Positions 1 through 64,000 of a stretch of DNA of 64,000 nucleotides are shown piece after piece. The stretch comes from Synechococcus sp. AG-679-B05. Lineage in GTDB: Bacteria > Cyanobacteriota > Cyanobacteriia > PCC-6307 > Cyanobiaceae. Numbering within the stretch: the first letter of the stretch is position 1; the number at the start of each line of letters is the position of its first letter. The notes below the pieces were generated by a model, which did no database searches, had not been told where the DNA came from, and saw only the letters and a list, made by a program, of their open reading frames with translations. The position numbers and the translations under genes are program-made. The stretch spans positions 3,539 through 67,538 of the forward strand of contig QCUJ01000005.1 in the NCBI GenBank assembly GCA_003210795.1. The letters run 5' to 3'.

Positions 1-1
1 A

Positions 2-943
2 GTCGAGGGTGAAGCCCTTGCAACCCTCGTGATGAACAAGAGCCGCGGCGTTCTTCAGGTTGCCGCCGTCCGTGCCCCATCCTTCGGTGAACGCCGCAAG
101 GCAGCCCTCGCAGACATCGCCATCCTCACCGGAGGAACGCTGATCAGCGAAGACAAGGCGATGACCCTGGATGCTGTCGGCCTAAGTGACCTTGGAAAAG
201 CTCGTCGCGTCACCATCAGCAAGGAATCCACCACCATCGTTGCCACGGATGACCACAGTGCCGCAGTGGGCGATCGGGTGGCCGCGATCAAACGCGAACT
301 GGAGGCAACGGACTCCGATTACGACCGAGAGAAACTGAACGAACGCATCGCAAAACTGGCCGGCGGTGTTGCCGTGATCAAGGTCGGTGCTCCGACGGAG
401 ACCGAACTGAACAACCGCAAGCTGCGGATCGAGGACGCTCTCAACGCCACCCGAGCTGCCGTTGAAGAGGGCATTGTTGCCGGAGGGGGAAGCACCCTCC
501 TCCAGCTGGCTGATGGCCTCAGTGATCTGGCGGGACAACACAATGGCGAGCAGCGAACGGGCGTTGAAATTGTTCAGCGTGCTCTAACCGCCCCCATTCA
601 CCAGATCGCCACCAATGCAGGTCACAACGGAGACGTCGTGATCGCTGCGATGCGCAACAGCGGCAACGGCTTCAATGCGCTGAACGGGTCCTATGAAGAT
701 CTGATGGCTGCCGGCATCGTTGATGCAGCCAAGGTGGTTCGGCTGGCTGTGCAGGATTCGGTGTCGATTGCCTCGCTGCTGATCACCACCGAGGTTGTGA
801 TTGCCGACAAACCTGAACCTGAGGCCCCGGCACCGGAAGGTGGCGGCGATCCAATGGGTGGCATGGGCGGCATGGGGATGCCTGGCATGGGCGGCATGGG
901 GATGCCCGGAATGGGTGGCATGGGCATGCCCGGAATGATGTGA
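2..943 (+). CDS. groEL: Chaperonin GroEL (GroEL2/Cpn60 type), 5'-truncated by window edge
   Basis: [31 protein letters not shown] and EEGIVAGGG motifs; C-terminal GGM-rich tail. Confidence 0.97.
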
Positions 944-1633
944 TCAGCCGGCCATCCCTCGGCGGTAGGCGGCCACCTGCAGGTCAACACCTGTGATGGC
1001 CGTTCCAACAACGACATTGTCTGCACCCGCCTCCAGAGCGGCCCGTGCTGCCGAAGGAGTTGCGATTCCTCCCTCGCAGATCAACCGCACGGAGGTCTTC
1101 AGCTCATGGCGAAGTTCCGGCAGCAACTCAAGTGCCGGGGGGGTCCGGTCGGCCGTTTCTTCGGTGTAGCCGTAAAGCGTTGTACCGACCCACTCACAAC
1201 CGAGATCAGCAGCACGCACTCCATTGACAACGCTGTCCACATCAGCCATCAGGGGAGCCCGCAGCTCCGTGCGACACCGTTGAATCAAGTCCGCTAAGGG
1301 CTGCCCGTCTGGGCGGAGGCGTTGAGTTGCATCCAGGGCGATCACGTCGGCACCGGCAGACCAGACCGCCTGGATCTCTCGCCAACCGGGTGTGATGTAA
1401 ACGGAACTGTTGGGGAAGGTGCATTTCCACAGGCCGATGATCAGTGCCTCTGGACAACGGCGACGGACGGCACCGATGTGTTCTGGACTTTCCAGACGCA
1501 CTCCCACTACGCCATTGCGCAGGGATGCATCGGCCATTGCAGCGATGACCTCCGGATCGCGCATCGGTGAACCAAGCGGCGCTTGGACCGAAACAATCAA
1601 CCCCTGATCAAGCTGTTCATTACTGGGGATCAT
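944..1633 (-). CDS. nanE: N-acetylmannosamine-6-phosphate 2-epimerase
   Basis: LIVSVQA, VYITP, MADVDS, VGTTLYGYT, EGGI, VVVGTAIT motifs. Confidence 0.92.
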   Translation of the reverse strand: MIPSNEQLDQGLIVSVQAPLGSPMRDPEVIAAMADASLRNGVVGVRLESPEHIGAVRRRCPEALIIGLWKCTFPNSSVYITPGWREIQAVWSAGADVIALDATQRLRPDGQPLADLIQRCRTELRAPLMADVDSVVNGVRAADLGCEWVGTTLYGYTEETADRTPPALELLPELRHELKTSVRLICEGGIATPSAARAALEAGADNVVVGTAITGVDLQVAAYRRGMAG

Positions 1634-1639
1634 CGCGAT

Positions 1640-2041
1640 TCAGGACGTCTTCTGGACATCCTCACCGTCTTGCACCAACCAACGTCGCAAGGATCGTGGC
1701 GTGGTCAGCGGAGGCGCTGGTGGCTCGGCGGCAGGCGAAATTGCTGGCATCGCGCGATCTTCGTGAAGGCTGGAGCTCACCTCCAGCAATGACTCCTTCA
1801 AAAGAGCTGTCAGGCGCGTCAGGGAGCGGCCGGAGGACGGCGATGTTGCGGCTGCAGCTGCTTGAAACTGCTCAACTGGCAAAGCGGCCAGGTCAGGAAG
1901 GTCATCCACGCCATAGCGATGCACCCACTGGCTGCGGAGCATCCACAACTGTTGATCATGTCCATGGCTCTGCGCATCAAGCATCTGCTGAGCAAGACGC
2001 CTGCGTCGATGAGCGGATGGTGAAAACGAGGTCGACGTCAT
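1640..2041 (-). CDS. Conserved hypothetical protein
   Basis: 133-aa ORF co-oriented and tightly packed between the ABC permease and nanE; contains an LRSQWVHRYG motif. Confidence 0.65.
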   Translation of the reverse strand: MTSTSFSPSAHRRRRLAQQMLDAQSHGHDQQLWMLRSQWVHRYGVDDLPDLAALPVEQFQAAAAATSPSSGRSLTRLTALLKESLLEVSSSLHEDRAMPAISPAAEPPAPPLTTPRSLRRWLVQDGEDVQKTS

Positions 2042-2042
2042 C

Positions 2043-2900
2043 TCAGGTCAGCTTGCGATTGAGGAGAGGGCGGATCAACAGGAACAGGCCTGCCGTGAGA
2101 ACCACCAGAACAGCCAGGCAGCCGAAACCTGTGATGTCCCCATAAGGGGCTTCGAGCAGAACCTCCGAAAGATCAAGGGGACCGCGGTACGCAGCACGGA
2201 TCGGTTCAATCGCGAAGGTCAGAGGGTTGAGCGACGCCAGCCATTCCATCCAGTTGGGCATGAAAGCCAGAGGGGCCAATGCCGTGCTGGCAAACAGCAA
2301 CGGAAGATTGGCCACAAAGATGACTGCGATCAGTTCGATGTGGCCCGGCAATGCAAACGCCAGTCCAAGACTCAGGGCCGTTACGGCGAACACCAGCAGA
2401 AGCAGGGTGACGAGCACCAGCAGCAACCCTGCCCCACCTGGCCAGCCGTAACCAAGGGCGGCGGCCGTGGCCATGATCGCCAGGCTCTGCAGAAGGCTGA
2501 TCACCGTGATGTAAAGAACCGAAGCGAGCACGATCGAACTCCGGCTGCGCAGAGGAGCCACCAGCAGTCGGTTCAGAAATCCGAACTCACGGTCGAACAT
2601 CACCGGCAACCCGGCATTCAAAGCGCCACTGAAGGCAGTGAAAACAATGACGCCGGCACCCAGAAAACGGCCATAACTGATTCCCCCCGGCAGCAGCCCT
2701 TCCGGAGCCTTGGCAAACAGAGCTCCAAACAGGGTCAACCAGATCAGAGGTTGAAGCACCCCTGCCACAAGGGTGGAAGGACGCCGGGCCAACTGAAGAA
2801 AGAGGCGACGGGTCAGGGCGAAGGTCTCCTGGGAGAGCTCGGACAGTGCGCCGCGATCAGTATCAAGACTGGGTGCAGCTTTCAGGGGGGAAGAGGTCAT
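2043..2900 (-). CDS. ABC-2 type transporter permease (Ycf38-like)
   Basis: Multiple TM helices, DREFGFLNRLLVAP and NPLTFAIE; start placed at ATG 2900. Confidence 0.88.
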   Translation of the reverse strand: MTSSPLKAAPSLDTDRGALSELSQETFALTRRLFLQLARRPSTLVAGVLQPLIWLTLFGALFAKAPEGLLPGGISYGRFLGAGVIVFTAFSGALNAGLPVMFDREFGFLNRLLVAPLRSRSSIVLASVLYITVISLLQSLAIMATAAALGYGWPGGAGLLLVLVTLLLLVFAVTALSLGLAFALPGHIELIAVIFVANLPLLFASTALAPLAFMPNWMEWLASLNPLTFAIEPIRAAYRGPLDLSEVLLEAPYGDITGFGCLAVLVVLTAGLFLLIRPLLNRKLT

Positions 2901-2919
2901 CAGTTCAGACTCGATCAGT

Positions 2920-3933
2920 TCAACGCATGGACTGGCGCCGTTCCTGCTTGACGTCCCGCTGGCCGGCCACCGCCAGCTCGGCATCCATCAGGGTTCGACC
3001 AGTGGCCTGTAGGTACACATCATCCAGGCTTGGCCGGCTCTGCGCCAGGGCAAACACCGGCAAGCCTTCCGCATCGAGGCAACGACGCATGGTTTCCACA
3101 ACTGGATCTCCGTCAATCACCAGGTTGAGGGAGAAACCCTGCGCCCTGTTCACCACCACTTGCTGCACGCCCTCCAGGGGCTGAAGCAGCGCCGAAACCC
3201 TCTCGGCCTCAGCGGCATCGCTGAATTCCCGGATCCGCAGCGTCACCCTGTCGCCACCGAGGCGCTGCTTGAGGCCTTCCGGTGTGCCCTCGGCGATCAC
3301 ACGACCAGCGTCGATGATCGCCATCCGATCGGCAAGGGCTTCCACCTCCTCGAGGTAATGACTGCTGAGCAAAATGCCGGTGCCATCTCGAACCAGTTCG
3401 CGCAGAAGCTCCCAGATCGCCGCTCGACTCTCGATGTCCAGCCCAACCGTCGGTTCATCCAGCACCAACAATTTCGGACGATGCAGCAGACCAGCCGCCA
3501 GATCCAGCCTCCGCCGCATCCCTCCGGAATAGGTGCCGCAACGTCGGTCCACCCATTCGTTCATCGCGAGACGATCGATCAGATCATCGATTTGCTCGTC
3601 CCGCAGCCGCCTCGGAAGATGAAACAGGTCGCCCTGGAGCTGCAGCAACTCGCGTCCTGTGAGGATCTTGTCGATCGCCACCTCCTGAGCCACATATCCC
3701 AGGCGTCGTCGCACTGAGCGTGGATCCTTCAGGGCATCAACACCATCAATTTGAACCTGGCCGGAATCGGGTGCCAGCAGGGTGGCCAGAATCCGAAGGG
3801 CGGTGGTTTTACCAGCCCCGTTTGGACCCAGCAGCCCATAAAAACAGGCTTCGGGCACATCAAGATCCAGACCAGCGAGAGCACTGACATCCCCGTAAGC
3901 CTTGTTGAGTTGACGGAGTTCAATCAGGGCCAT
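2920..3933 (-). CDS. ABC transporter ATP-binding protein (DrrA/NodI-like)
   Basis: Walker A GPNGAGKTT, signature YSGGM, Walker B LLVLDEPT. Confidence 0.93.
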   Translation of the reverse strand: MALIELRQLNKAYGDVSALAGLDLDVPEACFYGLLGPNGAGKTTALRILATLLAPDSGQVQIDGVDALKDPRSVRRRLGYVAQEVAIDKILTGRELLQLQGDLFHLPRRLRDEQIDDLIDRLAMNEWVDRRCGTYSGGMRRRLDLAAGLLHRPKLLVLDEPTVGLDIESRAAIWELLRELVRDGTGILLSSHYLEEVEALADRMAIIDAGRVIAEGTPEGLKQRLGGDRVTLRIREFSDAAEAERVSALLQPLEGVQQVVVNRAQGFSLNLVIDGDPVVETMRRCLDAEGLPVFALAQSRPSLDDVYLQATGRTLMDAELAVAGQRDVKQERRQSMR

Positions 3934-3957
3934 CGGCCTACCCACATGAATCTGAAT

Positions 3958-4950
3958 TTAGGAAGAGCTCTCGGGAATGAAGAGCGCCTGCAGGCCAAGC
4001 ATCACCTGCTGATCAAAGGTTGAAGCGAGATCAGTCCGGCTCAGCACCAACAGCAGGCAGATGCCGAAGAGGTAAAGAATGGACCATCGGAAAAGCCCTT
4101 TGGCAGCCTCAAGGCTGTCGGGATCTGCGGAGAGGGTCTGCACCATCTGCAACAACCGACCATTAAATGGCAGTAAAAGGAGCCCATAGAACGTCCCACC
4201 TGTCGGAAGAACCAGCACCCCGAGGCCGCTCAACAGCACAGTTGCCCAGCCGTATAAGCGGATTGCCCTTGCGGTAATCACGGGTCCCTTGACCACGGGA
4301 AGCATGGGAATACCGACAGCGCGATAGTCCTCACGCAACAGAAGTGCCAGGGCCCAGAAGTGCGCTGGCGTCCACACCATCACCAGGGCAAACAGCCACC
4401 AGCCACCGAGGCCGACATGCCCCGTGGCTGCTGCTGCACCAACAAGGGGGGGGATCGCGCCTGCCACCCCGCCAATCACGATGTTCTGAGACGTGCGCGG
4501 CTTGAGCAGGGCCGTGTAAAGCAGCACATAACTGCAGAGCCCGAGGAGGGACAGCGCCGCAGCCAGGCAGTTGACACCACTGATCAACAGCATGGAAGCC
4601 GCCAGAGTGCAGGCGATCGCACCGAGAAAAGCGCTGATCGGCGACAAACGTCCGGAGGGAAGAGCCCGACCACTGGTCCGGAGCATCCGTCCATCCAGAT
4701 CCTGCTCCCAGAGACAATTGAGAACCCCGGCTGCCGCTGAAGCCAAGGCACCCCCTCCCAGGGTGCAGACCAAGCGAGGAGAGGCCAGCGGCCAGCCATC
4801 ACTGAGGGCCATACCACCCACTGTGGTGGCCAAAAGCAGTGGAATCAAACGAGGCTTGGCCACTTCAAGCCAGGCGGGAAGTTTGATCCGCTTGCGGGAG
4901 GGAACGACCTGCTCGCGGGTGGGCAGAGCAGAAACGGTGGAATCAGCCAT
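3958..4950 (-). CDS. ctaB: Protoheme IX farnesyltransferase (heme O synthase)
   Basis: [43 protein letters not shown]. Confidence 0.95.
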
Positions 4951-5872
4951 GGCATGTCTCCAGGGCGGTGTCGTCAACGACGACGGAACTACGGGTGGGA
5001 AGGGGAGAGCCAGGACTGCGGACGGTCAGGGCCGCCAGAACAGCGACCAGAAGAGCTGCCACCAGTTGATGGGTGATGGTGACCAGCGGCTGCTGCAGCC
5101 CGAGACGAAGGGTGGTGACCCCCAGGACCGCCTGGAACGTCACCAACAGAACGGAAGACAACAACCAGGGCCATTGACGACGGCTCCACCCGCCGAAGAG
5201 CAGAGCCACAACCACGAACAGCAGCACCAGGCCGGCCGCTGGCATCGCCCCATAACGATGCAACGAAACCGAATGACAGGCCTCTCCACCCGCCAGACAA
5301 CGCTGTGCAGCCCAGGACGTCGCCATTTGCGCACCCAAGAGGCACTGGGCGATCACCGCGAGCAGCGCCAAACCCGACAGGGGGCGCCACCAGAACGGTG
5401 GACTGCCAACGGCCGGGTCAAGCAGTCGCTGGGTCACCGCACTGAGCAGTGCCACAAGGGTCAGAGCCAAAGTGAGATGGGCCGTCACCACCTGTGAGGG
5501 GAGCAGCTGAAGCACCGTGAGCGCACCAAGGGCTCCCTGCAGCGCCACCATCAGCACGAGAAGGACGGAGACCCAGGGGAACCATCGAGGAACCCGACGG
5601 CGCAGAACTGTTGCGGCAACGGCCATCACCAGCAACGCGACGCCGACGACAAAGGCATCAAGGCGATGAAACCATTCCAGAAAAACCTGGATATTCATCT
5701 GACGTCCTGGCAGAAGGGTGCCGAAGCAGAGGGGCCAGTCCGGGCAGGCAAGCCCTGCCTCCATCACACGGGTTGCTCCACCAATCACCACCAAAGCGAT
5801 GACGGCGACAACGAGATGCGATGTAACACCACCCAAACGTCGATAAATCGGAGGGATGGAGGGAGTCATCAA
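4943..5872 (-). CDS. ctaA: Heme A synthase (COX15/CtaA)
   Basis: [10 protein letters not shown] and EWFHR motifs; TM-rich; adjacent to ctaB. Confidence 0.93.
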
Positions 5873-6071
5873 CTACTAAGCCTCCGAACAAAGCCTGAGA
5901 CGGCGTAATTCGGACAGTAGCGATCACATTCAGTCCGTCACGTTGTATGGACGACTGCAACGACTTCCGGCCCGAACGATGCACTTTCCCTGACAGGGAA
6001 ACGCCCTTAAGAAACAATTCATGGAGCAATGGGATGCACTCCATAGCCTGACAAGAGACTGGGCTTCCTCA

Positions 6072-6893
6072 ATGCAGATCCCATCAGCCATTGTCACTCT
6101 GATCCTTGGAATGATCCTGGTTCTGAGCGGTCTTTGGATCGGGCAGTCCATCAACCTTCTACCGGTTGGAGCCAGTGCAAACGCCCCGATTTACGACGAA
6201 CTCTTTCAGGTTCTGTTCACAATTGGCGCGATTCTTTTCATTGGCATCGTCGGCTTGTTGATTTTCAGCCTGATTCGATTTCGTCGCCGCAACGATCAAC
6301 TTGGCGATGGCATTGCAATCGAAGGAAATCTTCCACTCGAGATTTTCTGGACTGCCGTTCCCGCCGTCGTGATTCTCTTTGTGGGTTTATACAGCTACGA
6401 CATTTACGACAGGATGGGAGGGATGGTGCCACTTGGCCACGAAGGCATGGCCCATCACGCCATGGCCGACAGCAGCGAAGAGCGCATCTGGGGAGGCCTC
6501 AGTTCCAAGGCCGTCGATGGTGATGCCTTCGCCCTTCCGGTGGAAGTGACTGCCATGCAATTTGCCTTTCTCTTCCATTACCCCGAAGGAGACATAACGG
6601 CTGGAGAGTTGCATGTTCCCGCCAACCGTCCCGTGACGTTGCGAATGGAAGCGAAGGATGTAATCCACGCCTTCTGGGTTCCTGAGTTTCGGATCAAACA
6701 GGACGTGATTCCAGGGCAGCCGACACAGCTCAGCTTCACGGCCACGAGACCTGGAAGTTATCCCATTGTTTGCGCCGAACTTTGCGGTCCCTACCACGGA
6801 GGAATGCGCTCAACGGTTGTTGTTGAGGAACCTGAGGTCTGGGAGGCCTGGTTCAACAGCAACGCCAAATCCGACGGCTCCACCACCACCTGA
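6072..6893 (+). CDS. ctaC: Cytochrome c oxidase subunit II
   Basis: LEIFWT, DVIHAFWVP and the CuA motif CAELCGPYHGGM. Confidence 0.96.
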   Translation: MQIPSAIVTLILGMILVLSGLWIGQSINLLPVGASANAPIYDELFQVLFTIGAILFIGIVGLLIFSLIRFRRRNDQLGDGIAIEGNLPLEIFWTAVPAVVILFVGLYSYDIYDRMGGMVPLGHEGMAHHAMADSSEERIWGGLSSKAVDGDAFALPVEVTAMQFAFLFHYPEGDITAGELHVPANRPVTLRMEAKDVIHAFWVPEFRIKQDVIPGQPTQLSFTATRPGSYPIVCAELCGPYHGGMRSTVVVEEPEVWEAWFNSNAKSDGSTTT

Positions 6894-6897
6894 AACG

Positions 6898-8568
6898 ATG
6901 ACGGTCGCCACACCCCCCGAAATCCAGAGCGCAATCCCCCGGCTTCAACCAAGCGGCTGGATTCGCTATTTCAGTTTCAGTGTTGATCACAAAGTGATCG
7001 GTCTGCAGTACCTCGTCTGCGGATTTGCCTTTTACCTGGTGGGCGGTGCACTCGCCGGAGCGATTCGCACGGAGCTGGCCAGCCCGGTTTCCGACTTCAT
7101 GGCCCGGGATGTGTACAACCAGGTGCTCACTCTGCACGGAACGGTGATGATCTTTTTGTGGATCGTTCCCGTGGTGAACGGAGCCTTTGGCAACTACTTG
7201 ATTCCCTTTTATGTGGGGGCACGTGACATGGCCTTCCCGAGGCTCAATGCGGTTGCGTTCTGGCTCATCCCCCCAGCTGGACTGATGCTGATCACGAGCT
7301 ATTTCCTCACCGGGGCAGCACAATCAGGCTGGACAGCCTATCCCCCTCTCAGCATCACAACCCCTGCCACGGGCCAAGTTATCTGGATCCTAAGTGTTCT
7401 GCTTCTGGGAGGCAGTTCGATTTTCGGTGGAATCAATTTCATTGCCACGATTCTCAAATTGAGGCGACCGGGCCTAAAGTTGATGCAACTGCCGATGTAT
7501 TGCTGGGCCATGCTCGGCACCAGCATCCTCGTGGTTTTATCAACACCGGTATTGGCTGGAACCCTCGTACTTCTCAGCTTTGACATTGTTGCTCACACAG
7601 GATTCTTCAATCCAGGGCTGGGTGGAAATGTAGTTGTTTATCAACACCTTTTCTGGTTTTATTCTCATCCAGCTGTATACATCATGGTGCTACCAGCCTT
7701 CGGTCTGGTCAGCGAAATTCTCCCCGTACATGCTCGCAAACCATTGTTCGGTTACGTCACGATGGTGTATTCGATCATGGCAATCGTTGGTCTGGGATTG
7801 ATTGTTTGGGCGCACCATATGTTCACCAGCGGAACACCACCCTGGATGCGACTGTTCTTCACCATCGCCACAGCATTCATCGCCGTTCCCACGGGCATCA
7901 AATTCTTCAACTGGCTTGCCACGATTTGGGGCGGGCGCATCACACTCAACAGCGCCATGCTGTTCTCCTGCGGATTCATCGTGAATTTCGTTCTGGGTGG
8001 CATCACAGGAGTTGCCTTGGCCCAGGTGCCGTTTGACATCCACGTGCATGACACCTACTTCGTGGTTGCCCACTTCCACTACATCGTCTTCGGTGGCTCG
8101 GTGTTCGTGGTCTTCGCCTCTGTTTATCACTGGTATCCAAAGTTCACGGGTCGGATGCTGCATGAAGGGCTCGGACGTCTGCACTGTGCTCTGACGTTCA
8201 TCGGCTTCAACCTTTGCTTCGGTCCTCAGCACTGGCTCGGACTCAACGGCATGCCACGCCGGGTTGCGGAATACGACCCCCAATTCACCCTGATCAATCA
8301 GATCAGTTCTGTCGGCGCCCTGCTGATGGCCATCAGCACCCTGCCTTTTCTCTGGAATGTGGTCCAGAGCGCAATCTCCGGTCCGCTTGCGGGAGACAAC
8401 CCATGGAATGCATTAACCCCGGAATGGCTGACAAGCTCCCCCCCTCCAGTGGAGAACTGGGTGGGGGAGGCACCGCTTGTGGAGGAGCCCTACGGCTACG
8501 GCGTTCCAATCGACCAACTCGACCTGGCCGCCGCAAGCGGCCGTGATCTCTGGAGCATCGGCAAATGA
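6898..8568 (+). CDS. ctaD: Cytochrome c oxidase subunit I
   Basis: DHKVIG, GWTAYPPL, WFYSHPAVY, WAHHMF, HDTYFVVAHFHY. Confidence 0.98.
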   Translation: MTVATPPEIQSAIPRLQPSGWIRYFSFSVDHKVIGLQYLVCGFAFYLVGGALAGAIRTELASPVSDFMARDVYNQVLTLHGTVMIFLWIVPVVNGAFGNYLIPFYVGARDMAFPRLNAVAFWLIPPAGLMLITSYFLTGAAQSGWTAYPPLSITTPATGQVIWILSVLLLGGSSIFGGINFIATILKLRRPGLKLMQLPMYCWAMLGTSILVVLSTPVLAGTLVLLSFDIVAHTGFFNPGLGGNVVVYQHLFWFYSHPAVYIMVLPAFGLVSEILPVHARKPLFGYVTMVYSIMAIVGLGLIVWAHHMFTSGTPPWMRLFFTIATAFIAVPTGIKFFNWLATIWGGRITLNSAMLFSCGFIVNFVLGGITGVALAQVPFDIHVHDTYFVVAHFHYIVFGGSVFVVFASVYHWYPKFTGRMLHEGLGRLHCALTFIGFNLCFGPQHWLGLNGMPRRVAEYDPQFTLINQISSVGALLMAISTLPFLWNVVQSAISGPLAGDNPWNALTPEWLTSSPPPVENWVGEAPLVEEPYGYGVPIDQLDLAAASGRDLWSIGK

Positions 8569-9179
8569 CGAGCACCCTTTCTCAGGCGAGCGACGAAGCA
8601 AGCAGCGAAGCAAGCGGCGATCACGGCCAGGAGGAACACGGCGACTACCGCATGTTCGGCCTGGCAACCTTCCTGATCGCCGATGCCATGACCTTTGCGG
8701 GGTTCTTCGCGGCATATCTGACCTTCAAGGCGGTGAACCCTCTGCCAGCGGGAGCCATTTTCGAACTTGAGCTACCCCTCCCGATCCTGAACACTGTCCT
8801 GCTGCTGGTGAGCAGCGCCACGTTTCATAAGGCGGGACAAGCCATCCGCCAAGGCGATCATGGTCGCTGCCGCCGCTGGTTATTGATCAGTGCGGGACTC
8901 GGAATTGCGTTTCTGGTCAGCCAGATGGTGGAGTACTTCACGCTGCCATTCGGACTCACCGACAACCTTTACGCCAGCACGTTTTATGCCGCAACCGGCT
9001 TCCACGGACTGCATGTGACTCTCGGTGCACTGATGATTCTCATCGTGTGGTGGCAGGCCAGACCTGAGGGAGGCCGGATCACAGCGGAAGACCATTTCCC
9101 ATTGGAAGCCGCAGAGCTCTACTGGCACTTTGTTGACGGGATCTGGGTGGTGCTGTTCGTCATTCTTTATCTGCTCTGA
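8565..9179 (+). CDS. ctaE: Cytochrome c oxidase subunit III
   Basis: TGFHGLHV and YWHFVDGIW; overlaps the ctaD stop (ATGA). Confidence 0.96.
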   Translation: MTSTLSQASDEASSEASGDHGQEEHGDYRMFGLATFLIADAMTFAGFFAAYLTFKAVNPLPAGAIFELELPLPILNTVLLLVSSATFHKAGQAIRQGDHGRCRRWLLISAGLGIAFLVSQMVEYFTLPFGLTDNLYASTFYAATGFHGLHVTLGALMILIVWWQARPEGGRITAEDHFPLEAAELYWHFVDGIWVVLFVILYLL

Positions 9180-9233
9180 TCCCTTGCCAGAGCAGACATG
9201 CAGGGTCACAATTCTGTTGAATTAGTGCCTCAA

Positions 9234-9671
9234 ATGCTCGTCGGCAAAGAACTGCTTGACAAGGCGAGATCCCTGAGCAACCGGCCAGAGGACGACATCG
9301 CCCGTGGTTGTGGTTACGTCGGACCCAGCGGACGGCTTCTCAAAAAAAGCTTCTACAGAGCCTTGGTGGAGGCCAAAGCTGAGGCCCAGGGATGGCAGCT
9401 TCCCCGCCCAACCAGCCGAAGCAGCGCAGCCGGGGAAACCCGTGGGCGTCAAGCTGATTTCCGCACCAGGGTTCACGGCAACGGCAACCTCCTGATTGGG
9501 CATGCCTACACCAGAAGGCTTGGGCTTGAACCAGGACAGGAATTTCGGATCGAGCTGCACCGGGATTCCGGTGCCATCTGGTTGCATCAATTAGGGGGAG
9601 AGCAAACCGACCAGGATCAGAGCCAACCGTGCTCCGAAAGCCACTCGGATGAAATGCCTGGCGATGCCTGA
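9234..9671 (+). CDS. Picocyanobacterial AbrB-family transcriptional regulator
   Basis: MLVGKELL..ARGCGYV..FYRALVEA and VHGNGNLLIGHAYT. Confidence 0.85.
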   Translation: MLVGKELLDKARSLSNRPEDDIARGCGYVGPSGRLLKKSFYRALVEAKAEAQGWQLPRPTSRSSAAGETRGRQADFRTRVHGNGNLLIGHAYTRRLGLEPGQEFRIELHRDSGAIWLHQLGGEQTDQDQSQPCSESHSDEMPGDA

Positions 9672-10267
9672 TTCGTCCCCGAATCAGCAACCAGAAGACG
9701 CTCGGCGTAGCGGGCCAGCTGATCGGCTTCCAGATTCACCGCATCACCAACCGCCCGCTCCCGGAGGCTCGTAACGCTCCAGGTGTGAGGGATCACAGCA
9801 AGCCGGAATTCTGAGCCGTCGGGCGAACAATCAGCAACGGTGAGGCTGATTCCATCAACGGCAACACTGGCTTTCTCGCAGACGTAACGCCCAAAGCGGG
9901 GATCGCCCCAGCGCAGCGTCAGCATCCAGGACTGCGACAGCTCCTCGATGGCATGAACATATCCAACGGCATCGATGTGACCGCTGACCAGATGACCTCC
10001 AAGGCGATCGCTGAGTCGCAGAGCCGGCTCGAGATTGACGGCCGCCCCACGTTCTGACTTACGCCCCAGGGTGGTGCGACCAAGCGTCTCCTCGCTCACA
10101 TCGGCACGGAACCCTTCTCCAACACAATCCGCAACGGTGAGGCAAACACCGTCAACCGCAACGCTGTCTCCAAGGGCCAACGGCCCGAAAGGTGCACAAC
10201 CTTCTACAACCAGCCCGGCACCGCGCCTCTGAATCCAACCCACCGCCTGCACCAGTCCTGTGAACAT
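9617..10267 (-). CDS. ribC: Riboflavin synthase (alpha chain)
   Basis: N-terminal MFTGLV, GDSVAVDGVCLTV, RLGGHLVSGHID. Confidence 0.95.
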   Translation of the reverse strand: MFTGLVQAVGWIQRRGAGLVVEGCAPFGPLALGDSVAVDGVCLTVADCVGEGFRADVSEETLGRTTLGRKSERGAAVNLEPALRLSDRLGGHLVSGHIDAVGYVHAIEELSQSWMLTLRWGDPRFGRYVCEKASVAVDGISLTVADCSPDGSEFRLAVIPHTWSVTSLRERAVGDAVNLEADQLARYAERLLVADSGTNQASPGISSEWLSEHGWL

Positions 10268-10324
10268 GGCGGTTTCTCCGGCCGTTTCTCTGTAGCCATA
10301 ATCGGATAAAGGCGCTGCACCGCC

Positions 10325-10912
10325 ATGGTGGAAATGAGCGTTGCCGGCATCGCCCTCGATGCAGCTAGCCGCACCCCGATCGTTCTGCTGAGGGACCCCA
10401 GCGGTCGTCGCCAGGTGCCTATCTGGATCGATCAGGCCCAAGCCCACAACATCATGGCGGGATTGCAGAGCAGCGAATCACCTCGTCCGCTCAGCCATGA
10501 CCTGATGGCTGCACTGCTGTTGGTGGGGGAACTATCCCTGGAGCGGGTGATCATCCATGCGATCGAAGACGACACCTTCCGTGCCGTGCTGAAACTGAGC
10601 CGCGATGCCCCCACGAACGAGCAGGACGAAACTGAGGAGGACGACATCGACGTGGATGCCAGGCCCAGCGACGCCATCGCGCTTGCCGTCCGCACCGGGA
10701 GTGGGATCTGGATGTTGGAGGAGGTTGTCGCGGAAGCCTCCATCGCTGTGGATGCCGAAGCGGACGCCAGAGATCAGAGCGATTTCAACCGTTTTGTAGA
10801 CGAACTGAGCCCGGCCGCCCTGGTTCGACACCTCAGAGGTCGTGATCCAGACCCAGAGAACCCGAACGACAACAACACCGACAACGACGACAAAGACGTC
10901 GACAACGGGTGA
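10325..10912 (+). CDS. Bifunctional nuclease family protein (DUF151)
   Basis: PIWI, RPLSHDL and DARPSDAIALA motifs. Confidence 0.9.
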   Translation: MVEMSVAGIALDAASRTPIVLLRDPSGRRQVPIWIDQAQAHNIMAGLQSSESPRPLSHDLMAALLLVGELSLERVIIHAIEDDTFRAVLKLSRDAPTNEQDETEEDDIDVDARPSDAIALAVRTGSGIWMLEEVVAEASIAVDAEADARDQSDFNRFVDELSPAALVRHLRGRDPDPENPNDNNTDNDDKDVDNG

Positions 10913-12027
10913 GACGAACCTTCGGGCGGGGAAGAGCCATCAGCTTGTTCAGCTTGGGCACTATGCGTGCCCTCGGCTCAGCCGATCAGATGGCCGAGGT
11001 GCTCGACGCCGCTGTCCAAGCAGGCATCAATCATCTGGAAACGGCTCCGGCTTACGGACCTGCAGAAGACTTTCTGGGCCGAGCCCTTCAACGCAGCAAG
11101 CATCGGCCTGCTGGGGATTGGGTGATCACCAGCAAGCTCCTGCCAGGTCTTTCTCTTGAGCAAGGACAACGTCAACTGCATGGAATTCTCGAGCGGTTGC
11201 AGTGTCAACGGCTGGACAATCTGGCCGTTCATGGCCTGAACAGGCCGGAGCATCTTCTATGGGCTCAGGAAGGAGAAGGTCGTGCTCTCCTGGAGTGGGC
11301 CATGGAGTCAGGACTGGTCGATCAGGTCGGTTTCAGCAGCCATGGCAGTCAGCAACTGATTGCAGCCGCTCTTGATCTGGAGCTGTTCACGTTCTGCAGC
11401 CTGCATCTGCACCTGCTCGATCCTCAAAGACTCCCCCTGGCCAGGCAAGCTCTCCATCGCGGAATGGGCGTTCTGGCCATCTCACCAGCCGACAAGGGGG
11501 GCCGGCTGCAAGCACCCAGCGCACAGCTGATCGACGACTGCACGCCGATCGCACCGTTGGAACTGGCCTATCGCTATCTGCTGTCCCACGGGGTCTCAAG
11601 CCTCACCGTGGGGGCAGCGCAAGCCTCAGATCTGCACCTGGCCAGCCAACTGGCTCACCGGGGCGGACCACTCAACGCTCAGGAGCAGGAGTGCATCCAA
11701 ACCCTGAAGCAGCGCCGGGGCCATCGGCTCGGAGCCGAACTCTGTGGTCAATGCCAGGCCTGCCTGCCCTGTCCGAGTGAGGTGCCGATTCCTGAGCTGC
11801 TGCGCCTGCGCAACCTGGTGCTGGGCCACGATCTGATCGAATTCAGCCAAGAGCGCTACAACCTGATCGGGCGAGCTGGCCACTGGTGGGAGGAGATCGA
11901 CGCAAGCGCCTGTGATGCTTGTGGGGACTGTCTCCCGCGTTGCCCACATCATCTGCCAATCCCACAGCTGCTCGCCGACACCCACAGCCGTCTGAAAGCC
12001 ACACCCAGACGGCGGCTATGGAGTTGA
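10909..12027 (+). CDS. Aldo/keto reductase with C-terminal 4Fe-4S dicluster
   Basis: SLGTMR, ETAPAYG, GFSSHG, and two CxxCxxCxxxCP motifs. Confidence 0.9.
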   Translation: MRRTFGRGRAISLFSLGTMRALGSADQMAEVLDAAVQAGINHLETAPAYGPAEDFLGRALQRSKHRPAGDWVITSKLLPGLSLEQGQRQLHGILERLQCQRLDNLAVHGLNRPEHLLWAQEGEGRALLEWAMESGLVDQVGFSSHGSQQLIAAALDLELFTFCSLHLHLLDPQRLPLARQALHRGMGVLAISPADKGGRLQAPSAQLIDDCTPIAPLELAYRYLLSHGVSSLTVGAAQASDLHLASQLAHRGGPLNAQEQECIQTLKQRRGHRLGAELCGQCQACLPCPSEVPIPELLRLRNLVLGHDLIEFSQERYNLIGRAGHWWEEIDASACDACGDCLPRCPHHLPIPQLLADTHSRLKATPRRRLWS

Positions 12028-12996
12028 AGCTTGCCAGCGCTCGACTCGGACGTTCTGATCCTTCTCATCCAGCGTAGGCAAGGACCAGCAGTTGTCCCAA
12101 GTGGCGTCCGAAGGGTGCAGAAGGTCACGCCAGGGTTCAGGCAAGGAATCACGAGCGGTCGTTAGAGCAACTGGAGACCGCCAGCCATCCCGCAGCAAAG
12201 TGCGGCTCAACGGTTGCTGCCAAGCCATCTGAATCCAGGATTGGGGAATCGGATCCCGCGTCGCAGCCGGGCGCACCATCACAGTCCAGTGCAGGGGGGC
12301 ACCGGCATCGGGCAGCACTGCCGTGAGGCGCGGATCCTGGCGAAGCAAAGCCATGCAGCGCTGCAACGGCAGCACAACCACCCGCGCCTTCCCCTTCAGC
12401 AGCCAGCTGGTGGCCTGGCGGTCATCCATGGTGAGCAGCTGCATACGCAGTCGATCCAAAACCGCATCTCCACCGATTCGATCCGCAAGATCCATCACGA
12501 AGTGAGGGCTTGCCGGTAACACCACCCTCCCCTTCAGAGCGGGGTCCAGCAAGACATTCCAGTCCTCCTGGGCCGCTCGAATCCAGGAGGAACCATCGCG
12601 AAACAACATCACCCAGGGACTCACTCCCACGGGCAAAACCCGAGCGGCCTGCTCGGGCCCGAGCTGTGTCAGAAATCGCTGCGCCTGATCATCCATCTGC
12701 CGCTGTAGGTCGGGCGCATCCAGATTCCGCAACCGAGACGGTGCAACGGTCGACAGCCAGCCATCACCCATGGCAACCAGATCAACCGGCTCAGCACCCT
12801 CAGCTGGCCAGACCTCCGAGCCTTGGGTGAACGTCGACTCCCAGGCTGATGGCAGTTGCTTCAACCAGGCCTTGGGAAGCGTGCCTTTGGCAGAGAGAAG
12901 CTTCGAAGGGCGAAGCCCAGAACGGCAGCCGGACAAGAGGGTCAGGCAGGTTCCCGCACCCAGCTGCAGCAGATGCCGCCGGCTCAGGGAAGCCAT
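12016..12996 (-). CDS. Periplasmic substrate-binding lipoprotein (PotD-like), Tat signal
   Basis: SRRHLL twin-arginine motif followed by LLSGC lipobox; WNVLLDPALKGRV. Confidence 0.7.
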   Translation of the reverse strand: MASLSRRHLLQLGAGTCLTLLSGCRSGLRPSKLLSAKGTLPKAWLKQLPSAWESTFTQGSEVWPAEGAEPVDLVAMGDGWLSTVAPSRLRNLDAPDLQRQMDDQAQRFLTQLGPEQAARVLPVGVSPWVMLFRDGSSWIRAAQEDWNVLLDPALKGRVVLPASPHFVMDLADRIGGDAVLDRLRMQLLTMDDRQATSWLLKGKARVVVLPLQRCMALLRQDPRLTAVLPDAGAPLHWTVMVRPAATRDPIPQSWIQMAWQQPLSRTLLRDGWRSPVALTTARDSLPEPWRDLLHPSDATWDNCWSLPTLDEKDQNVRVERWQASTP

Positions 12997-13023
12997 GAAC
13001 CCCACACGCATATCGGTTCGACG

Positions 13024-14199
13024 TTACGGGGACGCCTGCAGCTGATCCACCGCCAGCTCACACGCCTCCACCAATGCGGATGTGGTTTGGCCCTGCAGCT
13101 GAGCCAGCAACATAAGCGCGCCAGCTCCCACTCCCTCCTTCACGAAGCCGCGCTCGTAATCCCTCAGAGCCGAAATCCGGCTGTTGTGGAAACGAATACC
13201 GCTGGCAAGACCAGTCAGGGAAACATCGAAATGCTGACCGACACGGTCCAGCAGGATGCCCAGGGCGGGCTGACGCTGAGCATCGAGCCTTTCCTCCGCC
13301 AGCCAGGCCGTGGTCCCCAGCAGGACGCGATCACTAAGGGCGAGCCGCTCCGTTCTGTTCAAAGCCGAAAGCGCCAGGGCCAGAACGGCCGCCATCTGAC
13401 TCCCCCCCCCCAGCAGCACGGGGTGCCGGGCAGCCACCAGAAACCCCGCGGCCACAGCTTGAAAAGGATCACCTACGGCCGCCAGTACAGCAGTGGGTGA
13501 CGGCCGGTCCGGCAGGGACGCCAACCTCAATCCTTGTTCAACAAGCATCCGCTTGAGGCTCTGCGGCGGCTGCTGGGCACTGCCGCTGATCAACGAGCCG
13601 ACGCAAACCCCCAGTGCAGACAGAACGGCCTGCGCCGTGGTGGTTCCTCCCGGCACACACTCCGTGAGCAGCACAGGTCCCCGCAGCATGGCGCCGAGGT
13701 GCATTCCCTGACGCCAGAGCCTCTCAACACGCGCCAGGGGCATGGCCCGCCCACTGGACACACATTCAGCCGGGCCCCAGCGAGCTGGCTCGAGGCGTAG
13801 ATGTGGAAACGGTGCTGGGTGCTCCAGCCCCACTGCAGCCAGAAGCGGTGACAACGGCAGACGGCAAAGTGCCACATGACTCAGCAGGGCAGGAGTGACC
13901 CCCGCAGGTAGAGGTGGCAGAGGCCAGCAACGCTGGCCTCTGGGGCCCTCAAGCAGCAACTCCGCATCGGCAAGTGCGGTGAAACGCCGGGATTCCGGCG
14001 TAGCCCCCGCCGCGGAAATACCTGGATGCTCAGCGGTGCGGGTTGCAGCCAAAACCACCAGCAAAGTCGACCCATGACCGAAACGACGCCAGGGGGACAA
14101 ACGCTGCGCCAACAGGGTTTCACCAGAAGAGCGACCCAGGGTCCGACATCCCTCCGGGAGGGCGCAGGGATCAGAGGGGATCGAGGGCGACAAGTCCAT
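13024..14199 (-). CDS. cobT: Nicotinate-nucleotide--dimethylbenzimidazole phosphoribosyltransferase (archaeal/cyanobacterial CobT type)
   Basis: GISAAG, ECVPGGTTTA, GGGSQM, YERGFVKEGVGAG. Confidence 0.88.
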   Translation of the reverse strand: MDLSPSIPSDPCALPEGCRTLGRSSGETLLAQRLSPWRRFGHGSTLLVVLAATRTAEHPGISAAGATPESRRFTALADAELLLEGPRGQRCWPLPPLPAGVTPALLSHVALCRLPLSPLLAAVGLEHPAPFPHLRLEPARWGPAECVSSGRAMPLARVERLWRQGMHLGAMLRGPVLLTECVPGGTTTAQAVLSALGVCVGSLISGSAQQPPQSLKRMLVEQGLRLASLPDRPSPTAVLAAVGDPFQAVAAGFLVAARHPVLLGGGSQMAAVLALALSALNRTERLALSDRVLLGTTAWLAEERLDAQRQPALGILLDRVGQHFDVSLTGLASGIRFHNSRISALRDYERGFVKEGVGAGALMLLAQLQGQTTSALVEACELAVDQLQASP

Positions 14200-14824
14200 T
14201 CAGCATTCGCGGTGGCCCTGGAATCGACGAGCGCAGACGCGGAAAAATCCAGAACGCCAACGCATGCAGCGACAACACGTAAATCAATTCCTGCAGCACG
14301 ACCAGAACCAACGCCATCAGCTGCACGCTGGCTAGATCAGCGGAGATGGGCAGATGCAGGAGTGTGATCACCCGCTCCAACATCCCGGCACCCGCTCGGG
14401 TGATCACCACCCAGAGGTTCTCCCCCACGAGCAAAGAGAGCACCAGGACGCGCATCAAGAAGCCCAGGGTCCCAAGCACCACCCCGACCGACCAACTCAA
14501 CCACCAGCTGAAACCTCGGCCCCAGCACCACCCGAGCCACAGCGCGAGGATTCCATAGGGAAATAGCAGCAACGGCCCACGAACCGGACCCATCAGTGCC
14601 GTCATCAGCAGCACCGACAGCAGCAATCCTTCAACACCGGAGCGGCCGCCACGACGAAGCTGCAGCAGGGCAAGGGGAAGTGGCAGCGCCAATCGGAAAA
14701 GGGCACCCCCCACCGGCAGGTAGTAGAGAGCCAGCCAGATCAAACCTGTGGTGGCCGCCAGATAAGACCCCTCCACCAGGCGAATCGCCTGGTGACGACT
14801 CAGCGCAGGCGGCTCACCCCTCAT
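14171..14824 (-). CDS. DUF2232 family membrane protein
   Basis: LVEGSYLAA, LMGPVRGP; hydrophobic; typical cobT neighbour. Confidence 0.8.
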   Translation of the reverse strand: MRGEPPALSRHQAIRLVEGSYLAATTGLIWLALYYLPVGGALFRLALPLPLALLQLRRGGRSGVEGLLLSVLLMTALMGPVRGPLLLFPYGILALWLGWCWGRGFSWWLSWSVGVVLGTLGFLMRVLVLSLLVGENLWVVITRAGAGMLERVITLLHLPISADLASVQLMALVLVVLQELIYVLSLHALAFWIFPRLRSSIPGPPRMLNGLVALDPL

Positions 14825-15222
14825 GGCACCACACGTTCGATCCGCTCCACCATGAAATCAACGGCAGATGACCTCAAAGCCTGCGTAACAGCCTCAGCCG
14901 GGGCCGCTGGATCAGCCCCGGCCAGCCGAATGGTGATTCGGTAGGGAGCGAGAGGTTGGCGCGGAGTGGAGCGCACGATCTCCGCAACGTGATCCGCATC
15001 TTGCTGCTCAGAAACACGCGCCGATGTTTCAACAGGCTCAGCTACCGGAGCCGCCTGGATCGTTGGAACAGCCGTGTCTGGTTGGGTGGGAGAGGATGGC
15101 CTGGACTCCGGCAGAGGCTCACCATCCAGCGTGGTGAAACTCTGCTCAAGCTGCTCCGCCAGAGGAGTCCCCGCGCAAGCCTGCAAAAGAGCGAGGGGCA
15201 GCAGCCACACACAGCGACGCAT
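14821..15222 (-). CDS. Hypothetical lipoprotein
   Basis: LQAC lipobox; C-terminal YRITIRLAGADPAAPAEAVT. Confidence 0.7.
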   Translation of the reverse strand: MRRCVWLLPLALLQACAGTPLAEQLEQSFTTLDGEPLPESRPSSPTQPDTAVPTIQAAPVAEPVETSARVSEQQDADHVAEIVRSTPRQPLAPYRITIRLAGADPAAPAEAVTQALRSSAVDFMVERIERVVP

Positions 15223-17906
15223 CAGCGGTCAGCGGGTTTGATGACCCGCACGGCACTCGCCCGAAGCCGTCCTGTTTTGGTGGTGGCAGGGGGTTTCTTG
15301 GCTGCTGGCTTTTTGGCTGCTGGTTTCTTCGCGGCGGACTTGCGACTGCTCTTTTTGGCAGAAGCCTTGGCAGCAAGAAGTTCCACCGCCTCCTCGAGCG
15401 TCACCTCATCAGCCTTCTTGCCTTCCGGCAGGGAAGCGTTGACCTTGCCCTGCTTGACATAAAGGCCATAGGGGCCGTCATACACCTGAATGGTTTCTTC
15501 ACTTCCCTCGGGTTTGCCGAGATCCTTGAGCGCTGTGCGCCCACCTCGTCCACGTTTGGGCATGGCCAGCAACTCGAGGGCTCGGCTCAAGCCCACGGCC
15601 AGAACATCGTCTTCACCCTTGAGGGAGCGGTAATCCTTCTCTCCCTTGGCCTTGTCCCAAACCACATAAGGCCCGAAACGACCGAGACCGGCCTGCACAC
15701 GGCCACCATCGGGATGCTCACCCAGCAACCGCGGCAAACGCAACAGGCCAAGTGCATCTTCAAGGGTCAGATCCTCCGGCTTCTGGCCCTTGGGCAGGGA
15801 GGCCCGCTTGGGTTTCGGGTTCTCATCACTGACCTGGCCACGCTGGACGTATGGCCCGTACTGACCAAACAGCATGTAGACGAGGTCTCCAGTTTCTGGA
15901 TCCTCTCCAAGCGCCTCGGGCCCGTCAGCTTTCTGCTTGAGAATGAGCTCCGCCTGCTCCTCATCCAGATCCGCTGGCGTGATCTCCCGAGGAAGGGTGG
16001 CTTTGATCAACTCCTCCTCGCCGTCATCGCTGACACGCTTCGACTCCAGATAGGCACCGAAGCGGCCGATGCGCACTACGCAAGACAACCCCTCCAGGTC
16101 CACGGTGCGTGAAGCCCCCGGGTCAATATCCCCCTCCCGCTGTTGGACCTGGGTCTCCAAACCCTGATCCCCCTTGAAGAATCCCTCGAGATAGGGGAGC
16201 CATTCCACCTGCCCGTGGGAGATCTCATCAAGGGTGTTTTCCATCCGAGCGGTGAAGCTCGTGTCCACAAGTTCGGGGAAATGCTCCTCCAGCAGAGCCG
16301 TAACCGCGAAGGCGGTGAAGCTGGGGGTGAGGGCGTTCCCCTGGAGCGTCGAATAACCCCGATCCACAATCGTGCCAATGATCGAGGCATAGGTGGAAGG
16401 ACGACCGATCCCTTCCTTCTCGAGCATCTTCACCAGCGATGCCTCACTGAAGCGGGCGGGTGGCTGGGTCTGGTGACCAAGGGGCTCCACCTGTTTCGGT
16501 TTCGGCGAATCACCGACTGCAAGAGAAGGCAGCAGAACCTCCTGCCCCTCCAGCGCAGCGTCGGGATCGTCACTTCCTTCCACATAAGCCCGGAAGAAGC
16601 CGGGAAAGTCGATGCGCTTGCCGCTGGATCGGAATCTGGCCTCACCGGAACTGAGATCAACAGACAGCATCGTGAGCCGTGCTTCAGCCATCTGGCTGGC
16701 CACCGTTCGCTTCCAGATCAGCTCGTAAACAGCCAGATCCCTGCCGTCCAAGCCTGTGTCCCCAGGGGTCCTGAAGCTTTCACCAGCAGGGCGGATCGCC
16801 TCATGAGCCTCCTGGGCGTTGCGTGCCTTGGTGCTGAACTGACGCGGCCCTTTGCTCAGGTACTCCTTGCCGTACAGGGCCTCAACACAGCTCCGGGATG
16901 CACTGATCGCCTGATCGGACAGATGCACGGAGTCGGTTCGCATGTAGGTGATGAATCCCCTCTCGTACAAACCCTGGGCGCAGCGCATGGTTTCCCGAGC
17001 CGAGAGCCGCAACTTGCGATTGGCCTCCTGCTGCAAGGTGCTAGTGGTGAAAGGGGGGACAGGTTTGCGAACCGTTGGTTTTTCCTCCACCGCATCCACA
17101 GACCAGGCCGAGGACTGCACCTTCTGCGCCAGGGTCCGAGCGTCCTCTTCGCTGAGCAGGCGCACATCACTGCCGGCCTTGAGACCACCGGTGCTCTCGT
17201 CAAAATCGTTGCCGCTGGCGATGCGCTTGCCAGCGACATGGGTGAGTTTGGCGTCGAATGCATGGCCCGCCTGATCGAGCTGAGCCTTGAGATCCCAATA
17301 ACTGCCACTTCGGAACGCACGCCTGGCCCGCTCTCGCAGCACCAGCAGGCGGACGGCAACCGACTGCACACGACCCGCCGACAACCCCCAGGCCACTTTT
17401 TTCCAGAGCAGCGGCGACAGGGTGTATCCGACCAGACGATCAAGAATCCGCCTTGTTTCCTGGGCATGGACGAGTTCCATGTCGAGGTCACGGGTTTGAT
17501 CCAGAGCCTTGCCGATGGCTTCTTTGGTGATCTCGTGGAACACCATTCGCTTCACCGGCACCTTGGGTGCCAACAGTTGAAGCAGATGCCAGCTGATGCT
17601 TTCTCCCTCGCGGTCTTCGTCCGTAGCCAGCAGCAGCTGTTCAGCACCTTTCAGCGCATCCTTGAGCTCGCGCACCGTCTTTTTCTTGTCCTTCGGCACC
17701 ACATACAGGGGCTCGAAGTTGGATTCGGTGTTGACACCGAGATTGGCCCATTTCTGGCCTTTGGCCGAAGCAGGAATCTCGCTGGCGTTGTTGGGCAGGT
17801 CTCGTACGTGACCCATGGACGCCTCGACCTTGAAATCCTTTGGCAGGAAGCCGCGAATGGTGCGGGCCTTCGTGGGGCTTTCAACGATGACGAGGGTGTG
17901 CGCCAC
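15222..17906 (-). CDS. topA: DNA topoisomerase I
   Basis: [34 protein letters not shown]; Lys/Ala-rich tail. Confidence 0.98.
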
Positions 17907-18018
17907 AGGCAGGCCATGAACCGTTCTCCTTCTTTATCGCACCGCCAAGCAACCTGCATCCCGATAGGGATTGGGTAGCGCCGTTACAGTCGTCTAATCG
18001 CAATGGATTCTGGCCGCC

Positions 18019-19590
18019 ATGCCCGAGATGGGTGCTCTCGTTCTCGCGACCCAGGCCATGGCCGCTCCAGGCGAGCTGCTCAACCTGTCCCTGAACGCCA
18101 CAGCGGTTCTGCCGGAAGGAGCTGTATTGCTGGCGATGATCGCCACGCTCTTGGTGGACCTCGCCGGAGAGGAGGTGGCAGCCCGCTGGGTTCCACCGAT
18201 CTGTTATGTCGGGCTGGGCGGGGCATTGGTCCTTCTGGCTCTCCAGTGGAATGGGCCCCTGGAGCCCTCTTTCCTTGGGGCTTTCCTGGCGGACAACCTG
18301 GCGATTGCCTTCCGTTCCGTGATCGCTCTTTCGACACTGCTGTCGTTGCTGATCAGTTGGCGATACGCCGAGCAGAGCGGAACACCCGTCGGTGAATACG
18401 CAGCCATCCTTTTGGCTGCAACCCTTGGCGCCATGTTGCTTTGCGGCGCCACAGACCTCGTGAGCGTGTTCATTTCGCTGGAAACACTCTCGGTGGCGAG
18501 CTATTTGCTGTCGGGCTACATGAAGCGCGACGCCCGAAGCTCCGAAGCAGCTCTGAAGTATCTGCTCGTTGGTTCAGCAGCTGCAGCGGTCTTTCTCTAC
18601 GGAGCCTCTCTGCTGTACGGGCTGAGCGGCAGCACCAGCCTGGAGACCATCGGCGTTGCATTACAGACCAGCACCACCCCCATCGCCGCTCTGGCCCTTG
18701 TCTTCGTGCTGGCAACCGTGGCCTTCAAGATTGCAGCGGTTCCGTTTCACCAGTGGACACCGGACGTTTACGAAGGATCTCCAACGCCGGTGGTTGCCTT
18801 CCTTTCGGTGGGTTCGAAAGCTGCAGGATTTGCACTCGCTCTCCGAATTCTGGTGGGTTGCTTCGGTGCCTTTGACGGCCAGTGGAAGCTTCTTTTCACC
18901 GTTCTGGCGGTGTTGAGCATGACCCTCGGGAATGTGGTGGCTCTCGCCCAGACCTCGATGAAACGGATGTTGGCCTACAGCTCCATCGGTCAGGCCGGTT
19001 TCGTGATGATCGGAATGGTCTGCGGCACGGAAGATGGCTTTGCAGCCATGGTCCTCTACATGGCGGCCTATCTATTCATGAATCTGGGGGCTTTTGCCTG
19101 CATCATCCTGTTCTCGATTCGTACGGGAAGTGATCGAATTTCCGACTATGCCGGGCTGTATCAGAAAGATCCTCTGATCACTCTTGGCCTCAGCCTTTGC
19201 CTGTTATCCCTTGGGGGGATTCCTCCGATGCTGGGCTTTTTCGGCAAGATCTACCTCTTCTTCGCTGGTTGGGCCGATCAGCAATACCTGTTGGTGATCG
19301 TGGGTTTGATCACCTCAGTGGTCTCGATTTACTACTACATCTCCGTGATCAAGATGATGGTTGTGAAGGAACCGCAGGAAGCATCCGACATCGTCAAGGC
19401 TTACCCCGAGGTGCGCTGGTCGCTGATGGGTATGCAACCTCTGAGGGTCGCTCTGATCGGGTGTGTTGCTGTGACAGCTGTCGGAGGCATTCTTTCCAAT
19501 CCGCTGTTCCAGTGGGCCAACACTGCGGTCAACACCAGTCCTCTGCTTCAGGAAGCGATTGCAGCAGCCTCACAGCGTGGCATTGGCTGA
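18019..19590 (+). CDS. ndhB: NAD(P)H-quinone oxidoreductase subunit 2 (NdhB/NuoN)
   Basis: [39 protein letters not shown]. Confidence 0.97.
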
Positions 19591-20281
19591 AGCAACGAAT
19601 ACCCCGGTTGCTGAGCTGATCGGGGTCAGCAAGATCTACGGGCAGGGAGATCTGCGTGTCAAAGCTCTCGACCAGCTCGATCTAACGGTGAGCCGCGGAG
19701 ATTATCTGGCGGTAATGGGAGCCAGTGGCTCTGGGAAGAGCACTGCGATGAACATTCTTGGGTGCCTCGACCGTCCGAGCCTTGGCACTTATCGGCTTAA
19801 CGGCACAGCCGTTGAGAAACTGGATGACGACGCCCTTGCGGATGTTCGCAACCACTCGCTTGGGTTTGTTTTCCAGCAGTTTCACCTCCTGCCCAATGCC
19901 ACAGCCATGGACAACGTGATGTTGCCGATGGTCTACGCCGGGGTACCGCCGGATGAGCGACAGGAGAGAGCCGCAGCGGCCTTGGAGCGGGTTGGCCTGG
20001 CTGAGCGACTTGAGAACCGGCCCAATCAGCTGTCCGGAGGACAGCAGCAGCGAGTGGCGATTGCTCGAGCGATCATCAATCGTCCAAGCCTCCTGCTGGC
20101 GGATGAACCAACCGGAGCTCTCGACTCCAGCACCACGGCGGAGGTGCTGGAACTGTTTGATGAATTGCACCAACAGGGCATAACACTGGTGATGGTGACG
20201 CACGAAGACGACGTCGCCGCCCGAGCCCGCAACATCGTTCGATTTCAGGATGGATGCATCCGCAGCGAAGCAACAGGATGA
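19577..20281 (+). CDS. ABC transporter ATP-binding protein (LolD/MacB-like)
   Basis: [34 protein letters not shown]; start uncertain. Confidence 0.92.
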
Positions 20282-20691
20282 CGACCCCTGGTGAGGGAGA
20301 GGTGACCTCAGAATCTCCACACCCAGGACTGCTCATCACCATCGTCGAGGACAACCCACTGATTCGACAGCTGATGGCGGAGGAGATTGAAGATGAGGGG
20401 CATCGCGTCAGAAGTTTCAGTTCAGCCGAAGACTTCCTGGCGGTCGCATCGAACCTGAGAACCGATCTGATCCTTCACGATCTGATGTTGCCGGGCATGG
20501 ATGGCCTCGCCTGTCTGCGCGAGCTGCAGCGGACACCGTCCCAAACGTCGCATGGCGTTGTGGTGGTCACCGCCCTCAACGATCCGGCAACACGTCAACA
20601 GGCTCTCAACCTGGGAGCCGAGGACTACATCCTCAAACCCGATCTGTTCGAGCGATTGCCCCAACTGCTTGGTGCGTTGAAAACAGACTGA
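20278..20691 (+). CDS. Single-domain response regulator (CheY-like receiver)
   Basis: IVEDN, DLMLPGMDG, VVTA, DYILKP. Confidence 0.88.
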   Translation: MTTPGEGEVTSESPHPGLLITIVEDNPLIRQLMAEEIEDEGHRVRSFSSAEDFLAVASNLRTDLILHDLMLPGMDGLACLRELQRTPSQTSHGVVVVTALNDPATRQQALNLGAEDYILKPDLFERLPQLLGALKTD

Positions 20692-20740
20692 CGACCATCA
20701 ATGACCGCGCCCTTACATTGAGTGGAGATGATCGGGTGGA

Positions 20741-21469
20741 ATGCCCCAAGAATCCGGGTACAGACCCCGTGTCTTGGTCGTTGACTATGAACAACGTCTA
20801 ACGGATTTGCTGCGGCTAGAACTGGATGTGGAGGGGTAGGAGGTCGACATCGCCGACGATGGCGCCTCCGGCTTGATCCGTAGCCGCAGTGAGCCGGCAC
20901 CAGACTTGATCATTTTGGACTGGAATCTTCCGGACTTCAGCGGCATCGACATCTGCCAAAGGATGCGAATTGGTGGGGTCCATACACCGATTCTGATGCT
21001 GACAGGGCATGATGATGTTCATGACCGAGTAACAGCTTTGGATGCCGGGGTTGATGACTACTTGGTGAAACCTTTCTCCATCGACGAACTGATGGCTCGG
21101 CTAAGGGCCATGCATCGCCGAGCCGAAACATTTTCGAGCAAAGGAAATACAAATTCAGAGGATTTTCGACTCCAGTTAGCTGATCTGACAATGGACACCC
21201 GAACCCGCGATGTGTCGCGTGCCGGAGAATCGATTCAACTTTCTGTCAAGGAATATGACCTGCTGAATTTCCTCATGCGAGGTGCCGGACGGGTGCTGGA
21301 ACGTCAAGACATTATGCGAGGCGTATGGGGAGAGAACTTCTTCGGTGATGACAATCTCCTCGACGTTTATATCCGCTACTTACGTCAGAAGATCGAGCAT
21401 CAGGATCGACCCACTCTCATTCACACCGTCCGTGGAGTGGGCTTCATCCTTCGGCAGACCACAGACTGA
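20741..21469 (+). pseudogene. OmpR-family response regulator interrupted by an in-frame TAG
   Basis: Frame from ATG 20741 reads MPQESGYRPRVLVVDYEQRLTDLLRLELDVEG*EVDIADDG with TAG at 20837-20839, then continues in frame through DWNLPD, DDYLVKPF and IHTVRGVGF. Confidence 0.85.
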
Positions 21470-21482
21470 ATTGCTTTCAAAG

Positions 21483-22178
21483 TCAGGACTGATCCAACAG
21501 CTCGGCAGGATCGACAGCCTGCCAACCTGAAGCTGATGGACGGCGCAGTTCAAAGTGCAGGTGGGGGCCTGTGCTGATTCCCGTGCTGCCCACTTTGCCG
21601 ATTTGCTGCCCTTGGCGAACCCGCTGACCGGGCTTCGCAGCAAGCTCCGAGAGATGGGCGTAGAGCGTGCGGCGGCGAGGCCGGCTGTGATCCAGTTCAA
21701 CCGTGAGGCCGTACCCGCCGATCCAGCCACTACGGACCACGGTCCCGGTCAGGGCTGCCACCACAGGGGTTCCGGTGGCAGCGGCAAAATCCCTACCGTT
21801 GTGCATCAACCAGCGACCAAGCACCGGATGAACCCTCATCCCGAAATCACTGCTGACGATGGACTGACCGACAAGAGGGCCACGGGAAGCACCGCTGACA
21901 GGCCTGGACCGCAAAGCAATGGCCGATGCACACTCCTGACGCGATATCGCCCCTTCCCGACAGGCCTTCTGCCATTGGGACACATTGATCGGTCGAGCTG
22001 CTGCACCCTGACGCAGGCGGACGTGCACTTCAGGCGTGATCACACGCTGTTGCTCGAGGCGGACCAGAGAAGAATCGAAATGCAACGGTGAAGGCGCTGA
22101 ACGCAGCTGCAACGGCTCCGGTTGAAACGGACTAACAGGAACGCTCAGGAGCCAAACGAAGGGAAGCCAGCTGAACAA
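21483..22178 (-). CDS. M23 family metallopeptidase
   Basis: HNGRD (HxxxD), YAHLS, STGPHLHFE; start uncertain. Confidence 0.88.
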   Translation of the reverse strand: MFSWLPFVWLLSVPVSPFQPEPLQLRSAPSPLHFDSSLVRLEQQRVITPEVHVRLRQGAAARPINVSQWQKACREGAISRQECASAIALRSRPVSGASRGPLVGQSIVSSDFGMRVHPVLGRWLMHNGRDFAAATGTPVVAALTGTVVRSGWIGGYGLTVELDHSRPRRRTLYAHLSELAAKPGQRVRQGQQIGKVGSTGISTGPHLHFELRRPSASGWQAVDPAELLDQS

Positions 22179-22200
22179 AACAGCGATTGATCGGTGAAAG

Positions 22201-22974
22201 TCAGGGCCACCGTATCCATTCTCTGCATTCATCTCCGCGCTGGACCCGCAGACCGCCTGCGGATGTGAGCCCATCGATGTGCCAGGTTCCACCTCCGGCA
22301 GGATCACGGACCCGGTCAGCCCAGAGCCTTTTCTGCACCTGGGCGATCAGGTTCTCAGGATCCTTGAGCTTGTTGGGGCAGGCCTCCAGAGCAAGCAGGA
22401 CTTCGGCTGTCCACAGCTCCGGCGTGGCCGCCGGCAGAAACTCGCGCACGGCAGCAGCCCCAACGGGAACCGCGTTGCAGACATTCAGGCCGACACCACA
22501 GCGCAACAGACGCAGGTGGTTGCCGCGCTGAACCAAACCAGGAAGCAGACCAGCCAACTTGCGCCCGCTCGCCAGGAGATCATTCGGCCATTTGATCTGC
22601 ACAGAAACTCCTGCATGCTCCAAACGCTCCGCCAGCGAGAGAGCAAGCGCCAGGCCCAGCAGACCGGCACCGGTGTTGTTGGGATTGGGACCATCTGAGA
22701 CGACCGGAAGGGCAGCACTCAGCCAGACACCACCTTTCGGAGCCCGCCAGACCCGACCCCGCTGCCCAACACCCCATCGCTGCTGACGCGCTGCCACCAC
22801 CCGCGGACGCAACATCAGCGGAGACTGAAGCAGCCATTGCTTCAACAGAATCTCCGTGCTGCTGCAGACCGGGACCCAGCGAAAATCCCAAGAACCGGCA
22901 TTGATTGGCGACAACTGGCGGTGAAGCGCCAGCACCGGAGCTCCACCACGACAGGGACGTCCGGAATCGATCAT
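22201..22974 (-). CDS. birA: Biotin--[acetyl-CoA-carboxylase] ligase
   Basis: QRWGVGQRGRVW, IKWPNDL, KLAGLL, GVGLN. Confidence 0.9.
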   Translation of the reverse strand: MIDSGRPCRGGAPVLALHRQLSPINAGSWDFRWVPVCSSTEILLKQWLLQSPLMLRPRVVAARQQRWGVGQRGRVWRAPKGGVWLSAALPVVSDGPNPNNTGAGLLGLALALSLAERLEHAGVSVQIKWPNDLLASGRKLAGLLPGLVQRGNHLRLLRCGVGLNVCNAVPVGAAAVREFLPAATPELWTAEVLLALEACPNKLKDPENLIAQVQKRLWADRVRDPAGGGTWHIDGLTSAGGLRVQRGDECREWIRWP

Positions 22975-24149
22975 CGAAGGGCATCCAGCAGACGATGGGC
23001 GGCCTGCTCCAACTCATCGACCGGACGGACGAGAGCCATGCGCAGCCAATCCCGGCCGGCTGGACCGAATCCTGATCCTGGTGTGAGGGCGACCCCACTG
23101 CTCTGCAAAATCCTGGTAGCCAGGGTTTCATCGTTCAACCCCTGCTGCCGCAACCGCTCAGGCAACGGCAACCAAAGGTAAAGAGCCATCTCGGGTGTTG
23201 GGATGGACCATCCATCACTGCGAAGAACAGAGAGCACCCGATCTCGACGCTCGCGATAGACGGGGTGAAGCGTCCTGGGCCAGGCAGCACAGTGGCGCAA
23301 GGCATGAATGGCTCCCTGCTGGAGCGCCAGGGACTGGTTGAAGTCGACCACAGACTTGACCTGACGAAGGGCCTGAATCAGCGGCTCGGCACCCACGGCA
23401 AAAGCCAGGCGGAAACCACCCAGGCACCACCCCTTGGACAGGGAGAAAAATTCAATGCCCCAGTCGCTCCAACCAGGGCTGCGCAGCAGCACCGGGGCCT
23501 CTCTCTCCAGAGAAAGGTCAACGTAGGGATTGTCATGGGCAATCACTAGCCCGTGCCGGACGCCGCGATCCATCACCGAATCGAGCAGCTCCTGGGACCC
23601 CACCCGGGCCGTCGGGTTATGGGGATAGCCGAAAACGAAAAGCTTCAGCTGATCCCAGGTTCCAGACGAGAGTGCCTCGAAATCCGGCTGCCAATTCCGG
23701 TCAGACCGCAACGGAAGGCTGAGCAGCGAGGCGCCGGCCAGATGGAGTCCACCGGTGTGGGAGGGGTAGCAGGGGTCGAGATGCAGAGCGGGATCCCCCG
23801 GATCCAGCACCGCCAGGGGCAGGTGGGCCGTTCCCTCCTGGGATCCCACAAGCAATTGCACATGCCGATCTGGATCCACTGAAACGCCAAAGCGTTGCCG
23901 ACACCAATCGGCGACGGCGCGTCTGAAGGGTGCTGTGCCGGCCTCAAGGCAGTAAGCGGAACTGGACGGTTCATCGATGGCGACAGCCATAGATTTGAGA
24001 ACCTCTGCGGGGGGTCGGAGATCCGAGGAGCCCAGTGAAAGGTCAATCAGCGGCTGATCGCCAGTTCCCTGCTGATAGGCCAGCTTGGAGCGATCGGTAC
24101 GGGAAAAAACCCCATTGCCCAGTGCCGCCAGACGCTTCGAAAGCCTCAT
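22971..24149 (-). CDS. PLP-dependent aminotransferase class I/II (LL-DAP aminotransferase-like)
   Basis: GSQEG, YPHNPT, HDNPY, SLSKGW..GFRL. Confidence 0.88.
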   Translation of the reverse strand: MRLSKRLAALGNGVFSRTDRSKLAYQQGTGDQPLIDLSLGSSDLRPPAEVLKSMAVAIDEPSSSAYCLEAGTAPFRRAVADWCRQRFGVSVDPDRHVQLLVGSQEGTAHLPLAVLDPGDPALHLDPCYPSHTGGLHLAGASLLSLPLRSDRNWQPDFEALSSGTWDQLKLFVFGYPHNPTARVGSQELLDSVMDRGVRHGLVIAHDNPYVDLSLEREAPVLLRSPGWSDWGIEFFSLSKGWCLGGFRLAFAVGAEPLIQALRQVKSVVDFNQSLALQQGAIHALRHCAAWPRTLHPVYRERRDRVLSVLRSDGWSIPTPEMALYLWLPLPERLRQQGLNDETLATRILQSSGVALTPGSGFGPAGRDWLRMALVRPVDELEQAAHRLLDALR

Positions 24150-24183
24150 TCGCTCTGGGAAGGACGTCAACCGATACCCACCA

Positions 24184-24960
24184 TCAGAGCTTGTCGATGG
24201 AACGCTTCAGTTCCTCCAGATCCGCATCGACCTCTTCCACTTTGACCGGCTGAACATCGGCAACCTTTCCCTCTCCAGGGGGAAGCGCAACCGCTTCTGG
24301 ACCTGCCGCGAGCTGGTTGCGCAGAGCCGCCAGTTCATCGTCGACATCATTCCCACTCTCAAGAGCAGCAAACTGACTTTCGAGATCGGAACCGGCCAGT
24401 TCGGCCGCGGCCTGGCCAGTGGCTTCCATTGCCTCGACCTTTTCTTCCATTCTTTCGAAGGCCGCCATGGCCGAATCCGTCCCGATGCTGCCGACGGCGC
24501 TTTGAAGCTGTTGCTGGGCCTGCGCTGCCTGGGCACGGGCCTTGAGCATGTCTTTTTTCGTCTTGGCCTCAGCGATCTTGCCTTCCAGGGCCACAAGACT
24601 CTTTTTCAGGGACTCCACCTGGCCGTTCTGAGACTGAACCTGACCCTGAAGGGAGGTGGCGGTCTCCTGAAACGTCTTGCGGCGACTCAGCGCTTCACGG
24701 GCGAGATCCTCCTCCCCCTTTTTCAAAGCGAGCTCGGCCCGCTCGTACCAGGTTTTAGCTTGAGTTTGCGCCTGATCAGCCTGACTGCGCAGGCGTTTCT
24801 GGCTTGCGATGGCCAGAGCGACCGCCTGGCGCAACTTGACCAGATCCGCCTGCATGTCGGCAACGGATTGATCCAGGATCTTGACGGGATCCTCCATGCT
24901 GCTGACCGCGGCATTGGCATTGGCCCGCACCAGACGGCCCAGACGATTGAAGAAACCCAT
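24184..24960 (-). CDS. vipp1: Vipp1/IM30 (PspA family)
   Basis: MGFFNRLGR..EDPVKIL, coiled coil, AFERMEEKV, C-terminal extra helix. Confidence 0.93.
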   Translation of the reverse strand: MGFFNRLGRLVRANANAAVSSMEDPVKILDQSVADMQADLVKLRQAVALAIASQKRLRSQADQAQTQAKTWYERAELALKKGEEDLAREALSRRKTFQETATSLQGQVQSQNGQVESLKKSLVALEGKIAEAKTKKDMLKARAQAAQAQQQLQSAVGSIGTDSAMAAFERMEEKVEAMEATGQAAAELAGSDLESQFAALESGNDVDDELAALRNQLAAGPEAVALPPGEGKVADVQPVKVEEVDADLEELKRSIDKL

Positions 24961-25027
24961 CCAGGAGTCCTGAAATCCAGTTGGAGATTAGCGAGACCTA
25001 CCGGAATCACCGCCTTAATCTCGGAAT

Positions 25028-25549
25028 ATGGCCATCGCACCGGACGGGCAACGGCGCCGTCTTCGCGGCGTCGAACTGCTACAACCTGCACCACCTCCCC
25101 CAGCCTCAGCGCTGAGTGCCTGCCTCGACCATCTGCGTCAGGCCTGGGATCGTGATGGCAACCTGGCCGGCCTGTGGCAGGACTGGCCAACCATCGCGGG
25201 CGAGCGGTTGTCACCCCATTGCCGTCCGTTATCCCTCGAACGCGGGATCCTGACGGTGGGTGCCCAACATCCGCAGTGGCGACAGGCCCTGCTGTACACA
25301 AAGCCACAGTTGCTGAGCGCACTGCGGCAGGCAGGTCATGCCGTACGCGATCTGCGCATTCAGCAGCATCACAGCCTTCAGGCCCGGGCAGACGTTCAGG
25401 AAGCGACCATCTGGGCGCGTCACCCCAGCCGTGCCGATGTGCATGGCATGGGACTTTGCCCTCGCTGTGGCCGCCCCGCACCCAACGGCGAAATGGACCT
25501 CTGGAGTTGCTGCGGCTTCTGCCATCGCAGCAGCTTCACCGAAACCTGA
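25028..25549 (+). CDS. DUF721/DciA-family protein with Zn ribbon
   Basis: WQDWPTIAG, WARHPSR, CPRC...CGFC. Confidence 0.8.
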   Translation: MAIAPDGQRRRLRGVELLQPAPPPPASALSACLDHLRQAWDRDGNLAGLWQDWPTIAGERLSPHCRPLSLERGILTVGAQHPQWRQALLYTKPQLLSALRQAGHAVRDLRIQQHHSLQARADVQEATIWARHPSRADVHGMGLCPRCGRPAPNGEMDLWSCCGFCHRSSFTET

Positions 25550-25550
25550 A

Positions 25551-27341
25551 TCAAAAGCGCTCCGGACGCGGCTCCAGCCAGTCGGCCCGAACTCCAGAAC
25601 GCTTCAGCTCCGCGGCACGCTGCTCAAGACTCAGCCGATCCACCCGCCAGACGTTGTAGATGCCGAAACGGCTGAGTTCCTCGTGCTGCAGGCCCCGCCA
25701 GTGAGGGCGTTGCGACGTCCGGGTATCAATCACCATGAGCACGGTGGATGAAGCCTTCGGTGATGACAGGGGGTGTCCCTGCCACCCGCGCCTTCGCTCA
25801 TGCGCCAGACGATCCGCCAGATTCACCAGAGCTCCTGAGGATCGGCCTTCGAACAGGACCACCTGTCGGGTTTGGAAATGAAGGGACGGTTTCATCCGAC
25901 CGACCATCGCCAGAGGTTCCAGTGGGAGCTGTTGCTCGAGCATGTTGGCGGCGGCCTGTCGGACCGGTTGCTGACGAAGCTGATCAGCCAGGCCTGCGAT
26001 GGGAAGCAGTGTTGTGACATGGAAAAGCAGCAACGGCAGCTGCAGTGCCAGCGCACGGGTGGCCGCTTCCCGCGTCCAAAGAAACACCGCAACGAGTGCA
26101 GCGACGGAGAACCAGAACGCTCCGCGCACCAAAAGGCCGCTCGCCAAGAGGTCATCTGCAAGCGAGGGCATCTCCGGATCACTGATCAGACGAACCCAGA
26201 ACTCAGAACCCCAGAAACCTGCAGCGTGCAGGCTCACCAAAACAACCGTGCCTGTCCAGGCCAGATTCAACCAACGGTCACGGCGATCGAGGGCAAAGCC
26301 GATCAACAACGCTGCCGCCGGTGTTGCAGGAAGCCAGTAGCTGGGCAACTTGGTGGCCGCGGTGGTGAACAGCAGCAACACCGCCAGCAACCACGAGCCT
26401 GCGAACTGATGCAGAGACTGCTCGGGAGGAAGGCGCCGCTCGCGTGGCAGGCGTGCCAGGCCGAGCAACAACAGAGGTGTGAGCGGCATGGCCGCCACCA
26501 ACATCACCGGCCCGAAATACCACCAGGGCTGCAGGTGGTCGTTCACAACGCTGGTGAAGCGTTGGAGGTTGTGATAACCGAAAAAGCTGTCCCAGAAGGG
26601 CTGACCCTCCACCAGCAGCTCAAGGGCATACCAGGGCAGGCTGACTCCAGCCGTGATCACCAGACCGGGCAGCGGCCTCAGGCGGCTCCAGGCCGTTGCG
26701 ATGTCGCGGCGCAGTCCAGAGAACAGGAGGAGCGTGAGGCCACTGAGCACCACGGCAACCGGTCCTTTTGCCAGAACGGCTAATCCCAGGACGACCCAGG
26801 CCTGCCACCAGCCCTGCCCAGCTGGATCCGCGAAACGCCGCCATTGCAGCAGCAGGCTGATGGCGAGCAGACCGCACAGCAGCGCATCACTGACAGCGGT
26901 TCTGCTCCAGATGATCACCAGGGGCGACAACCCAAAGGCCAACGCCGTGATGAGCGCTGAGGCGGCAGGGCGTCGACAGGTCGACTGCGGCCATCTCAAC
27001 AGGGTGTCGGCCAGGCCGAGCATCACTGCAATGCTGGCCAGAGCCGATGGCAAGCGAGCCGCCCAGCTGCCCAGGGGATCCCAAACGGCCTGGCCAGGAA
27101 GGCTGTAGCCAATAGCCATCAGCCAATACACGAGAGGGGGTTTGTCGTATCGGGGCAGGCCATTGACTCGGGGGGTGAGCCAATCCCCGGTGCCTGCCAT
27201 GGCTCTCCCTGCCGCCGCAAACAGCGGTGGGGTCTCATCGACTAACCCGGTCGTGCCGAGCTGCCACAAGGCGATCATGACCCCGCAGCAGAACACGACA
27301 GCCAGAACCCAGAGCCGCTGCCGCTTCACCATCTCCCCCAC
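25551..27341 (-). CDS. ArnT-like glycosyltransferase (GT-C, family 39/83)
   Basis: DETPP, GDWLTP, DKPPLVYW, LAKGPV, TKLPSY. Confidence 0.9.
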   Translation of the reverse strand: MGEMVKRQRLWVLAVVFCCGVMIALWQLGTTGLVDETPPLFAAAGRAMAGTGDWLTPRVNGLPRYDKPPLVYWLMAIGYSLPGQAVWDPLGSWAARLPSALASIAVMLGLADTLLRWPQSTCRRPAASALITALAFGLSPLVIIWSRTAVSDALLCGLLAISLLLQWRRFADPAGQGWWQAWVVLGLAVLAKGPVAVVLSGLTLLLFSGLRRDIATAWSRLRPLPGLVITAGVSLPWYALELLVEGQPFWDSFFGYHNLQRFTSVVNDHLQPWWYFGPVMLVAAMPLTPLLLLGLARLPRERRLPPEQSLHQFAGSWLLAVLLLFTTAATKLPSYWLPATPAAALLIGFALDRRDRWLNLAWTGTVVLVSLHAAGFWGSEFWVRLISDPEMPSLADDLLASGLLVRGAFWFSVAALVAVFLWTREAATRALALQLPLLLFHVTTLLPIAGLADQLRQQPVRQAAANMLEQQLPLEPLAMVGRMKPSLHFQTRQVVLFEGRSSGALVNLADRLAHERRRGWQGHPLSSPKASSTVLMVIDTRTSQRPHWRGLQHEELSRFGIYNVWRVDRLSLEQRAAELKRSGVRADWLEPRPERF

Positions 27342-27383
27342 CGCAGCACCGCCGGATGTGTTGGCGATACTGGCATCCCCGCT

Positions 27384-28475
27384 TCAGGGGAGTGGCATCA
27401 GCCCCTCTGAAATCCACGTTTCAACGCGCCGGGCGAACACGGCCTGATCAGCGTTCTGCTCCACCCATGCCCGGCAGGCGCTTCGGTCAATGACCATCAC
27501 ATCGCGCAACGCCTGCGTGAGAGCCGCCACATCATCTGGTTCCACCAGAAATCCTGTGGTGCCTGAGCAGATCAGCTCGCCCGGGCCACCGCGGTCATAG
27601 GCCACCACGGGAACACCACAGGCCAAGGCCTCAACAACCACATTGCCGTAGGCCTCATTCCATTTCGGTGTGTTGATCAGGGCTCGGCAACGACCCAGTT
27701 CAGCCTGCAAAGCTCTGGTCGGCAGAAACCCTCGCCAATCAAGGGTTCCGGGTGGCACGGAAGCCTCCACACTCAACGCATAGTCCTCGTCTTCACGCAG
27801 CCCCCAAACCAGAAGGCGTTCCCCCAGGGCAGCAGCGGCAGCGGCAGCATCTTCGAGACCTTTTTCCGGCGCAATGCGGCCAGCCCATCCCAAAGGCCCA
27901 GCCCCATCCAGGCACACCTCATAACCGGAAAGATCGAAACCGTTACCGACCACACGCGGAGCATTGGGCAGAGTGAAATCCGCTGCCTGACGGCTGGTGT
28001 GAAAGGCCAGCCGACGTTGGTCCCAACCCGCAAGAGCTTCCACCGCCTCTTCCATCACCGCGGCAACTGATCCCATCGAGATCAGATGAAACAGAGGGGG
28101 GCGCACATGCGGAGTGATCCATAAAGGAAGCCAGTCGTAGCCAAAGTTGAGAACCGCATCTGCACCATCGGCTTCCTGCAGTGCCCGGTTCCACATCGCC
28201 GGCATCAGGCCGTTGCGGGGAATCAGCATTGCCTCATCAGCATCGGCGTGCTGCCAACTGGGTTGATCGTTTCCCTCAGCGGTGATCAGCTGAACCGATT
28301 CGCATCCTCTGGGCAGCTGAGACCCTTGCGCCGCCACAAGGCGCAACCGATGACCACGTTCCGTCAGACCGCGCAAAAGGGAGCTGAGCGTCAGCTCAAC
28401 TCCACCGCCGCGGCCACTGCCGAGGGCACCGATGGGCGTGCTGACCAGCACCAGGTTCAACCGAGATGAGGTCAT
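27384..28475 (-). CDS. Glycosyltransferase family 4
   Basis: GGGVE, GRIAPEKG, EAYGNVVVEALACGVPVV. Confidence 0.9.
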   Translation of the reverse strand: MTSSRLNLVLVSTPIGALGSGRGGGVELTLSSLLRGLTERGHRLRLVAAQGSQLPRGCESVQLITAEGNDQPSWQHADADEAMLIPRNGLMPAMWNRALQEADGADAVLNFGYDWLPLWITPHVRPPLFHLISMGSVAAVMEEAVEALAGWDQRRLAFHTSRQAADFTLPNAPRVVGNGFDLSGYEVCLDGAGPLGWAGRIAPEKGLEDAAAAAAALGERLLVWGLREDEDYALSVEASVPPGTLDWRGFLPTRALQAELGRCRALINTPKWNEAYGNVVVEALACGVPVVAYDRGGPGELICSGTTGFLVEPDDVAALTQALRDVMVIDRSACRAWVEQNADQAVFARRVETWISEGLMPLP

Positions 28476-29413
28476 CCCAACGGCTGCTGAAGTGGCTGAG
28501 GCTCCCAAAGGCGTTTGCGCTGGCTCACGCAGATCACGGATAACAGAACCATCAACACCCCCACCCATTGGAGCCAATCCAGGCGTTCGCCGAGCAACCA
28601 TCCCCCGGTAGCCAGAGCGAAGACAGGCGTGAGGAAACCAAGACTGCTGAAGGATGTGAGATCTCTCCGGTTAGCGAACCAGAAGAACAATCCATAGGCC
28701 AGAGCGCTGCCGAAGAGGCTGGCGAAACCCATTCTTGCCCAGTCCAGGGCTGTCCATGCCGGTGCGATCCAGCCGCTCTGCCACTCGGCAATTAAAAGAA
28801 GGGGAGCCCCGCCCAGAAGCATGTGCCAGGCGGTGACCGCAACGGGATCGCTGTGACGAGAGGCATACCGAATCAGCACTGTGCCGACCGCCATGGCCAA
28901 AGCCGCCATCAACATCCAGCCCTCCCCTGGTTGAAGCAACTGGCGGATCTGGGGAGGATCAAGCAACAGCCACCAGTGGCCCAGGAGATCAGCCGGAACG
29001 CCTAGGCAGAGAATTCCGGCGAGCCCCAGAGCCAATCCAAGCCATCCCACAGGATTGATGGAATCAGCGAACAGGATTCGTGCCAGGAGGGCTACCAGCA
29101 GCGGCTGAGAGTCGATGAGCACTGAGCCGAGGCCAGCGCCTGTGCCTTCAAGTCCACGGGCGAGTAATGCCTGGAACAGACAGGCATCCACCAGCGTGAA
29201 CAGGAGGAACCAGCCCAGATCGCGGCCGTCAATGCGCCATGAACGGCCGGTCACTAGCGACCAGATGATCAACACCACCCCAGCTGGAAGCAACCGCAAC
29301 GCCGCCACCAGCCAGGACCCTCCACTGCTCAATAAAGGAGCCATGGCGGTCATGGCGGTTCCCCAGAGCACGAAGGGAAGAACCATCAGCAGCCAGAGGC
29401 GGAGCGGAGGCAT
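28472..29413 (-). CDS. DMT/EamA family transporter
   Basis: About 10 TM helices, LWGTAM, DSQPL, FLTPVFA. Confidence 0.88.
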   Translation of the reverse strand: MPPLRLWLLMVLPFVLWGTAMTAMAPLLSSGGSWLVAALRLLPAGVVLIIWSLVTGRSWRIDGRDLGWFLLFTLVDACLFQALLARGLEGTGAGLGSVLIDSQPLLVALLARILFADSINPVGWLGLALGLAGILCLGVPADLLGHWWLLLDPPQIRQLLQPGEGWMLMAALAMAVGTVLIRYASRHSDPVAVTAWHMLLGGAPLLLIAEWQSGWIAPAWTALDWARMGFASLFGSALAYGLFFWFANRRDLTSFSSLGFLTPVFALATGGWLLGERLDWLQWVGVLMVLLSVICVSQRKRLWEPQPLQQPLG

Positions 29414-29466
29414 GGCGGAAGGGGGAGACAGCCTTTTTAAGATCTAAGAGTTTGCAGTTGCGCAAG

Positions 29467-30279
29467 ATGATCTGGCCCTGGCGCCGCAAATCACGCCGGC
29501 GGATGGCACGGATCGTGGTGGAAGGCCCGATCAATGGCGGTACCCGTCAACGCGTGCTCAAGGCTCTGAAGGAGGTGGCGGAGCGGGAGTTCCCAGCGCT
29601 GCTGCTGCGGATCGACAGCCCTGGGGGCACCGTTGGCGACAGTCAGGAAATCCATGCCGCCCTGCTTCGTCTCCGTGAGAAGGGCTGTCGGGTTGTGGCC
29701 AGCTTCGGCAACATCTCGGCGTCCGGCGGTGTCTACATCGGAGTGGCTGCTGAATCAATTGTTGCCAATCCAGGAACGATCACAGGTTCCATCGGTGTGA
29801 TTCTTCGCGGTAACGACCTTTCGAAGGTTTTCGAAAAGATCGGCATTCGCTTCGACACCGTGAAAAGCGGTGCCTACAAAGACATCCTTTCTCCGGACCG
29901 GCCCCTCAGCAGTGACGAACGGGCTCTTCTGCAGGACCTGATCGACAGCAGCTACGGACAGTTCGTGAATGTTGTTGCAGAGGGTCGAAAGCTCAGTGAG
30001 GACATCGTGCGAACTTTTGCCGATGGCCGCGTTTTCAGTGGCGAACAGGCTCAGAAGCTTGGCTTGGTGGATGAACTGGGGGACGAGGATCACGCCCGTC
30101 GGCTGGCGGCACGACTGGCTGACCTCGATGAGGATGCCGTCCGGCCAGTCACGCTGGGGCGCCCCAAGAAAAAGTTGATGAGCCTCCTGCCAGGCAGCGC
30201 CCTAATGGAACAGCTGCAACAGCGCCTCAGCCTTGAGCTGATGGGCAGTGGCCAGCTGCTGTGGCTGTACCGCCCATGA
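29467..30279 (+). CDS. sppA: Signal peptide peptidase SppA (short form)
   Basis: RIDSPGG, SASGGVY, TGSIGV, ADGRVFSG. Confidence 0.93.
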   Translation: MIWPWRRKSRRRMARIVVEGPINGGTRQRVLKALKEVAEREFPALLLRIDSPGGTVGDSQEIHAALLRLREKGCRVVASFGNISASGGVYIGVAAESIVANPGTITGSIGVILRGNDLSKVFEKIGIRFDTVKSGAYKDILSPDRPLSSDERALLQDLIDSSYGQFVNVVAEGRKLSEDIVRTFADGRVFSGEQAQKLGLVDELGDEDHARRLAARLADLDEDAVRPVTLGRPKKKLMSLLPGSALMEQLQQRLSLELMGSGQLLWLYRP

Positions 30280-30656
30280 GTGCAGGTCTCCGCCTCGTCG
30301 GCATCCGGGGTGCCACCACCTGCTCGGCCAACACCTGCGAGGCCATTCGCTCCTCTGTACGTGAACTCATGGATGCCCTGGTCACTGGCAATGAACTCGA
30401 ACATGAGCGAATCATCTCGGTGACCTTCTCGGTTACCGCTGATCTCGATGCCTGCTTTCCCGCTGCAGAGGCCCGTCAACGCAACGGCTGGGATGGCATT
30501 GCCCTCCTGGATTGTCAGCAAATGGCCGTCCAGGGGGATCTACCGCGCTGCATTCGCGTGCTCGCCCATGCGTGGCTACCGGAAGGCTCGGTACCCCACC
30601 ATCCCTATCTGGGTGAAGCCTGCCGGCTGCGTCCAGACCGATCTGGTCATAACTGA
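30276..30656 (+). CDS. aroH: Chorismate mutase, AroH type
   Basis: GIRGATT, FSVTADL, FPA, CIRVL, LRPD. Confidence 0.92.
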   Translation: MSAGLRLVGIRGATTCSANTCEAIRSSVRELMDALVTGNELEHERIISVTFSVTADLDACFPAAEARQRNGWDGIALLDCQQMAVQGDLPRCIRVLAHAWLPEGSVPHHPYLGEACRLRPDRSGHN

Positions 30657-30732
30657 CAGCTACAGCGCCGGCCCAGAAGGAGCTACTCCAGCCCTGGAAC
30701 TCCGGAGAATCCCTTTAAAAGTGATCAGCAAC

Positions 30733-31302
30733 ATGTCTCCAGCAGCTGTTCTTCGCCGACTAGTCGGTGCCGCCGCGATCGCAGCAGTCGGTCTGGGTGG
30801 TGGCCTGTTGAACCCAGCATCTTCCCATGCTCAGGGCACTCCAGGATTGCTGGAATTCCGCTGGGACACGGACCGCGACTACCGCAAGCTGTACTACTAC
30901 CAGACCTCATCGAGCGAAAACGATCGCTCTGAGTGGTTCCTGCTCCTCCGCGCAAAAGATCGCAAGACAGCTTTCATCAAATTGACGGTGACCGTTCCGG
31001 ACTACTTCGACACCAAGCTCCGTCCCGAGCGCATCACCCTCTGCCGGACCAAAACCGGTGGAATGACAAGCCGGACCCGTTGCCTTGAAGAGGTGCCTGC
31101 AACCGTTGAGATCAATGATGACCAGACAGCCATTGAAGTCTTTCCCGATTCCCCTGTGTCCGTTGAGGGGGACTACGGCCTCAGAGTGAAATTGTTCAAT
31201 CCCCAGGGACAGCGCATGTATCAGCTCAATGCCTTGATGCAGGCCCCTGGAGATGTTCCCCTGTCGGCTTACGTCGGCAGCTGGTTGGTTGATGTGGACT
31301 GA
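30733..31302 (+). CDS. DUF2808 family secreted protein
   Basis: Signal peptide followed by GLLEFRWD; C-terminal YVGSW; typical position upstream of rpmH. Confidence 0.8.
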   Translation: MSPAAVLRRLVGAAAIAAVGLGGGLLNPASSHAQGTPGLLEFRWDTDRDYRKLYYYQTSSSENDRSEWFLLLRAKDRKTAFIKLTVTVPDYFDTKLRPERITLCRTKTGGMTSRTRCLEEVPATVEINDDQTAIEVFPDSPVSVEGDYGLRVKLFNPQGQRMYQLNALMQAPGDVPLSAYVGSWLVDVD

Positions 31303-31348
31303 CTGATAAATTTGTTAGTTCTGATCGGCCGGAAGCCACAAACCTCTT

Positions 31349-31486
31349 ATGACGAAGCGCACACTCGGAGGAACCAACCGCAAGCGCAGGCGCGTATCAG
31401 GTTTTCGTGTTCGCATGCGTTCCCACACCGGACGTCGGGTCATCCGTACGCGACGTAAGCGTGGGCGCTCACGGCTTGCCGCCTGA
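31349..31486 (+). CDS. rpmH: 50S ribosomal protein L34 (absent from ORF track)
   Basis: Manual translation [45 protein letters not shown]. Confidence 0.97.
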
Positions 31487-31523
31487 TTTCGAACACACGT
31501 CTTAGACGAAAGCACTTCGATTA

Positions 31524-31910
31524 ATGGCATTGCCGCCCTCGATGCGACTCCGGGGGCATCGATGCTTCAACAGATTGCACCGCATCGGAAGCCGCCACCA
31601 CGGTGTCTGGATGGTGCTCCGGGTGATGCAGGAGGAATCCCGGTACCTGCGTCCTGAACTGCGCCGACAACCACCCCAGACCTGTCGATGCGCCTTGGTG
31701 ATCAGCAACAAGGTGAGCAAGCGATCGGTCCGCAGAAACAAACTGCGGCGAATGTTCCACGAACACCTGCGCCAACGTTTGGAACATCGCCGTGATCTCT
31801 CCGAGCGTTGGGTGCTGATCAGCCTCCGTCCGGAGGCTTCTGCTGCCGAACCGTCGCAGTTGCTCGAAGAATGCGACAGTCTTCTCAGTTCAGCCGGGTT
31901 GGGGACATGA
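31524..31910 (+). CDS. rnpA: Ribonuclease P protein component
   Basis: MALPPSMRL, VISNKVSKRSVRRNKLRR; follows rpmH. Confidence 0.93.
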   Translation: MALPPSMRLRGHRCFNRLHRIGSRHHGVWMVLRVMQEESRYLRPELRRQPPQTCRCALVISNKVSKRSVRRNKLRRMFHEHLRQRLEHRRDLSERWVLISLRPEASAAEPSQLLEECDSLLSSAGLGT

Positions 31911-32314
31911 CAACTATCCAAGAGGACGTCCACTACGAGGGAGGTCCGGCCAAAGGTGATTTGATTTTCAATCTTCTCCTCGGCCTAACGCTGATCGGAA
32001 TTCCTTTCGCCATTGGCGCGGCTGTGCGGGCTCTCTGGCTGCGTTTCAAGATCACCAGCCGTCGAATTTCGGTGACCGGTGGCTGGAGGGGAAAAGACAA
32101 GACCCAGGTGGTCTATTCCCAGATCAAGGAAGTTCGCACCGTTCCCCGCGGCTTTGGAGCCTGGGGAGACATGGTGCTGGTGCTCACCGACGGTGCCCGC
32201 CTGGAGCTGCGATCGATGCCGCGCTTCCGCGAAATCGAGGCTTACATCACCGAACGAATTAATAAGCGGGCCAACTCACCTGCAGAAAAGCCGGTCGAAG
32301 GGTTCGCCGTCTGA
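31907..32314 (+). CDS. Bacterial PH-domain membrane protein
   Basis: [24 protein letters not shown]; lies between rnpA and yidC. Confidence 0.85.
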
Positions 32315-32369
32315 ACCCCTTGTTCGTGCACACTGGCTTCACAACGCCAACACCCCTGGGGTTCTCAAC

Positions 32370-33512
32370 GTGATCGGGTACATCTCCGACAACCTGCTGA
32401 TCCCAATCCTGGACTTCTTCTATGGATTGGTTCCCAGCTACGGCTTGGCGATCGTGGCCCTCACGATCGTGATCCGTGTTGCCCTTTACCCCTTGAGCGC
32501 CGGATCCATTCGCAGTGCCCGACGCATGCGGATCGCTCAACCGGTGATGCAGAAGCGCCAGGCTGAGATCAAGAGCCGTTACGCCAACAACCCCCAGAAA
32601 CAACAGGAAGAACTGGGCAAGGTAATGAAGGAGTTCGGCAGCCCTCTGGCGGGGTGCCTTCCACTCTTGGTGCAGATGCCGATTCTGTTTGCTCTGTTTG
32701 CCACGCTCCGGGGATCACCCTTTGCCGATGTGCCTTACACCCTCAACATGAAGGTGTTGCCCTCTGACCAGATTGCAACGGTCGAACCAAAGCCGTTCAA
32801 CAGTGCCAGCCACTCGATATTCATTGGCGAAACGGATCACGTCCCCGTTATTGCAAGCCTGCCGCGCGGCACCAAGATCGGTGTAGGCGAGAGCGCTACC
32901 GTCAATTTGCACACCAAGGACGGTCGGAGTTTCTCCGATGTGCTCACCGACCTTGAAAATCCTGGACGTTTCAGTCCCACCTGGTCGATCACCAAGGGTG
33001 ACGACGTGGTGAACGTCAGTGAAGACGGCACCATCACCGCTCTCGCGGCGGGTGATGCAACCGTTGAAGCCAAAATCCCCGGCCTGGCAGCCCGCAGTGG
33101 CTTCTTGTTCATCAAGGCACTTGGACAGGTCGGCTTCTACGCCGACGGAGCCGTCAATTGGGACATTGCCATCCTTGTTGGTGGTTTTGGTCTGACACTG
33201 TTCCTGTCGCAGTTGCTCTCCGGGATGGGAATGCCGGCCAACCCTCAACAGGCCACGGCCAACAAAATCACTCCGGTGATGATCACCGGGATGTTCCTGT
33301 TTTTCCCTCTGCCTGCTGGTGTTCTCCTCTACATGGTGATCGCCAACATCTTCCAGGCCCTGCAGACGTTCATCCTCACCAAGGAAGCTCTCCCGGACAA
33401 TCTCCAATCGATCCTTGATCAGCAGATGTCCCAGAAAGCTGTCACGGTCACGGCAACCTCTGGGGGAAGCAGCGACTCTCGCCTCCCCTTCGAACCGAAA
33501 GGCGGCAAATGA
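32370..33512 (+). CDS. yidC: Membrane protein insertase YidC
   Basis: [32 protein letters not shown]. Confidence 0.95.
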
Positions 33513-34036
33513 TCAACGGCCTTGAGCCGATTTCTATTCAGGAACTCCGGGTGCTCGGAGGGTCGAAACAATGGACTGTGGAGGGGCATCTTGATCAGCT
33601 CCCCTCCCTCACGCCAGTGAGAGGCCAGATCTGCGCGGAACACAAAGGCAACGTGCTCGCTGTTGAAGGCGAGCTCGAGACGATCGTGACGCTCTGCTGT
33701 GACCGCTGCCTGACGCCGTTCAACCACGCACTGAAAGCCAGACCGAGTGAGTTGATCTGGCTCGGAGATGCTCCCCCTTCAGAGTCCGAGCTGCAGGAAT
33801 CCGAGCAGATAGCGGCCATGGATGGACTCGTGGAATGCCTCAATCCAAGGGGTGACTTCACCCCCGTGCAGTGGGTGTTCGAGCAGCTCAACCTCCAGCT
33901 GCCTGTGGTCAATCACTGCGGAGAGCACTGCCCAGGCCCTCCTGGCCTGAATGGTTCCACTGAAGCAACGAACGACCAACAGGCCGAACAGATGGATCCC
34001 CGCTGGCAAGCACTGCGTCGCCTCCAACAACCATGA
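33509..34036 (+). CDS. DUF177/YceD family protein
   Basis: CDRCL, CxxxCPG, DPRWQAL. Confidence 0.88.
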
Positions 34037-35523
34037 GCAGTTCCCGCTGGACTGAGCAACTGGATCTGATGATCCGGGCCCGAACCTCATTGATCTGGAT
34101 TCGCAGCAGCGAGGAAGCCCGAGTGGAAACCCTGCTCAAGCAGACCGCTTCACGGTTGCAGCGTCAGCTGGGGTCCTGGGATTTCATTGATGGCCTGCAG
34201 GGGATCCTCAACGCCGAAGGGGTCGGCAGCCGCCAACCCATGGCCGTTCTCCAGTGGTTGAGCGATCTGAACAGCGGCAGCTCAACCCTGTTGTTGCTGA
34301 AAGACTTCCACCGCTTCTGCGAAGACCCTGGCATCGCCAGGATGCTGCGCAATCTTCAGCAGTCGCTCCGCAGCACCACCCACACCTTGGTCGTGTGCTG
34401 TGGAGCATGGACGCCTCCCGCCGATCTGGATGAAGCCCTCACCCTTCTGGACCTGCCCCTTCCCGACAACGAAGACCTGCGTCTCCTGCTTGGGAACATC
34501 AGCAAGAGCAGCGGACAACCCCTAGACCCCACTGTTCTGGAGCAGCTGACCCGCGCCTGCAGCGGCCTCAGTGAACTGCGGGTTCGTCAGGTGGCAGCAC
34601 GGGCCCTGGCTCGGCGCGGCCAACTGGGCGCTGCCGATCTGGAGGAGGTGCTGGAGGAGAAGCGTCAGACCATCGCTCGCAGCGAGGTGCTCGAGTTCTG
34701 CGCCACCGCTACAGGAACGGAAGCGATCGGAGGCCTTGATGTCCTGAAGGACTGGCTTCAACAGCGACACCGCGCCTTCTCCGATGAAGCACGCCGGTTC
34801 GGGCTGCCGATCCCCCGCGGTGTTTTGCTGGTGGGCCCCCAGGGCACCGGCAAATCCCTCACCGCCAAGGCGATTGCCCGCAGTTGGTCCATGCCACTGC
34901 TCAGGCTTGATGTGGGGCGTCTATTCGCAGGCCTTGTGGGAGCCAGTGAGGCGCGCACGCGGGAAACGATTCAACGGGCTGAAGCGATGGCCCCTTGCGT
35001 CTTGTGGATTGATGAGATCGACAAAGGCTTCGGAGGCGACAGCCGCAGCGACGGCGGAACAAGTCAACGGGTTCTGGCCAGCGTGCTCACCTGGATGGCG
35101 GAAAAGCAATCGCCTGTATTCGTGGTCGCCACGGCCAACGGCGTTGAGAGACTTCCGCCTGAATTGCTGCGTAAAGGGCGTTTCGATGAAATCTTTTTGC
35201 TGGACCTCCCCAGCATCGAAGAACGGCGAAGCATTCTCAAGCTGCATCTGAGCCAACGCCGACCGGGGCTGAACCTGCCTTTAGACACGGTGATCAGCCG
35301 CAGTGACGGATTCTCGGGCGCTGAGCTCGAACAGACCGTGATCGAAGCCATGCACCTCGCTTTTGCCGAGAGCAGGGAACTGAGTGAAACCGATCTCATC
35401 CGTGCCGCCTCCCAGCTGATTCCACTGTCGAGAACCGCGAGGGAACAGCTGGATCAGCTCAAGCAGTGGGCATCCAGCGGCAGGGCGCGACCGGCTTCCA
35501 TTGCGACAGGTAACGAAGACTGA
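34033..35523 (+). CDS. Ycf46-like AAA+ ATPase
   Basis: LLKDFH, GPQGTGKS, WIDEIDK, LRKGRFDE. Confidence 0.9.
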   Translation: MSSSRWTEQLDLMIRARTSLIWIRSSEEARVETLLKQTASRLQRQLGSWDFIDGLQGILNAEGVGSRQPMAVLQWLSDLNSGSSTLLLLKDFHRFCEDPGIARMLRNLQQSLRSTTHTLVVCCGAWTPPADLDEALTLLDLPLPDNEDLRLLLGNISKSSGQPLDPTVLEQLTRACSGLSELRVRQVAARALARRGQLGAADLEEVLEEKRQTIARSEVLEFCATATGTEAIGGLDVLKDWLQQRHRAFSDEARRFGLPIPRGVLLVGPQGTGKSLTAKAIARSWSMPLLRLDVGRLFAGLVGASEARTRETIQRAEAMAPCVLWIDEIDKGFGGDSRSDGGTSQRVLASVLTWMAEKQSPVFVVATANGVERLPPELLRKGRFDEIFLLDLPSIEERRSILKLHLSQRRPGLNLPLDTVISRSDGFSGAELEQTVIEAMHLAFAESRELSETDLIRAASQLIPLSRTAREQLDQLKQWASSGRARPASIATGNED

Positions 35524-35602
35524 CCCCAGGTAACGAACAAGACGTCTTATCAAGCTCGTCGCAAATCATCTCCCTACGGTCAATCAAATCGTTCCGATTT
35601 CT

Positions 35603-35764
35603 GTGGGCAGCTCGAACAACATCGTCAGCCAGCTCTGCGTGGCCTGCCTTGGTGCCGGTGTGATCACAACCGTTGCTGTTGCTCAGGGCCAGAACCCCCT
35701 GACCGCTCTTGGCATCACGGTGTTCTCAGCTGTGGCCGCAGTGATGGTGGGCCAGGTTCTCTGA
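35603..35764 (+). CDS. Small two-helix membrane protein (53 aa, absent from ORF track)
   Basis: Manual translation MGSSNNIVSQLCVACLGAGVITTVAVAQGQNPLTALGITVFSAVAAVMVGQVL; fills the gap before serS. Confidence 0.7.
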   Translation: MGSSNNIVSQLCVACLGAGVITTVAVAQGQNPLTALGITVFSAVAAVMVGQVL

Positions 35765-35805
35765 ACGGCTTGCCATAGGCTGCCGGCGCCAATGCCGCCG
35801 GACCC

Positions 35806-37083
35806 GTGCTCGATCAGCGCCTTGTGCGTGACAACCCTGAAATCATCGCCTCACAGCTGGGGCGTAGGGGCAAGGCCGTTGATCTGACCAAACTGCAGCT
35901 GATCGCTCAACAGCAACGCAATCTCGAGGAGCAGCGCAGCGGCCTTCAAGCGGAAGGCAACCGTATCGGCAAGGAAGTTGGTCTGCAGATCAAGTCCGGA
36001 ACGGATCCCAAAAGTGAAGACATCGCCAATCTGCGCAAGCAGGGCAATGCAATTAAGCAAAAAGTGTCCGTGCTGGAGGACGAGGAGAAACTCCTCAGCT
36101 CACAGCTCAAGGATCAGCTGCTGACCTTCCCCAATCTTCCCTCTGACGATTGTCCTGACGGCACAAGCGAGAACGACAACGTTGAGGTGCGCCGCTGGGG
36201 AGCGCCGCGTGAAGAGGAGGGGTTGGAGGAGCACTGGCAGATCGCGGAACGTCTGAAGCTGATCGACACCGAACGCTCCGTGCGGATTGCCCAAAGCCGC
36301 TTTGTGACCCTGATGGGGCAGGGAGCCCGGCTGGAACGGGGCCTGATCAACTTCATGCTTGATCTCCACACCAAAAAGGGATACCGCGAGGTGTTGCCCC
36401 CCGTGCTGGTGAACACCGCCAGCCTCACCGGATCCGGCCAACTTCCCAAATTTGCCGAGGAGAGCTTCCGCTGCGCCGACGACGACCTCTGGCTGACCCC
36501 AACCGCGGAAGTCCCTGTCACATCGCTCCACCGTGACGAAATCATCCCCGCCGATCAGCTGCCGCTGCGCTACGCCGCTTACAGCCCCTGCTTTCGGCGC
36601 GAAGCTGGCAGCTATGGAAGGGACACCCGAGGGTTGATCCGCCTGCATCAATTCAACAAGGTGGAGCTGTACTGGTTCGCCCACCCAGACCACTCCGAAG
36701 AAGCCCATCAGCAGATCACCGCCGATGCTGAAGCAGTGCTGCAGGCTCTGGAACTTCCCTACCGGGTGCTGGACCTCTGCACGGCGGATCTGGGTTTCTC
36801 AGCGCGCCGCACCTACGACCTGGAGGTTTGGCTTCCCGGTGCAGGTGCCTATCGCGAAATCTCGAGCTGCAGCGTCTGCGGAGACTTCCAGGCAAGACGC
36901 TCCGCCATCCGCACCAAAGAAGGCAAGTCCACAAAACTGGTGCACACCCTCAATGGCAGTGGCCTCGCTGTAGGTCGCACCATGGCGGCTCTGCTTGAAA
37001 CGGGCCAGCAACCGGATGGACGTGTTCGCTTGCCATCTGCTCTGGTCCCCTACGTCGGCTGCGAGCTGCTGCAGCCAGAATGA
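35806..37083 (+). CDS. serS: Serine--tRNA ligase
   Basis: LTPTAEV, FRREAGSYGRDTRGLIRLHQF, EISSCS, TLNGSGLA. Confidence 0.98.
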   Translation: MLDQRLVRDNPEIIASQLGRRGKAVDLTKLQLIAQQQRNLEEQRSGLQAEGNRIGKEVGLQIKSGTDPKSEDIANLRKQGNAIKQKVSVLEDEEKLLSSQLKDQLLTFPNLPSDDCPDGTSENDNVEVRRWGAPREEEGLEEHWQIAERLKLIDTERSVRIAQSRFVTLMGQGARLERGLINFMLDLHTKKGYREVLPPVLVNTASLTGSGQLPKFAEESFRCADDDLWLTPTAEVPVTSLHRDEIIPADQLPLRYAAYSPCFRREAGSYGRDTRGLIRLHQFNKVELYWFAHPDHSEEAHQQITADAEAVLQALELPYRVLDLCTADLGFSARRTYDLEVWLPGAGAYREISSCSVCGDFQARRSAIRTKEGKSTKLVHTLNGSGLAVGRTMAALLETGQQPDGRVRLPSALVPYVGCELLQPE

Positions 37084-37107
37084 GGCGACCGCGAGATTGA
37101 AGCAGAC

Positions 37108-38193
37108 ATGAACGTGTTCGCAGCCCTGGCCGTTCTGGCCGTGCTGATCGTGGTTCATGAGGCCGGACACTTCTTGGCGGCCACGCTTCAAGGCATTCGC
37201 GTCAGCGGTTTCTCGATCGGTTTCGGACCAGCCCTGATCAAACGCCAGCGTCGTGGGGTGACCTATGCCATTCGGGCGCTGCCCCTGGGCGGTTTCGTGG
37301 CCTTTCCCGATGACGATGAGAGTAGTGATATCGACCCAGACGACCCGGACCTTCTGGGCAATCGTCCCCTCCCCCAACGCGCCCTGGTGATTGCCGCTGG
37401 GGTACTGGCCAATCTGCTACTCGCATTTGTGGTGCTGTTTGGCCAGGCCGCCATCGTCGGGCTGCCTGCACCACCGGACCCCGGAGTTCTGGTGGTGGCT
37501 GTCCAACCGGAAGGGGCGGCCGAACAAGCCGACCTGAAGCCAGGCGACAGGGTTCTTGAGATCAACGATGTCGCTCTGGCTGCAGGCCAGAGCGGAGTGC
37601 AGGCGATGGTTGAACGAATCAAACAGGCCCCCGGTGTGCCACTGACGCTGCTGCGAGAGAGGAATCAGCAACGCGAAAGCATCACGCTGCAGCCGTTGAA
37701 TCAGCAGGGTCAAGGGCGCATCGGGGCTCAGCTTCAGGCCAATCTCAGTGGCGTCATCCGACCCGCGAAAGGGCCAGGCGAGCTGTTGGGTCGGACAGGG
37801 GAGGAATTTCAACAGCTGTTGAAGCAGACCGTTGCGGGATACGGCGGCCTGATCACCAACTTCAAAGCAACAGCCAGCCAGGTGAGCGGACCGGTGAAAA
37901 TCGTTGAGATGGGCGCTCAGCTGAGCGAACAGGGCGGATCCGGCCTGGTGCTGTTCATGGCTCTGATCTCGATCAATCTCGCCGTGCTGAATTCCCTGCC
38001 TCTGCCCCTTCTGGATGGTGGGCAGATGCTCCTGCTCCTGATCGAGGGCTTGCGCGGAAAACCCGTCCCGGAGCGTCTGCAGTTGGCGGTGGCGCAGTCG
38101 GGGTTTTTGCTGATCGTTGGACTGACGCTGGTTTTGATTATTCGCGACACAAGCCAGTTGTCCGTGGTGCAGCAACTGATGGGCCAGCGCTGA
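37108..38193 (+). CDS. rseP: RIP metalloprotease RseP
   Basis: HEAGH, PDZ domain, NSLPLPLLDGG. Confidence 0.95.
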   Translation: MNVFAALAVLAVLIVVHEAGHFLAATLQGIRVSGFSIGFGPALIKRQRRGVTYAIRALPLGGFVAFPDDDESSDIDPDDPDLLGNRPLPQRALVIAAGVLANLLLAFVVLFGQAAIVGLPAPPDPGVLVVAVQPEGAAEQADLKPGDRVLEINDVALAAGQSGVQAMVERIKQAPGVPLTLLRERNQQRESITLQPLNQQGQGRIGAQLQANLSGVIRPAKGPGELLGRTGEEFQQLLKQTVAGYGGLITNFKATASQVSGPVKIVEMGAQLSEQGGSGLVLFMALISINLAVLNSLPLPLLDGGQMLLLLIEGLRGKPVPERLQLAVAQSGFLLIVGLTLVLIIRDTSQLSVVQQLMGQR

Positions 38194-38252
38194 TGCTCAG
38201 GTCTGTCGGCATGTAAGGTTGACCATCCAATCTTCCGCCGCTCCAGAGCTGC

Positions 38253-38555
38253 ATGGCCAAGAAGTCGATGATTGCCCGCGACGTCAAGCGCAAGAAGCTG
38301 ACTGAGCGTTACGCGGCAAAGCGTGCAGCACTGATGGCGGCTTTCAACGCTGCGAAAGATCCGATGGATCGCCTGGAGATCCATCGCAAAATTCAGGCCT
38401 TGCCCCGCAACAGCGCTCCCAATCGCATCCGTAACCGTTGCTGGGCCACTGGAAAACCCCGTGGTTACTACAGAGATTTCGGTCTTTGCCGCAATCAGCT
38501 CCGGGAGCGGGCACACAAAGGTGAACTTCCCGGTGTGGTCAAGTCCAGTTGGTAA
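38253..38555 (+). CDS. rpsN: 30S ribosomal protein S14
   Basis: MAKKSMIAR...[12 protein letters not shown]...LPGVVKSSW. Confidence 0.98.
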
Positions 38556-38589
38556 ACAACAGTTTCTGTCGCTAGTTCAAATCGAACCA

Positions 38590-38616
38590 GGGAGGCTTCA
38601 ACGTCTCCCTTTTTTT
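38590..38616 (+). terminator. Intrinsic terminator after rpsN
   Basis: GGGAGGC-TTCAAC-GTCTCCC followed by T7. Confidence 0.8.
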
Positions 38617-38671
38617 GTCCAAGAAAACCGCGAAGTGTCAAGATATCTCTGTCAAGCGGACATAAACAGAC

Positions 38672-40837
38672 GTGCAAGGACAAACCCAGTCGATCTCCTT
38701 TGATGGACGAGAGATTCGACTGACCACAGGCCGGTTCGCCCCGCAGGCGGGTGGATCTGTTCTGGTCGAATGCGGTGATACGGCCGTGCTTGTGACCGCA
38801 ACCCGATCCGGCGGTCGCGATGGTATCGATTTTCTCCCACTAATTTGCGACTACGAAGAGCGTTTGTACGCAGCCGGTCGCATCCCTGGCAGCTATATGC
38901 GCCGGGAAAGCCGCCCGCCTGAGCGCGCCACGCTCACTGCCCGGTTAATCGATCGGCCGATCCGCCCCCTGTTCCCCTCATGGATGCGGGATGACCTGCA
39001 GATCGTTGCCACCTGCCTTTCGCTGGATGAACGAGTTCCGGCCGACGTGTTGGCTGTGACTGGCTCGTCGATCGCCACCCTCCTGGCCGGGATCCCCTTC
39101 AACGGCCCCATGGCCGCGGTGCGGGTCGGCTTGTTGGGCGATGACTTCGTGCTCAACCCCAGCTACCGCGAAATGGAACGTGGCGACCTGGATCTGGTTG
39201 TCGCTGGCACACCCGACGGTGTTGTGATGGTGGAAGCCGGTGCCAACCAGCTGCCGGAAGGGGATGTGATCGAAGCGATCGACTTCGGTTACGAAGCGAT
39301 CTGTGAACTGATCAAGGCCCAGGAGCAGCTGCTGAAGGACCTAGGCATCAAACAGGTGAAGCCTGAAACACCCACAGAAGACAAAACGGTTCCGGCCTAC
39401 CTCGATAAACAGTGCAACAAAGCGATCAGCGAGGTGCTCAAGAAGTTCGAACAGAGCAAAGAGGAGCGGGACACCGCACTTGACGCCGTCAAGGCAGAGA
39501 TCTCGGAAAAGATCGCCGGCCTCAAGGAGGACGATGCTGTGCGTCAGGCCGTGACAGCCAGCTCGAAGCTGCTGGGCAATAGCTTCAAGGCGCTGACCAA
39601 AACCCTGATGCGCCAACAGATTCTGAAGGATGGCAAGCGCGTGGATGGCCGCGGGCTCGACGAGGTGCGAACCATCAGCGCACTGGCCGGCGTGTTGCCC
39701 CGCCGCGTGCACGGCTCAGGTCTGTTCCAGCGGGGACTAACGCAGGTGCTGTCCACCGCAACTCTGGGAACACCAAGTGATGCCCAGGAGATGGACGACC
39801 TCCACCCCAACACCGAAAAGCTCTACCTGCACCACTACAACTTCCCTCCCTACTCCGTTGGCGAGACCCGTCCGATGCGCTCTCCCGGTCGGCGGGAAAT
39901 CGGCCATGGAGCCCTGGCCGAGCGGGCGATCCTTCCTGTTTTGCCTGAGAAGGACACCTTCCCCTATGTGGTGAGGGTGGTGAGTGAAGTGCTGAGCTCC
40001 AACGGTTCCACCTCCATGGGATCGGTCTGCGGCAGCACGCTGTCACTGATGGATGCAGGTGTTCCCCTCAAGGCACCAGTGAGTGGTGCCGCCATGGGTC
40101 TGATCAAAGAAGGGGATGAGGTTCGGATCCTCACCGACATCCAGGGTATCGAGGATTTCCTCGGTGACATGGACTTCAAGGTGGCGGGCAGCGAAAAGGG
40201 AATCACCGCCCTGCAGATGGACATGAAGATCACCGGACTTTCGGTGCAAACAATCGCCGAGGCCGTCAACAAGGCCCGCCCGGCTCGTCTGCACATCCTC
40301 GAGAAGATGCTCGAGGCCATTGATACCCCACGAGAGGGACTCTCTCCCCACGCTCCGCGCCTGCTCAGCTTCCGCATCGACCCTGAGCTGATCGGCACGG
40401 TGATCGGTCCTGGTGGCCGCACCATCAAGGGCATCACCGAGCGCACCAACACCAAGATCGACATTGAAGACGGCGGAATCGTCACCATCGCCTCCCATGA
40501 CGGCGCTGCCGCCGAGGAAGCCCAGAAGATCATTGAAGGCCTCACTCGCAAGGTGAATGAGGGCGAGGTGTTCTCCGGTTCGATCACGCGGATTATTCCG
40601 ATCGGTGCCTTTGTGGAGATCCTTCCCGGCAAGGAGGGCATGATCCACATTTCCCAGCTGTCGGAAGCTCGGGTTGAGAAGGTCGAAGACGTCGTGAAGG
40701 TGGGTGACGAGGTCACCGTGCGCGTTCGCGAAATCGACAACCGCGGCCGGATCAATCTCACCTTGCGCGGTGTGCCCCAGAGCGGTGACAGCACCGCAGT
40801 GGAGCCTCAGCCCACCCCGGTGGCACCGCTCAACTGA
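38672..40837 (+). CDS. pnp: Polyribonucleotide nucleotidyltransferase
   Basis: [30 protein letters not shown] and S1 domains. Confidence 0.98.
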
Positions 40838-40844
40838 TCAGGCT

Positions 40845-41759
40845 TCAGACCTGAAAGCCGGGATCAATCTCTGCCATGGCCCGCGTCGCACGCTCACCGA
40901 GCTCGGCGTGGGCTTTTCCATGGCTCGCAATCAGGCAACCCGCCTGGCGCACATCGCCGGTGTTGTAGGTGAGTTCAGCCTGATCAGAATGGGTGAAACG
41001 CCCCCCTGCGGCAAGCAGAACCGCCTCAGGCGCAGCCATGTCCCAGTCTTTGGGAGCACTGCGGCCGGAAAGGGAGATGTAGAGATCCGTCTCACCCCGG
41101 AGGATCGTGGCGACCTTGCACCCAACGCTTCCCACCGCCTTCGCTCCGCCCAGCTCAAGGGCGGCGATCAGTTGTTCCAAGCGATCATCCCGATGGCTGC
41201 GGCTGGCCACCAGGATCAGATCCGACACCTGGCTGCGGGGGCTGAAGCGCACGGGAGAACGCTGCCCCTGACGATCTTCACACCAGGCACCCTCCCCGAT
41301 GATGCCGATCCATAACTCATCAGCCTCAGGCAGGAGCACAACCCCGATCACTGGACGCTTTCCTTTCACGAGTGCCAGATGCACGGCGTATTCACCCGTG
41401 CCCTGCAAAAAATCCTTGGTGCCATCAAGGGGATCAAGAATCCATAGCCATTCGGCTGGCAGGGGCTGGCCCTCCGTGAGCTGTTCCTTGGCGGTCTCCT
41501 CACTCAGCAGGGTCCAATCCGCCTTGGGGAATGCAGCCGACAGGCCATCCAGAAGCCATTGATTCACCGCCAGATCGGCGGCGGAAACCGGGCCTTCACC
41601 ACCGTTGTCGACACTCAGTGCCTGGGGGAAACCATGGGGCGGTTGCTCACCCCGCGCATAGGCCCTCAGGATGTCGGCGGCACCCCAGCTGAGGCGACGC
41701 AATTCGGCAAGCAGTGCGTCCTGGCTGACACCGGAGGGCAGAACGGCGGAGCTGGGCAT
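40845..41759 (-). CDS. cysQ: 3'(2'),5'-bisphosphate nucleotidase CysQ family
   Basis: LSEE, WILDPLDGTKDF, SRSH, WDMAAPEA. Confidence 0.88.
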   Translation of the reverse strand: MPSSAVLPSGVSQDALLAELRRLSWGAADILRAYARGEQPPHGFPQALSVDNGGEGPVSAADLAVNQWLLDGLSAAFPKADWTLLSEETAKEQLTEGQPLPAEWLWILDPLDGTKDFLQGTGEYAVHLALVKGKRPVIGVVLLPEADELWIGIIGEGAWCEDRQGQRSPVRFSPRSQVSDLILVASRSHRDDRLEQLIAALELGGAKAVGSVGCKVATILRGETDLYISLSGRSAPKDWDMAAPEAVLLAAGGRFTHSDQAELTYNTGDVRQAGCLIASHGKAHAELGERATRAMAEIDPGFQV

Positions 41760-41785
41760 CAGAATCGATTCAAGCGCTGGCCATT

Positions 41786-42646
41786 GTGATGCAGCGGGAC
41801 GAGCCTGCGGCAAGCCATCTGTACCTGGTGGGAACACCGATCGGCAATCTGGGGGATTTTTCTGCGCGGGCCAAAGCTCTGCTGACGGCCGTGGATGTGA
41901 TCGCCTGTGAGGACACCCGTCACAGCGGGCTGCTGCTGAGCAACCTGAAGGCGCGGGGCCGGAAGATCTCCTTTCATCAGCACAACACCCGCACCCGGCT
42001 TCCCCAGCTGCTCGAATTGCTGGCGGAGGGCAACAGCCTGGCGGTGATCAGTGATGCCGGGCTGCCCGGCATCAGCGACCCGGGGGAAGAACTGTCCGCT
42101 GCCGCACGGAGCGCTGGTTTTCCGGTGATCTGCATTCCCGGGCCCTGTGCCGCCACCACAGCCCTGGTGTGCAGTGGCCTGCCCAGCGCCCGCTTCTGCT
42201 TCGAGGGCTTTCTGCCTGTGAAAGGACGGGAGCGAAAAACACGGCTGGAGGCCATTGCCGCTGAACAGCGCACCAGCGTTCTGTATGAAGCCCCACACAG
42301 ATTGATCACCCTGCTGGAAGAACTGGAACAACTGTGCGGAGCGAATCGGCCGCTGCAGGTGGCACGGGAGCTGACCAAAAGGCATGAACAACAGGTGGGG
42401 CCAACGATTGCAGCAGCGCTGGAACACTTCGGAACGCATCGACCGCAAGGCGAATTCACCCTTGTGCTGGGGGGCTGCCCAGCGGAAGCTGAGATCGAGC
42501 TGGACGATGCCACCCTGCTGGATCGCATGAATGCGGCCATGCAGGCCGGCACCAGTGCAAGCTCAGCCGCGCGCCAGCTGGCGAGTGAGACCGGCATTTC
42601 CCGGCGGCGGCTGTACGGACTGATTCACCACAACGCGGCAGACTGA
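41786..42646 (+). CDS. rsmI: 16S rRNA C1402 2'-O-methyltransferase
   Basis: LYLVGTPIGNLGD, CEDTR, SDAGLPGISDPG, YEAPHR, RELTK. Confidence 0.95.
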   Translation: MMQRDEPAASHLYLVGTPIGNLGDFSARAKALLTAVDVIACEDTRHSGLLLSNLKARGRKISFHQHNTRTRLPQLLELLAEGNSLAVISDAGLPGISDPGEELSAAARSAGFPVICIPGPCAATTALVCSGLPSARFCFEGFLPVKGRERKTRLEAIAAEQRTSVLYEAPHRLITLLEELEQLCGANRPLQVARELTKRHEQQVGPTIAAALEHFGTHRPQGEFTLVLGGCPAEAEIELDDATLLDRMNAAMQAGTSASSAARQLASETGISRRRLYGLIHHNAAD

Positions 42647-42666
42647 GACCAGTCGAGGCCTGCCTG

Positions 42667-42897
42667 TTGTTACTGCGCCTGCGTCTGCTGCTGTTCAGCC
42701 TTGGAACAGGGACGCTGCTGCTGTTGCTGCTGTGCCTTGGGGCTCAGAACCTCTCAGAGCGCCACACTCTCCAGGTTGGATCGTTCCGCTCCGCATCGCT
42801 GCCCAGCGGCTTTCTCGTTGGCGTTTCGCTGGTGATCGGTGTGATCAGTGGCGGCAGCGCCATCTCCGTTCTGATGCCACAACCAAGACGTGACTAA
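42667..42897 (+). CDS. Small membrane protein (LapA/DUF1049-like)
   Basis: Two hydrophobic segments around GAQNL and LPSGF. Confidence 0.65.
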   Translation: MLLRLRLLLFSLGTGTLLLLLLCLGAQNLSERHTLQVGSFRSASLPSGFLVGVSLVIGVISGGSAISVLMPQPRRD

Positions 42898-42924
42898 ACC
42901 GCTTTCCCTCATTGCTGGGGGGAA

Positions 42925-43728
42925 TCAGTCTTTTGCTGTCTGATCCAGAGCCATCACACTTCCGTCCATCACCAAGCGAGTGATCCCACGGGCCAGCAGA
43001 TAGTTGCTGGTGAGCCCGAACACACCGGTGTCGGGCACCTTGATCACACGCTGGCTGCGGCCGCACTGGCGCTTGGCCGCACGCGGGCTCGTGAAGAGGC
43101 AGATGCCCTGCATATCCAGCTCTGCGGTATCCAGAGCTCCGATGTCTGGGAAATCCCGCAGCGGGCGGGCATCCAGTTCCACCACCTTGTCCACCAGCAT
43201 ATAAGCGCTGGCTGGGAGCAGATCCGGTGCGAAGGGCTTCACGGCAACGGCGGAATGGCCACCCATGTCGGCCACCCCGGCCAGAGGGACCAGCTCCGTA
43301 AACACATCCGCAGCAGAGGAGTCCTCCTCGTCGTCGGTGTCGACGTCGTCCTCGGCGAAATCTTCCGCATCATCGAGGGCCAGGGTTCCTGTTTCCTCAG
43401 AGTCCGGATCGGAGTCGCCCGCCTCCTCAACACTCGGTTCCACAGAAACCGGGGGACTGACCGGGGTAGTCGTCAGTTCCGGGGTCGGACTGTCTTCAAC
43501 CGACGGTTCCTCCATCGGCGCTGCAGCGGTGGTGCCGTGTTTCTGACGGCTGGCCTTCAAAGCGGCATAGGCCTCTGGAGGCAGCAGGGCTTTGACGGTG
43601 CGGCTCACCGTGTTGGGACTGCATCCGAAGGCTGCCGCCAGGGCCGCTGTGGACTCGCCGGCCTTGTAACGACCCACCAGATCCTGCTTCTCGCTGTCGC
43701 TGAGACGACGCGGAGCCATCTTTGCCAT
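42925..43728 (-). CDS. Conserved hypothetical protein with N-terminal HTH and acidic linker
   Basis: RLSDSEKQDLVGRYKAGESTAALAAAFGCSPNTVSRTVK. Confidence 0.8.
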   Translation of the reverse strand: MAKMAPRRLSDSEKQDLVGRYKAGESTAALAAAFGCSPNTVSRTVKALLPPEAYAALKASRQKHGTTAAAPMEEPSVEDSPTPELTTTPVSPPVSVEPSVEEAGDSDPDSEETGTLALDDAEDFAEDDVDTDDEEDSSAADVFTELVPLAGVADMGGHSAVAVKPFAPDLLPASAYMLVDKVVELDARPLRDFPDIGALDTAELDMQGICLFTSPRAAKRQCGRSQRVIKVPDTGVFGLTSNYLLARGITRLVMDGSVMALDQTAKD

Positions 43729-43802
43729 GCAGAGCCCATCACCTTAGAAGCACAGCTCGGATCTCACCTCAATCGGGCAGGCAACTGGCAAACTGTGCCC
43801 GT

Positions 43803-43876
43803 GCTCCCTTAGCTCAGCTGGATAGAGCAACTGCCTTCTAAGCAGTCGGTCGTCGGTTCGAATCCGCCAGGGGGCG
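43803..43876 (+). tRNA. tRNA-Arg (anticodon TCT)
   Basis: Acceptor GCTCCCT/AGGGGGC, D-arm GCTC/GAGC, anticodon arm ACTGC-CTTCTAA-GCAGT, T-loop TTCGAAT; one mismatch in the T-stem. Confidence 0.96.
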
Positions 43877-43890
43877 CTTGTCACATGAGA

Positions 43891-43920
43891 GGGGTTTCAG
43901 CGAAAGCTGAGCCCTTTTTT
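43891..43920 (+). terminator. Intrinsic terminator downstream of tRNA-Arg
   Basis: GGGTTTCAGC-GAAA-GCTGAGCCC followed by T6. Confidence 0.85.
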
Positions 43921-43935
43921 CTTGGTTAATAGTTT

Positions 43936-43959
43936 TTGTGGCCCAAATTGTGGCCCAAA
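43936..43959 (+). repeat. Perfect 12-bp tandem repeat TTGTGGCCCAAA x2 (candidate integrase arm sites)
   Basis: Read directly; lies 60 bp inside the island end. Confidence 0.75.
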
Positions 43960-44023
43960 GCGCCCTATCATTGGGTTGTCTCAAAGACTGGTTGTACCAG
44001 CGGATTTCAAGGGTTGAATGGCC

Positions 44024-44389
44024 ATGCCAAAAGCCACAGCAGCAGAGACCGCCGACCGCATCGAACAACTCCAGCGGATGATCCTGGCCGGGTCCAACAA
44101 CACCGAATGTTTCGCCTTTGCGAGACAAACATTGGGGGTGTCTAGGGCGCAGGGCTACAAGCTCGTGAAGCGGGCCTGGCAGCAGATTAAGCTCGACATC
44201 GATGAGACCGGCATCGACCGGCAAGAGCTGCTGTCGTGGTCAATCCAGACGCTCATCACCGCGTCAGGTCAAGCCATGAAGCAGAAGAACCCTGGCGCTG
44301 TGGCGTCCTGCATCCGCCAGCTCGATCACATGACCGGCACCGGATACAACAGCCAATGCGGCTACGGTTTCCACAGGCGCACCTACTGA
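44024..44389 (+). CDS. HTH protein resembling phage/satellite small terminase (TerS-like), copy 1
   Basis: HTH-like FARQTLGVSRAQGYKLVKRAW followed by helical C-terminus NPGAVASCIRQLDHMTG; paralog at 49128. ORF is solid; TerS label is inference. Confidence 0.7.
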   Translation: MPKATAAETADRIEQLQRMILAGSNNTECFAFARQTLGVSRAQGYKLVKRAWQQIKLDIDETGIDRQELLSWSIQTLITASGQAMKQKNPGAVASCIRQLDHMTGTGYNSQCGYGFHRRTY

Positions 44390-44904
44390 GTCGTCGCCAA
44401 GTTTTGCCATGAAACGCCTTCTTTTATTCGCTCTTTTGCAATAAGCTCCGGCGTTGGCTGCGCCAGTTGTTCTTGATTGCAAATCAGTTGCTCACTATGA
44501 CGGAGTAGTTGATTACCCGGAGAAGTTTGTAATCGATCTTTAAAATAGATCGATTGACCATTATTGGCCTGGGAATCCACTCTCCTCGCGATTTCATCAG
44601 GTTCCAATTATTCCAACAAGATTTAGTCGGGTGCTGAAAATTAGTGCTATTACGCCTACGACAATCAGTACTAATTTTTATACAATTGATCGCACAACCT
44701 TGATAGTTTATAGTAGATCTAAGACTAGTAGATGCCAGCTTGGTCTGACCTGCCTAAAGCGAAGTTTTGATAACGGCTTAAGCCGGCTTTCAAGCTTGTG
44801 TCTACGCTTTCATCTGCATAATCAAATTCTTGAGTTTTCCGGCAATCGCTTGCAAGAAATGATGCATGGGCTTATTTGTTTGAATTAGATTTTATGCATC
44901 GAAA

Positions 44905-45621
44905 TTGAAATTTGACTATTCAGGCTGGAGCTATGGAGGCCTTGTGCTCAAGGCCAAGGGAGGAGCTGGTCCAATCCCGATAATTACACCCGACGAATCT
45001 TCACTTGAGTATTCAAGTAGACACTTTTATATGGAAGGCAGGCTGAGAAGTGGTAGCGTTTCAGAGAATATTTATATAACCATGTATGGCGACTTTGACT
45101 TTACGACCGAGGAGAAGGCAAATAAGTCAACAGTAAACTCTTATGTAATCGTGACTGATAATTATGGCAGTGCGAGTTTGAGCAGGATGGGATCTTCGCT
45201 GGAAAGTATAATTGATGATCCTGCTTCCCTGAGGAAGAAGTGGCTTAGCAAGGACAATGACATTATTGGCACACCTGCCAATGACAAAATTGATGGATAC
45301 AAGGGAGATGATGAGATTATTGGTGGTGCTGGAAAAGACAAGTTGACTGGTGGTGAAGGCGATGATTATCTCGACGGGGGTGGAGATAAAGACATCTTAA
45401 AAGGAGGCAAGGGTTTAGACACTTTCGTTGTTAGGAATAGTGGTTCTGTCGTTATCAAAGATTTCAAAGAAGGCGAAGATTTAATCAAGCTGCGAGGTAC
45501 TTCGCTTTCGGATATATCGATAGTTCGTACAGGAAAGCACACATATATTGAGAATTTGGATGGCTACTGGCTTGCAAAGCTTAGGGGTTCGCTGATTCTG
45601 GACGATTCAGTTTTTGCTTAA
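44905..45621 (+). CDS. RTX-type calcium-binding repeat protein
   Basis: GGxGxD nonapeptide repeats (GYKGDD, GGAGKD, GGEGDD, GGKGLD) and DFKEGEDLI; start uncertain. Confidence 0.85.
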   Translation: MKFDYSGWSYGGLVLKAKGGAGPIPIITPDESSLEYSSRHFYMEGRLRSGSVSENIYITMYGDFDFTTEEKANKSTVNSYVIVTDNYGSASLSRMGSSLESIIDDPASLRKKWLSKDNDIIGTPANDKIDGYKGDDEIIGGAGKDKLTGGEGDDYLDGGGDKDILKGGKGLDTFVVRNSGSVVIKDFKEGEDLIKLRGTSLSDISIVRTGKHTYIENLDGYWLAKLRGSLILDDSVFA

Positions 45622-45707
45622 GCAACCAAAGGATCTTCATGAATGCATAGACCTGCTTTTTATCACTTTAATTGTATTAATATGTCTTAGCGGTCTTTCA
45701 TAAGCTC

Positions 45708-45794
45708 GCCTGCGCGAAGGCTTTCCGAACACTCTGCCGGCCTGAAGTTTAATAGCTGCGGGCATACGTCGTTATTGACGCATTGCTGGATAAG
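45708..45794 (+). pseudogene. Decayed 3' remnant of a third TerS-like gene plus its downstream flank
   Basis: 45761-45794 matches 49470-49503 at 31/34 nt; upstream reads AC....EHSAGLKFNS versus ACIRQLDHMTGTGYNS. Confidence 0.65.
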
Positions 45795-45812
45795 TCCCTT
45801 GAACAGTGTGGC

Positions 45813-45832
45813 GACGCAATACCGATTGCGAC
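45813..45832 (+). repeat. Dyad GACGCAA-TACCGA-TTGCGAC
   Basis: One of six copies in the island. Confidence 0.8.
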
Positions 45833-45953
45833 TGAAGTTTATAGCTGAAAACTTCTGCTTTTTTGTCTCTCCCTTGTTCTAATTGAATTTGGCTCCGTCA
45901 GAGGCTTGTGTAGCGTTGACCCGGGATTTTTAATTTGATTCACTTTGATATGG

Positions 45954-46396
45954 TTAAAGCCCCAGCGACTTCTTGCGAAGTTGTTGATACTCGTCTTCGC
46001 TGATAGCTCCACTATCACGCATTTCTTGGAGTTTTGTCAGATCAGCCTCGACTCCAGCGATATTGCCTGCCCCGATTGAACCGATCGGTCCTTGATCCTT
46101 AATCCCAGTGAGAATCTTCTGAGCAATTACATCGTTTTCATCCTTCACTCGCTTCTGAATGGTGAAGAGCTGAACAAGGGCAATAACCCCAGGAATAAGG
46201 TCCAGCAAAAAACTAAATAAATAACCGCTTTGTTGACGTTGCTGAGATAGAACTCATGAGCACCAATGCCTCCAGGAATCAGGCAAAGCAAAAGAGCTGT
46301 GGTGGGATCTTTCTTTTTGTCCTCATATCGACTGTTGAAGGACGCCTGCTGCGTCGGGGACAGCTGCTCGACCAGCTTCAAAGTCGATTCCTTCAT
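45954..46396 (-). pseudogene. TM2-domain + SHOCT membrane protein split by a 1-nt deletion
   Basis: KKDPTTALLLCLIPGGIGAHEFYL..FCWT in one frame; LIPGVIALVQL...LTKLQEMRDSGAISEDEYQQLRKKSL in another; junction near 46198. Confidence 0.8.
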
Positions 46397-46484
46397 CGTC
46401 AGTCGTTTGTCTTGAGTTTCTTCTAACAGCAGATTCGTTGATTGGGCTGGGCTTGATGTCGATTGCCTTGGTGCTTTAGTCCTC

Positions 46485-46535
46485 CGTGCTGCCGTGCTGT
46501 CGTGCTGTCGTGCTGTCGTGCTGTCGTGCTGTCGT
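46485..46535. repeat. 8-bp tandem repeat: CGTGCTGC + (CGTGCTGT)x5 + CGT
   Basis: Read directly. Confidence 0.95.
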
Positions 46536-46562
46536 AAAAACGGTTAAGGCAAGTCAGCGAAG

Positions 46563-46594
46563 GGGCTGGAGGCAATGCCCCCGCCCATTTTTTT
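46563..46594 (+). terminator. Candidate intrinsic terminator
   Basis: GGGCTGGAGGC-AAT-GCCCCCGCCC then A and T7; imperfect stem. Confidence 0.55.
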
Positions 46595-47039
46595 CATGAT
46601 AAAACACGCCCGGGAATTATTTAGACAAACATTGCTGTCAGCACAAACTACTTTTGCGGCCAGTTACCTATCCAAGGCAAGCAAAGAAAGGTCACCGAAA
46701 CTGTGAATAAAGATATACTTGCCATACTTATGCATGCTGATACAGGCAAAACATAATCTCTATTCTTTGGCGTAGATACAGGCATTTTCAAAGAACAACT
46801 TGCCTCATTAAATCATGACGCCTGTCCTTTAGGCGATCAATTACTGTCAACAATATGTCTTATTTGTATTTTATTTTATTCAGTTTTTATCATCGCTAAG
46901 TCTCATTTCCCCTTAGCACCACCATCCCAAGGCGATCGCTGCCCTCAAGGTCTTGGCACAGCTCATACGGCTGCTGAAGGTCAACTCATGACACCACGCG
47001 AAAACATCACGACTGACATCCAGCAGGTGCTGCTTGATG

Positions 47040-47273
47040 TCAGTCGGCATCACTCACCCTCAACTCAGGCCATCGGTCTAAACACTTGCTGAAGTCAATG
47101 TCCCAGCGTTCATCCTCGATGTTCTGATCACCATCCAGGAAGGCGTGGCAGGCCTCGAAATGAGTGTAGTTGGCGTAAGGGTCAGTACCAGGCCCATCAT
47201 CAGCCTTGGCAGCAGTTGGAACGAGACCCAGTCCAAGTGCCAAGAGCAGCCAGAAGAACTTCTTCACCATCAC
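47040..47273 (-). CDS. Small secreted acidic protein with two Cys
   Basis: Signal peptide KKFFWLLLALGLGLVPTAAKA followed by a 53-aa acidic mature part. Confidence 0.75.
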   Translation of the reverse strand: MMVKKFFWLLLALGLGLVPTAAKADDGPGTDPYANYTHFEACHAFLDGDQNIEDERWDIDFSKCLDRWPELRVSDAD

Positions 47274-47276
47274 TAT

Positions 47277-47369
47277 TCAGTCGTGCTGCGGTTTATCGCT
47301 GTAAAAAATGCTGACCATCACAAACAAGAAACCGCACAGAGGCAAAATAATCGGGTCGATCAAGGTCAA
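47277..47369 (-). CDS. Possible 30-aa membrane peptide
   Basis: TTG-start MTLIDPIILPLCGFLFVMVSIFYSDKPQHD ending 3 nt before the next gene. Confidence 0.3.
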   Translation of the reverse strand: MTLIDPIILPLCGFLFVMVSIFYSDKPQHD

Positions 47370-47725
47370 TATTCAGGTTTTCTATTGATAGGTGAGTAGA
47401 AATCAAATTGACCGAACTGGCACAGTCCACTTTTTGAAAAGCAAATCAAAACCGAATTAATACGGTCAAAAAGTGCCATCTTGTACCTGCCTAAGCTGGC
47501 CCATCAGAGAAGAGCGCAGTTAATCCACCTGAATCAATGCCAAATGCGAGACATAACGGATACGTGGCGGAAGAGGAGATGGGCTGGGCTCACGAAGCAA
47601 ACGGAATCGATTCTCCCGAGACTCCGAAAAAAGAATCAGCAACTCTGGAATAGACAAAAATAAAGAAGTGAAGTGTCTTTAGGCCGCCGACTACAAAGGC
47701 TGCATAGAGTATTACACCTCGAATT

Positions 47726-47790
47726 GACGTAATAACCGTGTTGCGACTGGAAGTTGTTGCGTCAGTTTTTGACGCAATAAAGCTTGCGAC
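47726..47790 (+). repeat. Compound site: two GACGYAA-N8/N6-TTGCGAC dyads plus an extra TTGCGTCA half-site
   Basis: 47726-47747 and 47771-47790 read directly. Confidence 0.8.
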
Positions 47791-47881
47791 AGTTTACTTG
47801 GAAAAGTAGTCTCATAAAGAAGAGTTGTCGCTTCAGCTGCACTTGGCTAGGACAGGAATATTCTTTTTTTCCGATTGAACG

Positions 47882-48208
47882 ATGCTGGCGCTCATCGTCA
47901 TTCCGCTAATGCTTGGCGCCTTTGGTTCAGGCGTTGTTATTTCTTTGTTCTCTCTTTATTTGGGATGGAGAACGGGGCCAAGGATTTCTAAAAATAATTT
48001 AATTTGCTTCTTAGGTGCTGCTTTGGGGGTATTTCTTTGGGTCACACTGTTATTACCTTTTACTGACACATCACTTACTGCGAATAACCTGGATGAACTG
48101 CCAATATTTTTGCTTTCTTTGGTTCTTATTGGAGCTACCCCCTTAGCGGCATTCCCTGCAATCTTGTTTTATGGCGGATCTGGCAAGAAAGCACGGATAC
48201 CTGAATAG
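47882..48208 (+). CDS. Hypothetical 3-TM membrane protein
   Basis: 108-aa hydrophobic ORF with ATG start, flanked by dyads. Confidence 0.65.
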   Translation: MLALIVIPLMLGAFGSGVVISLFSLYLGWRTGPRISKNNLICFLGAALGVFLWVTLLLPFTDTSLTANNLDELPIFLLSLVLIGATPLAAFPAILFYGGSGKKARIPE

Positions 48209-48247
48209 GCAAAAATATCCTGTAATACCGCTTGTGACCGTTTGCCT

Positions 48248-48269
48248 GACGTAAATCCGTTATTGCGAC
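48248..48269 (+). repeat. Dyad GACGTAA-ATCCGTTA-TTGCGAC
   Basis: Read directly. Confidence 0.8.
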
Positions 48270-48304
48270 TGATGCGGATGAATATGTCGTCAGAAAAGCT
48301 GCTT

Positions 48305-48793
48305 TCAGTTTGTCTTGGCTTGATGCTTTTCTGGTACTGGAAAGTTTCTGCCTATTGCTCTTGAATAGAGAATTGCCTTGCCTTGGACAATCCATTGGGC
48401 GAATGTATTGCTGTTCGGGCCAGGCCAGTATCTGTACTTATTGATGAATGGATAGGTTTCTGGAGAAGATTCAATTTTCTTGATTATCGAGACAGCCTCT
48501 TCATCTATCCATTTTTGAATTAATTGCGATGGCCCGTTGCCAACGCCTTGGTAGGGATCCAGAAGATTCTTATGAAGGTGGCCCCAGCATGAATCGTTGC
48601 AGTGGGCATGTTGCCATATTTCCCATCTATCACATTTATGAATCTTGTTGTCCTCAACGGTATGAAATACCAGTAGCCAATAGTGGTCGGCAAAGATTCC
48701 TGGAAAGCTGGGGATTTTTGCGGTGCGAAGCTCGACTCTGCCCAAGCTTGCCTCCTTAGGCAATTGTTCTTTTGCGAAGGCTAATTGCTTCAA
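48305..48793 (-). CDS. DUF3750-like protein
   Basis: FADHYW, DRWEIW, YPF..KYRYWPGPNSNTFAQW. Confidence 0.75.
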   Translation of the reverse strand: MKQLAFAKEQLPKEASLGRVELRTAKIPSFPGIFADHYWLLVFHTVEDNKIHKCDRWEIWQHAHCNDSCWGHLHKNLLDPYQGVGNGPSQLIQKWIDEEAVSIIKKIESSPETYPFINKYRYWPGPNSNTFAQWIVQGKAILYSRAIGRNFPVPEKHQAKTN

Positions 48794-48841
48794 GAGTGGT
48801 TGTCAGTTGCCTTCAGTTCCTCTTAATGAAGAAGAGGCAAT

Positions 48842-48912
48842 AAAAAGGAGGACGGTTACTCACCAGCCCCCCTATTATTGATTGCTAGGGGACCCCTCGC
48901 ACTTATATTTTA
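48842..48912 (-). promoter_or_regulatory. Candidate -10 box followed by a ~60-nt structured leader or sRNA with terminator
   Basis: Minus strand: TAAAAT (48912-48907), then GCGAGGGG-T-CCCCTAGC...TAGGGGGGCTGGT-GAGT-AACCGTCCTCC-T5. Confidence 0.5.
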
Positions 48913-48990
48913 GTATGGATTATTATTTATTTTTGGGTTGTTGCTTAGGGAAGCATCCCCTTATGAATGATCTCCTTTGAACTTCGGAAC

Positions 48991-49010
48991 GTCGCAACGG
49001 TTCTTGCGTC
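48991..49010 (-). repeat. Dyad in reverse orientation (GACGCAA-GAACCG-TTGCGAC on the minus strand)
   Basis: Plus strand GTCGCAACGGTTCTTGCGTC, ~120 bp upstream of TerS-like copy 2. Confidence 0.8.
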
Positions 49011-49127
49011 CACTCACCGGCGTTACCCCGACGCATTGCCCGACGTGTTGCCGTTTTTCACTGGGATCGTTTTGTTCACCCACCGCGAGCGGATCGCCCA
49101 CCTGCTGAACACGGAACCTGACTGGCC

Positions 49128-49487
49128 ATGGCACGAGCCACCGCAACAGAAACAGTGGAGCGGGTTGAACACCTCCAGGGAATGATCCTGGCCGGGCGGT
49201 CCAACACTGTTTGTCTCACTTTTATGAGACAAACGTGGGGGGTCTCCAGAGCACAGGGTTACCAGCTGCTCACGAAGGCGTGGGCGCAGCTCAAGGACGA
49301 CATCGACGAAGCCGGCATCGATCGGCAGGAGCTGCTGTCGTGGTCAATCCAGACGTTAATGGCCGCGGCTGGTCAGGCAAAGCAGCAGAAAAATCCTGGA
49401 GCTGTGGTGGCCTGCATTCGCCAGCTCGATCACATGACCGGTACTGGATACAACAGCCATCGCGGTCATGGCATGCGTCGTTATTGA
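49128..49487 (+). CDS. HTH protein resembling small terminase (TerS-like), copy 2
   Basis: Shares GVSRAQGY, GIDRQELLSWSIQTL, QKNPGAV and CIRQLDHMTGTGYNS with copy 1. Confidence 0.7.
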   Translation: MARATATETVERVEHLQGMILAGRSNTVCLTFMRQTWGVSRAQGYQLLTKAWAQLKDDIDEAGIDRQELLSWSIQTLMAAAGQAKQQKNPGAVVACIRQLDHMTGTGYNSHRGHGMRRY

Positions 49488-49531
49488 CGCATAGCTGGAT
49501 AGGGTCCGCAGAACTTTGGTCCAGCTCAGCC

Positions 49532-49726
49532 GTGATCAAGAACCCGATTCTTCAAAAGGCTTGGAAGGTCATCACCTGGCGGTGGCGGCTGCAGCTTGCC
49601 ATCAATGCGCCCTTTGGACTGCTTTGGTTGGCAGACAAGACCAACCCGACTGTGCATGCCTTTGATATGTCAGTGCTTGTGGCACTTCATGCCGAGTGGC
49701 TCGCTCCAATGATGGGTATTGCTTGA
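49532..49726 (+). CDS. Small hypothetical protein
   Basis: GTG-start MIKNPILQKAWKVITWRWRLQLAINAPF...EWLAPMMGIA directly after copy 2. Confidence 0.55.
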   Translation: MIKNPILQKAWKVITWRWRLQLAINAPFGLLWLADKTNPTVHAFDMSVLVALHAEWLAPMMGIA

Positions 49727-49864
49727 GTGCACAGACGCCCGAACGCGGCTGTGAAGTAATGAGGCATGTGTCTCGCAGCACCGGCGTCGCCCTCGTCCCC
49801 ATCAGGGTCCCGACACCAAGCACCACGAGCACCAAAAGCAGCATCCACTTCATCGTTAATCCCC

Positions 49865-49955
49865 AAAAAAGCCTCCCTTGAAGGAGGCGATGGAAGCTTG
49901 AGGTCACATGGTGAGGACTTCAGCTGGTGGTGGATCAACAGGTCAGTGAGCCCTC
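49865..49955 (-). ncRNA. Candidate small RNA ending in a strong intrinsic terminator
   Basis: Minus strand GCCTCC-TTCAAG-GGAGGC-T6 at 49888-49865 with no convincing gene directly upstream; 5' end is a guess. Confidence 0.35.
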
Positions 49956-49963
49956 ACTCGTTT

Positions 49964-49983
49964 GACGTAACTGCACTTGCGCC
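49964..49983 (+). repeat. Degenerate dyad GACGTAA-CTGCAC-TTGCGCC
   Basis: One mismatch from consensus. Confidence 0.6.
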
Positions 49984-50025
49984 GCCAACCAAACCCGATT
50001 CAATCCGATTATTCGAGCTTTGAGC

Positions 50026-50211
50026 ATGAGTCACGCTCAAAATCTCTTCGCACTGACCGCCATCGCATAACTCCGAAATTCGGTGGGGGAGGCCAATTGG
50101 CAAACGATGGTCAACATGCGAAAGGCCGCGTACCTGCATCAGATCGTCGAGTGCATGCTCACCGAGCAGGTCTCGTCGCTTCCTGACCCCTATTCACCAA
50201 ACCCGGTTTGA
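50026..50211 (+). pseudogene. Small ORF with an internal TAA
   Basis: MSHAQNLFALTAIA*LRNSVGEANWQTMVNMRKAAYLHQIVECMLTEQ...; stop at 50068-50070. Confidence 0.35.
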
Positions 50212-50217
50212 TCCGGT

Positions 50218-50490
50218 TCAGCGAACCGGTGGCCTGCACCTAACCCAGCCTGTTTTCTGCATGATCTTCCATGCCTCAACCGCGTTGTGGCGAAGCATCC
50301 GCCGTCGGGTCTGCGGTACTGGTGGACGAGGTGGAACCCATCGATAAGTACGTACCGCGACCCACTTGCAATGCGCTGATGGAGTGTCTGGTTTGAAATG
50401 ACAAACCAGCTGCTGTTGCTCGTTCACAAGCCACCCCTCGCCGTCTGGTTTTTCCGGCGATTCATTGATGGAGCGGTCTTTGAGCGGCAT
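50218..50490 (-). CDS. DUF1651-like picocyanobacterial protein
   Basis: GEGWLVN, RRRMLRHNAVEAW..MQKTGWVRC.P. Confidence 0.75.
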   Translation of the reverse strand: MPLKDRSINESPEKPDGEGWLVNEQQQLVCHFKPDTPSAHCKWVAVRTYRWVPPRPPVPQTRRRMLRHNAVEAWKIMQKTGWVRCRPPVR

Positions 50491-50499
50491 GGCGTTGAA

Positions 50500-50658
50500 T
50501 CAACTCAAGTCAGGCATGAGCTGGGAGACCTCCGGCATCGGGTCCGGCTTTCCTTCGGCGATGGCTTTGGCGCGCGTGTAAAACCAGCTTTCGGTTGTGC
50601 CGTTGGCTTCCATCTTTTCGACGATGGCTTTCCAGTTGCTGATCTCGGCTGGATCCAT
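50500..50658 (-). CDS. Conserved small hypothetical protein
   Basis: MDPAEISNWKAIVEKMEANGTTESWFYTRAKAIAEGKPDP; ends 9 nt before DUF1651. Confidence 0.7.
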   Translation of the reverse strand: MDPAEISNWKAIVEKMEANGTTESWFYTRAKAIAEGKPDPMPEVSQLMPDLS

Positions 50659-50731
50659 GGAAGAAATTCGATTCAGCAAGTGCTGGAAATCTCCCGACGC
50701 TTCCGTGAGCACGTCTGGTCGTGATGTCCCC

Positions 50732-50768
50732 ACCCCGATTGATCGGGGTCACCCGGATCGAACCGGGT
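50732..50768. promoter_or_regulatory. Two adjacent 18-bp palindromes in a divergent intergenic region
   Basis: ACCCCGATTGATCGGGGT (50732-50749) and ACCCGGATCGAACCGGGT (50751-50768). Confidence 0.6.
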
Positions 50769-50854
50769 GGAAGAAGGGCAAGCCGGATGTTCGGATTAAT
50801 ACCTTGGGATCTAGCTGTTACAGCGAGGATTTGACCATCTCTGAATGCATTTAG

Positions 50855-51154
50855 ATGGCTCGCTTCTTGATCCAGTGGTGCGCTCCTGATCCCACCAACG
50901 AGAAGTACACCCAGGCGATCGTGGATTACATCAAGGGCGGTAAGCCCATGGACGAATACACCGGATTCAAAGTCCTGGCGCGTCAAATCCACCCTCACAC
51001 CGGTGGAGGCGCGCTGTTGGTGGAAGCAGATAACCTGGCAGCAGTGCAGAAGCACACCTATCCCTGGACCAAGGGTCTTGGCGTAACGGCGACGATCATG
51101 CCGGGACTCAGCGATGAGGAGTACGTCGAACTGGAAGAGAGCATGACCAGCTGA
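50855..51154 (+). CDS. DUF3303 family protein
   Basis: FLIQW, GFKVLAR.H.PHTGGG..LVEADN..AV..H.YPW, PGLSDEE. Confidence 0.78.
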   Translation: MARFLIQWCAPDPTNEKYTQAIVDYIKGGKPMDEYTGFKVLARQIHPHTGGGALLVEADNLAAVQKHTYPWTKGLGVTATIMPGLSDEEYVELEESMTS

Positions 51155-51211
51155 GACATCCCTTCGGACAACTCGAGGTCAGATCAGACTGACCGCTGTA
51201 GCTGCTCCGCC

Positions 51212-51454
51212 ATGCCGATTCCCTGGGGTGATCACCTCGACATGGCCAGATGCGTCGAGGTGCTGGGGGAATACGACCTGAGGGAAGCCACCACCGCGAT
51301 GGGTCGATGCCTGTTCCACCTGCAGCGGGACCTGATGCTCGAAACCTGGAGAGAGCAACTGCCGACCAAGCAGTTGGTCGCGTTTGCAAATAAGGCCCCT
51401 GAAATGCAAACAATTCTGCAAACTCAGTCGGAGCAATGCCCCATAGAACCCTGA
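51212..51454 (+). CDS. Hypothetical protein
   Basis: 80-aa ATG ORF with GC-rich codon usage at the island's right end. Confidence 0.5.
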   Translation: MPIPWGDHLDMARCVEVLGEYDLREATTAMGRCLFHLQRDLMLETWREQLPTKQLVAFANKAPEMQTILQTQSEQCPIEP

Positions 51455-51488
51455 CTAGAACTGAAATCTGGCGCATTATGCAATCTGT

Positions 51489-51538
51489 CTTCTAAGCAGT
51501 CGGTCGATGGTTCGAATCCATCAGGGGGCGTTTGTCAC
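51489..51538 (+). repeat. Duplicated 3' half of tRNA-Arg (att-site direct repeat)
   Basis: CTTCTAAGCAGTCGGTCG identical to 43835-43852; then GGTTCGAATCC, CAGGGGGCG and TTGTCAC are shared. Confidence 0.93.
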
Positions 51539-51925
51539 GCCAAGGGGGACAGCCACCCCCCCTTCATTTGCACGTTGAGAAGTCTTGGAATGACTTGTGG
51601 GCTGAAACTAAACATCACCCGTGACGCATGCATGAGGGAGCAGCAGTCCCGATGAGAAACCGATACTTGTGGCTCAAGCGACAACCAACAAACGCGTGAG
51701 TAGAGCGAATGCTTGTGCTGTCAAGCCATATAGCTTCCCTTCCAACATCTGGACTATGAGCACTAAATAACCAAGTTTGACAAGCACAATCTGGTTTTTA
51801 ATTCTCAGGCCTTGTGCTTGATCTGTTTTTGATCGAAAAGGAGAATTCAGCCATCGAGCCAAACGCCATACCCTTTAAAGGCTGATCCAGACACCTCCGA
51901 CCTGCTCTTTCAAGTCATTGAGAAG

Positions 51926-52117
51926 CTAGGGGTTGATCGGCTGCTCAAGAGTATTCGCAAAGTATTCAACAAATACAAGTTCATCATCTTCATCATCGAA
52001 ATTGCAAGCCGAGGCCAAAACTCTTATCTCATCCAGTCGATCCAACAGCAGCCCAGCGGCTTGCTCGACTAACAAGATGCCGTCAAGAATCTCAGATAGA
52101 ACACAAATGTGAGACAC
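51926..52117 (-). CDS. Small acidic hypothetical protein
   Basis: 63-aa ORF with protein-like helical and acidic composition. Confidence 0.35.
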   Translation of the reverse strand: MSHICVLSEILDGILLVEQAAGLLLDRLDEIRVLASACNFDDEDDELVFVEYFANTLEQPINP

Positions 52118-53117
52118 AATTCATCTTCTGGACGAGTTAGCGCCCTTCAGAATATCTGCTACATACGCTTGACCAAAAAAGGCGGCCGGCCAAATAAATC
52201 AGACACACTGGAATTTCTATTCAAACAGAAGCATAAATGGATACAAGCACCTGTCCTACATGAAGCGGTTCAAGCCAGAGATGGAGCCATGATGAATTAG
52301 TTGTCCACAAATAATGCTGGAATTATTCTTATCGCCATTGATTATCTGGTGTTTTATCACCCTTTATCGAGAACGATGGCCAGATGCTAAGAAATAAAAA
52401 TCGAAACTTGTTTCGACTATAAAAGCTCAACACTTACCGTAGTGCACTCTCAAGCCACGGAATAGATTGAGCCATCTGTGCCAAGCTCAAGAGCATCGAA
52501 CGACCCATTCCACAGAAAATTTGGCAATGCGCTGCCAAATGTTTTAAGTATCTTACCAACGGCAGCTACAGGATGCGGTCTGTACGACCAAGAAAACATC
52601 AGCATACGACCGAGTAATCGCAATCGCCCTAAACCCATATCAGAATCAGCAGTGATTGAGGCCACAGCAGCATTTAAGGAAACGCCTACCAATGGCATGT
52701 GCACGGCTATCCAGAACATTTAGTGCTTCCACTTTGTGTTGCACATTGATGACAGACCGTGGATTGATGAACTGAAAGTTCACAGGCAACGATCACCGGA
52801 AAGGCGTGAGACCGCAGCTGCTTCTCATAGGTGCTTGCCTTGGGACAAACTAACTTTCAGGGTTCACAATGGCGCACAGCCCAGGATTCGAGTTGGTTTA
52901 AAGCAGAAACAAGAAGAAGACGATCCAAGTGGTCCCAATGAGGAATAACTTGTCCGAGCTCTTCTCAAAATCGAAAAGATCGTATGGTTCAGGGATCATT
53001 ACGTTAACCGAAGGCACAGACAATCTAGTGGATTTCGCAATTGCATTGCTTGCTCTATGCCGCACCCATTCAGCCGCTACTAACAGCCCATACGTCTTGA
53101 TGCGACTAGCTTTCGCC

Positions 53118-53486
53118 CTAGTCGATGCCTGGGGTTGTTCTTTCAGACACCCTCTGCTGCATCAGTTGTTTGAGAGTTGCATCCAGTGCTGTATCGATAT
53201 TGCTGTGGTCTTCCAGAAACAAACGCAGGTATCCCCCGAAAGTTGAAGCTGCATATTGACTCGCTTCAGACAAACCAAAATTAGATCGATACCCTTTTTG
53301 AAAAAGGTCGTAAGTCTTTTTGAACTTTGCTGCCAATGTCTTATCAGCAGAAACTTGTTGCTGATACGTCTCGAAGTTTTTCAAATCCCTGTCATGAACT
53401 GCCCACTCTGCCTCCCACGTCCCAAAAGGATCAAAAGGAAGACTGCGATCTTCAGCAGTCGTGAGGCGATTATTGAAAGCAGTCAT
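53118..53486 (-). CDS. Hypothetical protein (possibly a fragment of a larger gene)
   Basis: 122-aa ATG ORF with protein-like composition. Confidence 0.5.
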   Translation of the reverse strand: MTAFNNRLTTAEDRSLPFDPFGTWEAEWAVHDRDLKNFETYQQQVSADKTLAAKFKKTYDLFQKGYRSNFGLSEASQYAASTFGGYLRLFLEDHSNIDTALDATLKQLMQQRVSERTTPGID

Positions 53487-53809
53487 GGTCTCAAGCCGAA
53501 TCCCAGCAAGGGTGAGACATCAGCCCAAAAACTGCAATTCATTCGATACCGAAGAACCAATCAAACCCGAGTCGCTATGGATTTTCCTAGACAAAAATCG
53601 ATCGCGTAATGGTTCAGCAGTGCCAATTGCTCCCTTTTGGGGGATTGATCCGGTTCAGGATTGATGACAGCTCAACCGCAGCACTCCAGAACGGCACAGT
53701 GAATGAGCAGCGACTGTCCACCTGGTGTCTTTTGTCCAGTTCGAGTCGTCGAAGAACCTGACATCTCCCTTCGCTGTCGCCAAGCTTGAGCGGAGTTCAA
53801 CCAGCCTTG

Positions 53810-54331
53810 ATGAGCGATCTGATCCTGATCGGTTTTCCCAAAGTGGAGGAAGCTGAACAGGTAGGTCGTGAGTTAGTCACGATTCAGCAGCAGCACTTGA
53901 TTGCACTTGAGGATGCGTGTGTTCTGGAACATGGCGAGGATGGCCATGTTCATTTGAAGCAAGCGATCAACCTTGCCGCAGCAGGGGCTGCCAGCGGCAG
54001 TTTCTGGGGGATGTTGATTGGTCTGCTATTCCTGAATCCTCTTGTGGGCTTGGCCGTAGGGGCTGGAACCGGAGCGGCATCAGGTGCATTGAGCGATATC
54101 GGCATCAACGATCAGTTCCTCAAGGAACTGGGTGAAACCCTGCCAAAAGGCAGTGCGGCTTTGGCACTACTCGTGCGTGAGGGAACCCCCGATCGTGTGG
54201 TGGAAAGTTTGCGAAGTCACGCGCCCAATGCCCGGCTGGTCAAGACCAGCCTCAGCCACGTTGATGAGGACAAATTGTGTGATCTGATCAAAACATCCGC
54301 TGAACAAGCCAAAGCCCTCCGTCTCGCCTGA
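53810..54331 (+). CDS. DUF1269 family glycine-zipper membrane protein
   Basis: MSDLILIGF, LEDA, GAASGSFWGMLIGLLFLNP, LSDIGINDQF, TSLS. Confidence 0.88.
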   Translation: MSDLILIGFPKVEEAEQVGRELVTIQQQHLIALEDACVLEHGEDGHVHLKQAINLAAAGAASGSFWGMLIGLLFLNPLVGLAVGAGTGAASGALSDIGINDQFLKELGETLPKGSAALALLVREGTPDRVVESLRSHAPNARLVKTSLSHVDEDKLCDLIKTSAEQAKALRLA

Positions 54332-54450
54332 CGAAAGTAGGAGCCAGCACCAACAAGCGTTTGACGCCCTCAAACTGCTTCGTACCCGTAGGCAGTCCTC
54401 CCGTTCAAAATCATGAACAGCAGGATTAGCCAACCTGTCGAAGGGCGTGT

Positions 54451-54705
54451 TCAGCTCCCTTTAACGGCTTCCTGTTCAGGGACCCAACCGGCATCAACCA
54501 AGGCATCTCCAGTAATCACATCGTTATCACCAGTGGTTGATGCCATCGCAAGCCTCCATTCCAACTCCTTGGCAGCCTTAACACAATCATCAGCGCGTGA
54601 TCGGTATCCATGAGATCTGAAATAATCAGCCCTTACATGCTCCCATTTGATCGCATATTCGAAATCCTGCCTGGATGACAATCGCACTTTTCGAGATAGG
54701 CTCAT
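54451..54705 (-). CDS. Hypothetical protein
   Basis: 84-aa ORF MSLSRKVRLSSRQDFEYAIKWEH... Confidence 0.5.
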   Translation of the reverse strand: MSLSRKVRLSSRQDFEYAIKWEHVRADYFRSHGYRSRADDCVKAAKELEWRLAMASTTGDNDVITGDALVDAGWVPEQEAVKGS

Positions 54706-55294
54706 GCGGATCAGTTCACGTGCAATCACATTAATTACCGGTCAATACGATCAGGGAAATAAAGTCGCATAGCGTTTTCGTATAGACCGAACAACTGTTT
54801 TTCTTTATCTTTCTGGCCAATTCAGGCACTCACCTGCGTGAACAAAAATCAATAAAAGAGCATCAACTTAGGCCAATGATTCAGCTCGAGGCCATCAAAG
54901 CCAAGCTCTGAGAATGAGGCATGGAAGCCAGCCCCTCGGGCAAAAGCACTGCTTAAACGGATTTTTTATTTTCCTCAGAGTATTCAGCTGTGTTGCGCAG
55001 ATGGTCGAATGGCATGAATTTGCCTAAAAACAGCACGCAGCAATCGTAAAATCGTAACCATTTAAAATACTGGCATTTCGGATTCCCTTTAGATTCCTTC
55101 GGGCCCTGCTGCTGGGTTCCGACTTTTTTCCAATGGCACAAAAAAAGAGAGATTTTGCTCTGCTTGGTGGAACGTTTCTATTCGGATTAGAAGCAATAGA
55201 ACTTGTATTGAGGATGGATGGACTCTAGGCAAGCAAATTGATTTGAAAACTCAAATATTGCCGGATTGATCGGAACTTTTTTTGTTCTCCCAGC

Positions 55295-55355
55295 AAAAAA
55301 CCGCCCACGAAGGAGCGGTTACTTGATGCCGAACAATCCCCATCACCCGACCAAA
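55295..55355 (-). ncRNA. Candidate small RNA / orphan terminator
   Basis: Minus strand AACCGCTCC-TTC-GTGGGCGG-T6 preceded by a ~35-nt G-rich segment and an AT-rich promoter-like stretch; no ORF upstream. Confidence 0.35.
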
Positions 55356-55940
55356 ATCACTACTATTAAGTTGTGATGTGCAGATGGTACATCAAGTTCC
55401 TCAACGATGTCTGCTATCTACTGATTCGCTTCCAGCAGCAGTAAAGGAATCGCAACCATATTGAGTAGTATCAAGTGAACCACTATCGGCAGGGTCGAAT
55501 TAGCTATAGATTGGTTTCCCCCATCACCCAGCCTGTCGCTTGCGACAGGTTTTTTTGTGTCCAGAAGCCAGCTTCAGGCAAAAAATCTGAACACGAAGGG
55601 TTATTGATCCAAACCACTTGTGGATTGAAAGCTAATGACCAGCAGAATCAGCCCTGGTATCGCACTCAACACCAATCCAATCTTCACCAGCATCAATCCC
55701 CACATCTTCAGCAACGGTTAATGAGCAAGGACAACATCAGACCGCAACACGATTAAGGCTGAATAGGCCAAAACAATTCACTCGATAAAAGCATGCTAGA
55801 AGACTTGATGTCTTAAAATAAATCCAAAAACGATACAAGGTTGAAAACAATAACCAAGCGGCGGAGCACATAGCGGCGACGAACTCAACCAAGAAGAGAA
55901 TAACCACTGCGAACTGATCAATTCAACAGCAGAATAGAAG

Positions 55941-55955
55941 TGATAATTATTTTCA
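55941..55955. promoter_or_regulatory. Zur/Fur-family 7-1-7 operator TGATAAT-T-ATTTTCA
   Basis: One mismatch from the cyanobacterial Zur consensus TGATAATnATTATCA; ~90 bp upstream of the metallothionein gene. Confidence 0.75.
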
Positions 55956-56042
55956 TTATTTGACTAAATGTGCAACTCTCAGGCGTTTTTCAGGCACTAG
56001 ATATCTGTTGACTGCTATGAGTAGCTGAGTTTCAAAAAACTG

Positions 56043-56219
56043 ATGACGACGACAATCGTGAAGTGTGCCTGCCCCAGCTGCAGCTGCGACGCAAGCGGTT
56101 CATCAGCCGTGTTTAAAAACAGTCAAAGCTTTTGTTCAGATGCCTGTGCAAACGGTCATCCCAACAATGAGCCTTGTCATGACGCTGATGGCGCCTGTGG
56201 CTGGATATGTGGTTCGTGA
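56043..56219 (+). CDS. bmtA: Bacterial metallothionein SmtA/BmtA (58 aa, absent from ORF track)
   Basis: Manual translation MTTTIVKCACPSCSCDASGSSAVFKNSQSFCSDACANGHPNNEPCHDADGACGWICGS; CxCxxCxC...FCSDACxxxH pattern. Confidence 0.92.
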   Translation: MTTTIVKCACPSCSCDASGSSAVFKNSQSFCSDACANGHPNNEPCHDADGACGWICGS

Positions 56220-56805
56220 CCTCATACGCCCCAAAGGACAGAGGGCACCTCAACTGGCGACTGATGTGATTCCATAGAGACAAACCAGGATTATGACCCT
56301 GAGCGTTTTCTCTGATCCCTTGAAAGCGATCAACTACAAACCGAGAAGTGCATGATTAGTCGCTGAGCTCCACAGGAATAGAGTGGTCTTGGTCATCATT
56401 CATAGCACTACAGGGAATGAGTCAATCCTGCCTATATCATTTGTTCTCATGTAAACAAGAATAGAAAGATAACTACAGCCGCTATTTAGTTTGCTAATCA
56501 CAAAAAAACCACGAATTATTGATGGCTGTTGCCATAAACCATATAGATGTACCAAAGCGTTCAGAGGTTTACTCACCAATGTCTATCTGAATCGCCAAAG
56601 CGTCTTACAAGCTGCTGCTCTCAACCTCTGCAGAAAAATCCCATGGTTTCTCTTTCTCTTTCTGCTTACGCCTCAGCCAAGCATCGAAGCTGTCTTCATC
56701 TTGATGCTCAACGATTGGATGGTCAGCTGGATAAATGCCCATAAAGGGATTGTAGAGATTTTTGCTGGCGACACAAAAATCGTTACGAGCCTTCAGAGAC
56801 GAGTC

Positions 56806-56943
56806 TCAAACAGGGATTTCAGCTTCGATGTCCCAACCCTGTTCCCTGAGCTGTTCCACTCTCGTGGGAGCGTCCTGAGAGGACACGTCAACAAGGTAAA
56901 ACTCGTCTGATTGGTTGCAGTAGATCCGAGTGAGACCGATCAC
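56806..56943 (-). CDS. Small hypothetical protein
   Basis: GTG-start MIGLTRIYCNQSDEFYLVDVSSQDAPTRVEQLREQGWDIEAEIPV. Confidence 0.55.
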   Translation of the reverse strand: MIGLTRIYCNQSDEFYLVDVSSQDAPTRVEQLREQGWDIEAEIPV

Positions 56944-57406
56944 GGCGAAAGGCTTCAAATCGTCTAACCATCTTGGTACGGCAAACCAATTTCGGCATCG
57001 GTGATTGCACTCAACCATGTCCAGCAACCCAGTCGTTCAGATTTTGATGAGTCACCTATGGCGTGTATAGGGCAGCATCCAGATCAAAACAACATCGGAA
57101 CAATGGTCTTGATAGCCATCGGCGTTACACCACTGTTTTGGGAAGGCCCTTGGACGGTCTCAGACACGGATGTGTGCATGAAAGCTTTCTCTCAGTCCTT
57201 GGAACGACAGCCAAGAGAAAGCGCATTACTCTGAATGGTGAAGCAAGAGTTCTCTCAGCAAAGCAGCCGCGATGTTCTGCCTGTTGTGTAGAGAACGTTG
57301 GCAAAGGAAAAAATAGGGACTTGGATCAGTGTCTAGCTCTGAAAGAAATCTTGAACCTGTTTTAAGGATAAGTGAGAGAAAATCTCCCCCCAACGGAAAA
57401 GATACC

Positions 57407-57622
57407 TTATGTGCCAGACAACGGTCTGTCCGAAAACGAATGATGTAAAAGGTCTGCAATAAAGCGCCGACCAGCTTTCTGGGCTTCTCTGACTGTTTTG
57501 AAATTGCCTACAAAATCGTACTTGCTGCCATCAACAGTCGCAGAAACCGCGTATAAATTCTGGCTCACTTTTTGGACACTCCAGCGCAGGAAGCAGACTG
57601 GAGAGCTCACTGAAGAATTCAT
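57407..57622 (-). CDS. Small hypothetical protein
   Basis: 71-aa ORF with a beta-beta-beta-alpha-like pattern (FVGNFKTVREAQKAG). Confidence 0.55.
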   Translation of the reverse strand: MNSSVSSPVCFLRWSVQKVSQNLYAVSATVDGSKYDFVGNFKTVREAQKAGRRFIADLLHHSFSDRPLSGT

Positions 57623-58269
57623 AGGACTCACTGCTTGGGGGATAAACCATATGCTTATCCAGGGCGGATAGGCAGACAAGGTTATTATTTCGCAAATAAG
57701 TATTTATTTTTTATTCATCTTTCCAGCCCTGCGCTTGGTGCTGCCATGCAGTGAACAGCATTTCACAGCAGCAGGAACATAGAACTCGTTGAAGCTAATT
57801 CCTATGCAGACGAGGAATGCAAAAAACAACAAAAGGGGCTGACTTTAAAAGCAGGGCAAACGACCAATCTCGTCTATATACCAAATAAAAAGGCAGAAAA
57901 AATCTCTACAAACGCAAGCTCGGCAGCACGACTGCGTCATACAGCATCAAATAATGAGGATTGATTCCAGACCTGCAAGAAGCTGAAACTGAATGCATTG
58001 AATTACCAATGCAGGTCATCAGAGCGAATGGCAATCAAGGCTGCATAGGCTGATCCATTAGATTCCAGGATGACAGGCATCACCCGCCGATAAGTGGGCA
58101 ATCAAGGCTCTCCATATGCTGCCGTGAAGCAACGGGGACCAACAAAAACTGCTCACACTGAACTCAAAAGCAAAGCCATAATGAATCCAACTACAAATGC
58201 GTCACGTTTTGATGGCGGCCGTTTATCAATTTCGTGAGAAAGTAGGTGCGGCAAACCACCCAAGTTCCA

Positions 58270-58542
58270 ATGACCTTTTTGATGCACTGGTCTTTCAAAA
58301 CCGGATATCACGAAATTGCTGCGAGGAAATTCCTTGCGACTGGTGCTCCTTTCCCTGAGTGCAAATCATGGAAACGTTTCCATGGACCTGGCTCTGTTGA
58401 GGGTTGGATTTTGGTCGAAGCAGATAGTGCCGATGCTTGTTATGAGCATGCTGCTGAGTGGGCGGAATGCCTGGATTGGGAAGTCACTCCAGTTCTGACT
58501 GATGAACAGGCTGGTCCCATAATGGCCAAGGTCTACAACTGA
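58270..58542 (+). CDS. DUF3303 family protein (second, divergent copy)
   Basis: FLMHWSFK, FLATGAP, RFHGPGS..GWILVEAD, HAAEW, TPVLTDEQAG. Confidence 0.85.
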   Translation: MTFLMHWSFKTGYHEIAARKFLATGAPFPECKSWKRFHGPGSVEGWILVEADSADACYEHAAEWAECLDWEVTPVLTDEQAGPIMAKVYN

Positions 58543-58547
58543 AACTC

Positions 58548-58573
58548 AAGCGTTCCTAAGGGAGCGCTTTTTT
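58548..58573 (+). terminator. Intrinsic terminator
   Basis: AAGCGTTCC-TAAG-GGAGCGCTT followed by a T-tract, just after the DUF3303 stop. Confidence 0.75.
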
Positions 58574-58585
58574 CAACGATTGCCT

Positions 58586-58840
58586 CTAAGAGACACCTAT
58601 GACAGAAATTAAGTCCTCAAGCTCATCAATCTGAATTGGATTTCTTTCACGATCATCGACAAAAGTAATCTCGTAACCATCCCAATTGCTTACAATATCC
58701 AATTCATAGAGGTTACCGTTCAGAAACATCCTGACGTTGATACCCCAATCCGTGTTCTGAACCAATAGGGACTCCACCTTATCGTTCTGGAGGTTCTCCA
58801 GCTGAGATCGAATGATCTCCTCTTTTTGCTTATCGTTCAT
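58586..58840 (-). CDS. Hypothetical protein
   Basis: 84-aa acidic ORF converging on the terminator. Confidence 0.65.
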   Translation of the reverse strand: MNDKQKEEIIRSQLENLQNDKVESLLVQNTDWGINVRMFLNGNLYELDIVSNWDGYEITFVDDRERNPIQIDELEDLISVIGVS

Positions 58841-59348
58841 TAAAGCCAAAATTCAATTCACATCTAAATCTTAAGGGCATTGTCTAGAGACTCTTGAGCC
58901 TTTTCAAACATCCATGATTTTAGGGCTTACAGCAGTGAGCTACGTTTTCTAGAACTGAAGCGGGGCTCTATCAAAAGTGTTGAACGTTGGCCGCGAGTGG
59001 ATGGCGAAACCTCACACAAACGATTGAGTGAGTCAGCAACCAAAAAGACTTGGGAACCGAATCAAATGGCATACTCAGGCAAACCAGACGTGATCAAAAC
59101 TATGTTCTGCGAATTCTGTCATCTTTTTTAAATTCAAGAAATAATGCCCTTGCATCGCGACGACGATTATCTTCGGTTAAGTATTTAATTCTATTTTTCC
59201 ACCACACACCAAGTGCTTCATTACGACACAAGGCATCAAAACTATCCATTTAGAAACTCGAATATAGATTTTCGCAAAGCATGGGAAGAAGCAAAGGCCT
59301 GGCTGGCGGCCAACAGAAAAAAAGTCAAGACGTTACTCTTTAGTTCAT

Positions 59349-59555
59349 TCATGGAAGTGTTGGCTTGATGCCCTTAAAGCTAACAACTAAAAATTCTTTT
59401 TCGACAATTTTTCCATTCTCGTCGAAAAGTTCAGGATGAACCGTCACTAATCCAGTTCTGTCGTGGGGTCTTGCATTCTCTCGTAGGGATCTGAGTCCCT
59501 GGTAAAGCACATAACCCAGGAAAACCGTGTAAGCAACAAAATTAAGAGTATTCAC
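59349..59555 (-). CDS. DUF2973-like small membrane protein
   Basis: N-terminal TM helix then DRTGLVTVHPELFDENG..E.LVV.F. Confidence 0.72.
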   Translation of the reverse strand: MNTLNFVAYTVFLGYVLYQGLRSLRENARPHDRTGLVTVHPELFDENGKIVEKEFLVVSFKGIKPTLP

Positions 59556-59826
59556 TCAATAAATTCAACAGCCCCAAGAAACTACTGAAGCAAGCCTGGA
59601 CACTGCAGAACCAATTATTTCGTCGGCGACATGCAAATTTTACATTTTTTTAATAATGAGCTTGAGCGCCTATTCTTCCAGAAGCCCCAATCACAGGACG
59701 CATTGACAAATACATATATGCATAGAAGCAAAGATGATATTAACTCGAACTTAGTAAAATTCGACACAATCTCAGCCCCTGATTCCTAAGGGGGCCTGAG
59801 AAAATGCACTGTCTAACTGTTGAAGC

Positions 59827-60111
59827 ATGATTCAATTTTTACTAAAATTATTTAATTTTTTACGCCGAATTGCACTCGATTATCTAAGTAGAGATCGATG
59901 GTTCCTCATTTTAGATCCAACTTCGCAAGAGGTACCTGATTATTCTTACTGGGCCGAGGATGATAAACAAGCTGTTGATAAAAGAGCCCGCGATTATGAA
60001 AGAAGAAACCAGAAGTTCACTAAAAATTTAAGCTTGCATGAAGCATGGGCGATTCTAAATCCTTTATCAATTATTCAATTTATAAGATATTCCCTGTCAG
60101 ATATCATCTAA
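59827..60111 (+). CDS. Hypothetical protein
   Basis: 94-aa ATG ORF in AT-rich DNA. Confidence 0.5.
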   Translation: MIQFLLKLFNFLRRIALDYLSRDRWFLILDPTSQEVPDYSYWAEDDKQAVDKRARDYERRNQKFTKNLSLHEAWAILNPLSIIQFIRYSLSDII

Positions 60112-60318
60112 TTGAACGAAATAAAAAATCCACTTTCCTAGGACAACTCGGATCAAACGAGCTGCTGTGACTGCACTAAAAACACAATCAAACCACAAAC
60201 TAAATGCGATAAATTGTATAACCAATACCTTTTCAGGCGATCTTTTAGCAAGAAAACCCGTTCCACTGCCAAGCAGGCCATCACAAATAAGCTAAATTAG
60301 CTTTAAAAGTAAATTACC

Positions 60319-60627
60319 TTGAAAAAGCCATCTTTATTGACAATCGAAAAATTCCTAACAAGCAAACTACTTTCAAATAACAGACTTTGGCTTGCAATAG
60401 GAATATTGAGTCCAGTAATTTACACCATTTCATTGATTGCTAGCAAGGTCAACATTGGCAGCCTCTTTTTAGCTGTTTTGCCGGCAGTCTTTGTTTCTTC
60501 ATGCGCAATACTGGCATTTCGCGACAATTATGAAGAAGCCCTATTTTACAAGGAAGTTGAAAAAACGTCGTACCTACCCTCGCTATATAACTGGAGCTCG
60601 GAACAAGATTTAGATAGATTCAGGTAA
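60319..60627 (+). CDS. Hypothetical 2-TM membrane protein
   Basis: 102-aa ORF with two hydrophobic segments. Confidence 0.5.
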   Translation: MKKPSLLTIEKFLTSKLLSNNRLWLAIGILSPVIYTISLIASKVNIGSLFLAVLPAVFVSSCAILAFRDNYEEALFYKEVEKTSYLPSLYNWSSEQDLDRFR

Positions 60628-60846
60628 TCAATGGCAAGCAATATTGATTTATAACTTTCACGTTTCAGGAAACATCAAAGGCTTTGAAACTTTTCTCAGA
60701 TTGGTACGAACAAATTCAATCGAGGCCGATATTATGCGAAACAACGGGGAATCCTTAAAAGAAGCGTCCTTCCATTGGCATGCTCAACTGAAATAACTGT
60801 ACTTGCTGCCCTCGAGAGGTGATCTTTAAAAAGAATTGGTTTGGTC

Positions 60847-60981
60847 TCAGCGACGCAGCAGGCGGAAAATGACCCAGACCGCCGCAATCGCAAGAATCCA
60901 ATACAGCCAGGTCAACTGCGGCACAGCCCATGCGATCACCAGGCCGACCACAAACAACACCAGAAAACGTCCAAGGGTCAT
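60847..60981 (-). CDS. Small membrane protein (44 aa, absent from ORF track)
   Basis: MTLGRFLVLFVVGLVIAWAVPQLTWLYWILAIAAVWVIFRLLRR; starts 3 nt after the upstream stop. Confidence 0.6.
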   Translation of the reverse strand: MTLGRFLVLFVVGLVIAWAVPQLTWLYWILAIAAVWVIFRLLRR

Positions 60982-60984
60982 CGA

Positions 60985-61215
60985 TTAATCCTCAATGAGG
61001 GTGATACCGCTGGCCTGCTCCTCCAAATGAGCAGCTCGATCGAGAACGGCTTTGAGCACCTCTTCACCATCCAGTTCCAGAGAAAGCTGTTGCAAGGTGA
61101 AGGCAACATCTCGACTGGCCGTCAGAACTGCTGGCGAGACCTGCTCAACGGGAATCGAGGATGGCGAGCGCTTCTTGGATTTTTTACCTGTTCTTGTTCC
61201 GGAATCACTGGTCAT
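60985..61215 (-). CDS. Hypothetical protein
   Basis: 76-aa ATG ORF co-oriented with its neighbours. Confidence 0.55.
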   Translation of the reverse strand: MTSDSGTRTGKKSKKRSPSSIPVEQVSPAVLTASRDVAFTLQQLSLELDGEEVLKAVLDRAAHLEEQASGITLIED

Positions 61216-61297
61216 GGTCAGCTGTTGAGCTCCTTCATTCTGGTCATTTTTTGCTTGGGATCACAACACCCACGAAATGGACCCGTGAGCTGAGAGC

Positions 61298-62671
61298 CTA
61301 AAGATCGAACGCGTCAAAAGCGATGAACAAAGCATGGCGGTCGGGATTGAAGTGCTGCACCCCCTGTAAGGTCGCAACGATTTCACCATTCGCAACAACC
61401 TGGGTGTCTTGTCCACTCACCTGAAACGTCGGCGCGACGGATGGAGCATCAAAGACCAAGTGATCCTTACGGCGATTGAAGTCTTTCACTGTCACGTAAG
61501 CCCCTGCAGTGGTATTGATCAAAAACTGGTCACGTCCATGTCCACCAATAACGAGATTGGCTGAACCTGTTCCGGCATACAGCACATCAGCCCCTTTTTT
61601 TCCTTTGAGACGATTGGATGCGGAATTTCCAATCAAGCGGTCATCACCCTTGCCACCGATAGCCTGTTCAATCACACATAACCCTGCTGATATCCCCAAG
61701 GTCAGACCATCCCAGTCATGCGCAATCGTGAAACCGCCGGTGATTCCATCGACACGGCTGATAAAACCACCCGCCTGAGAATCTGCTCCTAAAGTTGCGC
61801 TGCGTAGATCAATGGTGACGGGACTCGTTGCGTTGGAAGCTGTAATGCGATCATTACCGCCCGTATCCCAGATAGCACGCCAACCGCTTGCCTCCTGATT
61901 GATTAACGGCAATCGGTAGGTGTTATCTCCAGATGCTGTCGTTGGGTTGATACCGTAAATCCACTGCAAAGCAGCTATGTCAAGTGCTCCGGGGTGCTGG
62001 AGAAATCCATAATCAGCTTTTGATGTTGGCACCAGACCATTGCGTGCCCCTTTATCGACATAACTGAGCTGGGTATATGGATGAGCATTCTGGTCAAACT
62101 CGCCCTTGTTCTTGAATTCGTTCGATGTACTACTCAAACCTGGAAACCGGGGCTGGCCCAGCAGTCCTTTCTCATGAGGGTGCTTTAGACCTACGGCATG
62201 AGAAAGCTCATGCAGAAAGGTAATGCCGTAAAAACTTCCCGGAGCGATTGAGTGATTGAAGGAGCCATTCTCCAACCTGTAGAACGACCAATTCACTGCA
62301 ACCATTCCCTCATCTGAATCGCTTCCGGGGGTATAGGCAAAGCCATAAGTTCCCTCTGCATTGCTGTCATCAAGGGTGTAAAACCAGATCTCAACATTGT
62401 CATCGTTATCGTCACCTCGATCGACAAAGGTCAATCCACAAACAGCCTCAATCGCCTCAATCGCCTGCTCCATCACTGCACGCTCTGCAGCACTCCAGCC
62501 CCAGGAGGGGTAACCACCGAACTCACCCGTGATCAGGGGAGAGGTATCGCTGATGAAGGTGTAACCGACAGTGGGATCCTCTGGGGTCACACCCCAACGA
62601 AAGCCGTCCGTGAGCCCGTCAATCCACTGATTGCCTGAACGGGGAACTGCTACCGCCATCTTGTAGGCCAT
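61298..62671 (-). CDS. Serralysin-like M10B zinc metalloprotease with RTX-like C-terminus
   Basis: HELSHAVGLKH (HExxHxxGxxH), LDIAALQWIYG, IWDTGGND, IEQAIGGKGDD. Confidence 0.9.
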   Translation of the reverse strand: MAYKMAVAVPRSGNQWIDGLTDGFRWGVTPEDPTVGYTFISDTSPLITGEFGGYPSWGWSAAERAVMEQAIEAIEAVCGLTFVDRGDDNDDNVEIWFYTLDDSNAEGTYGFAYTPGSDSDEGMVAVNWSFYRLENGSFNHSIAPGSFYGITFLHELSHAVGLKHPHEKGLLGQPRFPGLSSTSNEFKNKGEFDQNAHPYTQLSYVDKGARNGLVPTSKADYGFLQHPGALDIAALQWIYGINPTTASGDNTYRLPLINQEASGWRAIWDTGGNDRITASNATSPVTIDLRSATLGADSQAGGFISRVDGITGGFTIAHDWDGLTLGISAGLCVIEQAIGGKGDDRLIGNSASNRLKGKKGADVLYAGTGSANLVIGGHGRDQFLINTTAGAYVTVKDFNRRKDHLVFDAPSVAPTFQVSGQDTQVVANGEIVATLQGVQHFNPDRHALFIAFDAFDL

Positions 62672-62813
62672 AGCAATTGTTCTGCCGAGTCGGTTCAAGC
62701 TAATCAAAACAGGGCAAAGGAATCAAATTCTGATCACAGGCCTATGTCATTTTGAGGCTCAAGGCCACCATTGATCATCCAGACCCGACATCATCAAAGC
62801 AATCAAGGTTTGA

Positions 62814-63611
62814 ATGATGCAAAGCCCTCGGCCGATCAATGATCCCACCAGTGGTTTGGTGGGACTGATTGCTATTGGTCTGAGCCTTCTCCTGCTGCTG
62901 GGCCAGGCATTTTTCATCGTCCCAGCCGGGAAAGTGGCCGTCGTCACCACTCTGGGCAAGGTGAGTGGCGGCTCAAGGCTCCCCGGGCTTAACTTCAAAA
63001 TCCCTTTTGTGCAGTCGATCTACCCATTCGATGTGCGCACCCAGGTCAAACCAGAGGAGTTCGCCACCCTCACCAAAGACCTTCAGGTCATTGAGGCCAC
63101 GGCCACAGTAAAATATGCCGTTCGCCCCGAAGAAGCGGGTCGCGTTTATCGGACCATCGCCAGCAACGACCGTGACGTCTACCCCCGAATCATCCAACCG
63201 TCCCTGCTGAAAGCACTCAAATCAGTGTTTTCGCAGTACGAGCTGGTCACGATCGCCACCGAATGGAACGATATCTCCTCGCTTGTTGAGCGCACGGTGG
63301 CTGAGGAACTGGACAAATTCGACTACGTCGACGTTCGCGGCCTCGATCTCACAGGTTTGCAGATCGCCAAGGAATACCGCGCAGCCATTGAACAGAAGCA
63401 GATCGCGGAACAGCAGCTGCTCCGCGCCAAAACCGAAGTGAAAATCGCTGAACAGGAAGCGATCCGTTACGACACTCTTAATCGCAGCTTGGATAGCCAG
63501 GTTCTGTTCAAACTTTTCCTCGACAAATGGGATGGTCAAACAGAAGTTGTTCCTGCGCTGCCAGGAACAGTTGCTGGATCACCCCCAGTCATCGTTGGTC
63601 GGCGTAGCTGA
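62814..63611 (+). CDS. Prohibitin/SPFH (band 7) family protein
   Basis: TM anchor, FIVPAG, PGLNFKIPF, LTKDLQ, AIEQKQIAEQ. Confidence 0.92.
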   Translation: MMQSPRPINDPTSGLVGLIAIGLSLLLLLGQAFFIVPAGKVAVVTTLGKVSGGSRLPGLNFKIPFVQSIYPFDVRTQVKPEEFATLTKDLQVIEATATVKYAVRPEEAGRVYRTIASNDRDVYPRIIQPSLLKALKSVFSQYELVTIATEWNDISSLVERTVAEELDKFDYVDVRGLDLTGLQIAKEYRAAIEQKQIAEQQLLRAKTEVKIAEQEAIRYDTLNRSLDSQVLFKLFLDKWDGQTEVVPALPGTVAGSPPVIVGRRS

Positions 63612-63622
63612 GGGTTCCGCTG

Positions 63623-64000
63623 ATGACGTCTGACCAGCAATCTCTCTTAGAGGAAGGTCATCGTCTTGATGCATTACATGGCAGCTACGACGGTGAAGCT
63701 CAACTGAATGAGTCGTTCATCGTTTAACGTTCTGCGCCGGCTTGATTGCAACACAGGGCCTGCTGTCCAACAATGCTGCGGTGGTGATCGGCGCCATGGT
63801 GGTTGCTCCGTGGATACTCCCTCTACGGGTCGTTGTTTTTGCTCTGTTGAGCGGCAGCCCTCGGATTCTGTTCAGAGCCATGGCAACACTCGCCGCCGTC
63901 GCAGCCATCACGGTGCTGCTGTCGACGGGGCTTGGTTTGTTCTTTCGCGCCAACGGTCTGCTGAATGTGGACCTATTGCCTGAACAGGTCATGGCGCGGC
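63623..64000 (+). pseudogene. DUF389 family membrane protein, frameshifted at ~63723, runs off window
   Basis: MTSDQQ...LNESFIV* then in the shifted frame LTFCAGLIATQGLLSNNAAVVIGAMVVAPWILPL. Confidence 0.78.

Follow-up and report, generated by a model that had tools for sequence, protein, structure and literature searches.

The region adjoining tRNA-Arg(tct) in the marine cyanobacterium Synechococcus sp. AG-679-B05 spans 7.6 kb and possesses two intact genes of the small terminase (TerS) family together with small genes. It was examined at positions 43877–51488 of the window, by which we mean the entire 64,000-nt stretch analyzed (GCA_003210795.1 QCUJ01000005.1:3539-67538). The GC content between the two attachment (att) copies is 49%, as against 60% upstream. 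The features, in window coordinates, with the strand where one applies, are:

43803–43877 (+): tRNA-Arg(tct), left attachment site
43937–43959 (+): two 11-bp direct repeats with a 12-bp period, presumably arm-type sites of an integrase
44024–44389 (+): TerS-family gene 1, 121 aa, att-proximal type
44905–45621 (+): cargo, RTX calcium-binding repeat protein (PF00353)
45761–45792 (+): 32 bp that match the 3′-end of TerS gene 2 at 30 of 32 positions
45813–45832: perfect dyad, 6-bp spacer
45954–46396 (−): cargo, TM2 (46145–46396) and SHOCT (45954–46208) in different frames
46477–46550: 8-bp tandem repeat, six copies, abutting a degenerate dyad (46531–46550, two mismatches)
47040–47273 (−): small ORF, its DNA present at five further places in this genome
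47726–47790: double dyad, an 8-bp-spacer site (47726–47747) and a 6-bp-spacer site (47771–47790)
47788–48235 (+): 448-bp cassette with a 108-aa membrane-protein gene (47882–48208)
48219–48238: degenerate dyad, four mismatches, right border of the 448-bp cassette
48248–48269: perfect dyad, 8-bp spacer; homology to L246/L247 begins here
48305–48793 (−): cargo, DUF3750 (PF12570)
48991–49010: perfect dyad, some 140 bp before TerS gene 2
49128–49487 (+): TerS-family gene 2, 119 aa, of the dyad-bounded type known elsewhere from tmRNA islands
49964–49983: single-mismatch dyad, at which homology to L044 and L062 stops
50218–51480: older right-hand block with DUF1651, a 52-aa ORF, DUF3303, and an 80-aa ORF
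51346–51423 (+): pseudo-core, matching the tRNA anticodon arm at 30 of 35 positions, plus another kind of 12-bp-period repeat (51405–51423)
51485–51531 (+): 3′ part of tRNA-Arg(tct), right attachment copy, 41/47 identical

Insertion at a tRNA with duplication of its 3′ part characterizes tycheposons, the tRNA/tmRNA elements of Prochlorococcus described in the sections drawn on here of Hackl et al. (bioRxiv 10.1101/2020.12.28.424599), as does the carriage of cargo or phage-interference genes; both are found here. The cargo consists of the RTX, SHOCT, TM2, and DUF3750 genes given in the original prediction, to which DUF1651 and DUF3303 are added, and the TM2 and SHOCT frames are likely one split gene. 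As had also been predicted, the DNA between the att copies yielded no integrase, replication, or capsid gene, and two further hallmarks of tycheposons, the inward-facing integrase and the replication genes, are absent from the window copy. An Rfam scan of positions 43000–64000 returned only the tRNA, with no Cyano-2 or other small RNA. The right-hand 1.3 kb occurs in two other genomes (92% identical in G018, partly in G023) and is far commoner in metagenomes than the part with TerS gene 1. The parts of the att-to-att array are largely as previously described, but the whole is composite and not one element.

The TerS-family proteins

The two ORFs are intact, lie on the same strand as originally stated, and are 70% identical to each other. 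A TerS 3′ remnant claimed at 45708 shrinks to the 32-bp match listed above, which covers the last five codons and flank of gene 2, its stop codon overlapping the left arm of a dyad; a DNA profile built from 53 family genes did not detect it. Judged by eye, the DNA upstream of this match resembles a TerS C-terminus only if frameshifted.

The earlier guess that these are TerS proteins holds. In 79 of 80 viral contigs with a family member, terL follows on the same strand (within 50 bp in 60 of them; terL and portal were called by PHROGs), and the same order is found in the Prochlorococcus siphovirus P-HS2, where the next gene is 72% identical to terL. Homologs are thus located directly before terL in tailed phages, the position of a small terminase. 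The phage-family profile scores the two window proteins at E values of 1e-9 and 6e-9 (single comparison), and hhalign of that profile against them gives 87% over 91 columns. This link is reached only through an intermediate member, L084: BLASTP produced no alignment between the window and phage proteins, a PDB sequence search revealed no relative, searches of viral collections (phage records, IMG/VR) found no close one, and Pfam, NCBIfam, and PADLOC returned no useful match. Weak PHROG matches, such as "RNase E," were set aside, and loci L099 and L100, two from a set of eight, were dropped as chance matches. Taken together, membership of both ORFs in a phage small-terminase family is supported.

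The protein is predicted to consist of an N-terminal helical bundle and a hairpin (pLDDT 82.5). Its best structural match in the PDB is the G20C small terminase (Z 6.8, rmsd 8.5, 95 aligned), which is tied with unrelated entries and falls short of what the tool counts as a clear match; viral structural matches are mostly unnamed, with several TerS among them at E over 0.1. A four-copy model predicts self-association via the hairpin, with a score of 0.56 against 0.01 for the best control; at least 91% of contacts are shared between runs, and partner pLDDT is at least 75. This mark is reached by 20 of 30 known pairs and one of 23 single chains. The dN/dS check proposed earlier gave 0.24 between the window copies, indicative of purifying selection, and the family median is 0.19 (775 of 1378 pairs).

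The host-borne family is large, with at least 860 clusters at 90% identity. The element-borne proteins constitute a lineage apart from the 14 phage sequences compared and possess a distinct basic C-terminal tail, for which reasons their function may have drifted. One such drift would yield a phage-interference protein which poisons the helper TerS ring or TerL docking and is kept as a host defense cassette. Long separate evolution, predicted self-association, a tail unlike that of phage proteins, and the retention of two intact copies without an element would all suit this role, which we nonetheless rate as very improbable: among 64 metagenome copies that no contig edge truncates, 26 are either broken or reduced to remnants (10 and 16), fitting decay once stranded, the fixed position of TerS at the element end fits a role in cis, and PADLOC, as noted, offers no match.

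Among the remnants, 3′ pieces outnumber 5′ pieces by 31 to 7, or 26 to 5 once seven full-length but distant genes, which the DNA profile had matched in part, are removed. The excess is consistent with a stranded terS initiating in situ packaging at an internal site and transducing cargo and island DNA rightward, the 3′ remnants being the left ends of such pieces; furthermore, terS genes face into cargo, and lateral transduction mediated by PICIs is documented (PMC12829572, in the sections used). We consider this unlikely. The break points are spread over about 240 bases; the terS 5′-end adjoins att, where imprecise integration would remove it too; and the metagenome scan is biased toward C-terminal words. 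In addition, the part of PMC7852597 drawn upon describes packaging in P-HS2, the sole phage in culture that carries a TerS of this family, as likely T7-like rather than headful. An origin of the 3′ remnants at dyads was rejected, a site being present at the break in one of 31.

Palindromic sites and a XerC-like recombinase

The dyads conform to the consensus G(A/T)CG(C/T)AA-N6-TT(A/G)CG(A/T)C, a 7-6-7 palindrome of 20 bp. Their existence, already proposed, was confirmed by five perfect copies within 43877–51488 as against none in 1000 Markov-resampled sequences; no other perfect copy, with a spacer of either 6 or 8, exists in 1,875,601 bases of the genome. The dyads at 47771 and 49964 and the degenerate one at 48219 had been overlooked. 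Since the motif was derived from the window's own sites, independent support comes from relatives. In 1.77 Mb of related loci, 78 sites have a 6-bp spacer whereas other spacer lengths number 1–8, and the spacer sequence is free (60 different spacers in 70 sites). A dyad occupies the position upstream of terS, equivalent to 48991–49010, in 14 of 62 family genes, and the double dyad at 47726–47790 is common to L039, L272, and L301, with different flanks.

Comparison of relatives, among which kin genomes are not independent, reveals that 28 of 39 recurring flank types pair with two or more partners, and that one flank joins up to five different partners exactly across the dyad. The same cassette end is found after the recombinase gene or after terS. 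BLAST homology ends at 48 of 85 dyad sites compared to 9–21 of 77–82 shifted positions. A joint from 47787 to 48236, in which the 448-bp cassette is skipped, is present in contigs of three of four runs of one study, possibly the window's own source; its shorter side is 27 bases and flagged by the tool, and it was not seen in four other studies. Each border of the skipped cassette falls within the right arm of a dyad; the two dyads differ in spacer, and one carries four mismatches, which counts against exchange of the pdif kind (see below), where spacers must be almost identical. A go-back joint from 50733 to 49926 (four of four runs) was rejected as a circle; L303 has the same 12 bases followed by other DNA, so the joint is read as another arrangement of repeated pieces.

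Judging by these sequence comparisons, DNA is exchanged at the dyads, which behave as recombination sites bounding exchangeable cassettes. The opposing view, that they are operators or passive dimer-resolution sites, that homologous or illegitimate recombination produced the mosaic, and that the region is plain debris, strikes us as improbable. Homology often stops at gene ends regardless, the conserved motif can itself stretch a BLAST match to its edge, and a site next to its recombinase gene is also typical of resolvases. Against this stand the flank with up to five partners exactly across the site, the cassette end shared by recombinase gene and terS, the skipped cassette ending in two right arms, and a spacer fixed at six but free in sequence. 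Plain debris, the alternative offered in the original prediction, is inadequate because the dyads behave as sites delimiting exchangeable cassettes. A serine-resolvase origin of the dyads was also considered; no such gene was noted among the 61 proteins scanned.

A candidate enzyme is encoded by a XerC-like gene, which lies upstream of TerS on the same strand in 13 of 58 loci. For 8 of 25 such genes a dyad falls within 75 bp of the stop codon, against a background of 30 sites over 733 kb; the other 17 have no recognizable dyad behind them, and in L045 four dyads separate recombinase and terS. Of 39 genomes with the recombinase, 17 possess a perfect dyad and 22 have none, compared with 6 of 357 possessing one where the recombinase is missing; a reversed-pattern control gave 13 of 39 and 45 of 357, respectively. 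The proteins score 39–45 bits on TIGR02249, where the cut-off is 265, and so fall outside the IntI family; their best models are XerC/XerD at 108–128 bits (three of four proteins), also below cut-off. In this genome the gene is situated at the tmRNA island and is cut by the contig end after 256 codons. From the association of gene and site we surmise that this XerC-like enzyme recombines the dyads.

Complete relatives and the stranded copy

The tycheposon-like context that had been proposed is borne out by relatives in which TerS-bearing elements include integrase, replication genes, and cargo, in the order att-[XerC-like recombinase]-TerS-cargo-rep-integrase-att. In 22 of 58 related loci an integrase lies at the opposite end and points toward the TerS gene; replication genes lie between the two in 15, seven of which hold at least 5 kb of cargo, and complete relatives combine TerS with up to 12 kb. 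In the complete tRNA-Arg elements L039 and L056, the two compared, both ends share one arm repeat. The window copy possesses the 11-bp repeat of L056 at its left end, but the arm repeats at its two ends do not match, so it lacks cognate recombination ends on both sides and presumably cannot excise as a unit.

The original prediction was a minimal non-autonomous element of TerS plus cis sites, excised by an integrase acting in trans and packaged by a helper phage. In its favor, an intact TerS gene 1 comes after arm repeats that look undamaged, att-bounded TerS stretches with no detected integrase recur (L037, L038, L044), and an integrase-less block (50218–51533) precedes different downstream DNA in G018 and G023. 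We judge it decidedly unlikely. Complete relatives keep replication genes and integrase, the end repeats of the window copy are unlike, its right block is older, and no close tRNA-Arg integrase was found in the 77%-complete assembly. The right att of L037 and L038 is a 23–25-bp stump without arms and the L044 TerS has two stops. In 10 of 20 fetched tRNA-Arg island stretches there are att-to-att segments with neither integrase nor TerS; being so common, this state is an ordinary residue of the kind the tycheposon preprint describes. Finally, no att-to-att joint was listed in eight runs kept as contigs, which reveal presence, not absence.

Proposed mechanism and comparison with known systems

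Our preferred reading, which we hold to be probable, is that the 7.6 kb represents a stranded derivative of a TerS-plus-cargo tycheposon, the cargo of which would be swapped at palindromes by a XerC-like recombinase. The recombinase would recombine pairs of sites into circular cassettes, including a TerS cassette, which would come and go in the manner of dif modules or integrons. The TerS of a complete element would recruit the terminase of a helper siphovirus, and element and cargo would be packaged. The window copy would have lost, or never had, integrase, replication, and recombinase genes and could still be remodeled in trans by the recombinase gene at the tmRNA island. We infer the roles of the element TerS in packaging and of the XerC-like enzyme in recombination. 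More tentatively, and with less than even confidence, we envisage in marine Synechococcus an undescribed integron-like capture platform in which a single XerC-like recombinase, acting at a symmetric 7-6-7 site that tolerates spacer mismatch, loads single-gene cassettes, terS included, into tycheposons, while TerS ships loaded elements, perhaps even stranded arrays, in siphovirus capsids.

These observations touch upon how picocyanobacteria fill genomic islands and how cargo tycheposons travel. The elements described here combine TerS with kilobases of cargo, and P-HS2-like siphoviruses are the candidate helper type. The capture platform, if true, would join the "cargo" and "satellite" types of tycheposon and explain the sampling and spread of island genes. 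With a defined 20-bp site and a candidate enzyme, cargo loading becomes directly testable and island cassettes can be annotated by motif. A likely function can also be assigned to the unannotated phage family phrog_34910 and its host-borne relatives.

No prior description of terS cassettes arranged with a dedicated recombinase was encountered in the literature searched. Integrons (IntI, attI, attC; on the IntI insertion, PMC8138268) comprise a tyrosine recombinase gene, an adjoining site, and an array of mostly single-gene cassettes, and stop codons often overlap the site. Here too a site adjoins the recombinase gene and an array follows (8 of 25 genes; L045), with stop codons overlapping the site. 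In contrast to integrons, the sites here are 20-bp dyads and seemingly not attC hairpins, that of the recombinase lies at the 3′-end of its gene, cassettes face both ways, and the enzyme is closer to XerC/XerD models.

As excerpted from PMC13141974, the plasmid dif (pdif) modules of Acinetobacter are small units of accessory DNA flanked by short inverted sites whose 6-bp spacer varies, shuffled between replicons by Xer-type recombination; modules between inverted 6-bp-spacer sites are likewise found here. By comparison pdif sites are asymmetric, with XerC and XerD arms, are served by host enzymes, reside on plasmids, and require near-identical spacers for exchange, whereas the window dyads have near-symmetric 7-bp arms of other sequence, lie in chromosomal islands, and are associated with one element-borne recombinase; set against the table of that source, they lack distinct XerC/XerD arms of the dif consensus.

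PICI/SaPI and marine VEIME satellites share an element-borne small terminase, thought to redirect helper packaging, and accessory genes downstream of the packaging start (PMC9618062 and PMC12829572, in the sections used). In contrast, the TerS here belongs to a long-separate lineage with about 23% identity to the phage family, not near co-occurring phages, and faces the replication module head-on; the window copy has neither integrase nor replication genes. The phrog_34910 gene before terL in P-HS2, MED4-184, and MED4-117 is of the same family by profile, with similar length and predicted helical layout, but is annotated as hypothetical or unknown, and the window proteins, with their Arg-rich tail, match it only via intermediates.

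Another counterpart is the tycheposon, as characterized in the text of the preprint cited above. In the sections drawn on, it shares tRNA/tmRNA targets including Arg(tct), att duplication, an inward-facing tyrosine integrase at one end, a primase/helicase module, cargo, terS in some members, and degenerate island remnants. The window copy lacks the integrase that defines a tycheposon, and those sections mention neither a second Xer-like recombinase nor palindrome-bounded cassettes. They separate cargo carriers (vesicles) from terS-bearing satellites (capsids), report no cargo elements in phage fractions, and state that elements with terS/MCP were never seen with additional cargo, whereas complete relatives of the window copy carry both.

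Composition of the array behind tRNA-Arg(tct)

The array is bounded by tRNA-Arg(tct) and a 3′ copy of it, the GC content between them being 49% and that upstream 60%. The principal features, in window positions, are:

43803-43877, tRNA-Arg(tct)
44024-44389, TerS-family (small terminase) ORF 1, intact
49128-49487, TerS-family ORF 2, intact, same orientation as ORF 1, the two being 70% identical
51485-51531, 3′ copy of tRNA-Arg(tct), 41/47 identical

Pfam assigns the cargo to RTX repeat protein, SHOCT, TM2, DUF3750, DUF1651, and DUF3303. As the original prediction had it, the stretch between the two tRNA-Arg copies yielded no gene for an integrase, for replication, or for a capsid. It had also placed a TerS remnant at 45708, which comes down to 32 bp that match the end of TerS gene 2. 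An Rfam scan of 43000-64000 returned the tRNA and no Cyano-2 RNA.

The further proposal that this is a minimal non-autonomous element is not supported; the array is a composite and no minimal unit. The complete tRNA-Arg elements L039 and L056 carry an identical 12-bp-period repeat inside each of their two ends; in the window, the repeat of L056 type is present at the left only, and a different one at the right. The block 50218-51533 is older; it is 92% identical in genome G018 and partly so in G023, and in these genomes other DNA follows it. Summed contig depth in four runs, a rough measure, is ~45-410 over 50.6-51.3 kb and 3-28 over 44.4-46.4 kb. TerS gene 2 and its upstream DNA are 84% identical over 1192 bp to locus L042 and match elements of tmRNA islands; this gene therefore derives from another type of element. 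The closest match to the L056 integrase in the host's own genome (77% complete) is 34% over 258 amino acids. Among 20 further stretches at or near tRNA-Arg islands, ten are att-to-att stretches lacking both integrase and TerS, and seven possess integrases; residues of this kind are known for tycheposons, the tRNA-integrating elements of picocyanobacteria, from the accessible portion of bioRxiv 10.1101/2020.12.28.424599.

Several smaller features were recorded. The TM2 and SHOCT ORFs (45954-46396) overlap in different frames and resemble a single split gene; at 46198 and 46206, insertions are present in contigs from other runs. An 8-bp unit repeated six times (46477-46540), 32 bases shorter in one other run, runs into a degenerate dyad (a short palindromic arm-spacer-arm site) and ends within its left arm. 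The region of a 77-aa ORF (47042-47265) recurs in the same genome on contigs C65 (twice), C67, C21, and C57. Past the right att copy the low-GC island runs on for ~10 kb (51500-61000), where it holds DUF1269, further small genes, and a degenerate dyad at 56770. The tRNA anticodon-arm core has a degenerate copy, in direct orientation, at 51346-51380, exactly where a repeated foreign block ends; in the complete elements L039 and L050 this copy is inverted and near the integrase start. In all three it sits 130-180 bp inside the integrase end, and may serve as an operator for autoregulation or as a secondary site of recombination.

Identity and decay of the TerS genes

Direct searches with the window TerS proteins (Pfam, NCBIfam, PADLOC, PDB sequences, phage records, IMG/VR) returned nothing useful. 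The family comprises at least 860 clusters at 90% identity, and its profile matches 192 of 401 genomes. A distant member, L084, matches phrog_34910 (E 2e-10) and six IMG/VR contigs, in which the homolog stands before the terL, portal, scaffold, and major head genes. The expectation that homologs lie just upstream of terL, the gene for the large packaging partner, in marine phages was borne out: terL follows on the same strand in 79 of the 80 viral contigs retrieved by this phage protein (within 50 bp in 60), the eightieth stopping 487 bp past the phage gene. Among cultured phages the homolog occurs in five records (MED4-184, P-HS2, MED4-117); in Prochlorococcus siphovirus P-HS2 its annotation is hypothetical, and it overlaps a gene that shares 72% identity with the viral-contig terL. 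Both window proteins match the phage profile (E ~1e-9 each, single comparison), and profile-profile alignment of the window and phage families gives 87% over 91 columns at 23% identity; plain BLASTP between window and phage proteins gave no alignment. These comparisons show, at the level of sequence, that both ORFs are members of a phage TerS family, as their designation as TerS-like had implied. When 34 host-borne rows and 14 from phages are placed in one tree, a single supported branch (99/94) divides the two sets, the phage sample being narrow. Near the phage-like branch, L072 and L092 have TerS genes co-directional with the replication genes, the classical PICI-like order, whereas the window's clade is head-on to them.

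The AlphaFold model of the window TerS has a pLDDT of 82.5. Its best PDB row, the G20C small terminase (Z 6.8, rmsd 8.5, 95 aligned), is not clearly above unrelated rows, and is among the few that span both domains. A four-copy model (contacts agreeing at ≥91%, pLDDT ≥75) scored 0.56 versus 0.01 for the best control, which supports a predicted self-association through the hairpin; the threshold of this test was reached by 20/30 known pairs and 1/23 single chains.

Neutral evolution, one of the refuting conditions named at the outset, was not seen: dN/dS is 0.24 between the two window copies, and its median is 0.19 (775 of 1378 pairs with usable dS). Such values reflect long-term selection on the family and are no proof of present function, since 80 metagenome TerS loci include 10 broken genes and 16 remnants beside 37 intact, 16 cut by contig edges, and one unclear. 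Remnants of terS are 3′ in 26 cases and 5′ in five, after dropping seven distant full-length genes. Initiation of DNA packaging inside terS would fit this excess; however, proximity to att explains it equally well, and P-HS2 is described, in the available part of PMC7852597, as likely T7-like. The host genome also carries three further distant TerS-family genes and one decayed copy behind tRNA-Val (C23:17025, C81:2109, C86:3142, C96:661).

Dyads and the XerC-like recombinase

The dyad motif is G(A/T)CG(C/T)AA-N6-TT(A/G)CG(A/T)C, at times N8. All five perfect dyads in the 1.88-Mb genome lie within the array. When up to one mismatch is allowed, 1.77 Mb of related loci yields 78 sites at spacer 6 and 1-8 at each other length from 3 to 11, with 60 different spacers among 70 distinct sites. 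Across 170 sites, 39 flank types recur, 28 of which are joined to at least two different partners on the far side of the site. Five loci give five such partners for the 3′ end of terS, three loci give three for that of the recombinase gene, and one end of a cassette (a small gene stretch bordered by dyads) is met behind both genes. BLAST homology ends within 8 bp of a site in 48/85 cases, the corresponding figure for positions displaced by 100-400 bp being 9-21 of 77-82; this test is open to bias from the conserved motif itself. In the window, shared segments start or stop at 47725-47793, 48247, 48990, and 49970.

In one study, three of four runs have contigs in which 47787 is followed directly by 48236, the 448 bp that carry the membrane gene being absent; depths of this skipped form are 2.8, 34.9, and 29.9, and the filled form has 7.3, 37.9, and 29.6. 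The GAC shared at the joint is the right-arm end of both sites. The joint has a short side (27 bases), a kind flagged by the contig-search tool; these bases plus the three shared would be the expectation for a clean deletion with 31-base words. It was not seen in four other studies, one of which has a contig spanning 47789-48248. The dyads are recombination-site-like, and exchange at them is shown by comparison of loci and contigs. Spacers follow the left flank in some cases and the right in others, and the sites bordering the skipped cassette have unlike spacers, which suggests that the reaction may depend less on spacer identity than exchange at pdif, the dif modules of Acinetobacter plasmids.

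The XerC-like tyrosine recombinase (361 aa, PF00589 and PF02899) carries what we take by eye to be the R, K, HxxR, H, and Y catalytic motifs. It scores best on XerC/XerD models, yet far below their cut-offs; model scoring ruled out an integron integrase. In the host genome its gene is at tmRNA, cut by the contig end. The recombinase 3′ end is contained in 25 of 30 loci, and in eight of these the stop has a site no more than 75 bp away, in two cases overlapping the codon itself (background, 30 such sites in 733 kb). Sites also lie ~140 bp upstream of TerS genes (14/62) and at most 110 bp downstream (6/62, five at the stop codon), so that terS itself presumably moves as a cassette. Perfect sites occur in 17/39 genomes having the recombinase versus 6/357 lacking it (reversed-pattern control, 13/39 and 45/357), and all eight genomes with at least two carry it; these counts include kin genomes and are not independent.

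Complete elements and known systems

Fifty-eight stretches of ~20 kb, hand-picked around TerS-family matches from mostly complete genomes, were mapped. In complete elements the TerS-family gene stands at the end opposite the integrase: a tycheposon-kind integrase faces it from downstream in 22 stretches (three partial), with primase/helicase genes in between in 15, seven of which have a gap of at least 5 kb between TerS and replication genes. The cargo in these seven gaps includes flavodoxin, phycobilisome linker, sulfotransferase, and cytidylyltransferase; L036, L039, L056, and L058 exemplify complete elements with both TerS and cargo. Among the sites of insertion are tmRNA and the tRNA genes for Arg(tct), Val(tac), Ala(ggc), and Pro(tgg). 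The XerC-like gene lies upstream of TerS on the same strand in 13/58, mostly just behind tmRNA. Flavodoxin and linker cargo is common to elements at tRNA-Val and tRNA-Arg (L036, L038, L044), and occurs with integrase, with replication genes only, or inverted with neither. Immediately upstream of terS, two conserved genes (~135 and ~115 aa) that lack a clear match in Pfam or PHROG occur repeatedly and are candidate packaging or interference partners:

L041, 9046-9791
L005, 2249-3000
also L058, L068, L071, L322, and L327

We infer that the recombinase would insert and excise cassettes at dyads, and that complete elements would be packaged, cargo included, into capsids of a helper siphovirus by means of their TerS; the window copy would be stranded and still open to remodelling.

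The literature searched holds no account of the dyad site or its pairing with a recombinase, nor of TerS-plus-cargo elements in Synechococcus. In the available text of the tycheposon preprint (bioRxiv 10.1101/2020.12.28.424599), additional cargo is never present in terS/MCP elements and no cargo elements were found in phage fractions. Accessible portions of other papers describe tycheposon-like inserts with a distal integrase in Synechococcus (PMC8995045) and a different integrase at tRNA-Phe/Cys (PMC10187409); the comparison also takes in such portions of PMC9618062, PMC8138268, PMC11876622, and PMC12829572. The same preprint text defines tycheposons by an inward-facing integrase, an optional replication module, and cargo, and the window array alone falls outside this definition. 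It resembles dif modules nested in a tycheposon, although it lies outside dif modules as the available part of PMC13141974 presents them; likewise, it is not an integron, but resembles one nested in a tycheposon.

What the first reader, a model, noticed from the sequence alone, without database searches (positions are those of the whole stretch)
45813..49983. Six copies of an asymmetric dyad GACGYAA-N6/N8-TTGCGAC clustered in the island
Seen: 45813 (N6), 47726 (N8), 47771 (N6), 48248 (N8), 48991 (N6, reversed) and 49964 (N6, one mismatch). All lie outside credible genes, with conserved arms and variable spacers. The two N8 copies (both TGACGTAA...TTGCGACTG, each followed by a CGTCAG that can pair back) flank the single gene 47882-48208 as direct repeats, like a cassette. 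I did not notice the motif in the 43-kb core part, though that scan was by eye. Known: inverted arms around 6-8-bp spacers typify tyrosine-recombinase core sites, and multi-subsite arrays typify resolvase res sites. Inference: cassette recombination sites, or operators/pac sites for the TerS-like proteins.
Basis: partly seen in the sequence, partly recalled or inferred. Interest (0 to 1): 0.8.

Follow-up and report, generated by a model that had tools for sequence, protein, structure and literature searches.

The report
Cassette-swap sites in Synechococcus islands
A short repeated DNA signal marks the exact points where single genes are present or missing in mobile islands of marine Synechococcus, and it is likely the target of an island-borne Xer-like recombinase, which would give these islands their own integron-like way of swapping genes.

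Summary
The motif is real: 5 exact copies plus one 1-mismatch copy. All exact copies in the 1.88-Mb assembly lie in one 7.65-kb element integrated at tRNA-Arg(TCT). Relatives give the consensus TT-GACGYAA-N6-TTRCGAC-TG. The sites are breakpoints. Contigs from 3 of 8 seawater runs (2 studies) lack exactly the 448 bp between the N6 site at 47771 and a degenerate N6 site at 48219. In relatives, flanks swap at the sites (45 of 92 against 14.7 expected) and single genes fill slots between direct sites. The best candidate enzyme is a 361-aa Xer-like tyrosine recombinase carried by related tmRNA-island elements beside their real integrase. It occurs in 12 of 16 motif-positive and 21 of 385 motif-negative genomes. 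No canonical XerC was found in the 10 hosts tested. Unexplained: copies kept by codon choice inside integrase and primase genes. The enzyme is not shown; this window's element encodes none. Verdict: likely a pdif/integron-like cassette system in tycheposon-like elements; not found in my searches.

The parts
43803..43877 (+). tRNA-Arg(TCT), integration target (attL)
43936..43959 (+). Direct doublet of TTGTGGCCCAAA just inside attL; likely arm-type site of the (absent) tRNA integrase, unrelated to the dyad
   Evidence: sequence; analogous doublets in tmRNA elements
44018..44389 (+). terS-like gene copy 1 (HTH plus helical hairpin)
   Evidence: the model and fold searches were run on copy 2
44905..45621 (+). 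Cargo gene with RTX Ca-binding repeats
45761..45792 (+). Copy of the terS-like 3' end with a left arm (half-site); 94% identical to 49470-49501
   Evidence: D12
45813..45832 (+). N6 site, spacer taccga
45954..46396 (-). TM2 and SHOCT ORFs (overlapping, possibly one frameshifted gene) between inverted sites 45813 and 46531
46531..46550 (-). Degenerate N6 site next to an 8-bp tandem repeat
47699..47718 (+). Degenerate N6 site 7 bp before the N8 dyad (better match in population variants)
   Evidence: same layout in L047/L380
47726..47747 (+). N8 dyad, first part of the compound unit N8 - 9 bp - single arm - 7 bp - N6
   Evidence: loose end at 47732
47757..47763 (-). Single extra arm (accessory position) of the compound unit
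47771..47790 (+). N6 site (spacer taaagc), left boundary of the cassette
   Evidence: joint 47787 to 48236
47788..48235 (+). 448-bp cassette present or absent in wild populations; carries the 108-aa hydrophobic ORF 47882-48208
48219..48238 (+). Degenerate N6 site (spacer taccgc), right boundary of the cassette
48248..48269 (+). N8 dyad; its right arm is joined to other left flanks through N6 spacers in relatives
   Evidence: (loose end 48263)
48305..48793 (-). DUF3750 cargo gene
48967..49185 (+). Conserved small ORF of the X-Y-small-terS operon; contains the 48991 site
48991..49010 (-). N6 site inside the small ORF; breakpoint in relatives L075 and L108
49128..49487 (+). terS-like gene copy 2; its stop codon lies in a left arm (half-site at 49486)
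49964..49983 (+). N6 site with one mismatch
51485..51538 (+). Repeat of the tRNA-Arg 3' part (attR), 89% identical
   Evidence: D4

Best explanation
The dyads mark the points at which single-gene modules are gained, lost or exchanged in tRNA/tmRNA-integrated elements of marine Synechococcus, and they are likely the core sites of an element-encoded Xer-like tyrosine recombinase (361 aa, 'YR361') that would act here in trans or acted in a donor element. Shown: (a) two 7-9-bp inverted arms around a free 6-bp spacer; (b) precise presence/absence of a 448-bp gene unit between two direct N6 sites in this window; (c) flank exchange and slot-like arrays of direct sites in relatives; (d) complete relatives are built attL(tmRNA) - YR361 - X - Y - small ORF - terS-like - cargo - primase - xis - YR435 - attR, with a second integrase (YR435) and different, doublet-type arm sites at the ends. 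Inferred: YR361 binds the arms and cuts at the spacer edges; cassettes move by excision/insertion or by double crossover between related elements at sites with similar spacers; the N8-arm-N6 unit is a core site with accessory arms; copies inside backbone genes likely serve multimer resolution or backbone swapping between tandem elements. The window's element is a non-autonomous remnant (no integrase, no primase) that took a site-bearing block from the tmRNA-type family.
For: Joint 47787 to 48236 in runs X4, X2 (same study) and X7 (second study, 40 letters on the short side), 3 of 8 runs laid. 5 of 9 loose ends fall in or at sites; two continue as complete N6 sites with new spacers, one as an N8 site with a new left arm. 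Alignment ends within 12 bp at 45 of 92 sites against 14.7 +/- 3.4 (maximum 24) at shifted positions. ORF stops at a site 24 of 39 against other stops 64 of 275, p=4e-6. One 1.3-kb cassette sits at two loci of G082 with different outer flanks. Different genes occupy the slots beside spacer aacagc in G034, L072 and G003. The TGA in the left arm closes an open frame of 80 codons or more at 11 of 45 sites against 5.9% background. Exact matches have spacer 6 (24) or 8 (4), none at other lengths of 3-12. YR361 is closest to XerA/XerC/XerD with all catalytic residues. It occurs in 12 of 16 motif-positive and 21 of 385 motif-negative genomes. It is the only TIGR02224 hit in G004 and G034. A site lies within 250 bp of its stop in 10 of 21 clade-A against 1 of 14 clade-B copies, and the clades differ in the predicted recognition helices. 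In G112 and G324 the YR361 gene itself lies between two direct sites. Close YR435 homologues were not found in G000, G004, G005 or G034, which have sites.
Against: No binding or activity is shown. No circle junction (go-back joint at a site) appeared in 8 runs of contigs (contigs drop rare forms). Co-occurrence does not single out YR361: close terS-like genes occur in 13 of 16 motif-positive and 20 of 385 motif-negative genomes. The only YR361 seen in this genome is the clade-B type, cut by a contig end. G082 has a moved cassette but no YR361 hit. 10 of 21 clade-A loci show no site scoring 17 or more in the stretch downstream, up to 6 kb. Sites are kept inside integrase and primase genes by synonymous codons, which a pure cassette-boundary model does not need. 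Spacers of neighbouring direct sites share only about 2 of 6 bases, and the left-edge homology test is not significant (p=0.07). Kin are not independent in any of the cross-genome counts.
Confidence: 0.6

Rival explanations
1. The dyads are distributed binding sites (stoperator-like silencers or packaging marks) for a small HTH protein of the element, such as the terS-like protein. Breakpoints collect there only because repeated 7-bp arms give microhomology.
For: Sites recur about every 1.1 kb (median gap) along whole elements, including 1-3 per primase gene and one over the catalytic Arg of YR435. In each gene the only invariant Leu read TTR in all homologues (1 of 17, 1 of 18) is the one in the site. 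One copy sits about 120 bp upstream of terS-like and another at its stop. The terS-like protein has a conserved HTH and co-occurs as well as YR361.
Against: 13 of 25 terS-like copies at 60% identity or more have no site within 4 kb, including copies with the same recognition helix as a 4-site element. A 34%-identical terS-like with a different helix sits among 5 sites. Tight one-gene slots and stop codons built into the left arm fit recombination design better.
Confidence: 0.17
2. The sites are tyrosine-recombinase sites, but the enzyme is another one: the YR435 integrase, the 190-aa catalytic-domain-only recombinases common in these islands, or a helper-phage enzyme.
For: The elements richest in sites carry the close YR435 clade. 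A 190-aa recombinase lies near sites in L051, and G000 and G082 have similar short ones.
Against: YR435 has a different att core and doublet arm sites and was not found in G000, G004, G005 or G034. G004 and G034 show only YR361 as Xer-like. Only 2 of 120 viral loci with one exact match had a second site, and none hit the element genes.
Confidence: 0.13
3. The arrays are res sites of a serine resolvase, with the N8-arm-N6 unit as the subsites.
For: The compound unit has a fixed layout in 7 relatives. Tycheposons list a small serine recombinase among hallmark genes (Hackl preprint, section 4).
Against: No PF00239 hit lies near the site clusters, and complete G004 (which has the compound unit) and G005 have none. 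Most sites are lone dyads. Whole spacers travel with one flank, which points to cuts at the edges, not the centre.
Confidence: 0.04
4. The sites are pdif-like copies of a host chromosomal dif site used by host XerC/D.
For: A 6-bp spacer between AA and TT and a module-like layout, as in pdif sites (PMC13141974, passages).
Against: No match to the relaxed pattern in complete G002, G016 and G029. No XerC over the cut-off in 10 of 10 genomes tested, and no hit at all in G030 and G042.
Confidence: 0.02

Closest known systems
pdif / dif modules of Acinetobacter plasmids (XerC/D)
   Same: Two arms around a variable 6-bp spacer; single-gene modules between sites; module replacement between similar spacers (PMC13141974, passages read).
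   Different: Arms are 7-9 bp and near-symmetric. Neighbouring sites are mostly direct (30 direct, 17 inverted) rather than alternating. The hosts show no canonical XerC or conserved dif copy. The candidate enzyme is a single element-borne recombinase. The sites lie in chromosomal islands, some inside genes.
Integrons (IntI, attI, attC)
   Same: A tyrosine recombinase next to an array of direct sites separating single, often secreted-looking ORFs.
   Different: Sites are 20 bp, lack the attC end motifs and long hairpin (attC features recalled). YR361 scores 45-49 bits against an IntI cut-off of 265 and matches only its C-terminal box. The array lies 3' of the recombinase gene.
Tycheposons / PICI-like tycheposons (Hackl et al., bioRxiv 10.1101/2020.12.28.424599; Grebert et al., PMC8995045)
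   Same: tRNA-Arg(TCT) and tmRNA targets, integrase at one end, xis, primase/helicase, terS-like gene, 8-12 kb size. Integrase at the distal end, as Grebert describes for Synechococcus.
   Different: Two unrelated tyrosine recombinases and internal recombination-like sites. terS-like elements carry cargo, which the preprint says it never observed. The preprint proposes imprecise excision for island material and names no internal sites in the passages I read.
TnpI / IRS of Tn4430
   Same: A simple tyrosine recombinase with a core dyad plus accessory copies, like the N8-arm-N6 unit (search listing and abstract start of PMC2847244; site layout recalled).
   Different: One resolution site per transposon there; many heterospecific sites and cassettes here.
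Mycobacteriophage stoperators
   Same: Many copies of one asymmetric site spread over an element (PMC9283540, abstract start and passages).
   Different: These are dyads with a free spacer, and they coincide with precise gene gain and loss.

Membership tests
pdif / XerCD dif modules | Two binding arms separated by a 6-bp spacer | tested here: met
   exact matches N6 24, N8 4, other lengths 0; consensus
pdif / XerCD dif modules | Host encodes XerC and XerD and a matching chromosomal dif | tested here: not met
   0 of 10 genomes over the TIGR02224 cut-off; no copy in 3 of 5 complete genomes. The XerD model itself was not searched genome-wide
pdif / XerCD dif modules | Alternating inverted sites around each module | tested here: not met
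   30 adjacent pairs direct, 17 inverted (orientation is uncertain for near-palindromic copies)
pdif / XerCD dif modules | Crossovers inside the sites | tested here: met
   (genomic and metagenomic junctions, no assay)
Integron | IntI-family integrase | tested here: not met
   TIGR02249 45-49 bits against cut-off 265; best hits are Xer models
Integron | attC sites (long imperfect hairpin with conserved ends) | tested here: not met
   20-bp sites; folding z of -0.7 to -2.6; attC definition recalled
Integron | Array of single-gene cassettes between direct sites beside the recombinase gene | tested here: met
   L049, L072, L051, L294, L387
Integron | Circular cassette intermediates | tested here: inconclusive
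   none among joints of 8 runs, but contigs drop rare forms
Tycheposon | Integrated at a tRNA/tmRNA with att repeat at the far end | tested here: met
Tycheposon | Inward-facing integrase and replication module | tested here: not met
   absent from the window's element; present in complete relatives L052, L288, L297
Tycheposon | Integrase belongs to the tycheposon YR clade; hallmark profiles match | not testable with these tools
   the profiles are in bioRxiv supplements, not seen
PICI-like satellite | Bona fide terminase small subunit | tested here: inconclusive
   HTH plus helical hairpin model, pLDDT 86; Atlas leads PF13022 and DUF2280 at 0.87-0.88; G20C TerS Z 6.2, rmsd 8.7, 95 aligned; no Foldseek PDB hit
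Serine resolvase res site | Adjacent resolvase gene | tested here: not met
Xer-like tyrosine recombinase (YR361) | SAM-like core-binding domain plus R-K-H-R-H-Y catalytic residues | tested here: met
Xer-like tyrosine recombinase (YR361) | Binds and recombines this dyad | not testable with these tools
   needs an assay

The most novel reading that the evidence does not exclude
Marine Synechococcus satellites carry a third kind of gene-cassette system, neither integron nor pdif. A single element-borne Xer-like recombinase acts on heterospecific 20-bp sites written about every kilobase along the element, even inside its integrase and primase genes. Cargo genes and backbone modules are thereby swapped between elements by programmed site-specific recombination, in hosts that lack XerCD.
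Probability: 0.45. Interest if true: 0.88.

Novelty: new variant of a known kind. Interest (0 to 1): 0.74.

Why it matters
How islands of picocyanobacteria acquire and shuffle single genes is an open question; the tycheposon preprint invokes imprecise excision for island material and notes swapping of integrases and replication genes, without naming a mechanism in the passages read. A defined site plus a named candidate enzyme makes this directly testable. It gives a role to the second recombinase of tmRNA elements, and it provides a motif for mining cassette genes (many secreted-looking and of unknown function) from ocean metagenomes. If active, it is also a compact recombinase with many spacer variants for cassette exchange in cyanobacteria.

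Tried and rejected
Chance or composition: rejected. Coding by-product of the small ORF: rejected as a general explanation, since most copies are intergenic and intragenic ones use rarer codons. Structured RNA: only the tRNA in Rfam. Promoter or terminator role: promoter matches at chance level, 4 against 5.6. Phage distribution: the viral scan gave 120 loci, mostly single chance matches; terS-like and YR361 relatives were not found in viral contigs, and phage records gave only about 30% hits. A clade-B-specific dyad: the best candidate (ATCAA-N8-TTGAT, 5 loci) is partly terS coding sequence and does not survive multiple testing by my estimate. Spacer avoidance within elements: 0 of 101 pairs share 5 or more bases against 40 of 2455 between elements, not significant. 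A left-edge spacer homology seen fell to p=0.07 after removing duplicates. The single-sequence fold was poor and was replaced by the alignment fold. Complex prediction was not used, as it cannot take DNA. Literature searches found no description of this motif; subscription journals, including the final tycheposon paper, and bioRxiv supplements were not seen.
Full report
Observation. The pattern has 5 exact matches in the window and none in 100 shuffles; the 49964 copy has one mismatch. All 5 exact matches of the 1.88-Mb, 77%-complete assembly lie between 45813 and 49010. They sit in a 7.65-kb element bounded by tRNA-Arg(TCT) at 43803-43877 and a repeat of its 3' part at 51485-51538. The element has two terS-like genes and cargo but no integrase or primase. 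Named homologue records are marine Synechococcus.

The site. In 544 kb of related loci, exact matches had spacer 6 (24) or 8 (4) and no other length from 3 to 12 (7 of these loci were fetched because of the motif). The consensus from 85 distinct sites is TT-GACGYAA-N6-TTRCGAC-TG, with a nearly free spacer; there were 82 different spacers among 99 junction types. An arm PWM trained on these loci gave 113 N6, 9 N8 and 5 other hits at score 18 or more in 1.08 Mb (overlapping loci included), against 1, 2 and 1 after shuffling. Exact N6 sites occur in 16 of 401 family genomes, in 5 of 46 genera. N8 dyads mostly belong to a fixed unit: N8, 9 bp, one extra arm, 7 bp, N6. It is seen at 47726-47790 and in L083, L098, L127, L299, L380 (twice) and L381.

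The sites are breakpoints. In the window, contigs of runs X4 and X2 (one study) and X7 (another study) join 47787 to 48236, skipping 448 bases; this was seen in 3 of the 8 runs laid, and the X4 and X2 joints have only 27 letters on the short side. The unit removed runs from the right arm of the N6 site at 47771 to the right arm of a degenerate N6 site at 48219-48238 and holds the 108-aa gene. The cassette is therefore bounded by N6 sites, not by the N8 pair. In one search, 5 of 9 loose ends lie in or at sites. Two continue as complete N6 sites with new spacers, built on the left arm of 47726 or the right arm of 48248, and one as an N8 site with a new left arm.

Across relatives, alignment ends fall within 12 bp of 45 of 92 sites against 14.7 +/- 3.4 at shifted positions. 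With a gene-boundary control the figures are 24 of 39 against 64 of 275. 46 site pairs share one flank only (redundant). 9 of 11 repeated left flanks and 14 of 18 repeated right flanks have more than one partner; by eye about 7 and 9 remain after dropping diverged homologues. A 1.3-kb cassette stands at two loci of G082 with different outer flanks. Of 40 distinct intervals between adjacent direct sites, many hold one ORF filling the slot, often with a signal-peptide-like start by eye; 4 end with their stop codon inside the next left arm. Different genes fill the slots on either side of spacer aacagc in G034, L072 and G003. Whole spacers travel with the left flank in some pairs and with the right flank in others, as expected for staggered cuts at both spacer edges (inference from tyrosine-recombinase chemistry). 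Spacers of neighbouring direct sites share about 2 of 6 bases, so strict spacer identity is either not needed or decays.

Which element and enzyme. Complete relatives (L052, L288; L297 without the first gene) read: tmRNA attL, YR361, X, Y, small ORF, terS-like, cargo, primase, xis, YR435, attR. The att core and the TTCCGACAA-type doublets inside both ends differ from the dyad. This agrees with an earlier scan note (e1-2656108) that YR435 is the integrase and YR361 has no known role. YR361 is Xer-like with an intact catalytic set and is not IntI. It occurs in 12 of 16 motif-positive and 21 of 385 motif-negative genomes of the same sample. It splits into two clades with different predicted recognition helices. 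A site lies within 250 bp of the stop in 10 of 21 clade-A and 1 of 14 clade-B copies (G002 left out, G108 moved to B by eye; p=0.02, shared descent not corrected). Density is 27 sites in 112 kb against 4 in 61 kb. In G112 and G324 the gene is itself flanked by direct sites. Canonical XerC was not found in 10 of 10 genomes, and YR361 is the only hit in G004 and G034. There is no conserved chromosomal copy of the site, and resolvases are not linked.

Results against. Close terS-like genes co-occur equally well, in 13 of 16 against 20 of 385 genomes. This genome's only visible YR361 is clade B and truncated. G082 lacks YR361. Sites recur at a median 1.1 kb along complete elements, including at three homologous positions of the primase and over the catalytic Arg of YR435. 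With third positions near saturation (identity 0.34-0.50, one pair 0.73), the only invariant Leu encoded TTR in all homologues is the one in the site (1 of 17 and 1 of 18); the same holds for Gln CAA (1 of 2, 1 of 4). These copies are under selection and do not bound cassettes. They fit a distributed operator or packaging mark, or silent recombination between sister or tandem elements. Against terS-like as binder, 13 of 25 copies at 60% identity or more have no site within 4 kb, while a 34%-identical copy with another recognition helix has 5 (33 loci chosen by me, 30 rows returned). Its identity as TerS is itself inconclusive.

Comparison. The system works like pdif modules (6-bp spacer, module replacement; PMC13141974, passages) and is laid out like an integron array, but it fails the defining tests of both. 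The carrier resembles PICI-like tycheposons (Hackl preprint, passages and the first part of section 4; Grebert PMC8995045, passages), yet it has cargo, two recombinases and internal sites not mentioned in what I read. Stoperators (PMC9283540, abstract start and passages) model the main rival; TnpI/IRS (PMC2847244, listing and abstract start only) models the accessory arms. Ten literature searches did not find the motif. The Hackl supplements and the final journal version were not seen and could mention YR361 or the site.

Verdict. The feature is real and the breakpoints are shown. Site-specific recombination by YR361 is the likeliest mechanism (0.6). New variant of a known kind; interest 0.74.

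Noticed in passing
window 46485-46532: Six-copy 8-bp tandem repeat running directly off the right arm of the degenerate site at 46531(-); a contig with 32 bp fewer exists in run X6.
   Followed up: partly
window 45954-46396 (-): TM2 and SHOCT ORFs overlap around a homopolymer run and may be one frameshifted gene.
   Followed up: no
window 44018-44389; L020, L021, L023, L041, L057-L060: terS-like genes often sit directly behind tRNA-Arg(TCT), tRNA-Val(TAC) or tRNA-Ala with no integrase between; the family has over 1000 clusters in marine metagenomes and 106 of 401 family genomes.
   Followed up: partly
window 51346-51380: A third, partial copy of the tRNA-Arg segment (86% over 35 nt) inside ORF 51212-51454, a possible older att scar.
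   Followed up: no
L049:6620-6730 and other tmRNA loci: The longest YR361 frame begins inside the tmRNA att core, and its first ~33 codons cover the arm-type doublet; copies in G112 and G324 start at about residue 34, so the true start is probably later.
   Followed up: partly
L299, L381, L127: The N8-arm-N6 unit abuts the 3' end of an AAA_25 helicase gene, suggesting a second element type or an origin/resolution role.
   Followed up: no
L209, L152: Two viral contigs carry two dyads each (230 bp and 1.1 kb apart) without any element marker gene in the fetched stretch.
   Followed up: no
window 44086-49226: Contigs of X1 and X4 join the two terS-like copies with 35 other letters between; probably another paralogue rather than a deletion.
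   Followed up: no
L291:6904-10577: A psbA-type and a phycobilisome-linker gene lie beside a site-bearing element remnant in G153.
   Followed up: no
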